From: Pseudomonadota bacterium
GTDB lineage: Bacteria > Desulfobacterota > Desulfobulbia > Desulfobulbales > SURF-16
Reading direction: 5' to 3'
Assembly (NCBI GenBank): GCA_043809085.1
Contig: JAZDEG010000011.1
Span: 214,272 to 278,271, forward strand
DNA: 64,000 nucleotides
Shown here: in pieces, positions 1 to 64,000 of the stretch
How positions within the stretch are numbered: position 1 is the stretch's first letter
How the letters are laid out: each line of letters begins with the position of its first letter
Program-made: the position numbers and the translations under genes
The notes under the pieces: model-generated
What the model was told of the DNA's origin: nothing
The model's database searches: none
What the model saw: the letters and a program-made list of their open reading frames with translations, nothing else

Positions 1-877
1 TGGCCACTATAGTGGGTGCCTTCATGACGGTGCTGTCGTATGTCAGTGCAATTGCCAGGCGGGTTGGATTGGTGATAATGACATCCGCCTTTGGGACTTC
101 GGTCATCATCCGTTTGCGGGCCATCTGCATCTGGATGGAGCGGATGCGGCCCTTGACGTGTGGGTCGCCTTCCGTCATTTTCGCCTCTTCCTTCACCTCC
201 TGCTTGGTCATCATCATTTTTTTCATGAATTGCCAGCGCTGAAAGGCGTAATCTAGGGCTGCAAGAATTGCGATAATGATAGCCGCTTTCAGAAAGATCC
301 AGAAGGAAACCTTGGCATAAAAAACAAGAATGGCATAGGGTTCCTGGTCCATGAGGGGGAGGAAACCGTCAAGGTTCTTCATAATTTCCTTGTATGCCAC
401 ATAGCCGACAATGACCAGCTTGGCAATCGATTTAACCGTATTGGCCAGGGTCTGCATGGAAAATATTCGTCCCATTCCCTTGATCGGGTCGATTTTTTCA
501 AGTTTCGGCGACATTTTTTCGGTGGTGTAGAGAAACCCGATCTGGGCGTAGTTGGAAGAAAGCGCGGTGATCAAGATCACGGCCATGACCGGCACGGTGA
601 GCACGGCCACCTGCTGCATGGATTCCATGGTGAGAAAAACCATATTGCCGGGGATGATATTGATGGTGTGCAGCTGGGTAAGATAATGGCGCAGCATGTT
701 CAGCATATTTTCCAGGAGGAAGCCGCTGAGCATGTAGATGGTCAGCAGTCCGAGCAGAAGCACGGCGGCGGAAGGTATTTCCATGCTTTTCGCCACATCG
801 CCTTTTTTCCTGGCGTCCTGCAGCCGTCGCCCGGTGGGTTGTTCGGTTTTTTCCTGACCGCTCTGTTCTTCGGCCAT
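1..877 (-). CDS. flhB: flagellar export apparatus protein FlhB (N-terminal part; the gene runs off the left edge)
   Basis: Absent from the ORF track because it leaves the window. My reverse-strand translation from the ATG at 877 reads MAEEQSGQEKTEQPTGRRLQDARKKGDVAKSMEIP, the conserved FlhB N-terminus. A GGAGGA RBS lies upstream and the gene directly follows fliR. Confidence 0.85.
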   Translation of the reverse strand, partial: MAEEQSGQEKTEQPTGRRLQDARKKGDVAKSMEIPSAAVLLLGLLTIYMLSGFLLENMLNMLRHYLTQLHTINIIPGNMVFLTMESMQQVAVLTVPVMAVILITALSSNYAQIGFLYTTEKMSPKLEKIDPIKGMGRIFSMQTLANTVKSIAKLVIVGYVAYKEIMKNLDGFLPLMDQEPYAILVFYAKVSFWIFLKAAIIIAILAALDYAFQRWQFMKKMMMTKQEVKEEAKMTEGDPHVKGRIRSIQMQMARKRMMTEVPKADVIITNPTRLAIALTYDSTVMKAPTIVA

Positions 878-880
878 TTC

Positions 881-1672
881 TTATCCTCCCAAACCGCGGG
901 CAAGTTGCGGCAGAATGCGTCCCAGCATTTCAAACTGGTTGGTCATCAGGGGCAGAAAGTAGGTGAGTGAGAGTCCTACAAAAATAAGGCCGACACCGAT
1001 ATTGAGTGGCATGCCGACTATGAGAATGGGAATCTGTGGGACTGTTTTGGCTATGATTCCCATGGCCACATGGGAGAAAAAGACCGCAGCTGAGGCAGGA
1101 GCCATGATTTTAACGGCCATGAGAAACATGCGTCCCGTTCCCTGCATCAGACCCTCAAATGTTGCCTGGCGGATATGCAGGGTGCCGGGTGCGACCCAGG
1201 TAAAGCTGTCAAGCAGGGTATTGATATAGATGTGGTGGCCGTTTATGCTTAAGAAAATAAGAATGGCGATGAGATTCCAGAACTGACCCACTAGGGAGAT
1301 CTGGGTCCCGTACTGCGGGTCCATGACGCCGGCCATGCCCATGCCCATCTGGATGCCCACCATCTGTCCCGCGATCTGGATGGCGTCGAAGATAAGGCGG
1401 GTGAAAACGGCAAGTATCGCGACAAAGCAAATCTCACTGGCGATAAAAATCAGAAACCCGAGCACTGATCCGGGAAGTTGGCCGGCATTGACCGGAACCA
1501 CAGGAGCAAGAACCAGCGCAGTGGCAAGAGTCAGAAGGATTTTCACCTGGGCGGGGACATTGCGGGAGCCGGTAATGGGCATGAAAAACAGTAGGGGACC
1601 CACCCGTATCATGATAATGACAAGGACAAGAAACTGATTGAGGCTCCAGTAAAGGAGAGAAGGATCAACCAT
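881..1672 (-). CDS. fliR: flagellar biosynthesis protein FliR
   Basis: 263-aa polytopic membrane protein in the fliP-fliQ-fliR-flhB order typical of the flagellar type III export gate. Confidence 0.85.
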   Translation of the reverse strand: MVDPSLLYWSLNQFLVLVIIMIRVGPLLFFMPITGSRNVPAQVKILLTLATALVLAPVVPVNAGQLPGSVLGFLIFIASEICFVAILAVFTRLIFDAIQIAGQMVGIQMGMGMAGVMDPQYGTQISLVGQFWNLIAILIFLSINGHHIYINTLLDSFTWVAPGTLHIRQATFEGLMQGTGRMFLMAVKIMAPASAAVFFSHVAMGIIAKTVPQIPILIVGMPLNIGVGLIFVGLSLTYFLPLMTNQFEMLGRILPQLARGLGG

Positions 1673-1685
1673 GGTTTTTCCTTTG

Positions 1686-1955
1686 TCACCGGATGATGTT
1701 CGGGATACTTAAGAAGAGATTACTGGTGTAATCACTTAATTTAATCAGCATCCATGAAGAGAAGAAGAGAAGCGCCAGCATAACCGCGACAATTTTGGGC
1801 ACAAAGGTCAGGGTCATTTCCTGAATTTGGGTGGTGGCCTGAAAAAGGGCGACGAGTAGGCCGATCCCCATGCCGACCAGAAGCAGCGGCGCGGAAAGCA
1901 GCAGGGTGATTGAAATGGCGTTCTGCCCTAAAGTGACTGCTTCCATCGGGATCAT
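1686..1955 (-). CDS. fliQ: flagellar biosynthesis protein FliQ
   Basis: 89-aa protein with two transmembrane segments. Its size and its position between fliP and fliR fit FliQ. Confidence 0.85.
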   Translation of the reverse strand: MIPMEAVTLGQNAISITLLLSAPLLLVGMGIGLLVALFQATTQIQEMTLTFVPKIVAVMLALLFFSSWMLIKLSDYTSNLFLSIPNIIR

Positions 1956-1957
1956 GT

Positions 1958-2704
1958 TTATACTCCGAAACTTTTTACCAGGGAACCGACGATGAGATAC
2001 CAGCCGTCGACCAGGACAAAAAGCAATAATTTGAAGGGCAGTGAAACCATGACCGGCGGCAGCATCATCATACCCATGGAGAGCAGGACACTTGCCACCA
2101 CCATGTCAATGACCAGAAAGGGAAGGAAAAGGATAAAGCCGATCTGGAAGGCTGTTTTCAGTTCACTGATAATAAATGACGGAATCAGGATGGAAGTGGG
2201 GACCTCATCCCTGTTGGCCGGTTTTTCCATTTTGGCAATGCCGAGGAAAAGGGCCAGATCTTTTTCTCGGGTCTGTTTGAACATGAAGGAACGCAGGGGT
2301 TTGATGCCCGCATCATACGCCTGCTGCAGGTTGATTTCTTCGTTCATGTAGGGCTTGACCGCTGTATCATTCATTTCTTTCAGCACCGGGCTCATGATGA
2401 AAAGGGTTAAAAAGAGAGCCAGTCCAATGAGAAGCTGGGCCGGAGGCATCTGCTGGGTGCCCAGGGCGTTACGCAGAAAGGAAAAGGCAATCACCAGTCG
2501 GGTAAAACAGGTGGTCATCAGGACGATGGCGGGTGCGATGGAAAGCACGGTGAAAATGAGCAGGATCTCGATGAGCACCGCCACTTTTTTGGGATCCTCG
2601 GTTTCAGCAAGGCCGACCTGGACGGTGGGGAGAGTGACGGCCAGGGCCTCGGTGGCAATGAAGAGGAGAAGGAAAGAGATCAGTAGCGGAAAAATCCTTT
2701 TCAT
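1958..2704 (-). CDS. fliP: flagellar biosynthesis protein FliP
   Basis: 248 aa with a signal peptide. Conserved FliP blocks are present (FTRLVIAFSFLRNALG, GFILFLPFLVIDMVVASVLLSMGMMMLPP). Confidence 0.9.
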   Translation of the reverse strand: MKRIFPLLISFLLLFIATEALAVTLPTVQVGLAETEDPKKVAVLIEILLIFTVLSIAPAIVLMTTCFTRLVIAFSFLRNALGTQQMPPAQLLIGLALFLTLFIMSPVLKEMNDTAVKPYMNEEINLQQAYDAGIKPLRSFMFKQTREKDLALFLGIAKMEKPANRDEVPTSILIPSFIISELKTAFQIGFILFLPFLVIDMVVASVLLSMGMMMLPPVMVSLPFKLLLFVLVDGWYLIVGSLVKSFGV

Positions 2705-3252
2705 TTGTCGCCTCTTTTTAATGCCTTGCCGAGCAACGTTGAAAATGAAGCTGCCGGTTGCCCCTCATTTCGTTCGTCATCGGCGAGAGAAATATTTGCG
2801 CTGTCCAGCCGGCTGAGCATGGTGATCTGTTGATCCGTCACACCGAGCGCCAAGGTTTCGTTCGCCACCCGGACCACGGCGACGAATTTTTTCGGGGCGA
2901 TCATTTTCGTGTCGATAACTTTAATAAGCGATCCCTGGTAGACTCCGGATCGGGCAAGCCCCAGTTTTCTGAGCCATATGGATATCAAGAGCATGAGTCC
3001 AACCGTCAGGATCAGGGCGCCGAAAACCTTGAGCAGGGTGAGCCCGAGGGAGGCGGCCTGTTCAAGATCGACCACCGGGGTAATCGGACTTGTCCCTGGT
3101 TGGTCCGCGCCAAAGGCCGTAGCTGCGAAAATCACCCCTGCTGCAAGTATGGATGGTGTCCAGAAGCGAAGTCGGGCGGCAAGTTTTTTCATGAATCGGA
3201 TAATCGCCATATGGTTTTTGTATCTCTCGGGGCAATCATTCATGCAAGGCAT
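2701..3252 (-). CDS. fliO: FliO/FliZ-like flagellar export protein (start uncertain; may begin at internal MKKL, about 3192)
   Basis: Small single-pass membrane protein between fliN and fliP, overlapping fliP by 4 nt. The call rests on position and topology only. Confidence 0.6.
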   Translation of the reverse strand: MPCMNDCPERYKNHMAIIRFMKKLAARLRFWTPSILAAGVIFAATAFGADQPGTSPITPVVDLEQAASLGLTLLKVFGALILTVGLMLLISIWLRKLGLARSGVYQGSLIKVIDTKMIAPKKFVAVVRVANETLALGVTDQQITMLSRLDSANISLADDERNEGQPAASFSTLLGKALKRGDK

Positions 3253-3259
3253 GGATCCG

Positions 3260-3709
3260 TTACCCCATATTTTTAATACGATCAGCCTGACTGATGATCT
3301 CGGTTATCCTGACCCCGAAGCGGTCGTTGACAACAATGACTTCGCCCTTGCCGAGGAGCTTTCTGTTGATGTATATTTCCACCGGCTCTCCGGCGGCTTT
3401 CTCAAGCTCCACCACCGAGCCTTGGGTCAGATGCAGCATCTTGTCGATTATCATGCTGGTTCTCCCCAGTTCAACGGATACATCAAGGGGGATGTCGAGC
3501 AGGAAGTCGAGATTGTGGGATCCGGCCGGTGCAGCGGCTGAGACTCCGTTCAATTCATCGAAGCCGGCAGGATGGGCGCCGCCTCCGTTCTGGGAAGCCA
3601 GTGCGTCCCAGTCGCCTTCCCCAGCTTCGGAACCGTTATCCGTCCCTTTTTGCGGATTTGCCTCTTCCAGGGCGCTTGCCCAGGCATCGTCCAAAGAATC
3701 GTCAGCCAT
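3260..3709 (-). CDS. fliN: flagellar motor switch protein FliN
   Basis: The C-terminal SpoA/FliN domain is recognisable: LDIPLDVSVELGRTSMIIDKMLHLTQGSVVELEKAAGEPVEIYINRKLLGKGEVIVVNDRFGVRITEI. Confidence 0.9.
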   Translation of the reverse strand: MADDSLDDAWASALEEANPQKGTDNGSEAGEGDWDALASQNGGGAHPAGFDELNGVSAAAPAGSHNLDFLLDIPLDVSVELGRTSMIIDKMLHLTQGSVVELEKAAGEPVEIYINRKLLGKGEVIVVNDRFGVRITEIISQADRIKNMG

Positions 3710-3763
3710 TTTCAGTCTCCATTGTCGGTCACGTGGTTTTTCGTAAAAGCTGTTTCCCCGCTG

Positions 3764-4753
3764 TCAATCTCTTTCCTGGTCAAACACTTTTCTCTTAATA
3801 AGAAAAGCTTTGTTGCCGCGGTGGATGCCGGGGGAGCCCATGTATTTGCGGATGCCGGAGACAAAGGCCGGCATCATTTCGTCTTTTCTTTTGTCAAGTT
3901 GGATAATGTCGCCGGGTTCAAGGCTCAGGATATCACCGGCAGGCAATAATGTTCTGCCCAGTTCCACTCTCAGGCCAACCGGGACATGCTTGATGTTCTC
4001 CGTCAGAATGCGTTTCAGGCTGATGTCTTCATCGCTCTGTTCTCTCTGGAAGGTGGTCATCAGCTTTTGTTTGACCGATTCAAGATTCGATAGGGGGATG
4101 CATGCGGTGATGCTGCCCACCGCGCGGTCCATATCTACCTCGTAGCGGTTGATGATGACCACGTCCTCGGGTTCGCAGATTTTTGCAAACTGCGGATTGA
4201 TTTCACTGCGGATGTGCTGAACCTTGATCGGCTGCAGGGAATACCAGGCCTTTTCCAAGTCGGTTAGAAGAAGATTGACAATGCGTTGGATCAAGCGTTG
4301 CTCGATGCCGGTGAAGTCACGTCCTTCAATCCGCACATTACGGGTGCCGCTACCGCCGAGGAAGCTTTCGACCAGAGCGAAAACGAGTTTCGGCTCAATG
4401 ACGAAAAGGGCATGACCGCGAAACGGATCCATCTTGAATATCTGCAGGCTGCTGGGAACAGGCAGAGTGCGGACAAAGGCGCCGAATCGTTCAAGTTCCA
4501 TGGGAACGGCGGTGATGTCGAGAATGCGTCTGAGCGCCGCCGATACAGAGGTTCTTATAGAGCGTAAAAACACATCGTTGATGGCCTCCATGGCCGGCAT
4601 TTTGACCTGGACGATGCGTTCCTGGCGTTTGAAGTCATAAATAGTGTATTCAAGCGACTCTTCTTCAAGGTGCTCTTCGGGCTCTTCAATGTCGCCGCCG
4701 GCAATCCCTTTTAATAGGGCATCAACTTCATCTTGGCTGAGGATCTGTTCCAT
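3764..4753 (-). CDS. fliM: flagellar motor switch protein FliM
   Basis: 329 aa. The N-terminal LSQDEVDALL CheY-P-binding motif is present, followed by FliM middle and C-terminal SpoA-like regions. Confidence 0.9.
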   Translation of the reverse strand: MEQILSQDEVDALLKGIAGGDIEEPEEHLEEESLEYTIYDFKRQERIVQVKMPAMEAINDVFLRSIRTSVSAALRRILDITAVPMELERFGAFVRTLPVPSSLQIFKMDPFRGHALFVIEPKLVFALVESFLGGSGTRNVRIEGRDFTGIEQRLIQRIVNLLLTDLEKAWYSLQPIKVQHIRSEINPQFAKICEPEDVVIINRYEVDMDRAVGSITACIPLSNLESVKQKLMTTFQREQSDEDISLKRILTENIKHVPVGLRVELGRTLLPAGDILSLEPGDIIQLDKRKDEMMPAFVSGIRKYMGSPGIHRGNKAFLIKRKVFDQERD

Positions 4754-4846
4754 GGAGCTTTCTTAGTCTCGCAAAAAAATGTTTAAAGATCCGGTGTGTT
4801 CGAATTCAGGGGTGTTGCGATATTGCTGCTATTTTCTTGCAATGTC

Positions 4847-5350
4847 TTACTGCACAACAAATTCGGAAAAATAGATGTTTTTGATTTTGTCCGGTTTTGT
4901 GACGCGGCTGAATCGTTCGAGCAGCTCATCTCTGATGCGGAGTTTGCCTTCCGGTGTCATCACCTCTTCAAAAGAGAGGCTGGTGAGCATCATGATAACA
5001 ATGTCTCGCAGCTTGGGTGCGAGCTTCGTTATCCGTTCCGATGTTTCCACCGTTTCAACTTCGATGCTGATCGTCATTTTGAGATAGCGGCTTCCTTTGG
5101 GGTCGGCAAGATTGACGACAAATGGGTCAAGGGGGACAATTTCTCCTACCGCAGGGAGGAGTTCAGCTTTCTGGTCGACAATTTCCTCCATTGGCGCGGA
5201 GGGCGGGGGGGCGAGGAATTTGGTGTAGGCAAAAAAACCGCCGCCTCCCAACAGGAGAATGACAAATCCCAAAATGATAAAGAGCATGATTTTTGATTTT
5301 TTTTTGGGCTGCTCTGTGCCGTCTGCTGCCTTGGCGTCAACGTCTGCCAT
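4847..5350 (-). CDS. fliL: flagellar basal-body-associated protein FliL
   Basis: 167 aa with a single N-terminal transmembrane segment. The conserved FVVNLADPKGSRYLKMTISIEV block is present, and the gene sits upstream of fliM. Confidence 0.85.
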   Translation of the reverse strand: MADVDAKAADGTEQPKKKSKIMLFIILGFVILLLGGGGFFAYTKFLAPPPSAPMEEIVDQKAELLPAVGEIVPLDPFVVNLADPKGSRYLKMTISIEVETVETSERITKLAPKLRDIVIMMLTSLSFEEVMTPEGKLRIRDELLERFSRVTKPDKIKNIYFSEFVVQ

Positions 5351-5410
5351 GGTGGTCTCTCCCCTGAAAAAAGATGTACCGCTGTTAATAGTGTCTGACC
5401 TTTGTCTCTA

Positions 5411-5425
5411 GCAAATATTATGCCA
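5411..5425 (-). promoter_or_regulatory. sigma-54 (-24/-12) type promoter upstream of fliL
   Basis: The reverse strand reads TGGCATAATATTTGC, which is GG-N10-GC with the exact consensus spacing TGGCAC-N5-TTGC. It lies about 60 nt upstream of the fliL ATG. Confidence 0.65.
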
Positions 5426-5702
5426 TAGTTGTATTGATTAGTAAATCGATGGTTAACACTTTGTTTTATTTAAAAGAGTTGCTTGCATGTGTCTGAATCG
5501 GACAGGGATGAGGTGGGGAATACAAAGGGGAAAGGTCATTTTTCTGACTTCCTGAGAAGTGAAAGTCAAAAATGCGACATGAATGAAGGAAGACGGCAAG
5601 GTTCAGCGGCATGAACACCGGTGACAAACAGAGGTATTTGTGGTAAACAAATCGCTCTTTAAAAATAGAAATATTAATCAGCACAATATGAGGAGAGTTG
5701 CA

Positions 5703-7622
5703 ATGGGAAAAACCGTTACCGAAAAGATTCTGGCTGACCACCTTGTTGAGGGGGCGATGGGCAAGGGGAAAGAGATCGGCATCCGTATTGATCAGACCTT
5801 GACCCAGGATGCCACCGGCACCATGGCCTATCTTGAGTTTGAGTCCATAGGGATCCCCCGGGTGCAGACGGAGTGTTCAGTCTGTTATGTGGACCATAAT
5901 CTGGTGCAGTCTGATTTCAAGAATGCGGATGACCACCGTTTTCTCCAGTCCATCGCCCACAAATACGGCCTGTTCTTCTCGCCGCCGGGCAACGGGATCT
6001 CCCATCAGATCAATCTGGAAAGGTTCGGTAAGCCAGGCAAGACCCTCCTCGGTTCAGACAGCCATACCCCCACCGGTGGAGGACTCGGCATGATTGCCAT
6101 TGGCGCCGGCGGGCTTGATGTGGCCATGGCCATGGCCGGCAAACCCTTCTATCTGGTCATGCCGAAGATTTTCGGTGTTAGGCTGACAGGCAAACTTTCC
6201 CCCTGGGTATCGGCCCGTGATGTGCTGCTTGAGCTCCTCCGGCAGCTAACCGTGAAAGGTGGTGTGGGTTACATCATGGAGTATTTCGGTCCTGGGATGA
6301 AAGAGCTGTCTGTTACCGATCGGGCATCGATCACCAATTTCGGTGCCGAACTCGGTGCAACCACCTCGGTGTTTCCTTCTGATGAAAATACCTTGAAATT
6401 TCTCAGAAGCCAGGGGCGCGAGGATTGCTGGGTTGAGATCATAGCTGATGAGGACGCCCGGTATGATGAGTTGCTGGAAATCGATATGTCTTCTCTTGAG
6501 CCTCTTATTGCCTGTCCTTCTTCACCGGACAATGTCGTCAAAGTGAAAGATGTCGCCGGTAAGCCCGTCTCACAGGTATTGGTTGGTTCCTGTTCCAATT
6601 CATCCCTGCGCGATCTGGTGGTTGTCTCCAAAGTATTAACCGGCAGGCAGGTCAACCATGAAGTGAGTTTTGAGGTCAATCCAGGCAGCCGTCAGGTTCT
6701 GGAAAATCTGACCGCCATGGGAGAAATGCTGCCGCTGATCCAAGCCGGGGCCCGCATTCATCAGGCAGGTTGTCTCGGCTGCATCGGCATGGGACAGGCA
6801 CCTTCCACCGGGACCATTTCCCTGCGCACCTTTCCCCGCAATTTCCCCGGCCGCAGCGGAACAGTTAATGATCAGGTCTATCTTTGCAGTCCGGAGGTGG
6901 CAGTTGCCGCTGCGATAACCGGAAAAATCACCGATCCTCGGGAGCTGGGTGAATATCCCGCTTTCACCCTGCCTGAAAAATATCTTCCCGGCGACTCCCG
7001 TATTGAGCCGCCACTTGCCGATGGCCGTGACGTTGCAATCGTGCGCGGACCCAATATCGCTCCCTTTCCCGCGTTTTCTCCCATCCCTGAAACCTGGCAG
7101 GGAACCGTTCTGCTCAAAACCGGGGACAACATCACCACAGATCACATCATGCCCGCCGGCGCCCAGGTCCTTCCCTTGCGCAGCAATATCCCGGCTATCA
7201 GCGAATTCGTTTTCAAGGCCCTTGACGAGAATTTCAGCAAACACGCCAGAGAGGCGGGTCACGGTATGATTGTCGGCGGAGAGAACTATGGGCAGGGGTC
7301 ATCCCGGGAACATGCAGCTCTGGCCCCCAGATATCTCGGTGTTGAGGTGAAAATCGTGAAAAGCTTTGCCCGTATTCATAAGGCAAATCTGATTAATTTT
7401 GGAATTCTGCCCCTGACTTTTGCCGATCCTGCCGATTATGATCTCGTCAAACAGGGATCGAAAGTTGTTATTTCCGATTTGCGAAAATTGCTGGAGAGCG
7501 GTGCGGAACGGCTTGCGGTTGAAATTGCCGGCCGTAAAATTAATGCGTTGCTCGATGTTTCCGACCGGCACCGGGCGATACTCCTTGCTGGTGGCCTGCT
7601 TAATTGGGCCAGGGGAAATTAA
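5703..7622 (+). CDS. acn: aconitate hydratase (short, about 640 aa, Aquifex/Thermotoga-type putative aconitase)
   Basis: Begins MGKTVTEKILADHL. Aconitase blocks are present (IDQTLTQDATG, GSDSHTPTGGGLGMIAIGAGG, the CLGCIG cluster ligands, and a swivel domain with GENYGQGSSREHAA). I prefer the ATG at 5703 (AGGAGA RBS) over the GTG at 5640. Confidence 0.85.
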   Translation: MGKTVTEKILADHLVEGAMGKGKEIGIRIDQTLTQDATGTMAYLEFESIGIPRVQTECSVCYVDHNLVQSDFKNADDHRFLQSIAHKYGLFFSPPGNGISHQINLERFGKPGKTLLGSDSHTPTGGGLGMIAIGAGGLDVAMAMAGKPFYLVMPKIFGVRLTGKLSPWVSARDVLLELLRQLTVKGGVGYIMEYFGPGMKELSVTDRASITNFGAELGATTSVFPSDENTLKFLRSQGREDCWVEIIADEDARYDELLEIDMSSLEPLIACPSSPDNVVKVKDVAGKPVSQVLVGSCSNSSLRDLVVVSKVLTGRQVNHEVSFEVNPGSRQVLENLTAMGEMLPLIQAGARIHQAGCLGCIGMGQAPSTGTISLRTFPRNFPGRSGTVNDQVYLCSPEVAVAAAITGKITDPRELGEYPAFTLPEKYLPGDSRIEPPLADGRDVAIVRGPNIAPFPAFSPIPETWQGTVLLKTGDNITTDHIMPAGAQVLPLRSNIPAISEFVFKALDENFSKHAREAGHGMIVGGENYGQGSSREHAALAPRYLGVEVKIVKSFARIHKANLINFGILPLTFADPADYDLVKQGSKVVISDLRKLLESGAERLAVEIAGRKINALLDVSDRHRAILLAGGLLNWARGN

Positions 7623-7887
7623 AAAAATTGTACCCTGCGTGCCCGCGAACCTGGCAAAGCAGTGAATATGGCTCTTTTGTTCCCTGGTTTACAGGGAATG
7701 CAGAGTGTTCAAAAAATTGAACAATGTATATTGTCTTGAAATCGCAGAAGATTTTCGTGAAAGATCAACATTGTGAAAGAAAGTTAAAAAAATTGTATTT
7801 TGTCGGGAGATGGTGATGCAGGGAAAGGGAGCGGATTTTCCCTTGCAGGACAAGGGAAAAGAAGAAAATATATATTTTTTTCTTGTG

Positions 7888-7902
7888 TGGCATGCCTGTT
7901 GC
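7888..7902 (+). promoter_or_regulatory. orphan sigma-54 (-24/-12) type promoter
   Basis: TGGCATGCCTGTTGC is a near-perfect match to TGGCAC-N5-TTGC. It sits in the 430-bp gap between acn and the DUF362 gene. Confidence 0.6.
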
Positions 7903-7913
7903 TTTAGAGATTA

Positions 7914-7990
7914 ATCAAGATAACAACTCTTATCTCCTTTCTCCAGAAAAAGGCCTATCCTGTCCCCCCAGGATTGGCCTTTTTCGTTTT
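7914..7990 (+). ncRNA. candidate sigma-54-dependent small RNA (about 77 nt) or terminated leader
   Basis: The predicted start is about 12 nt after the -12 GC. A stem-loop AGATAA/TTATCT lies at 7918-7935, a C/U-rich stretch CCTTTCTCC at 7936-7944, and a terminator hairpin with U-run at 7951-7990. Confidence 0.4.
7951..7990 (+). terminator. rho-independent terminator
   Basis: AGGCCTATCCTG / CAGGATTGGCCT form a 12-bp stem with 1 mismatch around a TCCCCC loop, followed by TTTTTCGTTTT. Confidence 0.7.
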
Positions 7991-8052
7991 ATGTCACAAC
8001 CTCCCCCTCAAAAAATCGACACAATCGACCTTTTTCTGCTGGTGAATCTGAA

Positions 8053-8982
8053 ATGAATATATCCTCGACCAGCGTGGCTATCCTCAAATGCCCCCATTAC
8101 GACAGAAAGGTGATCAAGGATTGTCTTACGGCAATTTTTCAGGCCCTGCCATTTACCTTTGCCGGTGGAGCTTCGATTCTGCTGAAGCCCAATCTCGTTT
8201 CCGGAATGGGTCATCGGGGATTGGCCTGCAGTCATCCGGAATTTGTCGCCGCAGCGGCGGAATGGTTTGTTGACCATGGTGCCAGAGTGTCTGTGGGTGA
8301 TTCCCCTGCGTTTGGCCGGGCGCCGGCGGTAATGGATGCCTGTGGCATATCGGGGAGCCTGAAAGGTCTGCCGGTTCGCAAAATTCATTTCAATAAAGGC
8401 CGAATGGTAACTTTGGCGAGCGGACTTGCTGTCAAGATTGCCGATGAGGCCTTGGATTGTGATCATCTCATTAACCTGCCAAGGGTCAAGGCCCATTCAC
8501 AGACCCTGGTGACCCTGGCAGTGAAAAACTATTTCGGCACTGTCAAGGGATTCAGTAAAGCCATTCTGCATCAGCGACTGGGCGGCAAAGAGGATATTTT
8601 TGCCCGGATGCTGGTTGATGTGGCGGAAATCCTTCCGGACGGGGTCAGCATCATCGATGGAATCGAGGCCATGCATCGCAGCGGCCCGATGGATGGCGAG
8701 CCCTTTCCGCTTGGAGTGGTGGCCGGGGCGAAAAATCCCGTCGCACTCGATAGTGCGATGCTTGAGGTGTTAGGGGTCAATCCGGAAAAAAGTCTGGTGT
8801 GGCGGGAAACCAGACGACGGAATCTTGCCGGTTGGCGGGATGGGGATCTTGTTTATCCGCTTCTGCGTCCTGATGATGTTGCGGTGACGGGATTTGTCGT
8901 GCCGGAGAGATTAAAGCCAATCCCTTTTCTGCCGCTTCAGGTTCTCAGAAGCATTTTAAAGCGCATTCGTGCGCAGTTGTGA
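8053..8982 (+). CDS. DUF362 domain-containing protein
   Basis: 309 aa. The pattern ILLKPNLV ... HPEFV ... GARVSVGDSP ... INLPRVKAHSQT is typical of DUF362. Confidence 0.6.
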   Translation: MNISSTSVAILKCPHYDRKVIKDCLTAIFQALPFTFAGGASILLKPNLVSGMGHRGLACSHPEFVAAAAEWFVDHGARVSVGDSPAFGRAPAVMDACGISGSLKGLPVRKIHFNKGRMVTLASGLAVKIADEALDCDHLINLPRVKAHSQTLVTLAVKNYFGTVKGFSKAILHQRLGGKEDIFARMLVDVAEILPDGVSIIDGIEAMHRSGPMDGEPFPLGVVAGAKNPVALDSAMLEVLGVNPEKSLVWRETRRRNLAGWRDGDLVYPLLRPDDVAVTGFVVPERLKPIPFLPLQVLRSILKRIRAQL

Positions 8983-9097
8983 TGCTTTTTGTGGTTCGAG
9001 AACTTTTTTGTCATGTGTTGACTCTTTTTTGACAATGCTTAAGATAAAGCGAAGATGCACGGGAGTATGAATTTGTGATATTGCAGGAGGTTGCCTC

Positions 9098-9949
9098 GTG
9101 ACAAGTATGATGAAAACAGCCGCCCTTATGGCCGCTTTGACCGCTCTTTTTCTCGTTGGCGGTCAGGCGCTGGGCGGTCGCAGCGGTATGACTTTTGCCC
9201 TGATTATGGCCTTGGGGATGAATTTTTTTGCCTACTGGTTCAGTGATAAAATGGCCCTTGCCATGAGCCGTGCCCGCGAGGTGGCCGAGCATGAGGCGCC
9301 GGATCTTCATCAGATGGTGAATTTTCTGTCCAGCCGCGCCGAGCTGCCGAAACCGCGGGTTTATATTATTGACGATCATACTCCCAATGCCTTTGCCACA
9401 GGACGTAATCCGCAGCACGCGGCAGTCGCCGTTACTCGCGGATTGATGGAGCTTCTCAGTCGCGATGAACTGGAGGGCGTGCTGGCCCATGAGTTGGCGC
9501 ACATCAAAAATCGGGATATTCTGATCAGTTCCGTTGCTGCTGTCATGGCCGGCGCCATCAGTTATCTGGCGAGCATGGCCCAGTGGGCTATGTTTTTTGG
9601 CGGATTTCGCGGCAGCGACGATGAAGGTGAAGGAGGGGGCGGCATACTTGGAGGACTGGTGATGATGATCATCGCGCCCATTGCCGCAACCATTATTCAG
9701 CTGGCCATTTCCCGTAGCAGGGAATTCCAGGCAGATGCAACCGGGGCGAGCATCTGCGGGAGACCACATTCCCTGGCCAATGCTCTGGCCAAGCTTGAGC
9801 AGGGAAATCGCCGCCAACCGATGGATGTTAATCCGGCTACTGCCCAGATGTATATTGTCAACCCGCTTTCCGGTGGACAGATCGCCGGCCTTTTTGCCAC
9901 CCATCCCCCCATTCGCGAAAGAATTAACAGGTTGCTTTCCGTTGCCTGA
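9098..9949 (+). CDS. htpX: zinc metalloprotease HtpX (M48 family)
   Basis: Contains the HELAHIKNRD zinc motif and four transmembrane segments, and ends with the conserved HPPIRERI. GTG start with an AGGAGG RBS. Confidence 0.9.
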   Translation: MTSMMKTAALMAALTALFLVGGQALGGRSGMTFALIMALGMNFFAYWFSDKMALAMSRAREVAEHEAPDLHQMVNFLSSRAELPKPRVYIIDDHTPNAFATGRNPQHAAVAVTRGLMELLSRDELEGVLAHELAHIKNRDILISSVAAVMAGAISYLASMAQWAMFFGGFRGSDDEGEGGGGILGGLVMMIIAPIAATIIQLAISRSREFQADATGASICGRPHSLANALAKLEQGNRRQPMDVNPATAQMYIVNPLSGGQIAGLFATHPPIRERINRLLSVA

Positions 9950-10091
9950 AAGAGGGTGTGGGTTCATCAATGGCACCACGGGTGTTTGAAACAAGATATC
10001 TTTACATTTTCATTGGAAAATTTTATCATCACATTCAGTAGCAGACGTTCATTCAATTTTGTGACTCTATCAAACCGGAAGGAGTTTTTTC

Positions 10092-10844
10092 ATGTATAAT
10101 CTTCAAGGAAAAGTCGCCCTGGTGACCGGAAGTTCAAGGGGAATCGGGCGGGCGATTGCCATGCGTTTTGCCGAAAGCGGCATTAATCTGGTGGTTAATT
10201 ATGTACGGCACAGGAGGGATGCCGAAGATACGGCCCGTGATATTGAAAAGGCCGGGGTGAAATGCCTTGTGGTCAAGGCCAACGTCGCCAATGATGAGGA
10301 TGTTCTCGCCATGTTCGAACAGATAAAACAAGAGTTCGGCCGCCTGGATATTCTGGTGAGCAATGCCGCCTCGGGAGTCCTGAAGCCGGTGATGGAGCTC
10401 AGTACGAGACATTGGAACTGGGCCATGGATATTAATGCCCGTGCCCTGCTTGTTCTTGCCCAGCAGGCGGTTCCTCTGATGAGTGAGGGGGGGCGTATTC
10501 TTGCGGTTTCCAGTCTGGGCGCGGTGCGGGCGGTGGAAAATTACACGGCGGTGGGCGCTTCCAAGGCGGCCTTGGAGTCCCTGGTACGGCATCTGGCGGT
10601 GGAGCTGGGGCCTAAGGATATAACGGTCAACACCATCAGTGCCGGCGCGGTGGATACCGAGGCTTTGAAAAAATTCCCCAACCGCATTCAGATACTGGAA
10701 ACCGCTTTAGAAAGAACACCGCTTGGTCGACTGACGACGCCTGAGGATGTTGCCGATCTTGCTCTTTTTCTCTGCAGTGACTATGCCAAGATGATTCACG
10801 GTCAGACGCTGGTTGTGGACGGCGGTTACGCCGTTCGGGCCTGA
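10092..10844 (+). CDS. short-chain dehydrogenase/reductase, FabL-like enoyl-ACP reductase family
   Basis: TGSSRGIGRAIA Rossmann motif and an NAASG block; 250 aa, resembling FabL. The substrate cannot be determined from sequence alone. Confidence 0.65.
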   Translation: MYNLQGKVALVTGSSRGIGRAIAMRFAESGINLVVNYVRHRRDAEDTARDIEKAGVKCLVVKANVANDEDVLAMFEQIKQEFGRLDILVSNAASGVLKPVMELSTRHWNWAMDINARALLVLAQQAVPLMSEGGRILAVSSLGAVRAVENYTAVGASKAALESLVRHLAVELGPKDITVNTISAGAVDTEALKKFPNRIQILETALERTPLGRLTTPEDVADLALFLCSDYAKMIHGQTLVVDGGYAVRA

Positions 10845-10866
10845 TTTTTCCGATGGTGTGCAAATA

Positions 10867-11475
10867 ATGGCGGGAGGATTTCACACAATTTGCCCCATGA
10901 TGTTAGCGTCGGCATCGCCCAGGCGCCAGCGCTTCCTGAAAGATCTCGGTCTTGAGTTTACTGTCCAGCCTGCCCTGGTTCATGAAAAAATCAAACAGGG
11001 CGAAAATCCCGAAAGTTTTGTTCTTCGCCTTGCCGGCGAAAAAGCGCAAGCTGTCGCTCGGCATAACCCGTCCTCCTGCATTCTGGCTGCGGACACCATC
11101 GTGGTTCTCGATGGGGAAATACTGGGGAAACCGCTGGATGATGCTGATGCCGAAAAAATGCTGACAAAAATGGCCGGGAAGTGGCATGATGTCTTGACAG
11201 GGTATTGCCTGTGCCGTGTTGCGGATGGACTTCTGCTGCGGCATGTGGTGACTACGAAAGTGCTTTTTCGTGATTTCGGCAGTGATTTGTGTCGCGCCTA
11301 TGTTCTGACCGGAGAACCGCGTGACAAGGCGGGCAGCTATGGCCTGCAGGGTCGTGGCGGCTTTCTGGTGGAAAGAATTGACGGTTCCTACAGCAATGTC
11401 ATTGGTTTGCCGGTGGCGGAGGTGGTGGCGGATCTGCTCAGGTTCGGCATTATATCCGCCAATATCGGCGAGTGA
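10867..11475 (+). CDS. maf: Maf-like nucleoside triphosphate pyrophosphatase
   Basis: Maf signatures are present: LASASPRRQRFL, ILAADTIV, DKAGSYGLQG, SNVIGLP. I prefer the ATG at 10867. Confidence 0.85.
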   Translation: MAGGFHTICPMMLASASPRRQRFLKDLGLEFTVQPALVHEKIKQGENPESFVLRLAGEKAQAVARHNPSSCILAADTIVVLDGEILGKPLDDADAEKMLTKMAGKWHDVLTGYCLCRVADGLLLRHVVTTKVLFRDFGSDLCRAYVLTGEPRDKAGSYGLQGRGGFLVERIDGSYSNVIGLPVAEVVADLLRFGIISANIGE

Positions 11476-11501
11476 ACGAAAGGAAAGGTGAGAAAGGCGT
11501 T

Positions 11502-12185
11502 ATGGATGAAAAAATGTTTGATCAAGGGGTGAGGCTGGCGCTTGAGTTGGGTATTCGCGTGAAAATCGAGATTGAGGGAGTGGACATCCCCCTTGAGAGT
11601 TCTTTTTGCGGGTTTGTTGATAATTATATCATCATCACCCCTCCTTCCCCTTACCATCAGATACAGCATAAGCTTTTTGATGGGGCGGAACTGGTTGTCC
11701 GCTATTTTTACCAGGGAACCATATACGCTTTTCAGACGAAGCTTTTCGCCCAGACCGATAAGCCCGTCAAACTCCTTTTTATCTACTATCCGAAGCTCAT
11801 CCAGAAAAGCGAACTGCGCAGCGAGAAAAGATCCTGCTGTTATATTCCCGCCGTCCTTGAGGTGGCCGAAAAGGAAAATAACGGTACAATTGTCGATATC
11901 GCCAAATCAGGTTGTCACTGTCTTGTCCGGGCAAAAAATAATAAAAGGCTGATTTCGTATAAAATCGACGACAAGGTCAAGCTTACCTGTAAATTCCCCG
12001 GGGTAAAAACCCCTCTGGAAATCATCGGTGTGGTGAAAAATCTGCGTAACAGCAGATATGAGATAAATGTAGGACTGCAGTTTCATGAGAACACCGCCGA
12101 GGTTACCCAGAAAATTATCGGCTGGTATCTTTCCACCATCGAGAAGTTTGTCTCCGCCCAGGAGATTAAACTCAAAATATCCTGA
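11502..12185 (+). CDS. YcgR-like PilZ domain protein (PilZN + PilZ)
   Basis: About 227 aa. It has an RxxxR motif (RSEKR) and a variant of D/NxSxxG (DIAKSG), with an N-terminal YcgR-type beta-barrel-like region. Confidence 0.6.
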   Translation: MDEKMFDQGVRLALELGIRVKIEIEGVDIPLESSFCGFVDNYIIITPPSPYHQIQHKLFDGAELVVRYFYQGTIYAFQTKLFAQTDKPVKLLFIYYPKLIQKSELRSEKRSCCYIPAVLEVAEKENNGTIVDIAKSGCHCLVRAKNNKRLISYKIDDKVKLTCKFPGVKTPLEIIGVVKNLRNSRYEINVGLQFHENTAEVTQKIIGWYLSTIEKFVSAQEIKLKIS

Positions 12186-12193
12186 AAATTTCT

Positions 12194-12493
12194 TTACTTA
12201 CTGAAGCATTGCCCTGCAAGTAAAAGAGCAGCAGTTCCATTCACAGGAATTCTCGGTTTATTTCGGGGTATTTCGATGGTCACCGCTCTTGCTGGGGATT
12301 TGCTGATATTTTCCACTTCTATGGAAAAAGTCGTTCCGCATGTATGGTTGAAAAGATACAATCCTTCGGTTCCTTCTTCATAAAAATGCTGGTGGCCAAT
12401 AAACGAAATGGATGGATCGGCAAAGAAATCGGTCTGATTGGACCAGCTCTCACCACAACAGGAACATGTTTTGAAGTTCGGTTTGGTATCCAT
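12194..12493 (-). CDS. hypothetical small Cys-containing protein
   Basis: 99-aa ORF with C-x-CC and HTC motifs. I do not recognise a family. Confidence 0.35.
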   Translation of the reverse strand: MDTKPNFKTCSCCGESWSNQTDFFADPSISFIGHQHFYEEGTEGLYLFNHTCGTTFSIEVENISKSPARAVTIEIPRNKPRIPVNGTAALLLAGQCFSK

Positions 12494-12810
12494 TGTCTGC
12501 GGAAAGGTTGAGTTTTTGCACGATTGCCTGGTATTCGTTTAAGAAGCAATTTTGCAATAGTCGAACCATTATCTTGTCGTTTTTTCTCATTCCACATATA
12601 ACGTAATAAAATTACAGAGGAAATTTATTTTTTCTGATAGTTTCACCCCAAGGCGGTCTTTGGGCATTTAACGATAATGACCAAAGGCAATGGGGGAAAT
12701 AGCATATTCCTGGTGAAGATATGCCAAGGATCCATTGCTCTCAGCGGGAAGATTAATGCTGAAGAACGACGGAAGTCTGGGTGGCTTCCAGGCGGTTGTG
12801 ACAGACGGAT

Positions 12811-14352
12811 TTATTGGGGGATCTTGGCTGCGATTATTTTCGCCTCCAGGGTATGCTGATATTTCGCCGGTGTTTTCTGTCCGTCAAGGGAAATGGTGAC
12901 GTTTTTGCCTGGTTCGACCGTGCCTTTGTGGGTGACGCTGATTTGTCCGGTTGCTCCCTGAGCATCAGTGAAGCGGATCACGCATTGTATTCCGTGCACC
13001 GGCAAGGGAGTTGGGTTGGAGAGAAGCAGTCGCATCGTGCCGTCTTTTTCCTGCTCGGCTCGGAGGCGGAGATATTTGGCGGGATTTTCAGGCAGGTCGA
13101 GCCGCAGGAAGGAGATATATGCGTCTTTTCCCACCTGGGACTGAGATGAGGCGGCCTTCTGGAAGAATCCTTTTGCATCGGCCGATCTGCCCGATGTTAG
13201 TGACATGTCACCCAGTTTTTTGTAAGCGTTTGCCGTCGGCAACAACTTCGTGCTGTGTTCGAGATCCTGTTTTGCGCCCGGCATGTCACCCAGTTTTTCC
13301 CGGATAAGGCCGCGTTGGATGTAAAATTGGAAAAAGCGGTTATTCAAACCAAGGGCCCGGTTGCTGCTGTCAAGAGCCTGCCGGTAATTGCCCTGCTGAA
13401 AAAATGCCTCGCTTTGCAGGCTAGGGAAAAGGGCTTCTCTTGGTTCAATTTTCATGGCCTCGTCAGCCAGGGCCAGCGCCTTGCGGTTGTCTCCTTTTTT
13501 CAGGGCAAGAACGCCGTCGTCATATGCCATGTAGGCTGGGGCGGTTTTTTTGATGTATCGTATTTTTTCTTGGTAGCGACTTTCCCCTGTTTCTCCTCCG
13601 GGTTTCAGGCTTTGGGCGGTCAGCTTGTTTTTCTCGACCCTTTCCATGGAAGGGGGATGGCTGGCAAACAGGCCGTTGAGCCAGTTGTTTTTTTTGTCTC
13701 CGGACAGTCTGACAAAGGTATGTTGCAGGCTGATCGCGCTCTTTGGGTCATAGCCCGCCCGGGACATGTAGCGCATGCCGTAATAATCCGATTCAAGCTC
13801 AGCTTCACGTCCGTATTTCTGGGTGATGATATTTGCTGCAAGCTGGGCGCCGCCCACGGCAATGCCGCCGTAGCTGCTGTCGGATACGGCCACTGATGTG
13901 GCAAGCAGCGCCCCCTGCATCAGCATCCCCTTTTCCATGCGCTGCGCTCCATGCCGGGCTGCGGAATGGACGATCTCGTGGCTGAGCACCGCGGCCAGTT
14001 CCGCTTCATTGTTTAATTCAAGCAGCAGCCCCCGGTTGATGGAGATTTTTCCACCCGGCAGGGCCCATGCGTTGGGGACGGAGTTGTTGAGCACCCTGAA
14101 TTCATAAGGGAGGGGGCGATCGCTCACCCTGGCCAGTTTCTGGCCTATTTCGTTGACATAGGCATTGAGCTGGGGGTCAAGAAGATAATCGCCGCCTTCC
14201 ATCTGGCGCCCCGGTTCATACTGTTCTGTGCCGATGGCGATTTCCTGCTGTTCGCCGACAAGCCCGAGTTCTCTTTCCCCGGTTACGGGATTAATAGCGC
14301 AACCGGAGACTAATGCCAAAAGAAGAGAAAGAAAAAGAGAAAGATATTTCAT
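12811..14352 (-). CDS. M48 family metallopeptidase lipoprotein with C-terminal TPR repeats (BepA/YcaL-like)
   Basis: Lipobox LALVSGC, the HEIVHSAARH zinc motif, and TPR-like repeats in the middle and C-terminal part. Confidence 0.8.
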   Translation of the reverse strand: MKYLSLFLSLLLALVSGCAINPVTGERELGLVGEQQEIAIGTEQYEPGRQMEGGDYLLDPQLNAYVNEIGQKLARVSDRPLPYEFRVLNNSVPNAWALPGGKISINRGLLLELNNEAELAAVLSHEIVHSAARHGAQRMEKGMLMQGALLATSVAVSDSSYGGIAVGGAQLAANIITQKYGREAELESDYYGMRYMSRAGYDPKSAISLQHTFVRLSGDKKNNWLNGLFASHPPSMERVEKNKLTAQSLKPGGETGESRYQEKIRYIKKTAPAYMAYDDGVLALKKGDNRKALALADEAMKIEPREALFPSLQSEAFFQQGNYRQALDSSNRALGLNNRFFQFYIQRGLIREKLGDMPGAKQDLEHSTKLLPTANAYKKLGDMSLTSGRSADAKGFFQKAASSQSQVGKDAYISFLRLDLPENPAKYLRLRAEQEKDGTMRLLLSNPTPLPVHGIQCVIRFTDAQGATGQISVTHKGTVEPGKNVTISLDGQKTPAKYQHTLEAKIIAAKIPQ

Positions 14353-14442
14353 TTGCTTACCATTTGTTTCGACAATAAAAAAAGGCCGCTTATGGGAAGG
14401 CGGCCTTGGTTTGCACTATTTTATGATGCTGCAAAGATGAAA

Positions 14443-15111
14443 TCAGACAGTGAGGTCATCCCGCAGGGTTTTTCTCGGGCCGCCATGGCCGGCGCTGCTC
14501 CAGTCACGGATGGGGGCAATGACATTCATGGCCTCCGGAGTGCCGATGCGGCCCAGGCGATCATGGATGGACTGCCAGATGCATTCGACATCCTTGTGGA
14601 TCTCGCAGCGGCCATTGACCGAACCACCACAGGGACCGTTCATCAGGTTTTTCGCGCAACGGGCAACTGGGCAGAATCCGCCGGTCAGATGAAGAACGCA
14701 GTTGCCGCAGCCCGCACATTGTTCGCTCCAGACGCCCTGTTCGGCAGAGCCGCCGAAGAAGCTGGTGTTAACGGCTGGATAAACCTTGTCTGAGGGACGA
14801 AGATTGGCAATGAAATTCACACCTACTCCACAGGCCATGGAGACGATGGCATCATATTTGCCTTTCCAGGTGTCAATGGTGTCAATATATTCCCGGTCAC
14901 ATTGGCGGACAAGGGTTCCCTCGATAACTTCTACATTTTTGCCTTGTTTCTGCGTGCCCAATCGGAGGAGTGAAGCCAGGATTTCCACTTCGCGTTCTCC
15001 GCCGGCGGAACAGACGGTGACGCATCCGCGGCAGCCGAGAACCAGAACTTTTTCGGCATCAGAAACCATGCCGAGGATTTCATTAATCGGTTTGCGTTCG
15101 GCGATAATCAT
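14443..15111 (-). CDS. MetV-like protein (methylenetetrahydrofolate reductase C-terminal domain family)
   Basis: 222 aa and Cys-rich (GCRGCVTVCSAGG, CAGCGNC, CPVARCAKNLMNGPCGG), as in the MetV/MTHFR_C small subunit. It overlaps the upstream mvhD-like gene by 4 nt. Confidence 0.65.
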   Translation of the reverse strand: MIIAERKPINEILGMVSDAEKVLVLGCRGCVTVCSAGGEREVEILASLLRLGTQKQGKNVEVIEGTLVRQCDREYIDTIDTWKGKYDAIVSMACGVGVNFIANLRPSDKVYPAVNTSFFGGSAEQGVWSEQCAGCGNCVLHLTGGFCPVARCAKNLMNGPCGGSVNGRCEIHKDVECIWQSIHDRLGRIGTPEAMNVIAPIRDWSSAGHGGPRKTLRDDLTV

Positions 15112-15542
15112 TTTCTCTCCCCCTTAAAAGGACAAGGGCCTAATTCGGTGATTCTCTTGTTCATCAGCTGGGCGCTTTGGATGAATTCGGGATGAAAGCC
15201 GCGATCCAGATGGAACATCTCTATTCTTTCCGGTTCGACATCAAGCTCGGCCAATGCCTTTTTGATGGCGCCTACTCGCTTGGCGGCTCGTTGGCTGCCC
15301 TTGATATTATGGCAGGTGTCAGCCGGACATCCAACAACGTAGACTCCGTCGGCGCCCTCTTCAAAAGCCTTGAGTAGGGTGCTTACCTGGAGTTTGCCGG
15401 TGCATACCAGCCGGTTGATGGTGATATTATCAGGCATTCCGTCTTGTTTCAGGCCTTCCCGACCTTCGGCAATGGCCTGCTGGGATGTGTAGTGGCAACA
15501 AAATGCCTGTATGTCAGGAGTAAAACTCATTTGCTTCTCCAA
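15108..15542 (-). CDS. MvhD/FlpD-like hydrogenase iron-sulfur subunit
   Basis: The FCCHYTS ... CTGKL ... GADGVYVVGCPADTCH pattern is characteristic of the methyl-viologen-reducing hydrogenase delta subunit family. Confidence 0.8.
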   Translation of the reverse strand: MEKQMSFTPDIQAFCCHYTSQQAIAEGREGLKQDGMPDNITINRLVCTGKLQVSTLLKAFEEGADGVYVVGCPADTCHNIKGSQRAAKRVGAIKKALAELDVEPERIEMFHLDRGFHPEFIQSAQLMNKRITELGPCPFKGERK

Positions 15543-15548
15543 TACGCT

Positions 15549-16109
15549 TTAGATGCCGCAGGCGGCGATTAGTTTTTCGTCTTCAGACTCATTGAGTTTG
15601 ATGGCCTGTGCGGGGCATTCGGCAACGCATATTCCGCAGGCTCGGCATTCCCTAACATTGATTGCAGCCAGGCCTTGCCCGTCTATTTTCGGTATCTCCC
15701 ATGGACAGACCCGGACACAGGTAAGGCAGGAGACGCAGAGATCCCGTTCCACCCAGGCGGACTTGCCTTTGTCGAGAAGATCCTGGTCGCTGATGATCCC
15801 TTGCTGCAGGGCAAGTTCGCGCAAGGCGTTCATGATATCGGCAAAGCGGACGTCCTGAGGGCAGACGAAAACGCAACTCCGGCAACGTGAACAGAACCAG
15901 AGCAGGTTGGAGCGAAGCAGTCTGTCTTTCAGGCCCATACGGATCATGTGGATGATCTTTCTCGGGTCAAAGTCAGGTATTGCCTGACTTACGGGGCAGA
16001 TTCCGCTGCAGGCTCCACAGGAAAAACATCGATTCAGATATTCGCCACCTGGGAGGTCGGTCACTTCAGCGCTGAAGGCGGGATTGATTTCTTTACTGGC
16101 GATTCCCAT
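15549..16109 (-). CDS. HdrC-like iron-sulfur protein fused to a 2x[4Fe-4S] ferredoxin domain
   Basis: CFSCGACSGICP and CSRCRSCVFVCP form an HdrC-type pair; CVSCLTCVRVCP and CRACGICVAECP form a ferredoxin pair. I prefer the start MGIASK at 16109, which has a GAGGAA RBS. Confidence 0.7.
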   Translation of the reverse strand: MGIASKEINPAFSAEVTDLPGGEYLNRCFSCGACSGICPVSQAIPDFDPRKIIHMIRMGLKDRLLRSNLLWFCSRCRSCVFVCPQDVRFADIMNALRELALQQGIISDQDLLDKGKSAWVERDLCVSCLTCVRVCPWEIPKIDGQGLAAINVRECRACGICVAECPAQAIKLNESEDEKLIAACGI

Positions 16110-16183
16110 TATTTTCCTCTCGTTGAAATGCAATAAATATAAATAAATATTAAAATTGTATCTTTTGCAACAGTGTGCGGGCC

Positions 16184-16240
16184 AAAAAAGCAACAGGTAT
16201 GCTACTCAAAAGAAAATGATTTGTCAACCTTACCTGTTGC
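16184..16240 (-). terminator. probable rho-independent terminator of the purF-kdsD unit
   Basis: A perfect 10-bp inverted repeat GCAACAGGTA/TACCTGTTGC is followed on the minus strand by TTTTTT. The 31-nt loop is long. It lies 64 nt after the kdsD stop. Confidence 0.5.
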
Positions 16241-16303
16241 GGAAAAAGTAAATAACCAGCCGGTATTATGGGTATTTCTACGGGGCGAAATGCCCTGTCG
16301 GCG

Positions 16304-17302
16304 CTATACGAGCAGGCGGAATTCGCCCTTGCCGAGAAGATCATGCAGGTGGAGCATGCCGACAAGTTGGCCAGATTTGTTCTGTACGGGCAGGATGGTG
16401 ACTTCGTAACGCTGCATGATGGAGAGGGCGTCGGCGGCGAGAAGGTCTGCTTCGATTGTCTTCGGGGAAGGGGTCATGACGTCACGGACCGTCATTTTTG
16501 CAGTATCCACCGGTTGCGGTTTGCTTATCAGTCGCCGCAGGTCGCCGTCAGTGATGATGCCGCAGAGTTGAGTTTCGGCATCAATCACAAGGACCGCCCC
16601 CAGGCTTTTTTGGTTTAAGGTTTCAATTGCCTCGCGCAAGCTGGCGGAGCTGCTGACGAGAGGTATCAGGGAGCCGGTGAGCATCACTTCCCGAACTTTC
16701 ACTTTCAGTCGTTCGCCAAGGCTGCCGCCGGGGTGATTTCGGCGGAAATCACTGACGGCAAACTGTTTTTTTTCAATGAGTACGACGGCCAGCGCATCAC
16801 CCATGGCAAGTGCCGCCGTGGTGCTCGCCGTGGGGGCAAGCCCGAGGGGGCAAGCTTCCCGCGGCACTCTGGCAGAGAGGGACACATCCGCGAATCTGGC
16901 TAGGGTGGAGTTCTTGTTGCCGGTCAGGGCGATGGTTTTTACCCCTCTTTTTTTCAGCGTGGGCAGCAGCATCACGAGTTCGGATGTTTCGCCGCTGTAG
17001 GATATGGCCAGAACCACATCGTTATGATCAACGATGCCGAGGTCGCCATGCATGGCCTCGACCGGATGGAGGAAAAATGAGGGGGTGCCTGTGCTGTTCA
17101 AGGTCGCGGAGATTTTCTGGCCGATGATGCCTGATTTGCCGATGCCGGTAATGATGATGCGGCTCGGGCAGTTCATGATCAGGGCAATGGCCCGGTTGAA
17201 TTCTTCGTCGATCTGGTCGATGAGGGAGGCGATGCCGTCCGCTTCAATCTGCAGAACTTCTCTGGCTAAGGTAAGGGACATGATCTGCGTTACGCTCCGC
17301 AT
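16304..17302 (-). CDS. kdsD: KpsF/GutQ family arabinose-5-phosphate isomerase (SIS + 2 CBS domains)
   Basis: SIS motif ITGIGKSG..., followed by a tandem CBS pair at the C-terminus; 332 aa. Confidence 0.85.
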   Translation of the reverse strand: MRSVTQIMSLTLAREVLQIEADGIASLIDQIDEEFNRAIALIMNCPSRIIITGIGKSGIIGQKISATLNSTGTPSFFLHPVEAMHGDLGIVDHNDVVLAISYSGETSELVMLLPTLKKRGVKTIALTGNKNSTLARFADVSLSARVPREACPLGLAPTASTTAALAMGDALAVVLIEKKQFAVSDFRRNHPGGSLGERLKVKVREVMLTGSLIPLVSSSASLREAIETLNQKSLGAVLVIDAETQLCGIITDGDLRRLISKPQPVDTAKMTVRDVMTPSPKTIEADLLAADALSIMQRYEVTILPVQNKSGQLVGMLHLHDLLGKGEFRLLV

Positions 17303-18711
17303 CCTGAGCAGAGGGCGAGTTTATGGAAACCTGTGTCCGGTTCAACCGGATAGTGGTTGTTGAAGCAGGCCAGGCAGAAGTTTTCAGCCGGCATGCCGGT
17401 TGCTTCAACCAGTCCTTCCAGGCTCAGGTAGTGGAGGGTGTCCAGTTCCAGATACTTGCGGATTTCGTCAATTGATTTGTTGGCGGCAATGAGCTGATCC
17501 TGTGAAGGAAAGTCAATTCCGTAGTAGCAGGGATAACGGGTCGGCGGGCAACTTACCATCATGTGCACCTCCTTGACTCCTGATTGGCGCAGGGAGCGGA
17601 TGCGGCTTCGACCTGTGGTGCCGCGGATAATGGAGTCCTCTATGATGATTACCCGTTTTCCCTTCAGGAAAGAACGAACCGGATTGAGTTTGACCCGGAC
17701 GGAAAAATCCCGCATGGATTGGGAAGGCTGAATAAAGGTGCGACCGACATAGTGGTTGCGGATAACCCCCATTTCCATGGGGATTCCGGATGCCTGGGAG
17801 TATCCGAGAGCGGCGTAATTGCCCGAGTCGGGAAAAGGCATGACGAAATCGGCGTCCACATTGCATTCCCTGGCGAGGATCTGCCCCATTCTCTTACGAC
17901 AGGAGTATACGTTGAGGCCGAAAATATCACTGTCCGGCCGGGCAAAATAAACATGCTCGAAAATGCAGAAGCTGGATGTGCATTTTTCCTGAAGGAAAAA
18001 GGATTCGATGCCGTTTTCGTCAATGATGATCACCTCGCCGGGTTCCACATCCCGCAGATAGGTGGCCTCGATAAGATCCAGCGCGCAGGTCTCGGATGCA
18101 ACAACATAAGCGCCGTTTGACTTTTTGCCCAGACAGAGAGGTCGGAAGCCGTTGGGGTCGCGAACGGCCACCAGTTTGTCACGGGTCATGAGCAGAATGG
18201 AGTAGGCGCCCTTGATCCGGCGGAAAGTTTCGCCGATGGCCTGCTGGAAGGGCAGATGGCTCATTGAGGCAAGGAGATGGACAACAACTTCACTGTCCAT
18301 GGTGGACTGAAAAATTGATCCATTCTGCTCCAGTTCATCTTTTAATCTGCGGATATTGACCAGATTGCCGTTATGGGCCACGGCGTAGACGCAATCGCGG
18401 TGCCGGGCGGTAAAGGGCTGGGCGTTAACGATAGTCGACGTGCCTGTTGTTGAATAACGGACATGACCAACCGCCATGTGGCCGTTCAGTCGCAGCAGGT
18501 TTTTTTCGGTGAAAACTTCGGAAACAAGCCCCATGGCTTTGTGTTCAAAAATCTGTTTTCCGTCGCTGGTGACAATGCCGGCGCTTTCCTGGCCGCGGTG
18601 CTGCAGGGCGTAGAGCCCGAAATAGGCGAGTTTGGCGGAGTCAGGGTGCCCGAAGATGCCACAGATGCCGCATTCTTCCCTTGGGCGCGATGAGGCTGCT
18701 TGAAGAGCCAT
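17290..18711 (-). CDS. purF: amidophosphoribosyltransferase
   Basis: N-terminal CGICGI Ntn nucleophile, a PRTase motif VIIIEDSIIRGTT, and C-terminal Cys ligands; 473 aa. Confidence 0.9.
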   Translation of the reverse strand: MALQAASSRPREECGICGIFGHPDSAKLAYFGLYALQHRGQESAGIVTSDGKQIFEHKAMGLVSEVFTEKNLLRLNGHMAVGHVRYSTTGTSTIVNAQPFTARHRDCVYAVAHNGNLVNIRRLKDELEQNGSIFQSTMDSEVVVHLLASMSHLPFQQAIGETFRRIKGAYSILLMTRDKLVAVRDPNGFRPLCLGKKSNGAYVVASETCALDLIEATYLRDVEPGEVIIIDENGIESFFLQEKCTSSFCIFEHVYFARPDSDIFGLNVYSCRKRMGQILARECNVDADFVMPFPDSGNYAALGYSQASGIPMEMGVIRNHYVGRTFIQPSQSMRDFSVRVKLNPVRSFLKGKRVIIIEDSIIRGTTGRSRIRSLRQSGVKEVHMMVSCPPTRYPCYYGIDFPSQDQLIAANKSIDEIRKYLELDTLHYLSLEGLVEATGMPAENFCLACFNNHYPVEPDTGFHKLALCSGCGA

Positions 18712-18986
18712 GTCTTTTCCTCTTTTTCTCAGAGCGGTTTGTAACGTTTGTAATGTCGGAATATCAGCCTGCGGTCAGTAAAGTAATGTTGTGACGATAT
18801 GCTGGGTGAAAATAGTTTGCTTAAAAAAAAATTGTTACTTTACCTTCATAGTAGCAAAAAAGAAATGATTTTTTGGTGCGATACACTGGTGCGGGGATTT
18901 TTTAAGTCCTCCCGAACACGCAGAAAGCGATGGCGAAAATTTTACCCCTTTTGGGCGGTGGATTAATATCCGGATCCTCTTTATTC

Positions 18987-20372
18987 CTATACATCAATGC
19001 TTCGATTGATTTCAATCTTGTGTTTCTTCAACCTCTTCCACAGGGTTACCCTGCTGATGCCGAGTGTTCGGGCTGCTTCAGATTTGTTGCCGTCCGAGGC
19101 CTTCAGGGCCTGCAGCAACCGTTGCCGTTCATCTTCCGTCTTGTTGATCCTGGATTTGACAAGCGGGATATTTAATATTTTGGGATGACTGGCAAAATGT
19201 GAGGGGAGGTGACCGGGGAGAATGAGCCCCCCGGGGCAGAGGACATATGCGTATTCGATGACGTTGATCAATTCTCTGACGTTGCCGGGCCAGTTGTAAT
19301 GATTGAGGAGTTCCATGGCTTCCCTTGATACGCCCTTTATCTCTTTACCGGTCTTCAGGGAGGTTCTTTCAATGAAGGCTTCAATCAGCAGGGGGATGTC
19401 CTCTTTTCTTTCACGCAGGGAAGGTGTGTAGATGGGGATAACGCCGATGCGGTAGTAGAGGTCTTCCCGGAAAAGGCCTTCTTTGATCAGTTTTTGCAGA
19501 TTTTTGTTTGTTGCGGAAATGATCCGCACATTAATGGGGATGGGCTGATGATCGCCGACCCGTTCTATTTCCTGCTCCTGGAGAACGCGTAGAAGTTTGG
19601 TCTGCAGAGAATGGGGCATGTCGCCGATCTCGTCAAGAAAAATGACTCCGCCGTTGGCCGCCTCAAAACGACCGATGCGGTCTGATGCGGCACCGGTAAA
19701 AGACCCCTTGGCGTGGCCGAACAGTTCGCTTTCCAAAAGGTTGTCGTTTAACGCCGCACAGTTGACTTTGATGTATGGTTTATTCTTTCTGTTGCTTAAC
19801 CTGTACAGCGCCGAAGCAATCAGTTCTTTGCCGGTACCGCTTTCACCGTAAATGATAGCCGGTGAATCCGATTGAGCCGCACTTCTTGTGAGGTCGAATA
19901 TCTTGCGCATCATGGGAGCATTGCCGATTAGCCCCTGGAATCCGTCTTCGTGGTGCAGATGGCGCTTCAGGAAATTGATGACCCTGTCCTTTTCCTCAAG
20001 GACGCTCAGGTCGGTGAGGTTTTCCACTCCGGCCAGGATATTGCCGTCATCATCTTTTAAAATGGCGGCATTTTTGAAAACAGAAATCAGAGAACCGTCC
20101 TTGCGGCGAAATGAGCATTTCAGGCCTCTTACCTCTCCTTTCTGGAAAAGGCCGCAGAATTTCCCCTTTCCCTTTTGCTTCGTACCGAAACAGGAGTCGC
20201 ATTCCAGGACATCACATTTTTTGCCGATTAATTCTTCTTTTGTATACTGCAGCATCTCTTCCAGGGCTTTGTTTATATAAAGAATTTTGCCCGATGAATC
20301 GATCAGCATGAGGCCTTCGGTCATTGTTTCGATGATTTTGTTGCCGTTCTCACCGGAAAACAGGTCAAGCAT
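18987..20372 (-). CDS. sigma-54-dependent transcriptional activator (PAS - AAA+ - Fis-type HTH, no receiver domain)
   Basis: Walker A GESGTGKE, the GAFTGA-type loop ELFGHAKGSFTGA, and a C-terminal HTH AARTLGISRVTLWKRLKK. The N-terminal PAS domain contains CDVLECDSC...C. Confidence 0.9.
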   Translation of the reverse strand: MLDLFSGENGNKIIETMTEGLMLIDSSGKILYINKALEEMLQYTKEELIGKKCDVLECDSCFGTKQKGKGKFCGLFQKGEVRGLKCSFRRKDGSLISVFKNAAILKDDDGNILAGVENLTDLSVLEEKDRVINFLKRHLHHEDGFQGLIGNAPMMRKIFDLTRSAAQSDSPAIIYGESGTGKELIASALYRLSNRKNKPYIKVNCAALNDNLLESELFGHAKGSFTGAASDRIGRFEAANGGVIFLDEIGDMPHSLQTKLLRVLQEQEIERVGDHQPIPINVRIISATNKNLQKLIKEGLFREDLYYRIGVIPIYTPSLRERKEDIPLLIEAFIERTSLKTGKEIKGVSREAMELLNHYNWPGNVRELINVIEYAYVLCPGGLILPGHLPSHFASHPKILNIPLVKSRINKTEDERQRLLQALKASDGNKSEAARTLGISRVTLWKRLKKHKIEINRSIDV

Positions 20373-20414
20373 GGTCTTTCTCCAATTGTCGAATATTTTC
20401 GATATTGTAGCATG

Positions 20415-20460
20415 TGTTAATCGTTAACGCACATGTTAATTCGGTGTTAATTGTGTTAAT
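20415..20460. promoter_or_regulatory. four direct TGTTAAT repeats (candidate activator-binding UAS)
   Basis: TGTTAAT occurs at 20415, 20434, 20445 and 20454, and an 8-bp palindrome CGTTAACG lies at 20422-20429. The cluster is 107-150 bp upstream of the sigma-54 promoter and 43-88 bp upstream of the activator ATG. Confidence 0.5.
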
Positions 20461-20566
20461 TGGTGAACGTTGCATTTTGTCTGCCGGGAAAGATTGATCA
20501 AACGAATGTTTTGTGTAACATCTCAATATGTCTAGTAAAATTTTTATTTCTTTTTTTTATTTCTTC

Positions 20567-20581
20567 TGGCGTCAAACTTGC
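20567..20581 (+). promoter_or_regulatory. sigma-54 (-24/-12) type promoter of the octaheme cytochrome gene
   Basis: TGGCGTCAAACTTGC has GG-N10-GC with consensus spacing. It lies about 120 nt upstream of the ATG at 20702. Confidence 0.6.
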
Positions 20582-20701
20582 TTTTTTGAGGGGCGGAATC
20601 ACTGGAAGGGGTGATTTTTTGAAATTGTTTGATCTGCTGAAAAGTTATTGCGTGCCTGTTTCCGGCATAAAACATTCAAAAATCAGGAGGGAATTGGAAG
20701 T

Positions 20702-22138
20702 ATGAAAAAGTACAATGTTTTGTTGTCACTGTTTCTGGTGGCGGCATTTGCTGCCCCGGGTTTCGGCAATGCCGATGAAAACCATAAGGGAATCAGCGGG
20801 CCGTTTGCCACACCCATGGATGTGACCAAAAAATGCCTTGAGTGTCATGAGAATGCTGCAAAAGATGTGATGGTAACTTCTCACTGGACCTGGACTCTGG
20901 AACAGAATGTGCCGGGGCAGGGCAAGGTGCAGAGGGGCAAGAAAAATACCATTAATAATTTCTGTATTTCCATCAACTCGAACTGGCCGCGTTGTACAAG
21001 CTGTCATATCGGGTACGGCTGGAAGGATGCGAGTTTTGATTTCAGCGACGAAAGCCGGGTGGATTGCCTTGTCTGTCACGATACAACCGGAACATATGTG
21101 AAACCTCCCGCCGGAGCAGGTATGCCGGCAGGATTCACCGGAAAGCCTGGCATGGACAAGAACCCCGTTGATCTGGTGACGGTCGCCCGGAATGTCGGCA
21201 AGCCGGGCCGGGAGGATTGTCTCGGTTGCCATGCCAATGGTGGCGGCGGCAATAATGTCAAGCACGGCGATATTGACCAGTCGCTGATCAAGCCGACCAA
21301 GGAAATCGATTTCCACATGGGAACCGACAGCCTGAATTTTTCCTGTCAGGAATGTCATTCCGGTTCAGGCCACCACCTTCGCGGCAATGCGCTGCTTGTT
21401 TCTCCGGCCGGCAATAATCCGGTCTCCTGTACCCAGTGTCATGATGAGAAACCCCATACCGAGGCACTCTTGAACAGTCATGTGGACACGGTTTCCTGCC
21501 AGGCCTGTCATATCCCTGTCTTTGCCAAGAAGGATGCCACCAAGATGAGTTGGGACTGGTCCCTGGCCAGGAAAACGACAAAAGAGCAGGCCGAGGAAAA
21601 AGATGCCCATGGTCACGCAGTTTTCTTGGCAAAAAAAGGGCGTTTCACCTATGAGGAAAAGGTTGTGCCGACTTATGCCTGGTACAACGGAAGCGCTGGT
21701 GCTTACAGATTGGGCGACAAAATTAATCCGTCCGAAGTGACGAATCTGAACTATCCCCTGGGTGATATCCATGATGCCAATGCCAGGATTCACCCTTTTA
21801 AGGTGCACACGGGCAAACAGATTTATGATACCAAAAACAAATACTTCATCACCCCGAAAATTTTCGGCTTTGCCGGTGACGAAGCAGCGTTCTGGGAAAC
21901 CTTTGACTGGCACAAGGCTTCCGTTGCCGGCATGAAGGAAAGCGGTCTCGATTACAGTGGTGAGTATGGCTTTGCCGCCACCGCGACGTACTGGCCGATT
22001 AATCATATGGTTTCCGCCAAAAACGAAACAGTTGGCTGTCTTGATTGTCACGGCGAAAAAGGGCGTCTGGACTGGACAGGCCTTGGCTATCAAGGAGATC
22101 CAATGGTTACGAAGGGAGGGGCGCGGGCAAAAAAATAA
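20702..22138 (+). CDS. otr: octaheme c-type cytochrome, tetrathionate reductase (Otr) family
   Basis: Signal peptide plus exactly eight CxxCH motifs (CLECH, CTSCH, CLVCH, CLGCH, CQECH, CTQCH, CQACH, CLDCH). About 478 aa, matching the Otr architecture. Confidence 0.8.
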   Translation: MKKYNVLLSLFLVAAFAAPGFGNADENHKGISGPFATPMDVTKKCLECHENAAKDVMVTSHWTWTLEQNVPGQGKVQRGKKNTINNFCISINSNWPRCTSCHIGYGWKDASFDFSDESRVDCLVCHDTTGTYVKPPAGAGMPAGFTGKPGMDKNPVDLVTVARNVGKPGREDCLGCHANGGGGNNVKHGDIDQSLIKPTKEIDFHMGTDSLNFSCQECHSGSGHHLRGNALLVSPAGNNPVSCTQCHDEKPHTEALLNSHVDTVSCQACHIPVFAKKDATKMSWDWSLARKTTKEQAEEKDAHGHAVFLAKKGRFTYEEKVVPTYAWYNGSAGAYRLGDKINPSEVTNLNYPLGDIHDANARIHPFKVHTGKQIYDTKNKYFITPKIFGFAGDEAAFWETFDWHKASVAGMKESGLDYSGEYGFAATATYWPINHMVSAKNETVGCLDCHGEKGRLDWTGLGYQGDPMVTKGGARAKK

Positions 22139-22175
22139 TTTTCACATTGCCCTTTACGGTTTGATTGATATGATA

Positions 22176-22211
22176 AAGTCGGGTTCCTTGTTCATGGAAC
22201 CCGACTTTTTT
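22176..22211 (+). terminator. rho-independent terminator after otr
   Basis: AAGTCGGGTTCC / GGAACCCGACTT form a perfect 12-bp stem followed by TTTTTT. Confidence 0.8.
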
Positions 22212-22245
22212 GTTGCGTAGGCTAGAAATTCAAGAGGGAGACAAT

Positions 22246-22527
22246 ATGGCTGAAAATGTAGACGATATCACAATTGATTATGAAGAGGATGGCGTGTTGA
22301 TCGTCAAGGAGATTGATAAGGTTATTCTTTCCAAAGGGGCCTGGTCGACGATAATTTTTCGTTACCAGCAGTTTGACCGCAAAAAGGAGGAGTACAGCGA
22401 CGATCGCTATACCATCCGTCGGTATAGAAAAATAAGCGGATCCTATCAGGCACAGGGAAAGTTTAATATTTCAAGCAAAGAACAGGCGCAGAAGATTGTC
22501 ACCGCCCTGCAGGGTTGGATTGTCTGA
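22246..22527 (+). CDS. hypothetical protein
   Basis: 93-aa ORF with a GAGGGAGA RBS. I do not recognise a domain. Confidence 0.4.
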   Translation: MAENVDDITIDYEEDGVLIVKEIDKVILSKGAWSTIIFRYQQFDRKKEEYSDDRYTIRRYRKISGSYQAQGKFNISSKEQAQKIVTALQGWIV

Positions 22528-22577
22528 TCAGGCGCTTGGCTTCAAAGGGGTAAAGTTTTTTTCAGGAGAATGAGGAT

Positions 22578-23864
22578 ATGAGAAAGATTCTGAGTATTAC
22601 GGCAATCAGTATGGTCGCCGTAGCGTCCAATGGCTGGGGGGCCGAGGGCGGTGATCTGGAAAAACAGGTGCGGGAACTGGTCCGTCAGAACAGGATGTTG
22701 ATTGAGAGGGTGACTGATCTGGAGAAGCGACTGGAGATTCAGGAAAGCCCGGCGAAAAGACACTACGGTCAGCCCGCAGTTGTCGACCAGGAAGGACAAG
22801 CCGGGGAGGTGGATGAGGATGTTGCCGTCCTTGGCTCTCAGGAACAGGGGCAGGTTGCGGAAGAGCCGGGTCCGTCGATTCTTGGTGATCTGCGGGATCG
22901 CGTCGAGCTTGGCGCCCTGGTTGAGGTTGAGTCAAATATAAGTGAGTCGTTTGACAATGAGGATGCCGGGGATATTACCCTTGCCACGGTTGAGATAGGG
23001 CTTGACGCCCGAATCTCCTCATGGTCTGACGCCCATCTTGTCTTTCTTTATGAAGGTGGGGAGGAAGATGAGCATGTGCTGCTTGACGAGGGCACCATTA
23101 CCCTTTCTGATTCGGAAAAAATACCTGCCTATTTGACGTTGGGGAAAATGTATCTCCCCTTTGGTTCATATGAAAGCAATATGATTTCTGATTCGTTGCC
23201 TCTGGAGATCGGCGAGATTAATGATACCGCCGCTCTTGTCGGCTTTGAGGCACGAGGATTCTCCGGGGCGATATTTGTTTTTAACGGGGACATCAATGAA
23301 ACCGATAAGGAAGATACGATTGACGTTTACGGTGCAAGCCTTGGGTATGTTCATGAATGCGAAAGGCTGTCCTTTCGTGCCGGGGTGGACTGGATGAATA
23401 ATATCGCTGACACCGATGGGCTGGGTGATAATCTGTCGGAGCGTGAAGTTGATGATGCGGATCAAATTGACGATTATGTCGAGGGGGTGGCCCTCCATCT
23501 GCAGCTCGATTATGGTGCTTTTTCATTCATGGCGGAATACGTGGCCGCACTTGATGCATTTCAGTCCGGCGAGATCGCTTTTGGTAACCGCGGAGCCGAG
23601 CCCGAGGCATGGAGTTATGAGATCGGCATGACCTGTCAGTTGCTTGATCGGGAAACCGTGTTCGCCCTGGGTTACCAGGGAACGGATGAGGCGCTGGCGT
23701 TTGAGTTGCCGGAAGATCGCTATCTCGCGGCGGTCCGTATGTATCTTTTTGAAAACACCAGTCTGGCCCTGGAATATCTTTACGATAAAGATTATGATAA
23801 ATCCGAGGATGGGAGCGGGAATCATGCTCATTCCGCCACCATGCAGCTTGCCGTGGAGTTTTGA
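22578..23864 (+). CDS. outer-membrane beta-barrel porin with N-terminal coiled coil (LbtU-family-like siderophore porin)
   Basis: Signal peptide, then a coiled coil (LEKQVRELVRQNRMLIERVTDLEKRLE), then alternating beta-strand pattern ending in aromatic ...LAVEF. The family assignment is from memory of LbtU-like porins. Confidence 0.5.
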   Translation: MRKILSITAISMVAVASNGWGAEGGDLEKQVRELVRQNRMLIERVTDLEKRLEIQESPAKRHYGQPAVVDQEGQAGEVDEDVAVLGSQEQGQVAEEPGPSILGDLRDRVELGALVEVESNISESFDNEDAGDITLATVEIGLDARISSWSDAHLVFLYEGGEEDEHVLLDEGTITLSDSEKIPAYLTLGKMYLPFGSYESNMISDSLPLEIGEINDTAALVGFEARGFSGAIFVFNGDINETDKEDTIDVYGASLGYVHECERLSFRAGVDWMNNIADTDGLGDNLSEREVDDADQIDDYVEGVALHLQLDYGAFSFMAEYVAALDAFQSGEIAFGNRGAEPEAWSYEIGMTCQLLDRETVFALGYQGTDEALAFELPEDRYLAAVRMYLFENTSLALEYLYDKDYDKSEDGSGNHAHSATMQLAVEF

Positions 23865-23899
23865 TTTCAGGCGGAATGTTTTTTGGGGAAAAGGAGGAG

Positions 23900-24112
23900 A
23901 TGATGAAGACCGATTACAGGATTGATTATATCAGCCTGACTGCGGCCCATTTTACCACCTTTCCCCAGACCCCGCAGAGTGAGAAGATTCTCCAGGTGAA
24001 TTACAGCGATCAGGCAGACCGGGCCCAGTCCGTAAAATCAGCTATCGGCAACAGAGCGCGGGAAAAAGCCGCGGCCCAGGTGACAGAGGGCGGGTTCAGT
24101 GCTTATATTTAA
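23900..24112 (+). CDS. hypothetical small protein
   Basis: About 70-aa ORF immediately after the porin gene with an AAGGAGGA RBS. No recognisable domain. Confidence 0.35.
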   Translation: MMKTDYRIDYISLTAAHFTTFPQTPQSEKILQVNYSDQADRAQSVKSAIGNRAREKAAAQVTEGGFSAYI

Positions 24113-24261
24113 GTACATGCTTATAACACTGGGGAAAGCCGCATGCTGTTGCCTGGAGAGTGATTGTTCCCGGTTACATCTGAGGAAACATTTTTTCTCT
24201 TGACATGGAGAGGTGCGGCAATTAAAAAAAATCGCAAAAGATTTGTGGTGAGGAACCCGAT

Positions 24262-24561
24262 ATGAAGTTCTGGTGGACGAAAAAAAAATGCTCCCGGCAC
24301 GGCGGAAAATGCGGTCCGGAAAACTGCCTGAAAAAATGTCAGGCATTGAGCGACATTTCCCCTGGAAAATGTGTGTGCGTTAAAAGGCATCATTCCTGTG
24401 GAGCGGTTCGCCAGAGGCTTCTTGATCTTGGCCTCATCCCCTCGGTAAAAGTCAATGTGGTCAATCGTGCTCCCCTCGGCGGAGCAATCCATCTGCGCAT
24501 TGGAGAATCCAATCTTGTTCTCAGTACGTCCGAGGCCTCTTTGATAGAAGTTGAAGTCTGA
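24262..24561 (+). CDS. feoA: FeoA family protein with Cys-rich N-terminal extension
   Basis: FeoA SH3-like core LSDISPGK...RQRLLDLGLIPSVKVNVVNRAPLGGAIHLRIGESNLVLSTSEASLIEV, preceded by CSRHGGKCGPENCLKKC. Confidence 0.75.
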   Translation: MKFWWTKKKCSRHGGKCGPENCLKKCQALSDISPGKCVCVKRHHSCGAVRQRLLDLGLIPSVKVNVVNRAPLGGAIHLRIGESNLVLSTSEASLIEVEV

Positions 24562-24739
24562 TCTCGTATCTTCTCTTTTTCTCTACATTTTCTCTCTTTC
24601 CCCCTTTGAAAAAATATTCAGATAAGCTAGTTTGTGTGGTATGTTGAGAAAATAGCTGGACGATTTTTTCTCGGGCCTAACCAATCAGCTTGAAAACGCT
24701 TCTTTGAGCGGAATCTGTGTAAACGGAGATGAGTGGGGT

Positions 24740-25576
24740 ATGACGGATGTTGCCGCAGAGCAGGAACTGTACCGGGCCTGCCGGATCATATTTGGGTCTA
24801 ATCTTGACGTATCACGGGAGTTTCTTGAGTATCTTCAGCTTTCCGGGGTGAAAAGCGCTTTCCGTAAAAAGGCGATGGAAACTCATCCCGACCGTTTGGC
24901 TGGACAGGATCAGTTGACCAGAAACAAAAGCGTCAGACTTTTTCATTCAGTCAAAAATGCCTATGAGCAGTTGACCCGCTACGTTGATGCCCGTGAAAAA
25001 GGTTTCCGTTTCCCGGGCCGCCACTCACCAGCAACCCATTTGAACTCTGTCTCAAAAAACAACGGACGTCAATCCAAGTCCCACCAGGAATCGCCCCCAT
25101 CGGCAAAACGCAGCTTTGCGGCAAGGCAAACCTCGCATCAGGCTTTTTACGGGCGGAATCTCTATCGGGGACATATTCCTGAACGCGGGCTTCTTTTCGG
25201 GCAGTACCTTTATTATGCGGGGCAGATATCCTGGCAGGATCTCAATCAGGCCATCTTGTGGCAGAGGACGCAGCGTCCCCGCCTGGGAGAAATTGCCCGG
25301 GAGCGCGGCTGGCTACGCCGGGAAGATATTCTGCTTGTGTTGCGCTCTGCTTCCCGGCTCTCTCATGTTTTTGGCGAGCAGGCCTTGCATCTGGGCCTCT
25401 TGACCCGCGCCCAGCTTCAACTTCTCCTCTTTGAGCAGAAACGTCGCCACCGGAGGATAGGTGAGTTCTTTGTCCTCCACCACATACTGACCCGGTCGCA
25501 GCTCCTGGCCCTTCTTTCAAGATTTAACCGACATAATGCGATACATATCCAGTCCCGCAGATTTTCAGCACGATAG
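24740..25576 (+). CDS. J-domain (DnaJ-like) protein with four C-terminal MshEN/GspE-N-type 24-residue repeats
   Basis: J domain with an HPD tripeptide (AMETHPDRL). The C-terminal part has four motifs of type xhGxxhhxxGhhxxxxLxxxLxxQ separated by 5-residue spacers. The start is either the ATG at 24740 or the TTG at 24704. Confidence 0.7.
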   Translation: MTDVAAEQELYRACRIIFGSNLDVSREFLEYLQLSGVKSAFRKKAMETHPDRLAGQDQLTRNKSVRLFHSVKNAYEQLTRYVDAREKGFRFPGRHSPATHLNSVSKNNGRQSKSHQESPPSAKRSFAARQTSHQAFYGRNLYRGHIPERGLLFGQYLYYAGQISWQDLNQAILWQRTQRPRLGEIARERGWLRREDILLVLRSASRLSHVFGEQALHLGLLTRAQLQLLLFEQKRRHRRIGEFFVLHHILTRSQLLALLSRFNRHNAIHIQSRRFSAR

Positions 25577-27384
25577 TGATTTATAACAATCTCATATACC
25601 TCATTGTCATTATTTTCATCCTTTCAACCAATAGTGTGCCGGAAATCCCACAATTCGGCCCCTTGCCGGTTTTTTTGCTTTTTTCCCTGAAAGGATCGGC
25701 CTATTTTCTGGTGACCAGGATCCTGTTCCACAGAAAGCGGATCACCCAGGCGGCGGATTATTTTTCCGCCGAGCAGAAGCTTTCCATTATGGCCATTACC
25801 TGGCTTGCGGTCGATGTGTATTTTCTGGACTGCCAGTATTATTTTGCCATGATCCCGGGCAGTAGCCTTCTGCCGATTCTGGTCAGCGTCTGTGGTATCC
25901 TGCTTTTTTTCTTCTATCTCAGCATCTTGTGGATGGGGGCGAGGAGTCACTATGGCCGCATTTTCGGACGCGACTATTCTGCCTCATCATTTGTCAAAAT
26001 CAATCTGAAAAACAATATCCCCATTATTCTTCCCTGGCTGCTTCTTTCCTTGCTCGCCGATCTGCTCATGCTGCTGCCCTTTCCCGGCGTAAAATTGTTT
26101 TTTCATTCCGCCTGGGGGGAGCCGCTTTTTTTTCTGGTATTCTTTATCTTGCTTGCCGTCGTCCTGCCCGGCATCATTACCCGCCTGTGGGGTTGTCGGT
26201 CCATGGAGGCCGGTCCGGTCCGCAGCCATGTTGAGGCATTCTGCCAGAAACTGCAGCTGAAATATGCCGATATTCTCATCTGGCCCCTGTTTGAGGGGCA
26301 GGTGTTGACCGCCGGGGTTATGGGCATGAGCAAACGTTTTCGGTATCTGCTTTTTACGCCGGCGTTGCTTGACAGTATGACAGTTGAAGAGGTGGACGGG
26401 GTCATGGCCCATGAAATCGGCCATGTGAAAAGATACCATCTGCAGCTTTATATGGTTCTTCTGCTCGGATTCAGTCTTATCGCCCAGCTCGGCACCTATA
26501 TTTTCATGTATCTGTTGTTGAAATCCGATTATTTTTATCAGTTGACCGCCTTTTTGGGCAAAAAAACCGACGCTGTGCTTATTTTTTTCAGTTCATTTGG
26601 TCTGCTTGTCCTGCTGATTCTTTATTTCCGGTATGTGTTCGGATTTTTCATGCGAAATTTTGAGCGCCAGGCGGATCTTTATGCCATGGAGAGTCTTGGC
26701 AGCAGCAGCGGGATCATAAATGCCCTGGAAAAAGTTGCCTGGCTCTCAGGCGACATCAGGGATCTGCCCAGCTGGCACCATTTCGGCATTGGTGAACGGG
26801 TTGAATTTCTGCAGCGCTGCGAGAAAGAGCCGACTCATATTCGCCGTCATCACCGTAAGGTCTATGGGGCATTGGTGGCATATCTCGCAGTTCTCGTGCT
26901 GACCGGGTTTACCCTGTGGAAAATGCCGAGTGATCTGCTGGAGCGGGCGCCGCTTGACCATCTTGCCAAGCTGTATCATGAAAAAACAGTGGAAGAGCCG
27001 CAAAATCCGCTTTGGCTGCAACTGCTCGGTGATCTGCAACAGGGAAGGCATCATTATGGGGACGCGATCAACGCTTATAAAAAGGCTTTGGATTTGGTCC
27101 CGCAACATCCGGAGATTCTCAATAATCTTGCCTGGATATTTCTTACCGCAACAGATCTGAAGTTTCGTGATCCGCAAACAGCCCTGATGCTGGCCCGAAT
27201 CGCGGCTGAACAGCGACCGGCCGGATACATTCTCGATACCCTGGCCATGGCATACTGGCAGAATGGATTCCCGCAAAAAGCGCAGCAGGTGGAGAGGGAG
27301 GCCATCCGGGTTGATCCTGAGCATCGGCATTATTACGAAAAGCAGATGGAGCGATTTGGCGGGGCGGCGGAGGAACCAAAATGA
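25576..27384 (+). CDS. membrane M48 family metallopeptidase with C-terminal TPR domain
   Basis: Multiple transmembrane segments, the HEIGHVKRYH zinc motif and C-terminal TPR repeats. The GTG start overlaps the stop of the J-domain gene. Confidence 0.75.
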   Translation: MIYNNLIYLIVIIFILSTNSVPEIPQFGPLPVFLLFSLKGSAYFLVTRILFHRKRITQAADYFSAEQKLSIMAITWLAVDVYFLDCQYYFAMIPGSSLLPILVSVCGILLFFFYLSILWMGARSHYGRIFGRDYSASSFVKINLKNNIPIILPWLLLSLLADLLMLLPFPGVKLFFHSAWGEPLFFLVFFILLAVVLPGIITRLWGCRSMEAGPVRSHVEAFCQKLQLKYADILIWPLFEGQVLTAGVMGMSKRFRYLLFTPALLDSMTVEEVDGVMAHEIGHVKRYHLQLYMVLLLGFSLIAQLGTYIFMYLLLKSDYFYQLTAFLGKKTDAVLIFFSSFGLLVLLILYFRYVFGFFMRNFERQADLYAMESLGSSSGIINALEKVAWLSGDIRDLPSWHHFGIGERVEFLQRCEKEPTHIRRHHRKVYGALVAYLAVLVLTGFTLWKMPSDLLERAPLDHLAKLYHEKTVEEPQNPLWLQLLGDLQQGRHHYGDAINAYKKALDLVPQHPEILNNLAWIFLTATDLKFRDPQTALMLARIAAEQRPAGYILDTLAMAYWQNGFPQKAQQVEREAIRVDPEHRHYYEKQMERFGGAAEEPK

Positions 27385-27932
27385 ACGGAGCCGAAGAGAA
27401 GCAAAGAAACGTGGATAATGGCCTTGTCCTGCTTTATACGGGAGACGGCAAAGGGAAGTCATCCGCCGCGTTTGGTCAGGCCTTACGTGCTGCCGGCCAT
27501 GGCATGAAGGTGTGCATTATTCAGTTTATCAAGGGGAAATGGCAGACCGGCGAGGCGCAGAGTTTTGCCCGACTGTCCGACAGGGTTGAGTTTCATGTCA
27601 AGGGCGGTGGTTTTACCTGGCTGAGCGAGGATAAGTCAGCGGCGATCCGATTCGCCAGGGATGCCTTTGATTTTGCCGGGGAAAAAATCATGAGCAACCG
27701 TTTCGACATGGTTGTGCTTGATGAGCTGACCTATCTCATCACCTATGGCATGGTGGAGGAGAAGGATGTGCTGGACCTGATCAGGCATCGCCCCCCCGTT
27801 CTGCATCTGGTGATCACCGGGCGGGGGGCAAGCGAGAGTTTGATCGATGCCGCAGATCTTGTTTCCGAAATCAGGATGGTCAAGCATCACTATGAGAAGG
27901 GGATTCCCGCCAGGAGGGGAATAGAATTTTGA
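27381..27932 (+). CDS. cobO: cob(I)yrinic acid a,c-diamide adenosyltransferase
   Basis: GLVLLYTGDGKGKSSAAFG P-loop and IIQFIKG, DMVVLDELTY blocks. An ATGA overlap joins it to the upstream gene. Confidence 0.85.
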   Translation: MNGAEEKQRNVDNGLVLLYTGDGKGKSSAAFGQALRAAGHGMKVCIIQFIKGKWQTGEAQSFARLSDRVEFHVKGGGFTWLSEDKSAAIRFARDAFDFAGEKIMSNRFDMVVLDELTYLITYGMVEEKDVLDLIRHRPPVLHLVITGRGASESLIDAADLVSEIRMVKHHYEKGIPARRGIEF

Positions 27933-27951
27933 CCGTTACGGCGGGCATGGC

Positions 27952-28653
27952 TTATCTGTCATTTTCCGGAACAAGGGCAACCGGGGTGGCAAAGTCGAGC
28001 AGGCGCAGGTCATGACCGCTGATTAATGCCTGACCGAGGATTACTCCGAAAGAGTGTGCTTCCTCAAGCTGTTTTCTGGCATGTCCGTATCGTGGATAAT
28101 GTTTGCCGATGAACTTGGATTTTTCCGGCGATTTGCCCGCAAGTTTCAGGAAAACCCCCAGTGTTCGCCAAGGCTCCTTGCTTGGGTGAGTGAAAACGAT
28201 TCGGTTCATCACGATTGCCCCGTTTTTATGCAGCAACTGGCGCAGGCCGAACCAGTGCATGCGCCAGTACCCACGGCAGGATATGAGGGGGATGACCTTC
28301 TGGCCGGAAAAAAGCCTTGTCCCGTCCCGGTCAAGCAGAGAGAGGACCGGCCCGCTGGGATGATAGGACCAGGTGGGTCCGGCAAGGATGATCAGATCAT
28401 ACCTCGCCCGGCACTTCTCCGACAGGGGCGCAATGAGGATACGCGCCCTGAAGAAGGTGACCAGCATCATTGCCACGGTGCTCCGCACTGACCCGAAGGG
28501 AAAGCGGATGGGCCTGGTCGGTCTGAGCCGTTCGATGGTCACCGATATGCCGGTCGTTTGTAAACCGCTTGCCAGTCGGGAAAGCAGATTGCTTGTCTGC
28601 CCGCTTAGGGAAAAGCAGATGATCAATATTTTTTTTGGTGCTGATTTTTCCAT
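27952..28653 (-). CDS. flavodoxin-fold protein, DarA-like family
   Basis: N-terminal KKILIICFSLSGQT, then YDLIILAGPTW...PSGPV...VIPLISCRGYW. The pattern resembles DarA-type flavodoxin-like proteins; this is recalled from memory, not a database hit. Confidence 0.4.
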   Translation of the reverse strand: MEKSAPKKILIICFSLSGQTSNLLSRLASGLQTTGISVTIERLRPTRPIRFPFGSVRSTVAMMLVTFFRARILIAPLSEKCRARYDLIILAGPTWSYHPSGPVLSLLDRDGTRLFSGQKVIPLISCRGYWRMHWFGLRQLLHKNGAIVMNRIVFTHPSKEPWRTLGVFLKLAGKSPEKSKFIGKHYPRYGHARKQLEEAHSFGVILGQALISGHDLRLLDFATPVALVPENDR

Positions 28654-28691
28654 GGCTGAGAATAGTACCCCATGAAAAGGAATTTTTCATT

Positions 28692-30068
28692 ATGGAAAAA
28701 ACGTATGATGTCGTCATAGTCGGTGCCGGGGTTTCAGGGCTGGCCGCTGCTCATTTTCTCAAAAAGCAGTCTCCCGGTTTGCGTGTTCTGCTGCTTGAGC
28801 GGAGCGGTCGGGCCGGGGGGGCCATCCGTTCTTTTCGGCAAGACGGTTTCCTTGCCGAATGGGGTCCCCACGGTTTTCTTGATAATGCTCCGGAAAGCCG
28901 TGAAATTCTGGAGGATACCGGTCTTTATCAGGAGGCGCAGCAGGCGCCGCTGGGAAATTTTCACCGTTATGTTTGCCATCGAGGCAGGCTTGTGCAGATC
29001 CCGCAGAAACCACAAAAAATTCTGGTCACGCCACTTCTTTCCCCCTGGGGAAAAATCAGGGTGTTGGGGGATTTGTGGATCAAACCTGAACCCCGGGACC
29101 AGACGATCGGCCATTGGGCGGCAAGGCGTTTCGGCAAAGAAATACTGCCACTGGTTGATGCCGCTGTTACCGGCAGTTTTTCCGGTGACTTCAATCGTCT
29201 CAGTATCGATGCGGTGATGCCGGGGGTGCGCAAGCTGGAACAGGAGCATGGTTCCTTGTTTCGCGGACTTTTCAAGAAGATGAAGGCGGCAAAATCAAAG
29301 GTCAAGGGACGGCTGCCTGCCATGAATAATTTTCCCCAGGGGCTTGAGCGTCTGGTTGAGGTGTTGGCCGGAGAGAAGGACATCATCTTCAACGCCGGGG
29401 TCTGCGGACTGACCAGGGAGAATGCAGGGTGGCGTCTGGTAACGGCTGACAGGGAGGTGCAGGCGACACATCTTGTCATGGCCCTGCCGGTAAACAGCAG
29501 TCTGCCTCTGCTGGCCCCTTTCGGAGCGCCGCCCTTGACGGAGGTGCCGGTCTCGAACATTTGCAATGTGGTGCTGGGTTATGATGATAGTGCCCGGGTG
29601 CCCCCCGGGTTTGGTTATCTCGCGCCCGAGTGCGAAAAAAGGTTTACCCTGGGGGTTCTTTTTTCGTCGCACATGTTTCCCAATCGTGCCCCGAAAGGGA
29701 AGGTGCTCTTGGAAGCGTTGGTGGGTGGGCGAAGACATCCGGAGCGGCTGGAACTGTCTGATGAGGAAATTATTGCATCCGTCTGCCGTGATATTTCCCA
29801 GTTGATGGAGCTTCCCGAGAAACCTGTCTTTGCCAAAGTTCTCCGGCCATCCGGAGGAATACCTCAACTTGAGATGGATCACCCGAAAATGCTGGTCTAC
29901 CGCAGCGAGATAGAAAAGAACAACCGGGGGCTCTATATCTGTGGTTTCGGTTGGGACGGTATCGGTATCAACGATATGATTAAATCGGCCAAAAAAGCGG
30001 CAACTGCAATCAGTGCCGGTGGCCGGGGGCATGAAGGAGAGGCGCCGGTGAAGCCGGTTTATTTTTAA
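28692..30068 (+). CDS. hemY: FAD-dependent protoporphyrinogen/coproporphyrinogen oxidase (HemY/CgoX type)
   Basis: YDVVIVGAGVSGLAAA dinucleotide fold, GGAIRS...GFLAEWGPHGF, and a C-terminal LYICGFGWDGIGINDMI block. Confidence 0.75.
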   Translation: MEKTYDVVIVGAGVSGLAAAHFLKKQSPGLRVLLLERSGRAGGAIRSFRQDGFLAEWGPHGFLDNAPESREILEDTGLYQEAQQAPLGNFHRYVCHRGRLVQIPQKPQKILVTPLLSPWGKIRVLGDLWIKPEPRDQTIGHWAARRFGKEILPLVDAAVTGSFSGDFNRLSIDAVMPGVRKLEQEHGSLFRGLFKKMKAAKSKVKGRLPAMNNFPQGLERLVEVLAGEKDIIFNAGVCGLTRENAGWRLVTADREVQATHLVMALPVNSSLPLLAPFGAPPLTEVPVSNICNVVLGYDDSARVPPGFGYLAPECEKRFTLGVLFSSHMFPNRAPKGKVLLEALVGGRRHPERLELSDEEIIASVCRDISQLMELPEKPVFAKVLRPSGGIPQLEMDHPKMLVYRSEIEKNNRGLYICGFGWDGIGINDMIKSAKKAATAISAGGRGHEGEAPVKPVYF

Positions 30069-30070
30069 AA

Positions 30071-30179
30071 GCCGGAAATTTACCGTTTACAGCTTACGGT
30101 TTATCGATTTCAGGATTTCAGAAAGAAAATATCCTATATCCGGAAGCCGTAAACTGTAAACATATGGCCGAATTCCGGC
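30071..30179. repeat. long imperfect palindrome between the convergent hemY and dnaA genes
   Basis: GCCGGAAATT...GTTTACAGCTTACGG pairs with CCGTAAACTGTAAAC...AATTCCGGC, and an inner AGGAT/ATCCT pair is centred near 30125. Confidence 0.6.
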
Positions 30180-30220
30180 GCAAAGAGTCAAACTGGAAGT
30201 TGGCTGAGCAGTCGTGATCC

Positions 30221-31555
30221 TTACAAAAATTTTTTTTCCAGCCTGTCCTCAAGGAGTTCCACCTGGCGTCTGAGGCTCGTGTTTCGTATTCTTTTGTCCG
30301 TAATCGTCCGGATGGAGTGAACCACGGTGGAATGATCCCGGTTGAAAGCCTTGCCGATATCAGTCAGGGGCATATCCGTATACTTTCTGGACAGATACAT
30401 GGCAATCTGTCTTGGCAGGGAGATGGACTGCTTGCGGGTTTTTGACTGCAGCTCGGCAACGTCGATTTTGAACTGGCCGGCAATGAAATCCCTGATAACA
30501 ATCGGAGAGAGTGTCCTGTTCTGGCCGATAATGTTGGTCAGTGTTTCCTTCAGCATGCCGAAATCAGGTTCTGCGTGGAGCAAAGCGCATTGGGCCTTGA
30601 GGCTGACAATGGCGCTTTCCACCTGACGAATGTCTCCCCTGATGTTTTCCGCAAGATAGGCCACCTGATCCTCATTTAAACGCAGGTTGCTGATTTCCGC
30701 TTTGCGACGGATGATTTTAACCCTGGTTTCCATGGTGGGGGGATTGATGGTCGTAACCAGACCGGATAGAAATCGGGAGCGTATGCCGGAATCAATGTTG
30801 GGTATTTCTCTGGGACCCATGGAGCTGGTGAAAATAATTTTTTTACCGGTCTCAAGAAGAATATCAAGGGCCTCGGAGAGTTCCGCCTGGGTCTTCAGCC
30901 GTCCAGCCAGAGTATGGACATCTTCAATGAGGAGAATGTCACATTGTTTGTGATATTTGTTCTTGAATTCATTCATGGTGTTATTTTTGATATTTTTCAC
31001 CATTTCAGATGTCAGTTGCTGGGCGGAAAGGTAGTTGAGCCTGGTTGACGGTTTGTTCTCAATGATGTGATGGGCAACTGCGTGGGTCAGATGACTTTTG
31101 CCAAGCCCTGTGCCGGCCTTTAAATAGAGACAGTTGCCGAAGGATGTATCATTCATGGCGATATCCGTGCAGGCGGAATGCGCCATGGAATTACAGCTGC
31201 CGACAATGAATTCATTGAAGGTGAAGCGTGGATGCAGGGTTCTTATTGTTGATTTCACCATGGGAATATCCGGCAAACGCAGAGGCTGGCTTGGAGACGT
31301 GAGCAGGGTCTGCGGAGCGGGCTGTCCGTTTGTCTTGAAGACAATTTTTAGATCGTTCCGGTGCAGAAGGTGCAGGGCGTCATGGATCGGTGCGCTGTAT
31401 TTTTCTGAAACCCAGGAACAGAAGAAATTGTCCGGGCAGATAAGCTCTAAGGTAGAGCTGTCTTTTTCTTTTCCTGATAATGGGGCAATCCAGAGCGAAT
31501 ATGCGGTTTCTGGAAGTTTTTCCGATAAAATTTCTTTAATTCTGTCCCAGAGCAT
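30221..31555 (-). CDS. dnaA: chromosomal replication initiator protein DnaA
   Basis: 444 aa. AAA+ Walker A GTGLGKSHL, Walker B LLIEDVH, and the C-terminal DNA-binding signature AFNRDHSTVVHS. Confidence 0.9.
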   Translation of the reverse strand: MLWDRIKEILSEKLPETAYSLWIAPLSGKEKDSSTLELICPDNFFCSWVSEKYSAPIHDALHLLHRNDLKIVFKTNGQPAPQTLLTSPSQPLRLPDIPMVKSTIRTLHPRFTFNEFIVGSCNSMAHSACTDIAMNDTSFGNCLYLKAGTGLGKSHLTHAVAHHIIENKPSTRLNYLSAQQLTSEMVKNIKNNTMNEFKNKYHKQCDILLIEDVHTLAGRLKTQAELSEALDILLETGKKIIFTSSMGPREIPNIDSGIRSRFLSGLVTTINPPTMETRVKIIRRKAEISNLRLNEDQVAYLAENIRGDIRQVESAIVSLKAQCALLHAEPDFGMLKETLTNIIGQNRTLSPIVIRDFIAGQFKIDVAELQSKTRKQSISLPRQIAMYLSRKYTDMPLTDIGKAFNRDHSTVVHSIRTITDKRIRNTSLRRQVELLEDRLEKKFL

Positions 31556-31707
31556 GAATGTTCCCGAGGTCGTATGGAAATAAAATGAATAAGGATTAAA
31601 TATAAGGATCAGATGAGGAGATCGTTTCGTTTGAGTTAGCTTTTATAAAAAAAAACGGTCTGCTGTCAAAGACGGTTCTGCGTGATTTCCGGAAATAAAA
31701 GTTAGAG

Positions 31708-31716
31708 TTATCAACA
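31708..31716 (+). promoter_or_regulatory. near-consensus DnaA box
   Basis: TTATCAACA has one mismatch to TTATCCACA and lies 150 bp upstream of dnaA. Confidence 0.35.
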
Positions 31717-32212
31717 ATCTGTATTCCCTTGCAAGACGGGGAAAGACGGGTGTATGTGCTCTAACCGCCAATAAAAACGCGTTTTTTTGCACTGCCGGGT
31801 AAAAGGCTGTGAAATCAGGGGTTGGGGGGCGTTGATGGGCTATGTTGTGGTATTTAATTGTTTTCTGAATATATCTTTTTCTCGATTTTCCTCGTTTTTC
31901 CTGATTAATACTCATTTTTTTCTAACTGCCCGAGACTTCATGGGTATTTTTTTTCCGCCATTTTTTCTGGCGGGAACAGGGTAAAAAGAATGGATGGTTT
32001 TATTTTTTTCATGGGAGTGTTCCGACGTTGTGTCAAACAGGGGCAATGTGTTGGAAAAATGACGAAAAACGAGATTTTTCAGAAGAAACTTGTAAAAAAA
32101 TGCCCTTTTGGTAGAATGAAAAGTTCAAAAAATGACATCATTGGTCCGGCTGTCTTCTGCGTTTCCAGTCGGAATGAAGATTCGCTTCACGTGAAAAGAA
32201 ACGGAGGTCAAC

Positions 32213-33577
32213 ATGTATTCGTGCCCGGCAAAAAAAGTTTTATCCACAGAAGATGCATCCCATTTTAGGTCTTTTTCCCTCAGTAATTACTGCAAGATCC
32301 GTCAGATTCATCATCTTACCCAGGAACAGCAGTTCGCCATTGACGTTGTTGGCCGTGTTCTTCCTTTTAAAACAAACAGCTATGTGGTCAACAATCTGAT
32401 TGACTGGGACAATGTTCCGGATGATCCGGTCTTTATCCTTAATTTCCCCCGGAAGGAAATGCTCCTGCCTCACCATTTCGAGCAAATGGCCGCACTTGTT
32501 GGAAACGGCGCTTCTCAAAAAGAAATCAGCGCCTGCGCCAATCAGATTCGGTTGGAATTAAATCCCCATGCCGCCGGCCAACTTGAACATAACCGGCCGT
32601 CGTTAGACGGCAAAGTGTTGCAGGGCATGCAGCATAAATACAAGGAAACGGTTCTCTGTTTTCCCAGTCAGGGGCAGACCTGTCACGCCTATTGCACCTT
32701 TTGTTTCCGTTGGCCCCAGTTTGTCGGCAACGATGAATTGCGTTTTGCCATGAAGGAGGCGGATGATCTGGTGCGCTATGTGGCGGCTCATCCAGAGGTG
32801 ACGGATGTCATTCTGACCGGGGGGGATCCCCTTGTCATGCGAGCCGGAATTCTTTCCTACTATCTCCGGGCGTTGATTAACGCCGACCTGCCGCACCTGC
32901 AGACCATCCGCATCGGTACCAAGACCCTTTCCTATTGGCCCCAGAGGTATGTGAGAGATAAAGATGCCGGTGACCTGCTTGGCCTTTTTGAGGAGGTTGT
33001 TGCCGCAGGAAAGCATCTGGCGATAATGGCTCACTTCAATGTCCCGCAGGAGTTGGGGACAGCCATCGTTCGGGAGGCGATCAGCCGCATCCGCTCAACA
33101 GGCGCCCAGATCCGCACCCAGTCACCCCTTCTTCGTCATATCAATGATACGCCCGAGAATTGGATTCGGTTGTGGAAGGAGCAGGTCAATCTCGGTTGTA
33201 TTCCTTATTATATGTTCATGGCACGTGACACTGGCGCCCATCATTATTTCGGTCTGCCGGTGCATCGGGCCTGGAAGATATTCCGTACCGCCTATAAACA
33301 GGTGAGTGGAATTGCCCGTACCGTTCGGGGGCCTAGCATGTCTGCCTTGCCCGGTAAAGTGCAGATTGTTGGTGTTGCGGAAGTTCAAGGGGAAAAGGTT
33401 TTTGTTCTGCAGATGCTGCAGGGACGCAACCCTGACTGGGTGGGGCGGCCCTTTTTTGCCGCCTATGACGAGAAGGCGACATGGCTTGATGAGCTGCGGC
33501 CGGCTTTTGGGGAAAAACAATTTTTCTTTGAGCGCGATGCCGATTATCCCCAAGGGGACAGGCTCCATCTCGTCTGA
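32213..33577 (+). CDS. KamA family radical SAM protein (lysine 2,3-aminomutase-like)
   Basis: The CHAYCTFCFRW CxxxCxxC motif sits in a KamA-type context (YKETVLCFPSQGQTC...), followed by TGGDPL; 454 aa. Confidence 0.75.
   Translation: MYSCPAKKVLSTEDASHFRSFSLSNYCKIRQIHHLTQEQQFAIDVVGRVLPFKTNSYVVNNLIDWDNVPDDPVFILNFPRKEMLLPHHFEQMAALVGNGASQKEISACANQIRLELNPHAAGQLEHNRPSLDGKVLQGMQHKYKETVLCFPSQGQTCHAYCTFCFRWPQFVGNDELRFAMKEADDLVRYVAAHPEVTDVILTGGDPLVMRAGILSYYLRALINADLPHLQTIRIGTKTLSYWPQRYVRDKDAGDLLGLFEEVVAAGKHLAIMAHFNVPQELGTAIVREAISRIRSTGAQIRTQSPLLRHINDTPENWIRLWKEQVNLGCIPYYMFMARDTGAHHYFGLPVHRAWKIFRTAYKQVSGIARTVRGPSMSALPGKVQIVGVAEVQGEKVFVLQMLQGRNPDWVGRPFFAAYDEKATWLDELRPAFGEKQFFFERDADYPQGDRLHLV
32240..32248 (+). 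promoter_or_regulatory. perfect DnaA box
   Basis: TTATCCACA, an exact match to the consensus, lies 27 nt inside the KamA-family ORF. Confidence 0.45.
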
Positions 33578-33582
33578 TCTTT

Positions 33583-35880
33583 TCAGGAAAGGGCGTTGCT
33601 GATGGCAGCGGCGAGCTGATGGACGGTATAGGGTTTGCGAAGAAAACCCGAAGCCCCGAGTTCAATGGCTCGTCGGACCTCGGCGCTGGCTGAAAACCCG
33701 CTGGCCAGCAATGCTTTCTGGCCTGGACGAATGGCAAGAATTTTTTCATAGGTTTCTCGTCCACCAATGCCGGGCGCCATGATCATGTCAAGGAGCACAA
33801 GTTCGGTTTTGTTGTCTTTCATGAAGGCAACCGCCTCTTCTCCGTTCATGACTGTCCGGGGGGTGTAGCCGAGCCGTTTGAGCATGCTTGAGGCAATCAT
33901 GCGCTGCTGTTCGTCATCATCCACCACCAGGATTTCCTCTCCATGTCCGGTGACAATGCTTTCCTGTTGAGCCTGTGAGGGAGGTTTGATGGTATCCTTG
34001 CTTGCCGGGAGTTGGATTTCAAAGGTCGTTCCTGACGGGCTGCTTTCAGCCTCCACCATGCCCCCATGTTCCTGTATGACGTTCCATACCACGGCAAGCC
34101 CGAGACCTGTGCCGCTTCTTCCCATAACTTTGCTGGAATAAAACGGTTCAAAAATCCTTTCCAGATCCTCAGTGTCTATTCCCTGACCATTGTCGCTTAT
34201 TCGGAGTATGATTTTGGGTGAAGCCACCAGGTCATGAGCCGGTTCAACTGAAGTGGAAATGGAAATTTTTCCAGGTCCGTCGATGGCTTCGGCGGCATTG
34301 GTGACAAGATTCATCAGTGCTTTGGTGATCTGCACCGAGGAGCCGGTCAGGAGAGTTGGGCTGTCTGTCAGGTCGGTTTCATAGGAAACTTGCGGATAAC
34401 GTGTACGGAGCTGGCTGAATTCCGGGGAGTTCATGTACTGATCAATGACCCTGTTCAGGACGACAGGGTCCTTTCTCTGGGCAATGCCGCGGGCCACGGT
34501 GAGCAGGTCGTCGACAATGGCAGCGGCCCTTTTGCCTGCCTGTTTGATGATTGTCAGAGGTCGTCGCATGGGGCTGTCTTCCGGCTGGTCAAGAAGAAGC
34601 ATGTCAGGGTAGGAGACGATGCCTGCCAGGATGTTGTTGAGGTCGTGGGCAACACCCCCCGCCATCATGGCAATAACTTCCATTTTCTGGGAACGATGCA
34701 GGCGTTCCTGCACTTCCTGTCTTTCCAGCTGGGCCATCTTTCGTTCGCTTATATCAAAAACGATGACATGAAACGCCTTGCGGTTATCGTCCCAGTTAAT
34801 CATCTGGCCATGGATTTCATACCACTTGTCATCCGCTTTCCTCTCGGTGGTAAATCCGCAACTTTGCTGACCCGGTTCAAATTGATCCCCTCGGTCAAGA
34901 CAGCAGGCACAGATGCCCCCATGGCTTTTTTCGCCGAAAATCTGATAGCATTTGCTGCCGACAATATCACCGAAACGCTCGCGGGCATAACGGTTTGCGA
35001 ACAGGATTTCGTGGGTGGCAAAATCCGACACATAGACGATATTGTCCAGTCCGTCGACTATGCCGGCAAAACGGCGATAGGCGTTTGCTAAAGCCTCCTG
35101 GGAACGTTGCAGTTCCGCTAATGTCTCCTGTTTTCGATAAACATTGGCAGCGAACAGAAGAACGGCCATGATGGTGCTGATAATAAGGGCGATTTCCATT
35201 TGCCGGTATTGTTTTTGTTTGGCGTCGGCGATGGTTTCGAAACGGGAGAGGCTCTGTCTGCTGTTAAAAAAAAGCTGGTTGGCATTTTCGTTCATGCGGA
35301 CAAAGCTGGGAGACACATTTTTGAGAAAGTCTTTGATGGCCTTGATCGCCCCTTTCCATTCGGAAATATTTTCTTGCCGCTGCAGCTTGTCTCGGTTCAT
35401 GGCCAACCTGAGCAGGGTATCGGTTTTTTCGGAGATGTCGACAAGTTTCGGGCGAAGGTCGATGATTTCGAGAATGTATGTTTCATGTCGGCTCGGCTGG
35501 TAATGGACGGTTGTGATCATTTCATCCCGTTCCGGAAGATTCAGCGGCAGATGAAAATCGATGGTGCCGCCACTTTCTATGATACGCAGCGATTGGTTGA
35601 CACGGGCAAGTGTGGCAAGGATATTGTCGTGAAGCAGTTGTTGTGTTTCCGGGTCGGTTGATGTGGGCAGTCGATAGAAAAGGGCTTCCACCTGGCGCAG
35701 GTCGGCAATGATCATTTCCCCGATGGCCATGCGGTTATGCTCGTTTTCAGCCTGGATCTCCAGTTTGTCTTTCAGATTCGCGAAAAGATTGTGCTGGAGA
35801 ATCAACAGGCTGAAGCCGGTGAGAAAGATCGCCAGCAGGACGTAGAGCCCTTTCCCGGATATTGAGGAGGAAGTGGACAT
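33583..35880 (-). CDS. hybrid sensor histidine kinase (2 TM - periplasmic domain - PAS - HisKA - HATPase - REC)
   Basis: H-box GGVAHDLNNILAGI, N, G1 and G2 boxes (DNGQGI, GTGLGLA), and a C-terminal receiver ILVVDDDEQQ...DMIMPG. The PAS domain carries GICACC. Confidence 0.85.
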   Translation of the reverse strand: MSTSSSISGKGLYVLLAIFLTGFSLLILQHNLFANLKDKLEIQAENEHNRMAIGEMIIADLRQVEALFYRLPTSTDPETQQLLHDNILATLARVNQSLRIIESGGTIDFHLPLNLPERDEMITTVHYQPSRHETYILEIIDLRPKLVDISEKTDTLLRLAMNRDKLQRQENISEWKGAIKAIKDFLKNVSPSFVRMNENANQLFFNSRQSLSRFETIADAKQKQYRQMEIALIISTIMAVLLFAANVYRKQETLAELQRSQEALANAYRRFAGIVDGLDNIVYVSDFATHEILFANRYARERFGDIVGSKCYQIFGEKSHGGICACCLDRGDQFEPGQQSCGFTTERKADDKWYEIHGQMINWDDNRKAFHVIVFDISERKMAQLERQEVQERLHRSQKMEVIAMMAGGVAHDLNNILAGIVSYPDMLLLDQPEDSPMRRPLTIIKQAGKRAAAIVDDLLTVARGIAQRKDPVVLNRVIDQYMNSPEFSQLRTRYPQVSYETDLTDSPTLLTGSSVQITKALMNLVTNAAEAIDGPGKISISTSVEPAHDLVASPKIILRISDNGQGIDTEDLERIFEPFYSSKVMGRSGTGLGLAVVWNVIQEHGGMVEAESSPSGTTFEIQLPASKDTIKPPSQAQQESIVTGHGEEILVVDDDEQQRMIASSMLKRLGYTPRTVMNGEEAVAFMKDNKTELVLLDMIMAPGIGGRETYEKILAIRPGQKALLASGFSASAEVRRAIELGASGFLRKPYTVHQLAAAISNALS

Positions 35881-35891
35881 GGAGTCGAATT

Positions 35892-36659
35892 CTACTTGAA
35901 GCCGTGGCGGGCAAATATCTCCTTTCCCTGATCCGAGCCGGCAAGAGTGAGAAAGCTGCGGGCGATGTCAGGATAGGGGGAGAATGTCAGCAGTCCGAGG
36001 ACAAGTTTATGTGGGGATGCCATGTCATCATCAAGGGGCAGCGCATCCATGAACTGTTTGTTTTCGTCCCAAAGAGCGGTGGCATACCAGTTCAGGACAA
36101 GGTCGGCTTTCTTTTCATGAATAGCCTGGACCATTCCTTTTGAATCGGCGGTCAGGTAAAGGGCATTTTCGATGGCTTGCTGGTAGAGGCCGAGTCGATT
36201 AAGAATCCGTTCCGTTTCTTTGCCGATGCTGCCGTTTTCAGCCGAACCAAGGACAACCCGATATTTTTTGTCGATCAGATTGCGGACATCGGCGGTGATA
36301 CCCAGGGGATTGCCTTTCTGAACCATCAGCGCTGCACGGTTAAAACCGACATCAACGGTTTCTTTGATTAATCCCTTTTCCAGGCAGATTTTCATGTACG
36401 ATTCCGAGCCGGGAAGAAAAAGGTCACCCACCATGTTGGTTTCGATGCTTTTCAGCAGTGCACCTGAGCCCTGTTTGGTGATTTTGATTGTACAGTTATG
36501 TTTCTGTTCGATGATTTGCGCTATTTCCTGCATGGGGCGGATCATGGTGATACCGCAGTAAATCAGGAGTTCTTTTTTTTGAGTGGCCTCTTCCGCCTTC
36601 TGGCAGCCGATGGTAAGCATGAAAGAGAACAGCGTGAAATAAAAAATAATTTTTTTCAT
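35892..36659 (-). CDS. periplasmic substrate-binding protein, ModA (molybdate/tungstate)-like
   Basis: Lipoprotein signal (LTIGC). LLIYCGITMIRPM...ITKQGSGALLKSI...DLFLPGSE resembles ModA-type PBP2 proteins. It lies 11 nt upstream of the kinase gene. Confidence 0.55.
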   Translation of the reverse strand: MKKIIFYFTLFSFMLTIGCQKAEEATQKKELLIYCGITMIRPMQEIAQIIEQKHNCTIKITKQGSGALLKSIETNMVGDLFLPGSESYMKICLEKGLIKETVDVGFNRAALMVQKGNPLGITADVRNLIDKKYRVVLGSAENGSIGKETERILNRLGLYQQAIENALYLTADSKGMVQAIHEKKADLVLNWYATALWDENKQFMDALPLDDDMASPHKLVLGLLTFSPYPDIARSFLTLAGSDQGKEIFARHGFK

Positions 36660-36769
36660 GTATCAAGCCTTTGTTGACCGGTGAATGAAAAAGAGCAAGC
36701 TCTGTCTGACTGAAAGTCCCTCCATGATACTGGGTGAGTCGCTGATCTGTAAATATACTTATAACGATT

Positions 36770-36798
36770 AATGTACAAAAAATGGTGACAATGTACAA
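36770..36798. promoter_or_regulatory. two exact AATGTACAA direct repeats, 20 bp apart
   Basis: The repeats start at 36770 and 36790, in the divergent intergenic region between the ModA-like gene and cbbQ. Each contains the palindrome TGTACA. Confidence 0.35.
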
Positions 36799-36891
36799 GC
36801 CGGGTAAAAATAAGTTTTTGAGAAAGATAATTTTTTGCGTTTTGAACAGGCAGGTATTACCATTTAAGAAAATAAACGTTAAGGAGCTGCA

Positions 36892-37704
36892 ATGGAGTTG
36901 AAAAGTAAAAAAATAGAAGAACATCTCATCATTCAGGAGCCTTTTTATCTGGTTCAGAAAAATGAGTTGACCGTGGCCATGGCTGCCTACACGAATGGAT
37001 TGCCGCTCTTGTTAAAGGGACCCACCGGCAGCGGCAAAACCAGATTCATGCAGTATCTGGCCTGGAAGCTGAAAAGGCCACTCATAACAGTTTCATGCCA
37101 TGATGATCTGTCCACCAGCGACCTGGTGGGTCGTTATCTGATCCGGGGAGGGGAGACATTCTGGGTTGATGGACCCATGACCCTTGCGGTACGTCACGGT
37201 GCCATCTGTTATCTCGATGAGGTGGTGGAGGCCAGGAAGGACACCACGGTGGTTATTCATCCCCTGGCGGATGACCGGCGGCAGTTGGCCATTGAAAAGC
37301 GCGGAGAACTGCTCAACGCCCCGCCAGAGTTCATGCTGGCGGTTTCCTATAATCCCGGTTACCAGTCGGTGTTGAAAGACATGAAGCAGTCGACCCGGCA
37401 GCGTTTTGTCGCCCTTGAACTCAATTATCCCCCCCCGGAACTTGAAACGAAAATTGTCGTTCAGGAGGCAGGAGTGGATGAAAAAATGGCGGCCGCCCTG
37501 GTGAGAATCGCTGCAATGACACGCGGCCTGAAGGATTCAGGTCTGCAGGAAGGAGCGAGCACAAGACTCCTGGTCCATGCGGGTCTTCTCGTCAGGGACG
37601 GTATCGAACCCCGTGATGCCTGCAATGTCACCATCACCCAGGCCCTCACCGACGACGAGGAAATGGTCGGCGCCATCAATGAAATGATCAGCTCGGTTCT
37701 TTAG
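36892..37704 (+). CDS. CbbQ/NirQ/NorQ/GvpN family MoxR-type AAA+ ATPase
   Basis: 270 aa with Walker A GPTGSGKT and Walker B ICYLDEVVEA. Its size and sequence blocks are typical of CbbQ/NorQ. Confidence 0.85.
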   Translation: MELKSKKIEEHLIIQEPFYLVQKNELTVAMAAYTNGLPLLLKGPTGSGKTRFMQYLAWKLKRPLITVSCHDDLSTSDLVGRYLIRGGETFWVDGPMTLAVRHGAICYLDEVVEARKDTTVVIHPLADDRRQLAIEKRGELLNAPPEFMLAVSYNPGYQSVLKDMKQSTRQRFVALELNYPPPELETKIVVQEAGVDEKMAAALVRIAAMTRGLKDSGLQEGASTRLLVHAGLLVRDGIEPRDACNVTITQALTDDEEMVGAINEMISSVL

Positions 37705-37713
37705 GACAGGCTT

Positions 37714-40050
37714 ATGGGAAATCCACTTGCAGCAAGACTGCATGGCGTCATCCCGGAACATGAGCTCAATTCCTGGGAGCGGGATGACCTCCTTGAGCAG
37801 TTGTCCGGTTACGACCGGCAGCGGGAAGATGTTGTGCTGACCCAGATTGGGGTTTTGTGGCCGGTCAGCCATTCACTTTGTTTTGCCTTTCTGGAACAGC
37901 TTGATGCCGGACTCGCCTGCCTTGATGAAAAGCAGCTGCCTGAATGGGTCAAAGGCATTCTGGCCGCCTATGAATCAGACGGTCTCCGTGCCGCCCGGGC
38001 CTATATGGAAGATGTTGAACTCAATTTCCTTTGCCGACTGCGGGGGGAAAACGGTCTGACCTTGGTCGAGGCCCAAGGGAAGCTTCTTCATTATGTGCGT
38101 GGTCTTGCAGGGAAAAATTTGCAGATTGAGCCTGCTGCATTTGTTGCAACCGATACGGAAACCATTTTTTTACCCAGGGAAATAACGATTTTTCAGGACA
38201 AAACGGACAACTTCCGGGTATTCAAGCTTCTCGCTTCCTTTCAGTGGGCCTTTATCCATCAGGATCTTTATTGCCACCGACGCAGCACACGAGCCGCCCT
38301 TGCCGGAAGTGGAAAGAATGTGGTGCCAACAGATCAACAGGCTGATTTGCTTGACTTTTTCCTGAGACAATTCCCTGTCCCTGAACTGGCCCGTGACATT
38401 TATCATCTGTTGCAGAGCGTGCGTGCCTCTTTTTTTCTGAAGTCATATCTCCCGGCTTTGATGCGGGATGCCCAGCCTTTTTTTGTTCAGCAGTTGCAGG
38501 AGATGTCTTCTTCGCCTCTTCCTGCCGGAGCGGCGGCTTCCCTCCATGAAGTCCGCTTGTGGCTGCTTGCCGCTCTTGGTGGGACGAAGTCTGCGTTGCC
38601 GGTGGGAGCGCCGGGTCGGATTATTGAAGAACTGCAGAGTGCTATAAGCGATATGGCGGAGGTTTTTTCCCTGACCGCTGAGCTGTATCATGTGCTTCGA
38701 CCCGAGTCAGAGGATTACACTCCTCTTTCCCCGCTGCTTTTCCAGGGTGAACTGAAGCCGCAGGCTGCGAACCGGGCAAGACTTGTCCGCAGGGCCGCAC
38801 AGAAACAGAAATTTATCGATGGGTTGGCAGCAATTCTTCCTCTGGAAACCGGAGAAAAGGAGCAAGCCAGGGATGAGGTGCCGGAAAAACGGCAACCCGC
38901 GGCCAATGTTCTGGACAGTGGGGCAAATGTAGCGCCCATGCAATCCCAAAGCGGGAAGGAGGAAGACCTGGAAAATCAGGATGCCGGCGAACCCCGTTTC
39001 ATCTGTCTTGATGATGAAAAGCTTGATCTGCCCGAGGAATTAAAGAGCCTGGCTCGTGAAATCGAAGACGATCTGGGCGGAATCCCCGCTTTTTATATCG
39101 CCAGCGCCGGCATGAAAGCCGGAAGCAGGGGCAAAAACCCCATGACGAGTGCCGAACAGGAGGACGGGAACGGTTTGAGTGGTGAATTGCTTTATGACGA
39201 GTGGGATTACCGCAGGCAGGGTTTTCGGAAAGACTGGTGCCATCTGATCCGGAAAAATATTCACCCGGTCAAGGGGACATTTGTCGGCAACACCCTGGCC
39301 ACGTATCGCGGCCAGATCATCCAGTTGAAAAGGCAATTTGAGATGATGCAGACCCGACACCGGTTTGTCAAGCGGCAGCGGGATGGCGATGAAATCGATG
39401 TGGACGCCTTGATCGAGGCATATGCGGATGTGAAGGCCGGGCATGCTCCTTCCGAGCGGTTATTTGTCAGGCTCCTGCGGGATGAACGAGACATTGCCGC
39501 CCTTTTTCTAGTGGACATGTCATCCTCTACGGAAGGCTGGGTGGGGACTGCCCTGAAAGAGTCGCTGGTGTTGCTGAGCGAGGCGATGGAGGCCCTTGGC
39601 GACCGCTATGCCATTTACGGTTTTTCCGGCATGCGGCGAACCCGATGCGAGGTCTATCATGTCAAGGATTTTGCGGAGCCTTATTCGGATGAGATAAAAG
39701 GGCGCATTGCCGCCATTGCACCCATTGATTATACCCGCATGGGTCCGCCCATCAGGCATTTTACCGCAGAGCTGGCCCGATTGGACGCCAAGGTTCGACT
39801 TCTGATAATACTGACCGACGGCAAGCCCGAGGATTATGATGATTATAAGGGCGAGTATGCCATTGAGGACACGCGTCATGCCTTGATTGAAGCCAAGGTG
39901 GCGGGTATTCATCCATTCTGCATCACCATAGATCGGGAGGCGCAGGATTACATGGCCCACATGTTCGGAAAAATCAATTACACCTTTATAGATGACGTGC
40001 GCAAGCTTCCCCTGCGGGTGCCGGAAATATATCGGACCATAACCAGTTGA
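37714..40050 (+). CDS. CbbO/NorD-like protein with C-terminal von Willebrand factor A domain
   Basis: 778 aa. The C-terminal VWA domain has a MIDAS motif DMSSST and ends ...ILTDGKPEDYD. It immediately follows the CbbQ-like gene. Confidence 0.8.
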   Translation: MGNPLAARLHGVIPEHELNSWERDDLLEQLSGYDRQREDVVLTQIGVLWPVSHSLCFAFLEQLDAGLACLDEKQLPEWVKGILAAYESDGLRAARAYMEDVELNFLCRLRGENGLTLVEAQGKLLHYVRGLAGKNLQIEPAAFVATDTETIFLPREITIFQDKTDNFRVFKLLASFQWAFIHQDLYCHRRSTRAALAGSGKNVVPTDQQADLLDFFLRQFPVPELARDIYHLLQSVRASFFLKSYLPALMRDAQPFFVQQLQEMSSSPLPAGAAASLHEVRLWLLAALGGTKSALPVGAPGRIIEELQSAISDMAEVFSLTAELYHVLRPESEDYTPLSPLLFQGELKPQAANRARLVRRAAQKQKFIDGLAAILPLETGEKEQARDEVPEKRQPAANVLDSGANVAPMQSQSGKEEDLENQDAGEPRFICLDDEKLDLPEELKSLAREIEDDLGGIPAFYIASAGMKAGSRGKNPMTSAEQEDGNGLSGELLYDEWDYRRQGFRKDWCHLIRKNIHPVKGTFVGNTLATYRGQIIQLKRQFEMMQTRHRFVKRQRDGDEIDVDALIEAYADVKAGHAPSERLFVRLLRDERDIAALFLVDMSSSTEGWVGTALKESLVLLSEAMEALGDRYAIYGFSGMRRTRCEVYHVKDFAEPYSDEIKGRIAAIAPIDYTRMGPPIRHFTAELARLDAKVRLLIILTDGKPEDYDDYKGEYAIEDTRHALIEAKVAGIHPFCITIDREAQDYMAHMFGKINYTFIDDVRKLPLRVPEIYRTITS

Positions 40051-40057
40051 GGCACGG

Positions 40058-40255
40058 CTACTTGTCGGTGTCGACCAGATAATCCTTCAGCTTTTCCAGC
40101 AGGGAATCGGGTAATTCTTCACCATACAGAAAGGCTTCTGCCTCTTCTCCGGTAATCTGTTGTTTCACGTCAATCGGCAGAGAGCGAAGTATTGCCATTT
40201 TCTGCGGATCTGGTTTTCTCTTGTGTTGGTTTTTGTTATCCATCTGTCGACTCAA
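40058..40255 (-). CDS. hypothetical small protein
   Basis: 65-aa charged ORF overlapping the upstream DsrE-like gene by 4 nt. Confidence 0.35.
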   Translation of the reverse strand: MSRQMDNKNQHKRKPDPQKMAILRSLPIDVKQQITGEEAEAFLYGEELPDSLLEKLKDYLVDTDK

Positions 40256-40602
40256 AAGGTGATGATCAGGTAACCGTTGTCCAGGTAATGCGCCATGGAA
40301 GGGTGGCCGGCGATATGGCCAACCAGGGGGAGTCCTTCAGCGAGAACTGCGTCGGTCACGTTCATCTTGGCGGAACACGCCTTGCAGACGGCGGCAATAA
40401 GCCCTTTTTCCTTGGCCTTCAGGTAAAGGGGATTAAGCATATGTCCTTCCTGACTTATAACCGGTACGAGTTTCACCGCCTCCCCCTCTATCACTATTTT
40501 TCCTTCTCTGGCATGTTCATGCAGGTCGATTGCGTTTAACAGAACATGGATAAAACACAATGGATCGCCCCGAAAGGCAAAGAGAATGGTTTTTTCTCCC
40601 AT
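40252..40602 (-). CDS. DsrE/DsrF-like family protein
   Basis: 116 aa. The pattern ILFAFRGDP...VIEGEAVKL...CKACSAKM resembles the DsrE family. Confidence 0.55.
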   Translation of the reverse strand: MGEKTILFAFRGDPLCFIHVLLNAIDLHEHAREGKIVIEGEAVKLVPVISQEGHMLNPLYLKAKEKGLIAAVCKACSAKMNVTDAVLAEGLPLVGHIAGHPSMAHYLDNGYLIITF

Positions 40603-40884
40603 GGCATGCTCCTTATGTTGTTTCCGGTATCAAGACGGTGATGTTTTTGTGACAACGTTTTTTCGGAGTCTAGCAGGATTAGCAGCTGATGGAAAGGTTC
40701 TTTTCGAGAATCGGGGGATGAAAATGCATTTGCGACAATGAACAGACTCAGGAATGAATTTCAGGATAATTTTTTTCTTGAACTGTGATGACAGCGCAGA
40801 ACTCTCGAGACTGCTGCGCTGCCATAAGGATTCTATGGTGGAGAATAATGGGAAGGGATGGTCTGTCAGTGTAAGGGACAGTCG

Positions 40885-41379
40885 TCAAATGCGGCACTGC
40901 GCACCGTCCTTTTTTGTAGTTTGGCAGGCATCTTGGGTGCTGCGGGTTGAGGAAGAACAGCGACTCACCAGTTGCAGTCTACGTGGTTGGCTCCAGTCAA
41001 CCTGGGCTTGACAATGACAGTGAGTCTCGGCCGGGCAGGTGGCAGCCATCCAGCAGGGGACAATGTGCAGCAGTTTTTTGAGACCGGGAATGCTCAATTT
41101 TTTTTGGTGGATCATCGACCGTAAACACTTTGTCCACAAGATGTCTTTTTGGGAAAACATCCATCGTGTCTCATGGAAGACTGGTTTGACAAGGCCTTCA
41201 GACTGATATTTCCGCAGGGTCTGCGGGTGCACATGCAACAGTTCAGCCGCCTCTTTCAGGGAATAAACCGGTTGATCAGATACGGAATGTTTTGTTTTCA
41301 ATTTATTGATGCCCACGACTTCTCCATGATATTCGATGGATTCTGCTGCCATTCGATTCATAACCATCACTCCCTTCAT
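40885..41379 (-). CDS. MerR/HspR-like transcriptional regulator with Cys/His-rich C-terminus
   Basis: HTH YSLKEAAELLHVHPQTLRKYQSEGLVKP, with a C-terminal CWMAATCPAETHCHC. The start may be the internal Met near 41361. Confidence 0.7.
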   Translation of the reverse strand: MKGVMVMNRMAAESIEYHGEVVGINKLKTKHSVSDQPVYSLKEAAELLHVHPQTLRKYQSEGLVKPVFHETRWMFSQKDILWTKCLRSMIHQKKLSIPGLKKLLHIVPCWMAATCPAETHCHCQAQVDWSQPRRLQLVSRCSSSTRSTQDACQTTKKDGAQCRI

Positions 41380-41658
41380 GGATCCCTCCTTGCCGGCGTT
41401 GGTTGTGCCGGCGTTTCATGATGACTTTACTCTGACCTGGACAGGAGTGGCGGTTCCTGTAAGGTTTTTGCATGACAAGAATTTTTTAGGTTCGGCGGTT
41501 GACAGGGTGGGTTGTTTTGCTTGCCAACCTGTAATGTCTCAGAAATCTATCAATTTGAATTTCGCATTCGCTATTGTCTTAAAGCACACATTGTGCCATC
41601 AAGCGGCATGATGTGCGGTTGAGAAAAAAGCAAATAATATCATATCGTTATTTTTGAG

Positions 41659-41741
41659 TGGGTGAATTGGCCGTTTCTTGGGTATGTGTTGATGTGGGTA
41701 AATGACCAGTTTTGGGTGGGTATTTGCCCCATTTTGGTGAA
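41659..41741. repeat. array of five TGGGT(R)WAT-like direct repeats
   Basis: TGGGTGAAT at 41659, TGGGTATGT at 41679, TGGGTAAAT at 41695, TGGGTATTT at 41717 and TTGGTGAAT at 41733. Spacing is 16-22 bp, in a non-coding gap. Confidence 0.5.
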
Positions 41742-41790
41742 TGCGCTCAGCGCCAGGCGACAAAGTGAAACGATTGATTTGGAGTTGAAA

Positions 41791-42201
41791 TTAGGCGGCA
41801 AGGAGGAGAATGGCGCAAAGAGCGAGCAGTAATCCGCAGATTTGCTGGAGGGTGAGGGTTTCCTTGAGGAAGATCGTGGCCAGAAGGACGGTAATCAGAG
41901 GGTAGAGGGCGGTCAGGCTCACCACCACGGAAATTTTCCCCTTTTGTGCGGCGGTGAAGAAGAAAAGGGTTCCCGTCATGCCGGCAATACCGGTCAGAAA
42001 GGCATACAGAATACCCTTTGGGTGATGCTGTGGGTGAAACCCCACAATGAAAAGGCTGACCAAGCCAACCAGAAGCGCTCCGGCCACCTCGTAGATGAGA
42101 GCGCTTTGGGGATCGATGTAGCTGACGGCGATTTTAGGGAAAAATCCCCAGAATCCGTAAAGGAGCAGGGCCAGCAAAGCGGAGAAAACCCAGTTGTCCA
42201 T
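41791..42201 (-). CDS. small EamA-domain (DMT superfamily) membrane protein
   Basis: 136 aa with four to five transmembrane segments and a single EamA-like repeat. Confidence 0.6.
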   Translation of the reverse strand: MDNWVFSALLALLLYGFWGFFPKIAVSYIDPQSALIYEVAGALLVGLVSLFIVGFHPQHHPKGILYAFLTGIAGMTGTLFFFTAAQKGKISVVVSLTALYPLITVLLATIFLKETLTLQQICGLLLALCAILLLAA

Positions 42202-42236
42202 GCCGGTTTCTTTAGTCGCGGAGACGATACGGGAGG

Positions 42237-42743
42237 TTATCTGACTCCCCAGATGTCCAGGGGGCCCTTATCGTCAAGACCGTAAGTTGTGTCCGGCGTA
42301 TAGATGATGACCTGGTTGCCCTCGCCTCGATGGATGACGGTTTTGGTCAGCCGGGAATACCAGACACCCAGTCTGTTGCCGTGCCCGTCATCGATGACGG
42401 CGCCATGATACATGTTTTTGAACCGGTACTTGTTATCGATGCGCTCCATCCATCTGACGAGCTGATCCGGGGTGATGTCGATTTTTTTCCAGAGGCTCGG
42501 CGCCAGTTGGTAGATATTGTCCAGTGCCATAATGGCATCCGGTTCCGCATCCGGGCCAATATAGTAGTAGCTGTGGTTGTCAAGAATCGTTCCGGACTCG
42601 AAAAGCTCATTCACCGCCATCTGAAAATCAAAGCGTCCGTAAGTGCCTCCACCGCAACCGGACAGGAGGAAAAAAGTAGCAAGGATCGCTGCAAAAACAG
42701 GCATTCGGAAAAATTTGGTCGATAGTGGTATGCCAGGATGCAT
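42237..42743 (-). CDS. hypothetical lipoprotein
   Basis: Lipobox LLSGCGG. I prefer the start MHPGIP at 42743, which has an AGGAGA RBS. No recognisable domain. Confidence 0.5.
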   Translation of the reverse strand: MHPGIPLSTKFFRMPVFAAILATFFLLSGCGGGTYGRFDFQMAVNELFESGTILDNHSYYYIGPDAEPDAIMALDNIYQLAPSLWKKIDITPDQLVRWMERIDNKYRFKNMYHGAVIDDGHGNRLGVWYSRLTKTVIHRGEGNQVIIYTPDTTYGLDDKGPLDIWGVR

Positions 42744-42842
42744 GCTTTCTCCTTTCAAGGGAAATTTCATTTCTATTTCTGTAAAATAAGAACTGTTGTC
42801 AAAATCAAAATCCTTAGTTTCTTCTTTAAGGTAACCTGAATT

Positions 42843-43148
42843 TTATGCGGGAGGCCGGATCGTATGGTTTGCGGGTTTCAGTTCCACCAGGGTGGCGCCC
42901 CACCCGCTCCTGTCTTCATGGGCAAGTCTGAAGGACATGACTTCCTCCATCCCGTCCAGAATGGAATGCACTGTTCGCAGCAGAGTTCCTGTCCCTTTGC
43001 CGTGTATGATGCGAATCTGCAGCAGATTTTTTTGGCGACAGGCGGCAATGTAGTCGGGGAGCAGGCGCTTCAACTCGCGTGGGTTGAAAGTGTGCAAATC
43101 AAGAATGCCGTCAATGGGCAGTTCGACCGGATCAAGTTCATCATTCAT
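42843..43148 (-). CDS. Smr domain protein
   Basis: LDLHTF...IRIIHGKGTGTLLRTV is the Smr/MutS2 C-terminal nuclease domain signature; 101 aa. Confidence 0.8.
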   Translation of the reverse strand: MNDELDPVELPIDGILDLHTFNPRELKRLLPDYIAACRQKNLLQIRIIHGKGTGTLLRTVHSILDGMEEVMSFRLAHEDRSGWGATLVELKPANHTIRPPA

Positions 43149-43394
43149 TTGGTTGCAATTTAGTCTTCAAGTTTTGCAGCACTGAAGGATATGCTACGGT
43201 GCGAATGTTATTATCTAACCTATAAGATACGGTATAAATGAAGAAACTGTCAATGAGCTGGATTGGGATGGGGGAATAAATTTACTCTGAGTGGGAATTA
43301 CTGATATAATTTGCTGAGAAAACAGGCTGACAAGAGCGATGATGGATGTAGGTAATTCGCTGCAGCCGTGGGTCGTAATGGAGGAGTGTTTGAG

Positions 43395-45662
43395 ATGAAG
43401 GACGAAAATGCAAATCAGAGAATTCTGTTTCTCGGATCAAATGTCAAGATCCGTAATCTGCCGATAAAGGAAGTAAGTCTTATCGAGGAAGGCAGCCTGC
43501 CCGCCTATGGTTATAATCCAGGTGATTTCGTAGAGCTTCTCGCCGGCAAGGTGGCGGTGGAAAACGGTCGTCTGGACCAGACTTTGACCTGGCTCGCCTC
43601 GTATCTCACCGCAGGAAACCTGACCCCGCACATCACCACCATCACCTATGGTGAACAGAAGGATATCTTTCAGGTTTTTCGCAAGCGGCAGCGACCGGAA
43701 ATCGACAAGGACCATGGCTGGTTCATGGTTCATCAGATTCTTCCTTTTGCCGGACGCGGCAAGGACGAAACGGCCTTGACCGTAACCGATGAAAACCGGG
43801 AAAAATTGAGCGGGCATGACGGTATCCTGGTGATCGACGACGGCGGACGTCCGCCGCAGATTGCCGCTGAGTTGAAGGAGCTGAATCCGGATGCCTGGGT
43901 GATTGCCATGGGCATCAGCGTCGCCCATTGGGCCGACTGGGCCGGACATTTCGGAGAGAATTTCGTTCTGTTCGGTCGCCTCTCGGATCTGGAAACGACC
44001 CGTATGGAGATGGACAGTTCCGTAGTATGGGAATCAATTGTCGCCATGGCGCTGCGCGCTCTTCGCTCTCCCGAGGTCGGTATATGGGACGAACGGCTGG
44101 GGCGTTTCCGTTGTCACACCATGATCGAGATGTTCCCCCACGGTCTGCTCTACGTCAGCCCGGACAGTGTTTTTTTTCGGCACAGGGAAGGGAGTCTGCC
44201 GGAAAAGAGTTCACCCCGGCAGAAAGGATCGGTGCCTGCGTATGATACCATGGTCACTTCAATACTGGCCATGGACTATATCCGACTGGGGCGGCTCGTC
44301 GGAGGCCGCAGTTATTTCTGTGATTTCTCCAAGCGAACCCTGCTGCACTGGCAGTTGCTTTATGAAAACGGTTATTATTTCAGTGATTCGCTGGAACTGC
44401 CCAACCTTGATTTCACCTCAACTTTTCCCAATGGCTGTCCGTGTTCCTTTCTGGATCGGAATGATCCGTTTTTCATTGAACTTTCGTCTTTTTCTTCGGA
44501 ATTTGACAGGAGCCTTGAGCTGGTTGCAGCCCAGGAATGGACCAGGGAGAAGATGGCGGGCCTGCGGGCATTTTTTGATCAGACAGGACGGGTTACACCG
44601 AAGGCTCGGCATGCTCCGCCGGGATCTGTTCCCCTTGGCTATATGGACGTCATTCTCGAGGTATTGCACTATCTGAAGGAGGAGGTGAGCCGGAAATGCG
44701 GTTTCCAGAATCTGCGCATGTTCAATGTCGGTCACCTGAGGACCACAGACCCGGCTGAGATCGGGCCGGTTCTCACCCTGCAGTCGGTGATGGATTCCTA
44801 TGTGACGAAAGAGAGCTACCAGCGGCCCCTCTGTATCGGCGTCTTCGGTCCCCCGGGGTCGGGAAAATCCTTTGCCGTCAAGGAGGTTGCCAAAGTCATC
44901 GGCAAGAAATTCGATAACGATCCCTTTGATTTTTTTGAGTTCAATCTGACCCAGTTCGCCGAGCCGGATGAGATCAATTCCGCCATAGATCTGGTGCGGG
45001 CCTCGGTTGCCAAGGGCAAGGTGCCCATTACTTTCTGGGACGAGTTTGACTGCCGCTACGGCGGCCATGAATTCGGGTATCTCCGCTACTTTCTGCCATC
45101 CATGCAGGACGGCGTTACCTACGTGCACGGTATACCCTACTATATCGGCCGGTCCATTTTCGTTTTTGCCGGAGGAGTGAAGACGAATTGGCAGGGCATG
45201 GAGGACATTCTCGGCAAAGCCACTCCCCAAGAACTCCAGATGGCAAAGACCCTGAAGATTCCCGATTTCATGAGCAGGCTGCGGGTGGTGCTGGACATTG
45301 ACGGTATTGATATTCGGGAAGAACTGCTGCGGGATTCCGCTTCCGGCGTTGAACTGGAAGAGTTGCGCCGGATTTTGTTGAAGAGGGCCTTTATCATTGC
45401 CCATCAGATGGATACCCACTGGAAAAAGGCGGCGCGGAAGACATCCGGACTTCTGCTCCGGCTGCTCATTGCCCAGTACAAATTCGGCGCCCGTTCCATC
45501 GAAGCGGTCATCGAGGCCAGCCGCGCCGCTGATCGCCTTGTCTACGGATTGCCGGAGCTGATCGGCCCTTCCGGCGCGCGTATTCATGCCGACTGGCGGG
45601 TTGATCTGGAGCGCAGGCTCGACCAAGTGAGAAAAAAACAGGGATTGCGGGCTGTGTGGTAA
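43395..45662 (+). CDS. uncharacterised large protein: unknown N-terminal about 450 aa + C-terminal AAA+ ATPase module
   Basis: Walker A GVFGPPGSGKSFAVKEVAK, Walker B ITFWDEFD, and a lid-like region (KIPDFMSRL). The N-terminal part shows only a weak ribokinase-like echo (VPAYDTMVTS versus DTxGAGD). GGAGGAG RBS before the ATG at 43395. Confidence 0.7.
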   Translation: MKDENANQRILFLGSNVKIRNLPIKEVSLIEEGSLPAYGYNPGDFVELLAGKVAVENGRLDQTLTWLASYLTAGNLTPHITTITYGEQKDIFQVFRKRQRPEIDKDHGWFMVHQILPFAGRGKDETALTVTDENREKLSGHDGILVIDDGGRPPQIAAELKELNPDAWVIAMGISVAHWADWAGHFGENFVLFGRLSDLETTRMEMDSSVVWESIVAMALRALRSPEVGIWDERLGRFRCHTMIEMFPHGLLYVSPDSVFFRHREGSLPEKSSPRQKGSVPAYDTMVTSILAMDYIRLGRLVGGRSYFCDFSKRTLLHWQLLYENGYYFSDSLELPNLDFTSTFPNGCPCSFLDRNDPFFIELSSFSSEFDRSLELVAAQEWTREKMAGLRAFFDQTGRVTPKARHAPPGSVPLGYMDVILEVLHYLKEEVSRKCGFQNLRMFNVGHLRTTDPAEIGPVLTLQSVMDSYVTKESYQRPLCIGVFGPPGSGKSFAVKEVAKVIGKKFDNDPFDFFEFNLTQFAEPDEINSAIDLVRASVAKGKVPITFWDEFDCRYGGHEFGYLRYFLPSMQDGVTYVHGIPYYIGRSIFVFAGGVKTNWQGMEDILGKATPQELQMAKTLKIPDFMSRLRVVLDIDGIDIREELLRDSASGVELEELRRILLKRAFIIAHQMDTHWKKAARKTSGLLLRLLIAQYKFGARSIEAVIEASRAADRLVYGLPELIGPSGARIHADWRVDLERRLDQVRKKQGLRAVW

Positions 45663-45748
45663 AAAGAGCCACCGGAAAGATGATAAAAAACGTAAAAATT
45701 GACTTGATGAATCTACCCTGATAGGGTAAATATCATCGTTTCCAAAAG

Positions 45749-45825
45749 GCACCCGTAGCTCAGCTGGATAGAGTACCGGACTACGAATCCGATGGTCGCA
45801 TGTTCGAATCATGCCGGGTGCGCCA
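45749..45825 (+). tRNA. tRNA-Arg (anticodon ACG), CCA encoded
   Basis: Folded by hand. Acceptor GCACCCG/CGGGTGC, D arm GCTC-AGCTGGATA-GAGT, anticodon loop CTACGAA, T arm GCATG-TTCGAAT-CATGC, discriminator G, then CCA. Confidence 0.9.
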
Positions 45826-45833
45826 GTAATTTC

Positions 45834-45868
45834 AAGCCCTTAGCTCATATTGAGTTAAGGGCTTTTTT
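45834..45868 (+). terminator. rho-independent terminator after the tRNA
   Basis: AAGCCCTTA / TAAGGGCTT form a 9-bp stem followed by TTTTTT. Confidence 0.7.
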
Positions 45869-45910
45869 GTTGGGGATAACCAAGATTACAGTTCACCATG
45901 TCAAATAAAA

Positions 45911-46368
45911 ATGAACGAAAAAGTTGATATCGAAGAAATAATTGATCGCCTAAAGAAAAAGACCAGTCTGTCAACCAATAAAGACATTGCAGACCTATTG
46001 GGCTTATCTCCGACAGATTATTGCAATAGAAAAAAAAGAGGGACACTGTTGCCTCTTCTTATAGATTGGGCGATGAACGAAAAAGTGGATCTGCAATATT
46101 TTATCGTTGAAGATAAGTATCAGAATGAAGCTACAGGCCATGGTCAGATTGGCAATGACCCTGAGGTGGCGGAATTGCTGGAAGGGGCGAGAAGGGTGCT
46201 GAAAAGCGACAACCCGTTGGCGTTCGATGCCCTGGAGCGCGCAACATCCGTTATTTTGACCACGCCGTGGCCACGGAAAAATGCCTGGAGGCGGTGGAGG
46301 AGAAGCTTGAAGCAGTGCTTGATAAACTAGCAAAAACCAACGAAATGAAGAAGGCCGCCAACGAGTGA
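45911..46368 (+). pseudogene. phage CI-repressor-like HTH protein gene, apparently frameshifted near 46240
   Basis: The N-terminal part IIDRLKKKTSLSTNKDIADLLGLSPTDYCNRKKRGTLLPLLIDWA is CI-repressor-type HTH. After ...FDALE the called frame turns into WRRWRR junk, while the +2 frame reads RNIRYFDHAVATEKCLEAVEEKLEAVLDKLAKTNEMKKAANE to a stop at 46368. Confidence 0.5.
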
Positions 46369-46438
46369 TATTAAGCAGGGACCAATACACCAGGAGCCAT
46401 AACGGCAAGGTGATTTACCCGTTCATCTATATATAAGG

Positions 46439-46712
46439 ATGACAATGAAAAAAATAGAAAACTACCAGGAACTCCTTGATTACGCCATTTTATGTCTTGA
46501 TGCGACCAAAAATGCGGTGCGGCCTCAATAAGGAAGAAATAGATCGCCTTTATGCCCAACTGAAAGAGAAACACAGTGAAGAGAAAATCCCTTTCACCCT
46601 GCCTCTCAAAATCACCGCGAAATACACGGAAAGGGAAATCAAGGAAGCGACAATTTTCGGAATCGGCGGCAAACGCGACAACACACAAAACATTGCCGAC
46701 CTGATAAAATAG
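46439..46712 (+). pseudogene. small ORF split between two frames (possible decayed gene)
   Basis: MTMKKIENYQELLDYAILCLDATKNAVRPQ stops at 46531. The overlapping frame (ORF 46476..46712) continues as GLNKEEIDRLYAQLKEKHSEEKIPF.... This is consistent with one frameshift. Confidence 0.3.
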
Positions 46713-47108
46713 CCACAAAAACAGGCTCCATTTGCAAGTAAGCACTTTCAGGCGTCACGAAAATGAAAAAAAGTAACACGACATAAATACAATAAAATCA
46801 GAAAATTAAATAAACACACCCGAGCAATCCCACTTTCAATCGTTCTTTCAAGCGTTTTCCCTACGCCTGAAACCAAAAACAAAAGCCAACAGCGCTGTTT
46901 CCTTTGCGCATATTGGCTTTTATGTGTTTTTAAAAAAACTATTTTTCTTGTTTTATTTGCAAATACCCTCAAAAATAGAGCCATTTTTGTTTAATTTTCT
47001 GAGATATAATTTTCACTACTTTATTTTTGCTTTATTCCCGCTAAACCCCACCAATTCTCGCCTATTCCCGGTTAAAAAAAACAAAATTCCCCCTGTCTAT
47101 TTTATTAT

Positions 47109-47982
47109 CTCAACTTTCTGACTTGTGAAAATATGCATTAACACGCTGAAACAGCGAGATTTTTAATAGAAAAGCCCTTTGCTCCCTGGTATATTGTGTT
47201 TGGGAAAAACATAATAAAAACAAGAAGAAAGGGCTGATGAAATATAGCGAGAAACTGTTTGAGGCGCAAGATGCGCGGGGCCTCGGCGCTGAAGGTTTTC
47301 GTTGCGATTTTCCGCTTGCCCTTCGAGGGAAAAATTTCTACTGCGGCATTGTGGAACAAGGTGGCCTGGGGTTCGGCAAGGACGCCGCTTATGCCCTGCT
47401 GCATAACCCCCGGCACAACTGGCGTCGGCTCATGCTGGGTCTGTCGGTGAAAATCGCCGCCGTATTCTCCCTGCTCACCGATGAAGAGCGGGAAAAGGTC
47501 CTGATCTTTGACAGCAGCATCTACGATCGTTCCCGGTCGGAAAAGGTTGAATTGCTTGCCTGGATTTTCGACCATACCGTGGGAAAATTCCTGCGGGGGT
47601 TCAACCTGCTCACTCTGGCCTGATCGGACGGCTTCAGCTTTATCCCCCTGGACTTTGTCTTGGGCTCCTCGGCCAACGAGAAATCGAGGATTCAGGAGGC
47701 GAAGAAGCTGATCGCCCAGCGGACCGCCGGCAGCCTCTTCCATGCCTGCTGCGAGGACCTGCTGCGAGGAGGTAAGGGACCTGACCCTGCTGGATGCCAT
47801 GCAACGGTTGATGACCTTGGTGATTGATAAAATTCGGTCCACTGGAGAATTGGCCGAATATGTCATCAGCAAAATGATTGATGCAATGATGGGTGCAATG
47901 GTTGATATTATGGAAACAATTCGCAGGTCGCATAATAAAAAGTTCGGAATAGCAGAGACTTAATTCAAGTCAGAAAGTTGAG
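47109..47982. mobile_element. internally deleted IS4-family insertion sequence remnant (874 bp) with 17-bp terminal inverted repeats
   Basis: CTCAACTTTCTGACTTG at 47109-47125 is the exact reverse complement of 47966-47982. Transposase fragments lie between the repeats. Confidence 0.7.
47237..47963 (+). pseudogene. IS4-family DDE transposase pseudogene (nonsense mutation + internal deletion)
   Basis: HNPRHNWRRLMLGL...VLIFDSSIYDRSRSEKVELLAWIFDH...GFNLLTLA*SDGFSFIPLDF. The stop TGA at 47621-47623 sits where the family has Trp (LTLGWSDG). The remaining reading frame is far too short for a full transposase. Confidence 0.65.
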
Positions 47983-48163
47983 TTACAAAAGAAAATTTGT
48001 TCCTTATGGTTGACTTGGAAAGAAATATTCAGTTGAGTTTCGCAATAAAACAGCGACGGTGTCTTTCGCATTTTGGAAAAAAATATTAGGTTCCCGTAAT
48101 TTAATATTTCGATTGCGGGAAAACAGGATTATCTGAACTTATGACTTCTTCTTTCTGAAACCA

Positions 48164-49330
48164 GTGAAAATGCAAACCCTGATAATAGAGTTATTATATA
48201 AATTTGCTCAGGATGAAGATGGTTTTCTGGGGGCGATTGATGAGTTGTTCGTGCTAAACGGCACTCAGGTCTATTCTGCCCTGTTTCATGTGTTTGCGGG
48301 CCTCGATCTGCCAGACAACGTCGCCGAAAATCAATGGCATGAAGTCGTAAAACATCATGAGTCTATGGCTCTTGCCCTGAGAAGAAAGGTGAGTATCAAA
48401 ACAGCGCTTTTCGATTATTTTTGCTGCATCAAAAAAACTGTCCGCAACCCAAAGATGATTGAGATGCTTCAGTATGAACAAACAGCAAGGCTGGCAAAGT
48501 ATGATGACTTGACCGGTCTTTTAAACCGTCATATGTATAATGAAGCCCTGGCACGCGAAATAACCAGGGCTGAAAGGCATTCTCTCGATCTGTCAATACT
48601 GTTTCTTGACCTTGATGATTTTAAAAAAATCAATGACCGCTATGGTCATAAGGCTGGCGATATTGTCTTGAAATCAGTAGCAGAAGTTATTATGCGTAAC
48701 CTTCGGAATGAAGATATCGCAGTAAGATATGGCGGTGAAGAAATAATTTTGCTGCTCCCGGAAACCAGCAAAAAAAATGCCTTTATTCTGGGGGAACGTA
48801 TTCGCGATGATGTTGCAGGCTTATGGATTCGCTACGGTGGGAGAGAAATCAATGTCACCTTGAGCGGCGGTCTCGCCTCTTTTCCTTATGATGCGACAGA
48901 TCTTGTCAATATTCAGGAAAATGCGGACAAGGCTCTCTATATGGCAAAGAAGGGCGGGAAAAATACAATCTGCATGTTTTCTCATGATATGCGGCGCTAT
49001 GTCCGTGTGGAATGTAACCGCGAAATCTATGTGGATGAGTTGGGCTTTAACGGTAAAGCTTTTTGCAAAGCCAGGAGTAGGGACATCAGCGGTGGAGGAT
49101 TATTTTTTGAAGCAGACAGAGAATTTGACCCCGGCACAAGGGTACAGGTGCAAATACCGCTTAACCCCGACAATCTGCTCTTGTTGGTCGCCAAGGTTGT
49201 GCGCACAAAATCTTCAGGGGAAAAACGATTTGAAACAGGAGCTTCCTTCGCGGCTCTCGATAACGGAACAAGCAGACAATTATTTAGCTATATATTCCTG
49301 AAAACTCATTGCCCACAGGTCAACGCTTAA
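48164..49330 (+). CDS. diguanylate cyclase (GGDEF) with C-terminal PilZ domain
   Basis: GGDEF domain LTGLLNRH...DLDDFKKINDRYGHKAGD...RYGGEEI, with an I-site RNED five residues upstream. PilZ motifs RRYVR (RxxxR) and DISGGG (DxSxxG) are present. Confidence 0.85.
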   Translation: MKMQTLIIELLYKFAQDEDGFLGAIDELFVLNGTQVYSALFHVFAGLDLPDNVAENQWHEVVKHHESMALALRRKVSIKTALFDYFCCIKKTVRNPKMIEMLQYEQTARLAKYDDLTGLLNRHMYNEALAREITRAERHSLDLSILFLDLDDFKKINDRYGHKAGDIVLKSVAEVIMRNLRNEDIAVRYGGEEIILLLPETSKKNAFILGERIRDDVAGLWIRYGGREINVTLSGGLASFPYDATDLVNIQENADKALYMAKKGGKNTICMFSHDMRRYVRVECNREIYVDELGFNGKAFCKARSRDISGGGLFFEADREFDPGTRVQVQIPLNPDNLLLLVAKVVRTKSSGEKRFETGASFAALDNGTSRQLFSYIFLKTHCPQVNA

Positions 49331-49814
49331 GTCAGAATGTTTTTGCTCTGAGCATGATTGCTGCAGATTGAAGCTTATCATCAACCAGTTGATTCATGAA
49401 CAGTTTTTTGAAAATTGGCTGTTCGAGTTTTCCCGACTTGACTTTCCTCCACCGTAAAATATAACATGAAAAGAAAAATTTCGTAAAGAAAGGGAATGCG
49501 TTTTCAGTCGGGAATCGATCATATCCCCTGCTTGATTATTTTCTGTGATTTGACTTCGCATGAATCATTGTATCTCTTCCTCCCAACGTTGCCCCCTAAC
49601 GGCCCATGGCCTGTGCAGATATAACTCGTGAGTATAACGGGGAAATCTAACTCCATGGTCGTTTTCTGAAAGATTCGGCAAAACGAACCGCAACATACTT
49701 ATATCAAAGAGTAAGTCTGAAATGAGTGAAATTCGATAAGCTTGAATTTTCCCAAAAGAGAGCTCTTGAAATTCATCTCAGAAACATGAACCTAATTCAC
49801 GGGAGGAAAAGCAA

Positions 49815-49994
49815 ATGAGAATGACCAATATCAAAGAAAAGGCGACGAGCTTGGGCATCAAGTCGGGGAAAATGAACAAAACTGTCCTCATTCGCACGAT
49901 TCAATCAAAAGAGGGGAATTCTCCATGTTTTCAAACTGGTATGGTCTCCTGTGAACAGTATGACTGTTGTTGGCGGACAGATTGCTTCAAGTAA
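49815..49994 (+). CDS. small SAP/Rho-N-like, Cys-rich protein (59 aa, below the ORF-track cutoff)
   Basis: My translation is MRMTNIKEKATSLGIKSGKMNKTVLIRTIQSKEGNSPCFQTGMVSCEQYDCCWRTDCFK. A GGGAGGA RBS lies upstream. The pattern matches small SAP-domain proteins I recall from related anaerobes. Confidence 0.55.
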   Translation: MRMTNIKEKATSLGIKSGKMNKTVLIRTIQSKEGNSPCFQTGMVSCEQYDCCWRTDCFK

Positions 49995-50098
49995 ATTCCC
50001 TTGAGTCTTAAACAGTGCTGATATGGGAATCTCCCCCCCCGAAAAATAGAGGTGATCAAAAACAGGATTTTTTCGTGAAAATACAGAAAGAGATTCTG

Positions 50099-50319
50099 CA
50101 TGATAAAGATCACGTTTTAGAGAAAAACGGATTCCGGATATTCTGAAACAGGCAGAGGCCAGCTCACCGGTTTCAGAGCTTTGCCGGGACATGGGATGAG
50201 CAGCGCTGCTTTTTTGCAAGTGGCGAGCCAAATATGGTGGCATGGGTGCATCGCTAATGAGTCGTCTCGCTGAACTGGAAGGAGAAAGTCGGCGCCTCAA
50301 GATGTTTCTGATGCTCTGA
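50099..50319 (+). pseudogene. IS3-family (IS407-group-like) transposase OrfA remnant
   Basis: REKRIPDILKQAEASSPVSELCRDMG*AALLFCKWRAKYGGMGASLMSRLAELEGESRRLK resembles ILKQAEAG.PV.ELCRK.G....FYKWRAKYGGM. It has an in-frame stop and a frameshift, and OrfB is missing. Confidence 0.6.
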
Positions 50320-50327
50320 AGATAATG

Positions 50328-50370
50328 CTGCAAATCCGATGGTTACATGTTTGAATCATGCCGGGCACGC
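50328..50370 (+). repeat. diverged copy of the 3' half of tRNA-Arg (possible att remnant)
   Basis: CTGCAAATCCGATGGTTACATGTTTGAATCATGCCGGGCACGC compared with tRNA bases 45781-45823, CTACGAATCCGATGGTCGCATGTTCGAATCATGCCGGGTGCGC. 36 of 43 positions are identical, and no 5' half is present. Confidence 0.7.
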
Positions 50371-50372
50371 TT

Positions 50373-50545
50373 ACTTGGAGGTGAAAGTCCTCTGTCCTCT
50401 ACACACCAGACCGGTGGCGGCGTTGGTCGGACGGCAAGGTTAATATCGTGAAATATTGGCTGAAGGAAGCCGCCGTGGTGCGGAACCGTATGCTCGGTGG
50501 TGGTGTGAGAGGCAGCGGGGTGACCCCGCCGCCCACTCGACTTAG
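50373..50545 (+). other. possible group II intron RNA fragment (domain I-like), no reverse transcriptase ORF
   Basis: GGAGGTGAAAGTCC ... GGCTGAAGGAAGCCGCCG resemble the GGUGAGAGUCC and CUGAAGGAAGCGG blocks of bacterial group II introns such as the Oceanobacillus IIC intron (recalled from memory). No GUGYG 5' end and no domain V were seen. Confidence 0.3.
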
Positions 50546-50599
50546 TTACCTTGTTTGTTCAGATTTGCTCTTGCCGTTTCTTTTCATTTGTTACCAATA

Positions 50600-51823
50600 C
50601 TACTGAACATCCCAACTAAAGCTCAAGTCCCCTACGCGCTGGCTGGTTGCGATAATGTTGCCGGTCATGGAGTTGAGCCACAACAGGCCGGTCGAGTTGT
50701 TGCGAAGCAGAAGATCGCTCTTGCCGTCGCCGGTGAAATCAGCGACCTGATCAACCGACCAAGCCGTATTCAGCGCCCCGACATTCTGGCTCGCCGTAAT
50801 GGCATTGCCGTTCATGGTGTAGAGCCACAGCTGGCCGGTCGCAGTGTTGCGGAGCAGGATGTCTGCTTTCTGGTCGCCGGTCATGTCTGAAGATGATGCA
50901 ATCTCCCAAGCCAGACTCAGGCCGCCAACCTTTTCGCTTGCCGTGATGATATTGCCGTTCATGGTGTAAAGCCAGAGAAGGCCGGTGTTGCTGTTGCGCA
51001 GAAGGATGTCCGCCTTGTTGTCGCCATTGAAATCCTCAACGCTAACTATCTTCCAGGCCAGATCGAGAGCGCCGATGTTCTGGCTTGCTGTAATGGTTGC
51101 TCCATTCATCGTATAGAGCCAGAGATGGCCGGTTGTTTTGTTGCGTAAGAGGATGTCTGCTTGCTGGTCGCCGTTCAGATCAGAAGTCGCTGAGACTTCC
51201 CAAGCCAGACTCAGGCCGCCAACTTGCCTGCTATCCGTGACAACATTGCCATTCATGGTGTAAAGCCACAGTTGCCCAAGATCTGCATGGCGAAGCAGGA
51301 TGTCGGCCTTGCCGTCACCTGTAAGATCAGCGATGCCGGCCATTTTCCAGACGGGATTCAAGGCCCCGACATTGTCGGTTTTATCGATTGATGCTCCGTT
51401 CATTTCATACATCCAGAGTTGGCCGGATCCTATGTTGCGGAGTAAAACATCGGCCTTGCCGTCAACTGAAAAATCATTTTTTACGGCTTTCGGACATGTG
51501 CAGACAACTTCCGCGGAATAATCACTTTCAAGCCCGGTGGTATCATAGGCTGTTGCTGCGAAATAGAAAGTCTTGCCCGCAGGCAAATCTGTTACCTTAT
51601 ATGTTACTTTGCCGTTGGTAATTGCCGGATTGCCGACATCGATTGTTCCGGTATAGCTGCGAGACGCGCTGCCGTAATAAATTTTATACCCGGCAAGATT
51701 CGGATCAGAATTCGGGGTCCAGGAAAAACTCAGTTCCGCAGACTGGCACGAATTTGAGAACATGAAAAAAAGAAACAGAAAAAAAAGACGGAATGGGGTG
51801 AAAGGGGAAATTGTTCTCTGCAT
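50600..51823 (-). CDS. secreted FN3 + six FG-GAP/VCBS-type repeat protein (paralog 1)
   Basis: Signal peptide, then an FN3-like domain (SFSWTPNSDPNLAGYKIYYG...YFAATAYDTTGLESDYS), then six tandem 49-aa repeats of the form DxxGDGKADILLRNxxTGQLWLYTMNG.... Confidence 0.8.
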   Translation of the reverse strand: MQRTISPFTPFRLFFLFLFFMFSNSCQSAELSFSWTPNSDPNLAGYKIYYGSASRSYTGTIDVGNPAITNGKVTYKVTDLPAGKTFYFAATAYDTTGLESDYSAEVVCTCPKAVKNDFSVDGKADVLLRNIGSGQLWMYEMNGASIDKTDNVGALNPVWKMAGIADLTGDGKADILLRHADLGQLWLYTMNGNVVTDSRQVGGLSLAWEVSATSDLNGDQQADILLRNKTTGHLWLYTMNGATITASQNIGALDLAWKIVSVEDFNGDNKADILLRNSNTGLLWLYTMNGNIITASEKVGGLSLAWEIASSSDMTGDQKADILLRNTATGQLWLYTMNGNAITASQNVGALNTAWSVDQVADFTGDGKSDLLLRNNSTGLLWLNSMTGNIIATSQRVGDLSFSWDVQ

Positions 51824-51877
51824 AGTAGCACCTCTTTTGATCCCAGCAGATCAGAAAAGAAGCGCTGATCTTACCAG

Positions 51878-51892
51878 GCAACCTCGCTACCA
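51878..51892 (-). promoter_or_regulatory. sigma-54 (-24/-12) type promoter of FG-GAP paralog 1
   Basis: The reverse strand reads TGGTAGCGAGGTTGC, GG-N10-GC with consensus spacing. It lies about 55 nt upstream of the ATG at 51823. Confidence 0.55.
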
Positions 51893-52520
51893 TATCTCTG
51901 GAAAAGTACAGAGACTTAGGCCGATGGCTTTGCGTCCCACTCTTTCAAGTGGTTTGCCTTTTTCAAGTAAAATTCAAAAACAGTTGATTTTAACAAAAGT
52001 CCCATGAAGACAGGGATGACTAGAAGATTAGCAATAACCGTTCCATTGATAATGAATAATCTCCATAATTGACCAGGTTGCGCATTATGTGCTTAATTTG
52101 AGAGTGAAAAAAATGAAGTGATATGCCCACGATTTTTTCGATGTGGGCTTTTCCATGCGAAGAAATACGCAACAGGAAAAGATAAATTAAAAAAAAATTA
52201 TCATTTTGAGCCACAAATTAAATTTAATTAAGTGATTGAGCCGAAAAAAATGGAAAAGTCTTGCCTTTGTGTAAAGCGAGAAGTCGAGCCATACAGCAGA
52301 GAGAGGTATTGTCCACACAACAATTCGGTGGGCCATCCGGGGAGCAACCGGTGTTTTCAAGAGCCGCAAGGGAAAAAATCAGCGAGGTTGGGAGATGGTG
52401 GAATGGGCGGTTGAAAACGCCAGGGCACATTTCAACCGCTCATCATTCAAAAACCTTTTGTAAATGCGTGATTAATTGAGGTCGGACGGGTTTACTTCGA
52501 TTAGCGCATAAAACACGATA

Positions 52521-53741
52521 TTACTGCACAGCCCAACTGAAGCTCAAGGCACTTACAGACTGGCCGGCTACGATAATGTTGCCGTTCATGGTGTTGAGCC
52601 ACAGTTGACCTGTCATGTTGTCGCGCAGCAGAAGATCGCTCTTGCGGTCACCGGTGAAATCAGAAACCTTAACAATCGACCAGGCCGGATTCAACGCCCC
52701 GATATTGAGACTTGCAATAATGGTATTGCCGTTCATGGCGTAGAGCCAGAGCTGGCCGGTTGCAATGTTGCGGAGCAGAATATCTGCCTTGCCGTCGCCG
52801 GTCATATCTGAAGACGCTGAAACTTCCCAATCCAGACTCAGACCGCCGACATTCAGGCTTGAAGAAATGGTGTTGCCGTTCATGGTGAAGAGCCAGAGCT
52901 GGCCGGTGTCGCTGTTGCGAAGCAGAATGTCTGCCTTGCCGTCGCCACTGAAATCGGCAACGCCGGCTATCTTCCAGAGCAGATTGAGAGCGCCTACGTT
53001 CTGGATTGCTGTAATGCTCGCGCCGTTCATCGTATAGAGCCATATCTGGCCGGTTGTTCTGTTGCGGAGAAGGATGTCTGCCTTGCCGTCGCCGGTCAGG
53101 TCGGCAGTCGCCGAAACCTTCCAATCAAGACTCAAAGCGCCAACTTCCTTGCTATCCGTTACAACATTACCATTCATGGTGTAAAGCCACAGCTGACCGA
53201 GATACGTGTGGCGCAGCAGGATGTCTGCCTTGCCGTCTCGGGTGAAATCAGCGATGTCTGCCGCTTGCCAGGCGGAATCCAAGGTTCCGACATCGTTGCT
53301 GTTGGTGATCGTTGCTCCGTTCATTTCATACATCCAGAACTGACCGGATCCTGTGTTGCGGAGTAAAACATCGGCTTTGCCGTCACCTGAGAAATCATTT
53401 TTTACGGCTGTCGGAGATGTGCAGACAATTTCAGCAGAGTAATCACTTTCAAGGCCAGTAGTATCATAGGCTGTTGCCGCGAAATAGAATGTCTGTCCAG
53501 CAGGCAGATCTTTTACCTTATATGTCACTTTGCCGTCGATAATTGCCGGGTTGCCGACATTGATTGCTACAGTATAGCTGCGGGATGCACTGCCATAATA
53601 AATTTTATAACCGGCAAGATTCGTATCCGAATTCGGGGTCCAGGAAAAACTCAGTTCCACAGCCTGGGATGAATTTGAGAACAGGAAAAAAAGAAAAAGG
53701 GACAAAAGAAAAAAACGTATGACGGGAAATTTTTTTAGCAT
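52521..53741 (-). CDS. secreted FN3 + six FG-GAP/VCBS-type repeat protein (paralog 2)
   Basis: Same architecture as paralog 1 and about 70-80 % identical by eye. I prefer the start MLKKFPVIRFF at 53741, because the longer ORF-track start translates the promoter region. Confidence 0.8.
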   Translation of the reverse strand: MLKKFPVIRFFLLSLFLFFLFSNSSQAVELSFSWTPNSDTNLAGYKIYYGSASRSYTVAINVGNPAIIDGKVTYKVKDLPAGQTFYFAATAYDTTGLESDYSAEIVCTSPTAVKNDFSGDGKADVLLRNTGSGQFWMYEMNGATITNSNDVGTLDSAWQAADIADFTRDGKADILLRHTYLGQLWLYTMNGNVVTDSKEVGALSLDWKVSATADLTGDGKADILLRNRTTGQIWLYTMNGASITAIQNVGALNLLWKIAGVADFSGDGKADILLRNSDTGQLWLFTMNGNTISSSLNVGGLSLDWEVSASSDMTGDGKADILLRNIATGQLWLYAMNGNTIIASLNIGALNPAWSIVKVSDFTGDRKSDLLLRDNMTGQLWLNTMNGNIIVAGQSVSALSFSWAVQ

Positions 53742-53809
53742 ATTTTTGGTTGCACTACTTATAGAGGGGACGCGCAGCAGGCCAGATAAAGAAGTGATGA
53801 TCTTGCCAG

Positions 53810-53824
53810 GCAACCTCGCCGCCA
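53810..53824 (-). promoter_or_regulatory. sigma-54 (-24/-12) type promoter of FG-GAP paralog 2
   Basis: The reverse strand reads TGGCGGCGAGGTTGC. It occupies the same position and has the same -12 half as the paralog 1 promoter. Confidence 0.55.
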
Positions 53825-54555
53825 TATCTCTGTTGTAGTTTCAGAAACGCAGGCCTAGGTTTTACGTCCCACTTTTTTTTAAGTGGTTTGCCTTTTCAGG
53901 TAAAATTTAACGACTGTTTATGTTAACGAGAGTGTCGGGGAAATATTGCCGCAAACTAAAAGCAAAAATCGTTCCGTCAAGACGGAATGATTTGTGAAAA
54001 AAAATTATATTCTGCAATGTTCACCCAGTGTATAGCGTAACATGCTAAAATAACAAGTTGTTTTTTGAAGACACTTGATAGTATAAAGAGAGCGGCAGTG
54101 AAAAAAATAAACAAACAAGAAAACAAACCAGCTTGAGCGGACCCGATTAATGAACTCAATGATTGAGTATACTATAAATGCGGTCGAGAAAAAGCCAGGG
54201 ATGTCGCAAGTCGGCGACATCGTGCTGGGCGGGGGCTGAGGGCAAATAACATGCGCAATGAGCCGCTTCTCACAAGTGTTGTCGCGAATTACCGACATCT
54301 TTTGCCGGGTACGAAGTGTGCGTATTTCTTATGCAGAATAGGCACTTGTCTCGATTGGTGATACAATATTACTATTTTTTATGTAGAATATTGCCAAAAG
54401 TTGTCAGCTTTTCGGGTCCAGAATGGTCCCCAAAATGCAAACAGTGTGATAATGTGTAAATTCGAACACTTTTGAACGAGGATTTGCCTGATGTCAGAAG
54501 AAACGAAGGCGCTATTTTTCGAGTTCAAAGCAATGATCGCCCTGGAAGCCGTCTA

Positions 54556-57132
54556 ATGAAAATCCCAAACCCTGAATTACAACTTGCCGACGATTTTGTC
54601 AGGTACACTGACTGCAATGTTTTCCTGACCGGTAAAGCCGGTACGGGCAAGACCACTTTTCTCCACAATTTAAAAAAAAATACCCATAAGCGCATGATAG
54701 TCACCGCGCCGACCGGTGTTGCGGCCATCAATGCCGGTGGAGTGACCCTGCATTCATTTTTTCAGATGCCTTTTGGCCCGTTCGTGCCCGGCGGCGAAGA
54801 CTATGGGCACAACAAGCAACGCAGATTCAGCAAAGAAAAAATCAACATCATCAAGAGTCTCGATCTTCTGGTGATTGATGAGATAAGCATGGTGCGGGCC
54901 GATCTGCTTGATGGCGTGGATATGATTCTGCGGCGTTACCGCCGCGGCAATCTGCCGTTCGGGGGCGTGCAACTTCTGATGATCGGTGATCTGCACCAGT
55001 TGTCACCGGTGATAAAGGATTTCGAATGGCAGATCCTACGGGACTATTATGAATCGGGCTATTTTTTTAGCAGTAATGCCTTGGGGCAAACCGAGCTGGT
55101 ATCAATTGAATTGAAGCATATTTACCGGCAATCCGATCTGCGATTCATCGAACTGCTCAACCGGGTGCGCGACAACAGGCTTGATGCGGAATCACTTTCG
55201 GAGTTGAACAGCCGTTTTGTTCCGAATTTTGTTCCGGAAGATGACGATGGCTTCATTACTCTCGGCACCCACAATCGCGGGGTTGACGCCATTAATGAAT
55301 CCCGGCTGCGAACCTTGCCGGCAAAGACGCATCGTTTCAGCGCCGATGTGGAAGGAGATTTTCCTGAATACTCCTATCCGACTTCGGCCACCCTTGAACT
55401 GAAGGAAGGCGCCCAGGTCATGTTCGTGCGTAACGATTCTTCGCACGATAAGCGCTACTTTAACGGAAAAATCGGCAAGATAACCCGTCTTGACAAGAAA
55501 GTGCTTTGCATAAAGTGTCCCGGCGACAAAGAAGAAATCGTCGTTGAGCAGGCTACCTGGGAAAATATCAAGTACACGATTGACAGCCACTCACATGAAA
55601 TCACTGAAAATAAAATAGGAAAATTTGTCCAATACCCTCTGAAACTGGCGTGGGCAATTACCATTCATAAGAGTCAGGGGCTCACCTTTGACAAGGCCGT
55701 TATAGACGCGGCCGCAGCCTTTGCCCATGGGCAGGTCTATGTGGCTTTAAGCCGCTGCAGGACATTTGAGGGGATAGTGCTCAGTTCGCCTCTTTCGCTG
55801 CAGGCGGTGAAATGCGATGGCGCGGTGCTTGATTTCGTCGGCAAGGCATGCCGGAACCAACCCTCCCAGGAACGTTTGACTGCGGAAAAAATCAGCAGCC
55901 AGCAACGGTTGTTGATGGACTGTTTTGATTTCGGGCAGTTGCGATTCCGTTTGAATCGTTTTGTGCGAGTGGTGCTTAGCAACGAACGACTGGTGACGGT
56001 GACGGGTGTGGATGATATCCGTGAATTGGAACGAAGGGGAGTGGAGGAGATTTGCGTTGTCGCTGAAAATTTTAAACGGCAACTGAGCAGTCTCTTTGTC
56101 AATGGCGGCCCGCCTCAGACGGATGGCGCTGTTTTGGAACGCATCAGCAAGGCATCGATTTATTTTCAGGAAAAAATCGCAACGATCCTGGGGAAAAATC
56201 TCCGTATTTTGCGAGTTGATACGGATAACAAGGAAATAAACAAACGAGTCAAAGACGGTCTGAACGAACTCAACAAGGAAATTGCCGTGAAAACGGCAGC
56301 CGTGCAGAGTTGTGAAAGCGGTTTTTCCCCTGAGCGATATCTGCGCGCCCTGTCTGCCGCTGAAATCGATTTCATGCCGGACAAGGGCAAAAAGGCCGTG
56401 GCGGCGGGATACACCACTGCCGATGTGGCTCATCCAGAATTGTTCCAATCCCTGAAAGACTGGCGTGCGCAAATGGCTGCAAGGGAGGGGCTTCCCCAAT
56501 ACCGGATTCTGCATCAAAGCGTCCTGATCCAGATTGCGGTCAATCTGCCTGATAATATCATGAATATGGGAATTATAAAGGGCATCGGGTCGCGTACCCT
56601 GGAAAAATACGGCAAGGCGCTGGTTGATATTGTTTCGGCCTATCGACGGCAACACAAAATTGCCGAGGTGGTGCTGCCCGAGCCCGAAGCCGCTGTGAAA
56701 AAACGGGTTGATGAAAAAAAAGAAAAACCGGCTGACATCAATAATACCCGGCAAGTCAGCTTTGCAATGTTCCAGTCGGGATTAACGGTTGCCCGGATTG
56801 CTGAAGAACGCGGCCTTGCCGTTGCTACCATAGAAGGGCATCTGATCCATTTTGTCGAAACCGGCGAATTGGAAATCGGCAGGCTGCTGTCGCCGGAAAA
56901 ACAACAGGCCATCGCGCAAAAACTGGTCGAAATGAAGAACAGCCCGCTCAAGGAGGTAAAAACAGCCCTTGGTGAAGACTGTTCTTACGGTGATATCAGG
57001 CTGATGCAGGCCTCCATGAAATATCATGGGGGTATGGCCGCGACGCCTGAGCCTGTGACAGGACAAGGGAAAGATTCAGGAGCCGTTTTTTCTTCTCCCG
57101 GAAGAGTATTGAAAGCTGGAAACCGTGTTTAA
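54556..57132 (+). CDS. Pif1/RecD-family helicase with HRDC-like and C-terminal HTH regions
   Basis: Walker A LTGKAGTGKTT, Walker B LLVIDEISMV, and later helicase motifs (ITIHKSQGLTFD, YVALSRC). An HRDC-like segment (LKDWRAQMAAREGLPQYRILHQSVLIQIA) and a C-terminal helicase-HTH-like repeat follow. I prefer the ATG at 54556 over the TTG at 54472. Confidence 0.8.
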   Translation: MKIPNPELQLADDFVRYTDCNVFLTGKAGTGKTTFLHNLKKNTHKRMIVTAPTGVAAINAGGVTLHSFFQMPFGPFVPGGEDYGHNKQRRFSKEKINIIKSLDLLVIDEISMVRADLLDGVDMILRRYRRGNLPFGGVQLLMIGDLHQLSPVIKDFEWQILRDYYESGYFFSSNALGQTELVSIELKHIYRQSDLRFIELLNRVRDNRLDAESLSELNSRFVPNFVPEDDDGFITLGTHNRGVDAINESRLRTLPAKTHRFSADVEGDFPEYSYPTSATLELKEGAQVMFVRNDSSHDKRYFNGKIGKITRLDKKVLCIKCPGDKEEIVVEQATWENIKYTIDSHSHEITENKIGKFVQYPLKLAWAITIHKSQGLTFDKAVIDAAAAFAHGQVYVALSRCRTFEGIVLSSPLSLQAVKCDGAVLDFVGKACRNQPSQERLTAEKISSQQRLLMDCFDFGQLRFRLNRFVRVVLSNERLVTVTGVDDIRELERRGVEEICVVAENFKRQLSSLFVNGGPPQTDGAVLERISKASIYFQEKIATILGKNLRILRVDTDNKEINKRVKDGLNELNKEIAVKTAAVQSCESGFSPERYLRALSAAEIDFMPDKGKKAVAAGYTTADVAHPELFQSLKDWRAQMAAREGLPQYRILHQSVLIQIAVNLPDNIMNMGIIKGIGSRTLEKYGKALVDIVSAYRRQHKIAEVVLPEPEAAVKKRVDEKKEKPADINNTRQVSFAMFQSGLTVARIAEERGLAVATIEGHLIHFVETGELEIGRLLSPEKQQAIAQKLVEMKNSPLKEVKTALGEDCSYGDIRLMQASMKYHGGMAATPEPVTGQGKDSGAVFSSPGRVLKAGNRV

Positions 57133-57439
57133 AAAACATGCATTATTGGCGTCAACAAGTGTGCCAGGAGGTGTATTGGCGAACAGCGTGCGTTTTCTGC
57201 GGGTACGGCAATTCTCACGAAAACAGTTTAAACATCCATGGGGAATTTTAGTATACTGATTTTCAGCTTGTAAAATGAGAACGTGCCGGAAGTTGCAAAG
57301 TTGATCATCCGTTTATGGGAGAGGAAAATTGCATAAGTACCGGCACAAGTACCGGCGGACGGGGGCATGTTTTTTGGGGACGGTAGCGGCAATATTGAGA
57401 TGAAACAACTGAAAAATCAGGTTGGAACGGGAGGACGCA

Positions 57440-58585
57440 ATGTTTGATTTTGACTTTCATAACCCGACAAGGATACTTTTCGGGCGTGGCAGGGAAACGG
57501 AAATCGGCAAAGAGTTGAAGGGCGCCGGCATTGGGAAGGTTCTTTTTCTTTACGGCAGGGATTCCGTTAAAAAATCAGGGCTTTTTGACCGTATTGTCGC
57601 AAGCCTTAAGCAAAATAATATTGCCTATATTGAGCATGGCGGGGTGGTGTCCAATCCGGTGATCACGCATACGAGGCAAGGGGTTGGTCTGGCCAAAAAA
57701 GAAAGGGTTGATGCCGTGCTTGCAGTGGGCGGCGGTTCGGTGCTCGATGAGGGCAAGGCTATTGCCGTTGGCGCTCTTGCCGATGATGATGTCTGGAATT
57801 ACTTCATCGGCAAGGAGGTTGTCGCGGCCCTTCCTGTTTTCAGCGTTCTTACGCTGGCTGCAACCGGCAGCGAAATGAACGGGAATGCAGTGGTGACCAA
57901 TGAGGAAACGCGGCAGAAGTATAATATCTCCTCACTTCTGGTTTATCCGAGAGTCTCCGTTCTCAATCCGGAATTAACCTGCACCGTTCCGCCTGACTAC
58001 TCGGCCTATGGCGCGGTGGATGCCATTGCCCATGTGATCGAGGGATATTTTACCCGTCAAGGGGGAACGCACCTGCAGGACCGTCTGGTTGAAGGCATTA
58101 TCAAGACGGTGATTGAGACAAATAACGTCATCATGAAAGAGCCCGCCGATTATGCGGCCAGGGCGGAATTCATGTGGGCCGCGACCCTGGCCCTGAATGG
58201 CCTGACCACCGCAGGACTTGACGAGTACAATTTTCCGAACCACATGATCGAACATGCGCTCAGCGCGCTTTACAATATCGCACACGGTGCGGGCTTGGCG
58301 ATTGTCATTCCGGCCTGGATGAAATGGTATTGCTCCAGGTGTCCTGATCGTTTTGAAAGGTTTTCCCGGGAAGTATTCGAACTTGACGGGGTTGAGTCCG
58401 GAATTGCGGCACTTGAAAGCTGGTTTGCCGCAATCGGCGCACCAACCCGTCTCTCCCATGCCGGGATAGCTGCGGAGGACATCGACCAGATCGCCGATAA
58501 CGCCTTTGGGTTGGCGACCCAGTGGGGAATTGCCGGGATCTATCCGCAGAAGGCGATCGCTGAAATTCTCCGGCTTGCGGTCTGA
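57440..58585 (+). CDS. iron-containing alcohol dehydrogenase (YqhD/butanol dehydrogenase-like)
   Basis: FDFHNPTRILFGRG, AVGGGSVLDEGKAIA, and metal ligand blocks (HVIEGYF, MIEHALSALYNIAHGAGLAI). Confidence 0.85.
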   Translation: MFDFDFHNPTRILFGRGRETEIGKELKGAGIGKVLFLYGRDSVKKSGLFDRIVASLKQNNIAYIEHGGVVSNPVITHTRQGVGLAKKERVDAVLAVGGGSVLDEGKAIAVGALADDDVWNYFIGKEVVAALPVFSVLTLAATGSEMNGNAVVTNEETRQKYNISSLLVYPRVSVLNPELTCTVPPDYSAYGAVDAIAHVIEGYFTRQGGTHLQDRLVEGIIKTVIETNNVIMKEPADYAARAEFMWAATLALNGLTTAGLDEYNFPNHMIEHALSALYNIAHGAGLAIVIPAWMKWYCSRCPDRFERFSREVFELDGVESGIAALESWFAAIGAPTRLSHAGIAAEDIDQIADNAFGLATQWGIAGIYPQKAIAEILRLAV

Positions 58586-58598
58586 TGAGAGCAGCAGG

Positions 58599-59048
58599 GT
58601 GGAAAGTTTTTTGATCGCAAACGGGCTGCCGGCCCTGTTTTTTCTCAGTTTTCTCGCGGCAACCGTTATCCCCCTTGGATCGGAATGGCTCGTGGTCGCT
58701 CTGATTCTTAATCATTTCCCGCTGGATTCGGTGGTTGCGGTGGCAACCGTCGGGAATTATCTGGGGGCTTGCACCACCTATGGTATCGGTCTCTGGGGGG
58801 CGACCTTTCTGATCAGGAAGATATTGCGGGTGGATGACGACAATCTGGCCAGGGCCCAGCGTTTCTACCGGAAATACGGGTGCTGGTCTCTTTTCTTCTC
58901 CTGGCTGCCCGTGGTTGGAGATCCCCTCTGTCTCATCGGCGGCCTGATGAAGATGAATTTTGTTGTTTTTTCCCTCCTGGTTTTTGCCGGCAAGCTGGCT
59001 CGTTATCTGACGATTGGGCTGATCACCGCTTCCACCATGGGGGTATGA
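58599..59048 (+). CDS. YqaA/DedA-type (VTT domain) membrane protein
   Basis: LPALFFLSFLAATVIPLGSEWLVV... and LPVVGDPLCLIGG blocks. I chose the GTG at 58599 to avoid overlap with the adh gene, so the start is uncertain. Confidence 0.6.
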   Translation: MESFLIANGLPALFFLSFLAATVIPLGSEWLVVALILNHFPLDSVVAVATVGNYLGACTTYGIGLWGATFLIRKILRVDDDNLARAQRFYRKYGCWSLFFSWLPVVGDPLCLIGGLMKMNFVVFSLLVFAGKLARYLTIGLITASTMGV

Positions 59049-59117
59049 CGTTTTTCGTGATAAAGCCGGTTGTCTTCGGTCCGGGGCGGCTGGAATGAAA
59101 GAAAATAAATAATTGGA

Positions 59118-61103
59118 TTGAGTTCAATGCAAGAAAAAGCCACGTGCGAAGAACCGGAAGTAAAAGACCATGGGCCAGAACGACAAGCGGCTTTCGACCG
59201 CGAAAATGTTATTGCCATGAAGGAGATGGTGGCGCGCTACAGTGATCTTATGGAGAATGCCGGCGATCTCATTCACAGCGTGACGCCACAGGGAACATTT
59301 CTTTATGTCAACAAGGCATGGAAGGAGGTGCTCGGCTATACGGATGAAGACATCAAATATCTGAAATTGATGGATATTGTTGAAGAGGATTGCCGGAAAA
59401 AATGCAACAGCATCTTTCAGTGCCTCCTGCAGGGAGAGAAACTTGATCGGAATGAGACCACCTTTGTGGCCAAAGACGGAAGCAGGATTCTGGTTGAAGG
59501 GCGATGCTCAACCAAGTTCAGGGATGGTGTTCCCGTCTCCATGACGGGTATTTTCCGGGATATCGGCGAACGTGTCAGAAATGAACAGGCATTGCGGGAA
59601 AGTGAAAAACAATATCGGGATCTTTTTGAAAATGCCCATGATCTGATCCAGATTGTCCGGCCCGACGGGCGGCTTCTTTTGGTCAACCGTTCCTGGAGGC
59701 AGACATTCGGCTACAGTCAGGAGGAAATCAGCAATCTTTCCATTTTTGACCTTATTTCCCCCGAATGCAGTGAGCATTGTCAGGAGACCTTTCAGCGCGT
59801 CATGTCGGAAGAAAAGGTGCATACCATAGGCGGGAACACCGTTTTCATGGCCAAGGATGGAAGAAGGGTCATCATTGAAGGCAATGCCTGCTGCAAGTTT
59901 CAGGACGGCAAACCGGTTTCCACCCAGTGCATTTTTCGTGATGTGACGGAAAAGAGGAGAATGGAATCCGAATTGCTCAAAGCCCAGAAACTTGAGTCTG
60001 TGGGGGTTTTTGCCGGCGGTATCGCCCATGATTTCAACAATCTGCTGACAGCCATTCTCGGCAACATCTCGCTTGCCAAGATGTTTCTGCAGCCGGACGA
60101 CCCTGTTTTCAAACGGCTGGAAATGACCGAAAAGGCATCACATCAGGCCAAAGGTCTGACCCAGCAGCTTCTTACCTTTTCCAAAGGCGGCGCACCGATA
60201 AAAAAGATTGCTTCCATATCTGAATTGATCAAGGACTCCAGCAGTTTCATCCTGCGTGGCGCCAATATCCGGTGTGAATTTCAGATGGCCGAGGACCTTT
60301 GGCCCCTGGAGGTGGATGAAGGACAACTCAGTCAGGTGACGCAGAATCTGGTCATCAACGCCGGTCAGGCCATGCCGGATGGCGGGGTATTGATAATCCG
60401 GGCAGACAATTTCGAGGCCGGGCCGTCAAATTGCCCTACCCTTGCAGCGGGACGGTATGTGCAGATATCCTTTATCGATCAGGGAGTCGGCATCCCGCAG
60501 GAGCACCATACAAAGATTTTTGACCCATATTTTTCCAGCAAGCAGACCGGCAGCGGACTGGGATTGGCCGTTGCCTACTCGATAATAAAAAACCATGGCG
60601 GCATCATCATGGTTGATTCCGAAATCGGAAGAGGATCAACTTTTTCCATCTACCTTCCCGCCTCAACGAAAAGTCTTGTCCCTGATCTGGAAAATGAACA
60701 ATCTCCGTCTTCATCTAACGGCAAGGGCCGGATATTGATCATGGACGATGAAGAGATCGTCCGGGAGATTGCCGCTGAAATGCTGGGATACATTGGCTGC
60801 GAAACCATGCCTGCCAGGGACGGCAATGAGGCCATTGAGATGTATGTCAAGGCGAAAGAGGAGGGGAGTCCCTTTGATGCCGTTCTGGTTGACCTGACCA
60901 TTGTCGGAGGCATGGGTGGCCGGGAGGCCATTGTCCGGTTGCGGGAGATTGATCCTGACGTCAAGGCCGTTGTGTCAAGCGGCTATGCCAATGACCCCAT
61001 CATGGCCAACTACCGTGATTATGGTTTTTGCGGCGTGGTTCCCAAGCCATACAGGCTGCACGAACTGAGTTCGACCATTTGCGGGATTATCCGGAAGAGG
61101 TGA
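59118..61103 (+). CDS. cytoplasmic hybrid sensor histidine kinase (2 PAS - HisKA - HATPase - REC)
   Basis: Two PAS repeats, H-box GGIAHDFNNLLTAI, G boxes DQGVGI and GSGLGLA, and a receiver ILIMDDEEIV...DLTIVGGMGG. Confidence 0.85.
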   Translation: MSSMQEKATCEEPEVKDHGPERQAAFDRENVIAMKEMVARYSDLMENAGDLIHSVTPQGTFLYVNKAWKEVLGYTDEDIKYLKLMDIVEEDCRKKCNSIFQCLLQGEKLDRNETTFVAKDGSRILVEGRCSTKFRDGVPVSMTGIFRDIGERVRNEQALRESEKQYRDLFENAHDLIQIVRPDGRLLLVNRSWRQTFGYSQEEISNLSIFDLISPECSEHCQETFQRVMSEEKVHTIGGNTVFMAKDGRRVIIEGNACCKFQDGKPVSTQCIFRDVTEKRRMESELLKAQKLESVGVFAGGIAHDFNNLLTAILGNISLAKMFLQPDDPVFKRLEMTEKASHQAKGLTQQLLTFSKGGAPIKKIASISELIKDSSSFILRGANIRCEFQMAEDLWPLEVDEGQLSQVTQNLVINAGQAMPDGGVLIIRADNFEAGPSNCPTLAAGRYVQISFIDQGVGIPQEHHTKIFDPYFSSKQTGSGLGLAVAYSIIKNHGGIIMVDSEIGRGSTFSIYLPASTKSLVPDLENEQSPSSSNGKGRILIMDDEEIVREIAAEMLGYIGCETMPARDGNEAIEMYVKAKEEGSPFDAVLVDLTIVGGMGGREAIVRLREIDPDVKAVVSSGYANDPIMANYRDYGFCGVVPKPYRLHELSSTICGIIRKR

Positions 61104-61244
61104 ACGGATCTTCGGCGAAAAGCAGGAAGATAACGACTAAGAGAAGAAGCGCGTCTAGCTTAAGCCGAGTACTTTCGAGTTGTAATTGAGCAGGTCGAAG
61201 CCGTAAAAAACTGGTGTGCTCGCGCGTCGTTCTTTATTGTATTG

Positions 61245-61670
61245 TTAGACTTTTTTAATGTATTTTTCAATAGTTATGAGCGTAAAATCTCCGATTTTCT
61301 CGGTTGATACTTGTAATTCATGAGGAGTGATTTCTTCATGTTTTTTTATGTCTAGAATTGTACGGATGCTGTTGTGTGAGTTACCTGTTGAGAAAGTATC
61401 CATGACTGCGTTTTTAATTTTGCAGTTTTCACAATTTACGTCTACCCCACAACCAGCTTCAGTGAAAGCGTGAATACAATCGAAGACCTGGCCTCCTCTG
61501 TGCCCTTCAATTTGACCTAAACCTTTGCCAAATAATTCACATGCCTTTTTATTCGCTGTTACTACTTGCCTTGGTTGCGCTTGCATTAGAAGGGTGGGGT
61601 GATCAAGTGCATTGAGGAATGCTTTATGGTTTTCAATGTTGTTTGGGGAAGATGTGTAAGCTCGTTCCAT
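61245..61670 (-). CDS. small PAS-like protein with Cys cluster
   Basis: 141 aa containing FDCIHAFTEAGCGVDVNCENCK. It lies in a locally low-GC stretch. The family is uncertain. Confidence 0.45.
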   Translation of the reverse strand: MERAYTSSPNNIENHKAFLNALDHPTLLMQAQPRQVVTANKKACELFGKGLGQIEGHRGGQVFDCIHAFTEAGCGVDVNCENCKIKNAVMDTFSTGNSHNSIRTILDIKKHEEITPHELQVSTEKIGDFTLITIEKYIKKV

Positions 61671-61972
61671 GATGTCCTTAATTTTTTTTCTGAAGCCTGC
61701 CTAGCAAGTTATTGCCAAATTTTTTAATATCTACTTCAACCTAACATTCTTGACAATAAAATATCGGGTATTCTGTGCGTTTCCAACCAGTATTCTTCAT
61801 CAGTGAATGATACGCAGAAATTTGATAATATCATCAAAATCATCGACAAGAGTAACCGTATCAGCAAGACCGCAAGTTGACATTCGTAATGTTTCCGTAA
61901 GGAGATTGCGCAATGAAGTGCATCTTTTGCCGTTACCGGCTGCCAATTCATCTCCGTGCAGTGACAGGGGGC

Positions 61973-61997
61973 AAAAAAAGTGGGCCTTGCGGCCCAC
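61973..61997 (-). terminator. rho-independent terminator after the TPR gene
   Basis: GTGGGCC-TTGC-GGCCCAC form a perfect 7-bp stem, followed on the minus strand by TTTTTTT. It lies 38 nt after the stop at 62035. Confidence 0.7.
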
Positions 61998-62034
61998 ATT
62001 TGTACCGCACTCAGACGGTTAAATCATTAACGTG

Positions 62035-62607
62035 CTACTTTTCTATCCATTTCTCGAGTTTTCTGACTTCTTCTTCTGTCAGGACTATCCGCAGGGGGCC
62101 CCTGTCTCCTTCCAGCAAGGCCATGGATCTTTCAAACAGGGTATGGTTGCTGCCGAATGTATTGGTAAAGCTGCCAACCTCGACATCGGAATAGGCGACG
62201 GCTGCCTTGAAATCGGCAACCGCCTCGTCCTCACGGCCTAATTGGCTTTTGGCCAGGCCTCTGGCCAGAAAAGCAGTTCCCCGTTCACGGTTCATACCAA
62301 TGGCGTGATTGAGATCCTCGAGGGCGCACTCATAATCACCTTCATCGAGAAAGGCGATTCCCCGGTAATAATAAGCGCGCTCATTGTCAGGGTCGAGTTC
62401 CAGGACAGCCGTGAAATCATCGATTGCCCTGTCATATTCCCCTGTCTTGAGATAAGCGACGCCTCGGCTCAAATATGTTCTCGCCGGATCATAGCCTTCG
62501 TCATGGGCCCTTGTGAATTTTTCAATGCTTTCTTTCACGTGCCCGTCAATAAACAGGGTTTGTCCTTCATGAAACAGTTCTGTTGTCGTCATATGGCACC
62601 TCCTCAT
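62035..62607 (-). CDS. tetratricopeptide repeat protein
   Basis: 190 aa with 4-5 TPR units (for example YLSRGVAYLKTGEYDRAIDDFTAVLELDPDN). Confidence 0.75.
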   Translation of the reverse strand: MRRCHMTTTELFHEGQTLFIDGHVKESIEKFTRAHDEGYDPARTYLSRGVAYLKTGEYDRAIDDFTAVLELDPDNERAYYYRGIAFLDEGDYECALEDLNHAIGMNRERGTAFLARGLAKSQLGREDEAVADFKAAVAYSDVEVGSFTNTFGSNHTLFERSMALLEGDRGPLRIVLTEEEVRKLEKWIEK

Positions 62608-62760
62608 TTCAAGAAAAATGAATGCCTGATAATCATTTCTTCGGAGTAAATTGAATCATTACTCTCAAGGTAAAAGATAATGATTATTATGTTGGGATGC
62701 CAGGTGACATGCTGAATTCTTTTGGAATACGTAATAAAGGAAAAGAGAGAGTGAGTGTTC

Positions 62761-64000
62761 TCAATCATCCCCGTCTTTGAGGCGGTCAAAGGTGAAATCA
62801 AACAGCAGACAGTCTTCCTCGCTTTCAAAATAAGTCCGGTAGGGAAGGGTTTTGAGGATATGGAGCATGGCATCATTGATTTTCAGCACCTCGCCGGTGA
62901 AACCGACAACTCCCTTTTCCCTGGCCACATCGATCAATTTCATCATCATGAAACGGGTCAGGCCCCTGTTGCGGAAATTTTTGGTGACCGTAAAAGCGAC
63001 TTCCGCCTGATTCAGTGAGCGGTTCAGATAATAAGAGCCGATGGCGATGATTTTCTGGTTCTCGGCGTTTCCTGTGAGGCCGACGAGCACGAAAACGTTT
63101 TCATAATCAACATTGACGCTGGATTGGGTTTCCGTGTGGGAAAAAGCGCTTTTCGGGGAAAAGAAGCGAAGTTTGCGGTCCATCTGGTCAAGTTCGTAAT
63201 AGAGTTCCTGCAACATCCGTTCATCGGTCGGTTTCACCGGCCGGAAAAAAAAGGATGAGTTGTCCTTTGCGGTAAATGTCCATTCATAATTGTCCGGGTA
63301 GAGGATAACAACACCGTCTTTGGTCTGGGGAAGAAGCTGATCCTGATAGATGTAGCGAAGCTCTTTTGCTTTTTCGAGAAGTTCCTTCCTGAATTGGGGA
63401 TGGGCGATGCCGATCATCTGCATCACCCTGTCGCGGATGCTTTTACCATGCAGGAAGGCGACACCCCATTCGGTGACCACGTAATGGACGTCACTGCGGG
63501 GTATGACAACCCCGGAGCCGGGTTCCAGGGTGGGCACGATACGCGATATCCTGCCGTCGCTGGTGACGCTGGGCAGACAGATGATCGGTTTGCCTCCATG
63601 GGAAAGGGCGGCCCCACGGGTAAAATCGAGCTGTCCTCCCACACCGCTGAAAAAGGTGGTGCCGATGCTGTCCGAATTAACCTGGCCGGTGAGGGAAACC
63701 GAAAGAGCGGCATTGATTGATACCATCTTGGTGTTCTGGGCGATGTTGGCCACGTTGTTGATGCGGAATGTCGGGTGGAATTCGATGAAGGGGTTCCGGT
63801 CGACATAATCGTAGAGTCTTGCGCTGCCCATGACGAAAGAGGTCATGATGTGGGGATAGACGTTTTTCTGGCAGTTCATCCTGCCCGACTCAACCAGGTC
63901 AATGACCGAATCGGAGAGGACTTCGCTGAAAATGGCAAGATCATTCTTATCGTCCAGGTGCCGCAGAACCGCATTGGGGATTGCGCCGATGCCGAGCTGC
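62761..64000 (-). CDS. acetyl-CoA hydrolase/transferase family protein fused to a C-terminal GNAT acetyltransferase domain (5' end beyond the window)
   Basis: The frame stays open upstream of the ORF-track Met to the window edge (...LGIGAIPNAVLRHLDDKNDLAIFSEVLSDSVIDLVESGRMNCQKN). CoA-transferase C-terminal blocks (GVGGQLDFTRGA, VVTEWG) are followed by a GNAT motif (RNRGLTRFMMMKLIDVAREKG). Confidence 0.75.
   Translation of the reverse strand, partial: QLGIGAIPNAVLRHLDDKNDLAIFSEVLSDSVIDLVESGRMNCQKNVYPHIMTSFVMGSARLYDYVDRNPFIEFHPTFRINNVANIAQNTKMVSINAALSVSLTGQVNSDSIGTTFFSGVGGQLDFTRGAALSHGGKPIICLPSVTSDGRISRIVPTLEPGSGVVIPRSDVHYVVTEWGVAFLHGKSIRDRVMQMIGIAHPQFRKELLEKAKELRYIYQDQLLPQTKDGVVILYPDNYEWTFTAKDNSSFFFRPVKPTDERMLQELYYELDQMDRKLRFFSPKSAFSHTETQSSVNVDYENVFVLVGLTGNAENQKIIAIGSYYLNRSLNQAEVAFTVTKNFRNRGLTRFMMMKLIDVAREKGVVGFTGEVLKINDAMLHILKTLPYRTYFESEEDCLLFDFTFDRLKDGDD

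Follow-up and report, generated by a model that had tools for sequence, protein, structure and literature searches.

The Qrr small RNAs of Vibrio depend on sigma-54 and LuxO and contain a conserved single-stranded region, which is thought to pair with messenger RNAs at their ribosome-binding sites. In the RsaE/RoxS RNAs of Firmicutes and in RepG of Helicobacter, the unpaired C/U-rich motifs, one of which is a C-rich loop in the terminator, bind G-rich ribosome-binding regions by base pairing. The Desulfobulbales include Desulfurivibrio and the cable bacteria, and most of their members are represented by metagenome-assembled genomes only. To our knowledge, almost nothing has been described about RNA regulators in this group, and a literature search for sigma-54 and small RNAs in Desulfobulbales found no report. 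The glmY gene encodes a sigma-54-dependent small RNA and has three GlrR-binding sites that lie over 100 bp upstream (PMC3045617). CJnc230 of Campylobacter jejuni is reported to be an RpoN-dependent small RNA that belongs to the flagellar hierarchy and is linked to a flagellar operon (PMC11187230).

Here, a predicted small RNA gene is described from a 64-kb stretch of Desulfobulbales DNA, which is referred to as the window. Its neighbours are an aconitase gene on one side and a DUF362 gene on the other (Table 1). The RNA element adjoins the fliL-fliM operon, and is divergent from it in loci that do not contain the aconitase gene. The ATG of DUF362 is located 62 nt past the T-tract of the small RNA. 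By its DUF362 protein, the source organism groups with metagenome-assembled genomes of Desulfobulbales. Comparison of the locus with those of relatives makes it highly probable that a short RNA element exists at this position which is conserved, functional, and transcribed from a sigma-54 promoter. Because the element is nearly invariant across about 24 species of Desulfobulbales, it is very likely a real regulatory RNA, which has not been described so far but is of a general kind already known.

Table 1. Features of the small RNA locus and its surroundings in the window. Negative numbers in the remarks on boxes and repeats give the approximate distance upstream.
Feature	Position	Strand	Remarks
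fliM	3764-4753	-	
fliL	4847-5350	-	
Aconitase gene	5640-7622	+	Stop codon 7620-7622
Upstream box 1, ATTAAAAAAATTGTAC	7618-7633	.	About -265; two mismatches to GTWCAAAAAATTGWAC; candidate enhancer-binding-protein site
Spacer between aconitase and DUF362 genes	7623-8052		430 nt
Upstream box 2, GTTCAAAAAATTGAAC	7707-7722	.	About -177; perfect 16-bp palindrome; no mismatches to the consensus
Upstream box 3, GTTAAAAAAATTGTAT	7783-7798	.	About -101; candidate activator site
Imperfect palindrome, TGCAGGGAAA-N10-TTTCCCTTGCA	7817-7847	.	Left arm poorly conserved
Inverted repeat, TTTTCCCTTG-N5-CAAGGGAAAA	7836-7860	.	-52 to -28; separates the promoter from the boxes
Predicted sigma-54 (-24/-12) promoter, TGGCATGCCTGTTGCT	7888-7903	+	11 of 12 consensus positions (TGGCACG-N4-TTGCW)
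Predicted small RNA	7914-7990	+	About 73-77 nt; start from promoter geometry, end from T-tract
5' hairpin, AGAUAA-CAACUC-UUAUCU	7918-7935	+	Register of subfamily A; predicted fold
CU-rich tract, UAUCUCCUUUCUCC	7931-7944	+	Candidate seed; resembles an anti-Shine-Dalgarno sequence
Predicted intrinsic terminator	7946-7990	+	Stem 7946-7985, loop UCCCCC 7963-7968, T-tract 7980-7990
DUF362 gene	8053-8982	+	Pfam PF04015, E = 2.3e-45
M48 peptidase gene	9098-9949	+	
SDR gene	10092-10844	+	
Maf gene	10813-11475	+	
PilZ/YcgR-like gene	11472-12185	+	

The element resembles the Qrr RNAs in that it is short, is predicted to depend on sigma-54 and an activator, and contains a conserved single-stranded region. 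However, it has two hairpins rather than the four of Qrr, is present in one copy per locus, is tied to a downstream gene, and is not matched by an Rfam model. Pyrimidine-rich unpaired motifs and a C-rich terminator loop are common to the element, RsaE/RoxS, and RepG, but the latter are unrelated families with unrelated promoters, and no homology to them was detected in the Rfam searches. The element and GlmY/GlmZ of Enterobacteriaceae, the genes of which are activated by GlrR, are alike in the organization of a stand-alone sigma-54 small RNA gene with three upstream palindromic sites and an intrinsic terminator (PMC3045617). In contrast to GlmY/GlmZ, the element occurs in another lineage and does not match the Rfam models, and its boxes have the sequence GTWCAA-N4-TTGWAC, whereas the GlrR box is TGTC-N10-GACA. 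Furthermore, GlmY sequesters a protein and GlmZ activates glmS, and neither of them acts through a tract similar to an anti-Shine-Dalgarno sequence. The similarity to CJnc230 is in the position of a sigma-54-dependent small RNA, which is predicted for the element described here, beside flagellar genes (PMC11187230). Unlike CJnc230 as portrayed there, the element has its own promoter, the boxes of which are distinct from those of the adjacent fliL promoter.

None of the 4227 models of Rfam, which include Qrr, GlmY, and GlmZ, reached its gathering threshold in the region 7550-8150. The scans were performed at the gathering threshold for the whole window and with permissive settings for the region 7550-8150, and no riboswitch or leader family was detected at the Rfam threshold in either of them. 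The best sub-threshold matches were driven by the terminator: Thr_leader with 21 bits (55 required) and SurA with 20 bits (100 required). Since no Rfam model matches, the element belongs to none of the GlmY/GlmZ, Qrr, and CJnc230 groups, and we propose that it represents a new family of sigma-54-dependent small RNAs.

The predicted RNA of 77 nt has a folding energy of -27.7 kcal/mol (z = -7.0), which was not equalled by any of 200 shuffled sequences. The minimum-energy fold accounts for 46% of the ensemble and is identical to the centroid. It has exactly the form put forward in the preliminary description of the locus, that is, a transcript of approximately 77 nt with a 5' stem, an unpaired tract, and a strong terminator. 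The arms of the 5' stem are formed by AGATAA (7918-7923) and TTATCT (7930-7935). No pairing is predicted for positions 7936-7945, which contain CCTTTCTCC (7936-7944). This sequence had been recognized as a single-stranded stretch complementary to Shine-Dalgarno sequences, and it proved to be both unpaired in the fold and invariant in the relatives. With a hairpin at the 5' end, then an unpaired seed, and finally a terminator, the predicted RNA follows the usual plan of base-pairing small RNAs.

The terminator hairpin is followed by TTTTTCGTTTT. The T-tract is mirrored by an A-tract upstream of the hairpin, and the symmetrical terminator is called on both strands by a simple scan. The terminator helix consists of 17 base pairs, for which 97.2% of the alignment cells are paired, and six of the pairs are altered on both sides. 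The covariation score of the terminator is 0.237 versus 0.157 for shuffled alignments, none of 500 of which scored as high, and the score falls sharply once the pairing partners are slid. Of the two stems that the preliminary description proposed to examine for covariation, that of the terminator shows compensatory changes, and the AGATAA/TTATCT stem is restricted to one subfamily of the RNA, subfamily A.

The putative promoter TGGCATGCCTGTTGCT has the GG at -24 and the GC at -12 at the 10-nt spacing that characterizes sigma-54 promoters, and the sigma-54 dependence of the RNA is predicted from this sequence. The -24/-12 element proposed previously, TGGCATGCCTGTTGC, is present at positions 7888-7902, agrees with the consensus, and is conserved across the relatives. 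The pattern TGGCAYN5TTGCW has two matches in the 64-kb window versus 0.22 expected; the other match is the promoter of fliL, at positions 5425-5410 of the minus strand. The window also contains one gene of an enhancer-binding protein and other sigma-54-type promoters. The TGGCAY sequence is present in all 33 variants of the RNA, at a fixed distance from it. The predicted RNA start is approximately 12 nt downstream of the promoter, and sequence conservation sets in 2-4 nt beyond that start.

A scan of genomes, one per species, with the 22-mer TCTCCTTTCTCCNGAAAAAGGC identified 25 loci, 23 of which are from species of Desulfobulbales. These 23 true carriers are of the Desulfurivibrionaceae or Desulfobulbaceae type. 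The two remaining matches, in Oscillibacter and Aminicenantes, are attributed to chance; both the promoter and the terminator are missing from them, and their scores do not exceed 18 bits. A scan of metagenomes provided 32 loci, including 17 true copies with covariance model scores of 76-103 bits; the window itself scores 101.8 bits at positions 7913-7992. The promoter and terminator, the conservation of which in relatives had been raised as a question, are kept together with the CU-rich tract as one unit in the genomes of 23 species and in 17 contigs from metagenomes. Taken together, the loci provide 33 distinct RNA sequences, which fall into three subfamilies. The carriers comprise about 24 species of Desulfobulbales, all of them uncultured and represented by metagenome-assembled genomes. 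According to the covariance model, there is exactly one copy of the RNA per locus, and no paralogue or second copy is present in the 64-kb window. Syntenic loci were gathered through homologues of the DUF362 protein and contig look-ups; a genome scan using back-translated DUF362 peptides recovered no relatives.

The RNA sequences of subfamily A, to which the window belongs, are 90-99% identical to that of the window, compared to 62-78% for the coding DNA of DUF362 and 51-61% for the 250 nt located 5' of the promoter. In loci with DUF362 proteins 57-78% identical to that of the window, there is hardly any change in the promoter or in the stretch that extends from AGATAAC to the end of the terminator, and the remaining part of the spacer is not alignable. 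Conservation ends at the terminator. The DUF362 orthologues that are at most 56% identical (L013 from Thiovibrio, L015, and L016) have neither the RNA nor the sigma-54 promoter, which indicates that the promoter belongs with the RNA. As judged from this comparison, the promoter and the RNA are a single unit, which one clade gained by insertion in front of DUF362.

The main difference among the three subfamilies is in the 5' hairpin. Subfamily A has the hairpin AGAUAA/UUAUCU and TTGC as the -12 element of the promoter. Subfamily C also has TTGC, together with the hairpin AAGAGU-GAUA-ACUCUU. In subfamily B the hairpin is (U)GAGU-NNUA-ACUC(A), and the -12 element is TTGT (TTGTA), TTGA (TTGAA), or ATGT, in which the canonical GC is absent. 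The 5' hairpins outside subfamily A, which have the form (A)AGAGU/ACUCU(U) or UGAGU/ACUCA, share a common register with a swap of A-U to U-A at the base. Only 61% of the cells pair when subfamily A is placed in this register, and the 5' hairpin is therefore, on the evidence of the predicted folds, conserved as a feature and not position by position. All 33 sequences contain a 5' hairpin, a single-stranded CU tract, and a terminator. Two parts are invariant, namely ACUC-W-UAUCUCCUUUCUCC-N-GAAAAAGGC and the C-rich terminator loop. The number of Cs in this loop is six for subfamilies A and B and five for subfamily C, and L024 is the single exception. No difference in TCTCCTTTCTCC (7933-7944) is seen among the 26 rows of alignment A2 or among the 33 distinct sequences, and every predicted fold leaves this sequence unpaired. 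The covariance model and the 33 sequences, together with the clear sigma-54-type promoter, provide a well-defined conserved family of putative small RNAs.

We consider it reasonably probable that the element is an activator-dependent sigma-54 small RNA, the CU tract of which pairs with ribosome-binding sites, and that read-through of its terminator feeds the DUF362 operon. An enhancer-binding protein that is not encoded next door would bind the three boxes at approximately -100, -175, and -265. The bound activator would switch on sigma-54 RNA polymerase at the promoter, and the transcript would begin near 7913-7914 and mostly end at the intrinsic terminator. The released RNA, which is expected to accumulate, would contain the small 5' hairpin, the invariant unpaired UAUCUCCUUUCUCC, and the terminator hairpin with its invariant C-rich loop. 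Pairing of the CU tract with purine-rich ribosome-binding sites of messenger RNAs would block the initiation of translation. The fraction of transcripts extending beyond the terminator would constitute the messenger RNA of the DUF362, M48 peptidase, SDR, and Maf genes, and the RNA element would be a small RNA gene and the 5' leader of an operon simultaneously.

Putative targets of such a base-pairing RNA in trans were sought among 627 candidate start regions of the window. The background of duplex energies is -7.8 +/- 3.8 kcal/mol, and 0.6% of the regions are at or below -18 kcal/mol. Strong ribosome-binding sites give good scores with any CU-rich tract. The top two candidates are adjacent genes: an open reading frame of 70 codons with its ATG at 23900 (-22.5 kcal/mol) and an LbtU-like porin gene (22578, -19.4 kcal/mol). 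In the only two relatives compared, L075 and L076, which have the RNA and the porin operon on one contig, the respective energies are -20.4 and -9.6 kcal/mol for the 70-codon open reading frame, and -17.7 and -14.9 kcal/mol for the porin gene, with the complementarity kept in one relative and reduced considerably in the other. A capacity of the CU tract for pairing is seen in long-spacer relatives, where it is strongly complementary to the DUF362 ribosome-binding region (-12.6 to -27.1 kcal/mol) and the two are paired in folds of the whole leader. The DUF362 start region of the Thiovibrio locus L013, which was used as a control without the RNA, scores -18.0 kcal/mol because its ribosome-binding site is strong. 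This control weakens the complementarity of the seed to the DUF362 start as a proof of targeting.

The preliminary description offered a small RNA acting in trans and a terminated leader of DUF362 as alternatives. The short terminated sigma-54 RNA common to both is strongly supported at the level of sequence comparison, but the alternatives are not exclusive, as is evident from loci in which 13 nt separate the RNA from DUF362. In all 26 non-redundant loci that were examined first, a DUF362 orthologue is positioned directly 3' of the RNA on the same strand, and the T-tract is separated from the start codon by at least 13 nt (L029) and at most 263 nt (L040). No sigma-70-like promoter is predicted in the window at positions 7990-8052. 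Since a promoter would not fit into spacers of 13-62 nt, and the spacer of the window has no predicted one, DUF362 is probably transcribed by read-through of the terminator, and the RNA element would physically be the leader of the DUF362 operon. The locus may provide a natural case of a single transcription unit that is both a small RNA gene and an operon leader. It may also offer an initial entry point to the regulation of the DUF362 cluster, which is uncharacterised and adjoins flagellar genes. The main alternative, which is possible although doubtful, is that the element functions purely in cis, as the 5' untranslated region of a sigma-54-dependent DUF362 operon, with the terminated short RNA as a functionless by-product. 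The output of the operon would then be set by termination and, in loci with long spacers, also by folding of the CU tract onto the ribosome-binding site of DUF362. The strict position of the element ahead of DUF362, the co-transcription forced by the 13-nt spacers, and the lack of a separate promoter in the spacer of the window all agree with a leader. So do the whole-leader folds of L017, L021, L023, L025, L032, L034, and L035, in which the CU tract pairs with the region before the start codon. However, the CU tract of the window and of the other short-spacer loci has no complementarity to the DUF362 start (-4.5 to -12.9 kcal/mol) and is invariant regardless, indicating that it is constrained by something else. 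A role restricted to the leader also does not require the invariant C-rich loop, which is unnecessary for termination, and is at odds with L017, where a second terminator-like hairpin and approximately 140 nt are located ahead of DUF362. No antiterminator or other competing fold came to light: the ensemble is dominated by the terminator fold, and folding of the alignment yields the terminator alone. The lack of a rival structure also led to the rejection of a riboswitch or attenuator with alternative folds.

A combination of both activities, in which the CU tract imitates an anti-Shine-Dalgarno sequence, locking the ribosome-binding site of DUF362 in cis on read-through transcripts while the terminated RNA of 75 nt rivals ribosomes in trans at a set of strong ribosome-binding sites, appears unlikely. 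The CU tract presumably has CUCCUUUCU in common with 16S rRNA, the 3' tail of which is known from Bacillus subtilis and other bacteria. Were such mimicry true, a slice of translation would be under the control of a sigma-54 activator in a motility-associated neighbourhood of Desulfobulbales. It is quite improbable that the RNA serves as a protein-binding or decoy RNA, the pyrimidine tract and C-rich loop of which are bound by a chaperone, ribosomal protein S1, a termination factor, or ribosomes. The conservation, which is extreme in sequence and not just in structure, would fit such a function, as would the outcome of the target scan, in which no convincing conserved messenger RNA target emerged from the window and two relatives. 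However, unlike sponge RNAs of the CsrB type, the RNA contains no repeated protein-binding motifs and has each of its elements in a single copy, and its layout is that of a classic base-pairing small RNA. An open reading frame of 57 codons initiated by TTG (7883-8056) formally covers the region, but the possibility that the locus is a coding or minus-strand feature, or that a terminator is located next to a promoter-like string by chance, is effectively refuted by the comparative data and retains hardly any probability. The unit is kept in 40 more loci, conservation halts at the terminator, and the substitutions in the stem are compensatory. A protein-coding reading was rejected because there is no AUG and no signal of an open reading frame within the RNA, and the insertions and deletions in the spacer are not multiples of three. 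The reverse strand scores 28 bits with the covariance model, and this score originates from the symmetrical terminator alone.

The proposed activator-dependent small RNA gene is preceded by three boxes with the 16-bp consensus GTWCAA-N4-TTGWAC, which can also be written as GTWCAA-AAAA-TTGWAC. They are the three best matches to the box in the window and have counterparts at approximately -100, -175, and -265 in the relatives. In most relatives, a counterpart of box 1, which overlaps the stop codon of the aconitase gene, lies between -257 and -292. Box 2 is conserved in relatives between -164 and -186. For box 3, the position is -97 to -101 at the majority of loci and -90 to -116 overall, including loci of subfamily B. 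With up to three mismatches, the consensus has 8 matches in the window versus 2.65 expected. The 9-mer AAAAAATTG occurs five times in the whole window, three of them within the 180-bp stretch of the boxes. The palindrome at 7817-7847, for which a function as an enhancer-type site had been suggested, is present, but it is only partly conserved and was rejected as the activator site in favour of the three better-conserved boxes. These 16-bp palindromes are likely activator sites and the better candidates. Their sequence offers a candidate motif that may be used to define the regulon and to identify the activator. The right arm of the 7817-7847 palindrome is part of the inverted repeat at 7836-7860, the arms of which co-vary in relatives, for example CCTTAT/ATAAGG in L026 and CCCCTAT/ATAGGGG in L039.

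The boxes of the fliL promoter have the sequence GTCA-N6-TGAC, unlike the GTWCAA boxes of the small RNA. The pattern of fliL agrees with the consensus GTCaNTAAATTGAC of FleQ from Pseudomonas (PMC8125075, PMC6120874). Because the box sequences differ, co-regulation of the small RNA with fliL was ruled out, and the two promoters probably answer to separate activators. The window encodes a single enhancer-binding protein, which is of the PAS-AAA-HTH type (18987-20372) and the gene of which is divergent from a cytochrome/porin operon with its own sigma-54-like promoter and TGTTAAT repeats. This protein is unlikely to be the activator of the small RNA, as the neighbouring promoter has TGTTAAT repeats and not GTWCAA boxes; it appears to serve its own adjacent promoter.

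Between the upstream boxes (three 16-bp palindromes) and the sigma-54 promoter of the predicted small RNA lies an inverted repeat, both arms of which covary across relatives (CCTTAT/ATAAGG, CCCCTAT/ATAGGGG). The repeat is followed by a conserved T-run immediately 5' of the -24 element. The inverted repeat may serve as a binding site for a regulator, bend the DNA or form a hairpin. On the other side of the RNA, the start region of the downstream DUF362 gene varies with the distance from the T-tract of the RNA to the start codon. At short-spacer loci (the window, with the start codon at 8053, and L003, L006, L009, L022 and L026), the spacer is pyrimidine-rich and the Shine-Dalgarno sequence of DUF362 is barely or not recognisable; at long-spacer loci, DUF362 has a long, purine-rich ribosome-binding region. 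One relative, L017, carries a second terminator-like hairpin, AAAAGCCCGCCAGTGCCCGATTGCACTGACGGGCTTTTAGCGTTTT (2858-2905), between the terminator of the RNA and DUF362.

Features of the window associated with sigma-54-type promoters
Feature	Position	Strand	Location
Sigma-54 promoter TGGCATAATATTTGCT	5410-5425	-	Upstream of fliL
Boxes GTCA-N6-TGAC, e.g. GTCAGAAAAATGAC	~5530-5600		Upstream of the fliL promoter
Inverted repeat TTTTCCCTTG-N5-CAAGGGAAAA	7836-7860		Ahead of the RNA promoter
Four TGTTAAT repeats	20415-20460		Intergenic, enhancer-binding protein/cytochrome operon
Sigma-54-like promoter TGGCGTCAAACTTGCT	20567-20582		Same intergenic region
Sigma-54-like elements TGGAACGGTTATTGCT and CGGAACGATTTTTGCT	52030-52045 and 53961-53976
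Two c-di-GMP-I riboswitches (84 and 48 bits)	51874-51968 and 53806-53902	-

The boxes of the fliL promoter are unlike those preceding the RNA; they share their pattern with the Pseudomonas FleQ consensus and are kept in L011, L014 and L017. Relatives differ in whether an aconitase gene separates fliL from the RNA (L011/L012, 2855-4000; L013; L014; L017). In relatives without it, the fliL and RNA promoters are divergent, with a 0.8-1.1-kb spacer between them.

At 18987-24112, the gene for a PAS-sigma-54 enhancer-binding protein and a multihaem cytochrome/porin operon point in opposite directions. Besides the multihaem cytochrome, the operon encodes an LbtU-like porin and contains ORFs of 105 and 70 aa, in the order cytochrome, 105-aa ORF, porin, 70-aa ORF. 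This arrangement is kept in two relatives (L075 and L076), and each of these contigs also bears its copy of the RNA.

Each c-di-GMP-I riboswitch has a sigma-54-like element about 50 nt upstream of it, and the two riboswitches precede paralogous FG-GAP/fn3 proteins (50600-51823 and 52521-53825). Sigma-54 promoters may direct transcription into the riboswitches. The window also contains one tRNA-Arg (ACG) gene (45749-45825, forward strand).

Follow-up and report, generated by a model that had tools for sequence, protein, structure and literature searches.

We describe a family of bacterial proteins, denoted here J-(MshEN_N)2, in which a J domain is followed by two tandem MshEN_N-type modules, and we analyse one member encoded in a 64-kb window (the whole stretch of DNA under study). 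The best explanation of the data as a whole, which we hold with moderate confidence, is that the protein binds c-di-GMP and directs DnaK, in this genome to the M48 metalloprotease encoded by the overlapping downstream gene. The family is large, with 633 or more clusters at 50% identity, and extends to Dissulfuribacteria and Nitrospirota; it is also found in cultured bacteria, among them Thiovibrio sp. JS02, Desulfurivibrio dismutans AMeS2 and Dissulfurirhabdus thermomarina. All family members are annotated only generically, as J-domain proteins, and the database protein identical to the one studied here (P0001) is labelled ‘J domain-containing protein’. The original prediction knew of no description of such a combination; our literature search likewise found no published description of a J domain joined to MshEN_N, and the J domain is absent among the fused partners in Supplementary Table 4 of Wang et al. 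2016.

The open reading frame of the J gene spans 24704/24740..25576 on the forward strand, and the ATG within it yields the N-terminus MTDVAAEQ, as in the N-termini of homologues. The G of its stop codon is at the same time the first base of the protease GTG start, and the protease TGA in turn overlaps the ATG of cobO in the sequence ATGA (27381-27384). The reading frame, the HPD tripeptide within AMETHPDRL, the four 24-residue motifs and both gene overlaps, all of which had been claimed from the letters, were found again in the sequence. The Rfam scan detected neither a c-di-GMP riboswitch nor any other Rfam element upstream of the J gene, and the promoter and terminator scans gave matches at chance level only. 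The coordinates of all features are collected in Table 1.

Table 1. Features of the J-(MshEN_N)2 locus, in window coordinates
Feature	Position	Strand	Basis
J-(MshEN_N)2 gene, 278 aa	24740..25576	+	ATG 24740, stop TAG 25574-25576; ORF list, sequence, 35-member alignment
J domain, ~residues 10-86	24767..24997	+	HPD residues 49-51 (nt 24884-24892); Pfam, family profile, Foldseek
Linker, residues 97-137, disordered, basic, Pro/Ser-rich	25028..25150	+	AF2 pLDDT, alignment
MshEN_N-type domain A, residues 152-204 (motif 1, RTQRP, motif 2)	25193..25351	+	NF053729, AF2, alignment
MshEN_N-type domain B, residues 210-262 (motif 3, KRRHR, motif 4)	25367..25525	+	NF053729, phmmer, alignment
C-terminal helix extension with family-specific H265-N266	25526..25573	+	Alignment, AF2 helix 252-276
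TAGTG junction, J-gene stop and protease GTG start overlapping by 1 nt	25574..25578	+	Sequence
Polytopic M48 zinc metalloprotease with C-terminal TPR, 602 aa	25576..27384	+	Pfam, AF2, alignment, hydropathy
TPR domain of the protease, residues 452-602, predicted periplasmic	26929..27381	+	TPR_16, TPR_2, TPR_14 matches
cobO (ATP:corrinoid adenosyltransferase)	27381..27932	+	Pfam CobA_CobO_BtuR 217 bits, TIGR00708

The C-terminal half of the J protein had been described as four consecutive 24-residue motifs with three five-residue spacers. The letters are exact, with the motifs and the spacers RTQRP, SRLSH and KRRHR filling residues 152-262 (nt 25193-25525); in the motif register, position 21 of motif 1 is Ile and not Leu. 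The spacers are not equivalent, however. In the 136 family sequences, clustered at 50% identity, that we used for wide conservation counts, both within-domain spacers have exactly five residues in 136/136, whereas the middle one ranges from 3 to 8 residues (4 in 123/136). Because only the middle spacer changes in length, the uniform four-fold repeat was rejected; the better reading is two tandem MshEN_N domains of 24+5+24 residues each, with the middle spacer as a variable inter-domain linker. The 53-residue unit that defines MshEN_N is thus present twice, and domains A and B align with each other in register (hhalign E 8e-4).

The assignment of these modules to the MshEN type is upheld by profile matches, structural superposition and conserved motif residues. 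The NCBIfam model NF053729 (‘c-di-GMP_motif, MshE-related’; curated cut-off 38 bits) matches the whole protein in two stretches with 59.9 bits, its E-value of 1.5e-16 placing the motif matches, at the level of sequence, far beyond chance; the same model matches all 38 diverse family members at E <= 1e-3. Taken alone, the halves fall just under the cut-off (domain A 36.2 bits, E 3.7e-9; domain B 33.5 bits, E 2.7e-8), each less than half the 86 bits obtained on V. cholerae MshE. The Pfam check proposed in the original prediction was less useful, as T2SSE_N (PF05157) gave no match to the J protein at E <= 1, and NF053729 is the informative model. The MshEN_C (T2SSE_N1) subdomain is missing, with only ~16 residues after motif 4, and the protein does not contain a full MshEN/T2SSE_N domain. 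Among solved structures, the family profile matches V. cholerae MshE (E 1.3e-3) and T. thermophilus PilF (E 2.1e-3), and the top phmmer PDB match of domain B is MshE (5htl, residues 207-261). The AF2 model has a pLDDT of 85.2 overall and above 90 in both modules, with four helices in domain A. Compared by Foldseek, the modelled module superposes on c-di-GMP-bound 5HTL with an rmsd of 0.8 Å over 57 columns (prob 1.00) and on PilF GSPII-B (8pfa) with 1.1 Å over 55 columns, the E-values for these modules being ~1 owing to their short length.

The overlap of the J gene with a gene for a polytopic M48/TPR protease is borne out by Pfam, hydropathy, fold and sequence. Pfam Peptidase_M48 (PF01435) scores 43.6 bits against a cut-off of 20.3, the zinc motif HEIGH lies at residues 279-283 (nt 26410-26424) as expected of an M48 enzyme, and H279, E280, H283, E363 and D367 are invariant among homologues. 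The GTG start is supported because homologues share the length of the protein and its conserved N-terminus (MIYNNLIYL; Y3, N4 and Y8 invariant). In the AF2 model (pLDDT 85.5) the best folds are ZMPSTE24/Ste24 (E 4e-6), and hydropathy indicates ~9 TM helices, the last at residues 429-450 and followed by a TPR region whose fold is matched by consensus TPR proteins. By the positive-inside rule, the catalytic face is predicted to be turned towards the cytoplasm, the compartment of the J protein, with cytoplasmic loops at residues 206-290 and 361-428, and the TPR domain to lie in the periplasm. The enzyme resembles Ste24/ZMPSTE24 (PDB 4AW6) in its membrane-embedded helical body and in its HExxH with a distal Glu, and it departs from Ste24 in having ~9 TM helices rather than 7. 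Like BepA it combines M48 with TPR, yet it stands apart from HtpX and BepA, as the NCBIfam equivalog cut-offs are all missed widely (HtpX 33 vs 355 bits; BepA 18.4 vs 570; LoiP 18.2 vs 365). A feature of its own is the position of the TPR domain beyond the final TM helix, predicted to be on the membrane side opposite to the active site.

The distribution of this gene pair was surveyed from both sides. Protease loci were gathered by a profile search of genome contigs with the protease alignment (a single-protein search of the contigs returned no relatives), and in 46 of 71 Desulfobulbales species-representative loci the J gene immediately precedes the protease gene in the same orientation; in the other 25 species the protease has no adjacent J gene. 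The distance between the two genes varies from -11 to +187 nt, being at most 30 nt in 37 of 51 loci and negative, with overlapping genes, in 15. The flanks of the pair vary, while adjacency, strand and tight junction persist down to ~42% J-protein identity, and in all five J-side look-ups within the Desulfobulbales-type subfamily the protease lies immediately downstream on the same strand. Metagenome loci of the J family were found with a hand-made degenerate DNA pattern, all 120 matches of which are true family members. The protease is downstream in 4/70 of these loci and absent in 66/70, and among distant family members, which sit in chemotaxis operons or varied contexts, it is downstream in 0/6. 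The link between the two genes is therefore real but lineage-specific: it does not extend to the whole family and is confined to the Desulfobulbaceae/Desulfurivibrionaceae branch. The idea of one partner common to the entire J family was rejected, as clustering of neighbours at 120 loci gave no neighbour family in more than 11 of them.

It is somewhat less than probable that the J protein and the protease merely share a transcript through common descent of the gene pair and neither touch nor regulate each other, the true partner being elsewhere, for example a chemosensory or other c-di-GMP-controlled machinery. Since there are both J-less proteases and J loci without M48, the adjacency may trace to a single ancestral event. 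Moreover, che genes are found near 10 of the 57 metagenome J loci of at least 4 kb, more often than M48 is found downstream, and fusions of MshEN_N to CheX and to CheA have been described before. In one Desulfocapsaceae MAG the protease is on one contig (L063) and the J homologue on another (L211), where it is located inside a cheA-mcp-cheW-cheR-cheD-cheB operon. Against a mere shared ancestry of neighbours speak the 5/5 look-ups, the short or overlapping junctions, and the persistence of the pair within its branch despite changing flanks. The cobO gene that follows the protease is a frequent neighbour and not a constant one. The ATGA overlap is exact in the window, and cobO is downstream in three of the five J-side relatives and missing in two, so it was rejected as a part of the system; feoA, upstream in just 1/5, was rejected as well.

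Within the modules, the glycines and glutamines at ligand-contact positions hardly vary across the family. G3 is kept in 114, 135, 132 and 135 of the 136 family sequences for motifs 1 to 4, respectively (motif-1 G3 is replaced by Ala in 18), and Q24 is kept in all 136 in both motif 1 and motif 3. In the 35-member alignment the invariant residues are G154, G161, Q175, G183 and G190 in domain A and G212, G219, Q233 and G241 in domain B; H265 and N266, also invariant in 35/35, recur in 132 and 134, respectively, of the 136 wide-family sequences. Compared with the consensus (R/K/L)LGxxhhxxGhhxxxxLxxxLxxQ, the J protein has G3 in all four motifs and retains the hydrophobic positions 17 and 21. It departs from the consensus by lacking Q24 in motifs 2 and 4 and G10 in motif 4, and by having small or polar residues at positions 6-7 of motif 2. 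In each domain, a single motif retains Arg at position 1 and a single motif retains Gln at position 24. The position-1 residues of the family motifs (L, R, P and K/R) all fall within the experimentally extended consensus: PilF GSPII-B binds c-di-GMP with nM affinity with Leu and Lys at this position, and GSPII-C binds with Pro (PMC11731258). The host uses the messenger: the window carries a GGDEF-PilZ gene and two c-di-GMP-I riboswitches. On these grounds, binding of c-di-GMP by the J-(MshEN_N)2 protein is plausible.

We consider it rather unlikely that the modules are degenerate and non-binding, serving only as a helical interaction or dimerisation module that sets the client specificity of the J protein. 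Such homologues of MshEN are documented, namely the non-binding N-termini of XpsE/GspE and PilF GSPII-A, whose motif II matches 45% of the consensus (PMC11731258). The sub-threshold scores of the single modules point the same way, as do the systematic replacement of half of the Arg/Gln polar contacts and the loss of G10 in motif 4. In addition, the ‘relaxed’ regular expression of Wang et al. is satisfied by none of the four motifs of the J protein, and among relatives by motif 3 only, in 28/35. In contrast, the residues that the family conserves most strongly (the four G3, Q24 of motifs 1 and 3, and the five-residue spacers) belong to ligand contact and not to bundle packing. The positions altered in inactive XpsE, namely G3, hydrophobic 17/21 and Q24, are kept here, Q24 however in motifs 1 and 3 only, other residues standing in its place in motifs 2 and 4. 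The variants L, K and P at position 1 are proven by the PilF work to be compatible with binding, and by our own count the motifs of the J protein match 7-8 of 11 key consensus positions, in contrast to the 45% of the non-binding GSPII-A motif II.

The original proposal of a J domain in the N-terminal region is supported. HPD, the tripeptide that J-domain proteins (Hsp40 co-chaperones) carry between helices II and III, is present at residues 49-51. This is the element of the J domain that turns on the DnaK/Hsp70 ATPase. None of the 35 aligned relatives deviates at H49, P50 or D51, and HPD occurs in all 128 full-length representatives. Pfam DnaJ scores 25.1 bits (E 1.9e-5) on the J protein, below its gathering score of 27.8, and matches 35/38 diverse family members at E <= 1e-3; the family profile matches solved J domains (E 7e-6), and Foldseek matches for the region include the J domains 2lgw and 2ctq, and HscB. 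The linker that follows has pLDDT below 50 at residues 97-119 and 121-137, is unconserved in sequence and, depending on the family member, has between 18 and 118 residues. That the protein is an ordinary DnaJ/CbpA-type co-chaperone whose C-terminal motifs are nothing more than a generic helical repeat, as source annotations (‘molecular chaperone DnaJ’, ‘J domain-containing protein’ or ‘CbpA’) would have it, is hardly credible and was ruled out, given that the G/F region, zinc finger and DnaJ_C are absent (no Pfam match to DnaJ_C or DnaJ_CXXCXGXG), that the NCBIfam DnaJ equivalog models reach 12-22 bits against cut-offs of 338-548, and that the C-terminal half of the protein matches the curated c-di-GMP-motif model in every member scanned, matches the MshE and PilF structures and has register-specific invariant residues.

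In the mechanism that we favour, the protein would be a soluble, cytoplasmic class-III J-domain protein consisting of the J domain, a disordered basic linker and two MshEN_N modules. Each module most likely binds one c-di-GMP in the manner of MshE, the backbone amides of the motif glycines contacting guanine, the hydrophobic triads stacking on the bases and Gln contacting the ribose-phosphate. Ligand binding would alter either the grip of the C-terminal half or the presentation of the J domain, and DnaK would be directed to a partner according to the c-di-GMP level. In the host genome and in Desulfobulbaceae/Desulfurivibrionaceae, the most likely partner is the Ste24-like ~9-TM M48 protease encoded by the overlapping gene, which would couple membrane proteolysis or quality control to c-di-GMP. 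Outside this branch the J-(MshEN_N)2 protein may be wired to other partners, notably chemosensory clusters.

More tentatively, and as something short of probable, J-(MshEN_N)2 proteins may form a widespread, unrecognised class of c-di-GMP effectors, in which the ligand-loaded sensor docks on lineage-specific partners (the M48 protease, or chemosensory arrays in Desulfocapsaceae and others) and recruits DnaK, which would then remodel those partners. The enzymes of c-di-GMP synthesis and breakdown greatly outnumber its known receptors, and the missing effectors are a standing problem (PMC12448109). If the proposal is true, it would add an effector class with the Hsp70 chaperone system as output, a link so far hinted at only by the PilZ-DnaK/DnaJ fusions of Myxococcus; the M48-TPR pairing and the chemotaxis-operon pairing provide two concrete, testable outputs. 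Because the family is large and generically annotated, a proof of binding would change the annotation of many genomes among the sulfur-cycling Thermodesulfobacteriota and Nitrospirota.

Several known systems share parts of this architecture. With MshE (PDB 5HTL; PMC5013675) and PilF GSPII-B (PMC11731258) the J protein shares the 53-residue unit of two 24-residue motifs and a five-residue spacer, the four-helix bundle as modelled, and the conserved G3, hydrophobic positions 2/17/21 and Q24 (motifs 1 and 3). Unlike MshE, it has MshEN_N only, without MshEN_C/T2SSE_N1 and without a secretion ATPase; position-1 Arg and Q24 are thinned out as noted above, the profile score is lower, and binding is predicted. 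Architectures with MshEN_N only were described by Wang et al. 2016 (PMC5013675), namely (MshEN_N)2 in cce_1044, (MshEN_N)2-CheX in Glov_2742, (MshEN_N)2-REC-ACyc in MXAN_7396, and MshEN_N-Peptidase_M23. As in these proteins, tandem MshEN_N appears as a transferable sensor attached to an output domain, and the association with chemotaxis genes recurs; the differences are the J-domain partner and the order, with the output domain first and the sensor last.

By analogy, the nearest conceptual precedent is found in Myxococcus xanthus, which has the PilZ-DnaK chaperones CsdK1/CsdK2 and PilZ-DnaJ proteins, although the client interaction tested for CsdK2 did not need c-di-GMP binding (PMC10313047, PMC8316039). 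In both cases a c-di-GMP receptor domain is joined to a component of the Hsp70 system, which suggests messenger control of chaperone targeting; the J protein differs in its helical MshEN_N bundle, in contrast to the PilZ beta-barrel, and in its phylum and genomic partners. E. coli DjlA is a specialised class-III J-domain protein that combines a J domain with a short non-canonical specificity module. Shewanella AtcJ (PMC6715715) is similarly built. Unlike J-(MshEN_N)2, neither AtcJ nor DjlA is known to have a nucleotide second-messenger module. The NCBIfam ActJ and DjlA models give weak matches to some members of the J-(MshEN_N)2 family.

The open reading frame of the J gene, encoding the 278-aa J-(MshEN_N)2 protein, starts at ATG 24740 and ends with TAG at 25574-25576. 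An alternative upstream start, TTG 24704, is less plausible because the N-terminus from the ATG (MTDVAAEQ...) agrees with those of homologues. The product contains the reported HPD segment (AMETHPDRL), the four 24-residue motifs (residues 152-262, nt 25193-25525) and the spacers RTQRP, SRLSH and KRRHR. Both proposed junctions are also present: the last base of the J stop is also the first of the GTG start (25576) of a 602-aa protein, whose TGA in turn overlaps the cobO start as ATGA. The identities assigned to these downstream products were upheld by Pfam (Peptidase_M48 with 43.6 bits, several TPR families, and CobA_CobO_BtuR), and the gene upstream of the J gene encodes FeoA by the same database.

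The suggested search with Pfam T2SSE_N was negative, while the expected similarity to MshEN was detected by the NCBI curated model NF053729 ('c-di-GMP_motif, cyclic di-GMP-binding domain, MshE-related'; 53 positions, cut-off 38 bits), which matches the J protein in two stretches (59.9 bits, E 1.5e-16). Single halves score 36.2 bits (E 3.7e-9) and 33.5 bits (E 2.7e-8), indicating highly significant sequence homology, though each is just below the curated cut-off; for comparison, the N-terminal part of V. cholerae MshE reaches 86 bits. Among solved structures, a profile of 35 homologues matches MshE (5HTL, E 1.3e-3) and PilF (E 2.1e-3), and also many J domains (E from 7e-6). In the AlphaFold model (pLDDT 85.2), values for the J domain and both C-terminal modules exceed 90, the linker 97-137 is disordered and the C-terminal part consists of four plus four helices. 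The four motifs are real, but they are not four equivalent repeats: they form two tandem MshEN_N domains, A (motifs 1 and 2, residues 152-204) and B (motifs 3 and 4, residues 210-262), which align in register (hhalign E 8e-4, BLASTP E 7e-5, 23% identity). In our wide-family conservation set (136 sequences clustered at 50% identity), the within-domain spacers are exactly five residues in all 136, and the middle 'spacer' between A and B varies from 3 to 8 (4 in 123), so that finding all three at the same length in the present protein is partly fortuitous. Since the MshEN_C/T2SSE_N1 subdomain is absent, the J protein has an MshEN_N-only architecture as in Supplementary Table 4 of Wang et al. 2016 (PMC5013675).

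The 231 clusters from a word-indexed search all consist of full-length proteins (about 270-330 aa) from Desulfobulbales-type genomes, annotated as nothing more specific than 'J domain-containing protein', 'DnaJ' or 'hypothetical'. When the C-terminal 139 residues served as query in an exhaustive HMMER search, 1,619 representatives at 50% identity were obtained, 633 of them at E <= 1e-10. The best 150 of the 1,619 are all 124-353 aa long with the match at the C-terminus. HPD is found near residue 40-60 in 128 of the 143 newly returned proteins; the other 15, with a length of only 124-229 aa, may be truncated fragments. Named members include Dissulfurirhabdus thermomarina, a Thermodesulfovibrionales MAG (Nitrospirota) and a Desulfocapsaceae MAG. 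For 38 diverse members, NF053729 matches 38 and Pfam DnaJ 35. A hand-made DNA pattern based on the family signature found at least 120 metagenome stretches, and all 120 listed are true members.

The proposed co-occurrence of J and M48 genes is real in many protease loci, but not general across the J family. On the J side, the protease is immediately downstream in all five relatives (42-47% identity); their upstream gene varies (PGI, FeoA, rhodanese or another M48), and CobO is absent in two. On the protease side, relatives are encoded by 593 stretches of species-representative genomes. Of the best 80, 71 extend 900 nt or more upstream of the protease, and in 46 of these 71 the immediate upstream neighbour is a J gene in the same orientation. 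The J-protease gaps (n=51, including the five J-side loci) range from -11 to +187 nt, with 15 overlaps and 37 of at most 30 nt. The 25 J-less loci, with unrelated minus-strand genes upstream of the protease, include named Desulfocapsa, Desulfopila and Desulfocapsaceae genomes. None of six distant family members inspected has an M48 neighbour. Among the metagenome matches listed, M48 is downstream in only 4 of 70 loci with enough downstream DNA, and clustering of neighbours in search of a universal partner gave families shared by at most 11 of the 120 loci. The pairing is lineage-specific. One main rival reading, J and protease genes that are neighbours without functional coupling, agrees with these counts; we consider it somewhat less likely than coupling given the recurrent same-strand adjacency with short or overlapping gaps.

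The protease has its zinc motif HEIGH at residues 279-283, invariant E363 and D367, and about nine hydrophobic helices. The positive-inside rule predicts a periplasmic TPR domain (452-602), with the N-terminus and the two catalytic segments on the cytoplasmic side. Its AlphaFold model (pLDDT 85.5) most resembles ZMPSTE24/Ste24, which are chamber proteases (E 4e-6, TM 0.47-0.54, about 460 columns), and parts of it are matched by BepA and consensus TPR proteins. HtpX or BepA equivalog identity was rejected by NCBIfam models.

Among the metagenome matches listed, 57 loci span 4 kb or more, and 10 of them have genes for MCP, CheW, CheR, CheB or CheD nearby. One Desulfocapsaceae MAG has a protease locus without J (L063) and, on another contig (L211), a J homologue within a che operon (cheA-mcp-cheW-cheR-cheD-cheB-[J]-cheY-like). 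This recurring context and the L063/L211 split fit the known fusions of MshEN_N to CheX and CheA (Wang et al. 2016, PMC5013675). In Dissulfurirhabdus, the J gene is overlapped on both sides, upstream by an alpha/beta-hydrolase gene (4 nt) and at the 3' end by a methyltransferase gene. GGDEF-EAL genes two genes from the J gene in Thiovibrio sp. JS02 and one metagenome contig could be chance.

In MshE, guanine is H-bonded by G3 backbone amides, positions 2, 17 and 21 form hydrophobic triads, Q24 contacts the ribose-phosphate, and the Arg at position 1 contributes only base stacking; Gly to bulky changes abolish binding, and Arg or Gln changes reduce affinity less than five-fold (Wang et al. 2016, PMC5013675). 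Position-1 Lys or Leu gives nanomolar affinity, PilF GSPII-C binds with Pro there, and the position-1 consensus was widened to R/K/L (Neissner et al., PMC11731258). Across the 136 sequences, G3 occurs in 114, 135, 132 and 135 for motifs 1 to 4, with position 1 being L/R/M, R/K, P/R/L/K and K/R/P, respectively; Q24 occurs in all 136 in motifs 1 and 3, and positions 17 and 21 are aliphatic in all four motifs. Against binding stand the replacement of Q24 in motif 2 (mostly R/K) and motif 4 (variable), the loss of G10 in motif 4, and small or polar residues at positions 6-7 of motif 2. Wang's relaxed regular expression is satisfied by none of this protein's motifs; motif 3 passes in 28 of 35 relatives. 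Weighing ligand-site conservation and precedents against the replaced Q24, G10 and motif-2 positions, we regard c-di-GMP binding as plausible and moderately favoured. The other main rival, a degenerate, ligand-independent interaction module, to which the replacements would point and the retained G3 and Q24 would not, is less likely, and is compatible with uncoupled neighbours. Y158-Y159 and W174 in motif 1 (nt 25211-25216, 25259-25261) and H265-N266 in the helix after motif 4 (nt 25532-25537) are near-invariant, family-specific and outside the published MshEN consensus; they may represent a partner-binding surface or ligand-site variation.

Homology, fold, residue conservation and synteny are established by these data. 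Going beyond them, in the preferred reading the tandem MshEN_N pair would act as c-di-GMP sensor and partner-docking module, the flexible linker and J domain would recruit and activate DnaK, and the partner would depend on lineage, here the overlapping M48-TPR protease. MshEN_N is a promiscuous sensor module. As suspected, the combination appears undescribed: in the literature searched, no paper combines MshEN with a J domain, DnaJ or chaperones in the present sense, and a J-domain fusion is absent from the MshEN architecture table of Wang et al. 2016 (PMC5013675). Myxococcus PilZ fusions to DnaK (CsdK1/2) and to DnaJ (PMC10313047, PMC8316039) share the c-di-GMP-receptor-chaperone concept, although the receptor there is PilZ rather than MshEN_N. 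Because of this precedent and MshEN_N promiscuity, J-(MshEN_N)2 is a variation on known themes, and it matters through family size and two concrete, testable outputs (M48 protease and chemotaxis).

The source organism clearly uses c-di-GMP, since the window has a GGDEF(GGEEI)-PilZ gene and two c-di-GMP-I riboswitches (gathering score 35). The GGDEF-PilZ active-site motif is RYGGEEI (Ile for Phe), with an RxxD I-site (RNED) five residues upstream. Two paralogous minus-strand genes for fn3 + FG-GAP-repeat proteins, at 50600-51823 and 52521-53825, are each closely preceded by one of the riboswitches.

Features of the window and of related loci
Feature	Location	Strand	Remarks
Sigma-54 activator with PAS domain	window 18987-20372	-	upstream of multihaem cytochrome c and 428-aa protein genes
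Multihaem cytochrome c	window 20648-22138		Cytochrome_cB 213 bits
428-aa protein	window 22578-23864		weak porin matches
233-aa protein	window 27952-28653	-	weak FMN_red/flavodoxin-like match, 21.2 bits, below cut-off
477-aa flavin amine-oxidase-family protein	window 28635-30068	+	divergent pair with 27952-28653 gene
dnaA	window 30221-31555	-	about 3 kb downstream of J-M48-cobO cluster
778-aa protein	window 37714-40050	+	weak VWA match
764-aa protein	window 43368-45662	+	weak bpMoxR/AAA matches
tRNA gene	window 45749-45822		
GGDEF-PilZ fusion protein	window 48164-49330	+	GGDEF 151.9 bits, PilZ 51.3 bits
c-di-GMP-I riboswitch aptamers (2)	window 51874-51968, 53806-53902	-	Rfam RF01051, 84 and 47.8 bits
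J-(MshEN_N)2 homologues in or next to chemotaxis operons	L211 6001-6792; L089 5001-5858; also L100, L141, L169		
Alpha/beta-hydrolase gene directly upstream of J-(MshEN_N)2 gene	L086 4150-5004; L087 3376-4209		two distant family members, Dissulfurirhabdus thermomarina and JGI contig
GGDEF-EAL protein genes	L001 638-3901; L090 6370-8370	-; +	dCache/PAS-GGDEF-EAL; CHASE8-GGDEF-EAL

The order J, M48, cobO, 225-233-aa minus-strand gene, amine-oxidase-family gene, dnaA recurs in Thiovibrio sp. JS02 and a JGI contig, and this recurring dnaA adjacency places the J locus beside a probable replication origin. Both genes of the divergent pair are kept beside cobO in relatives, and together with cobO they may form a tetrapyrrole-related neighbourhood. 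The 778-aa and 764-aa proteins are possible components of a MoxR-vWA type system.
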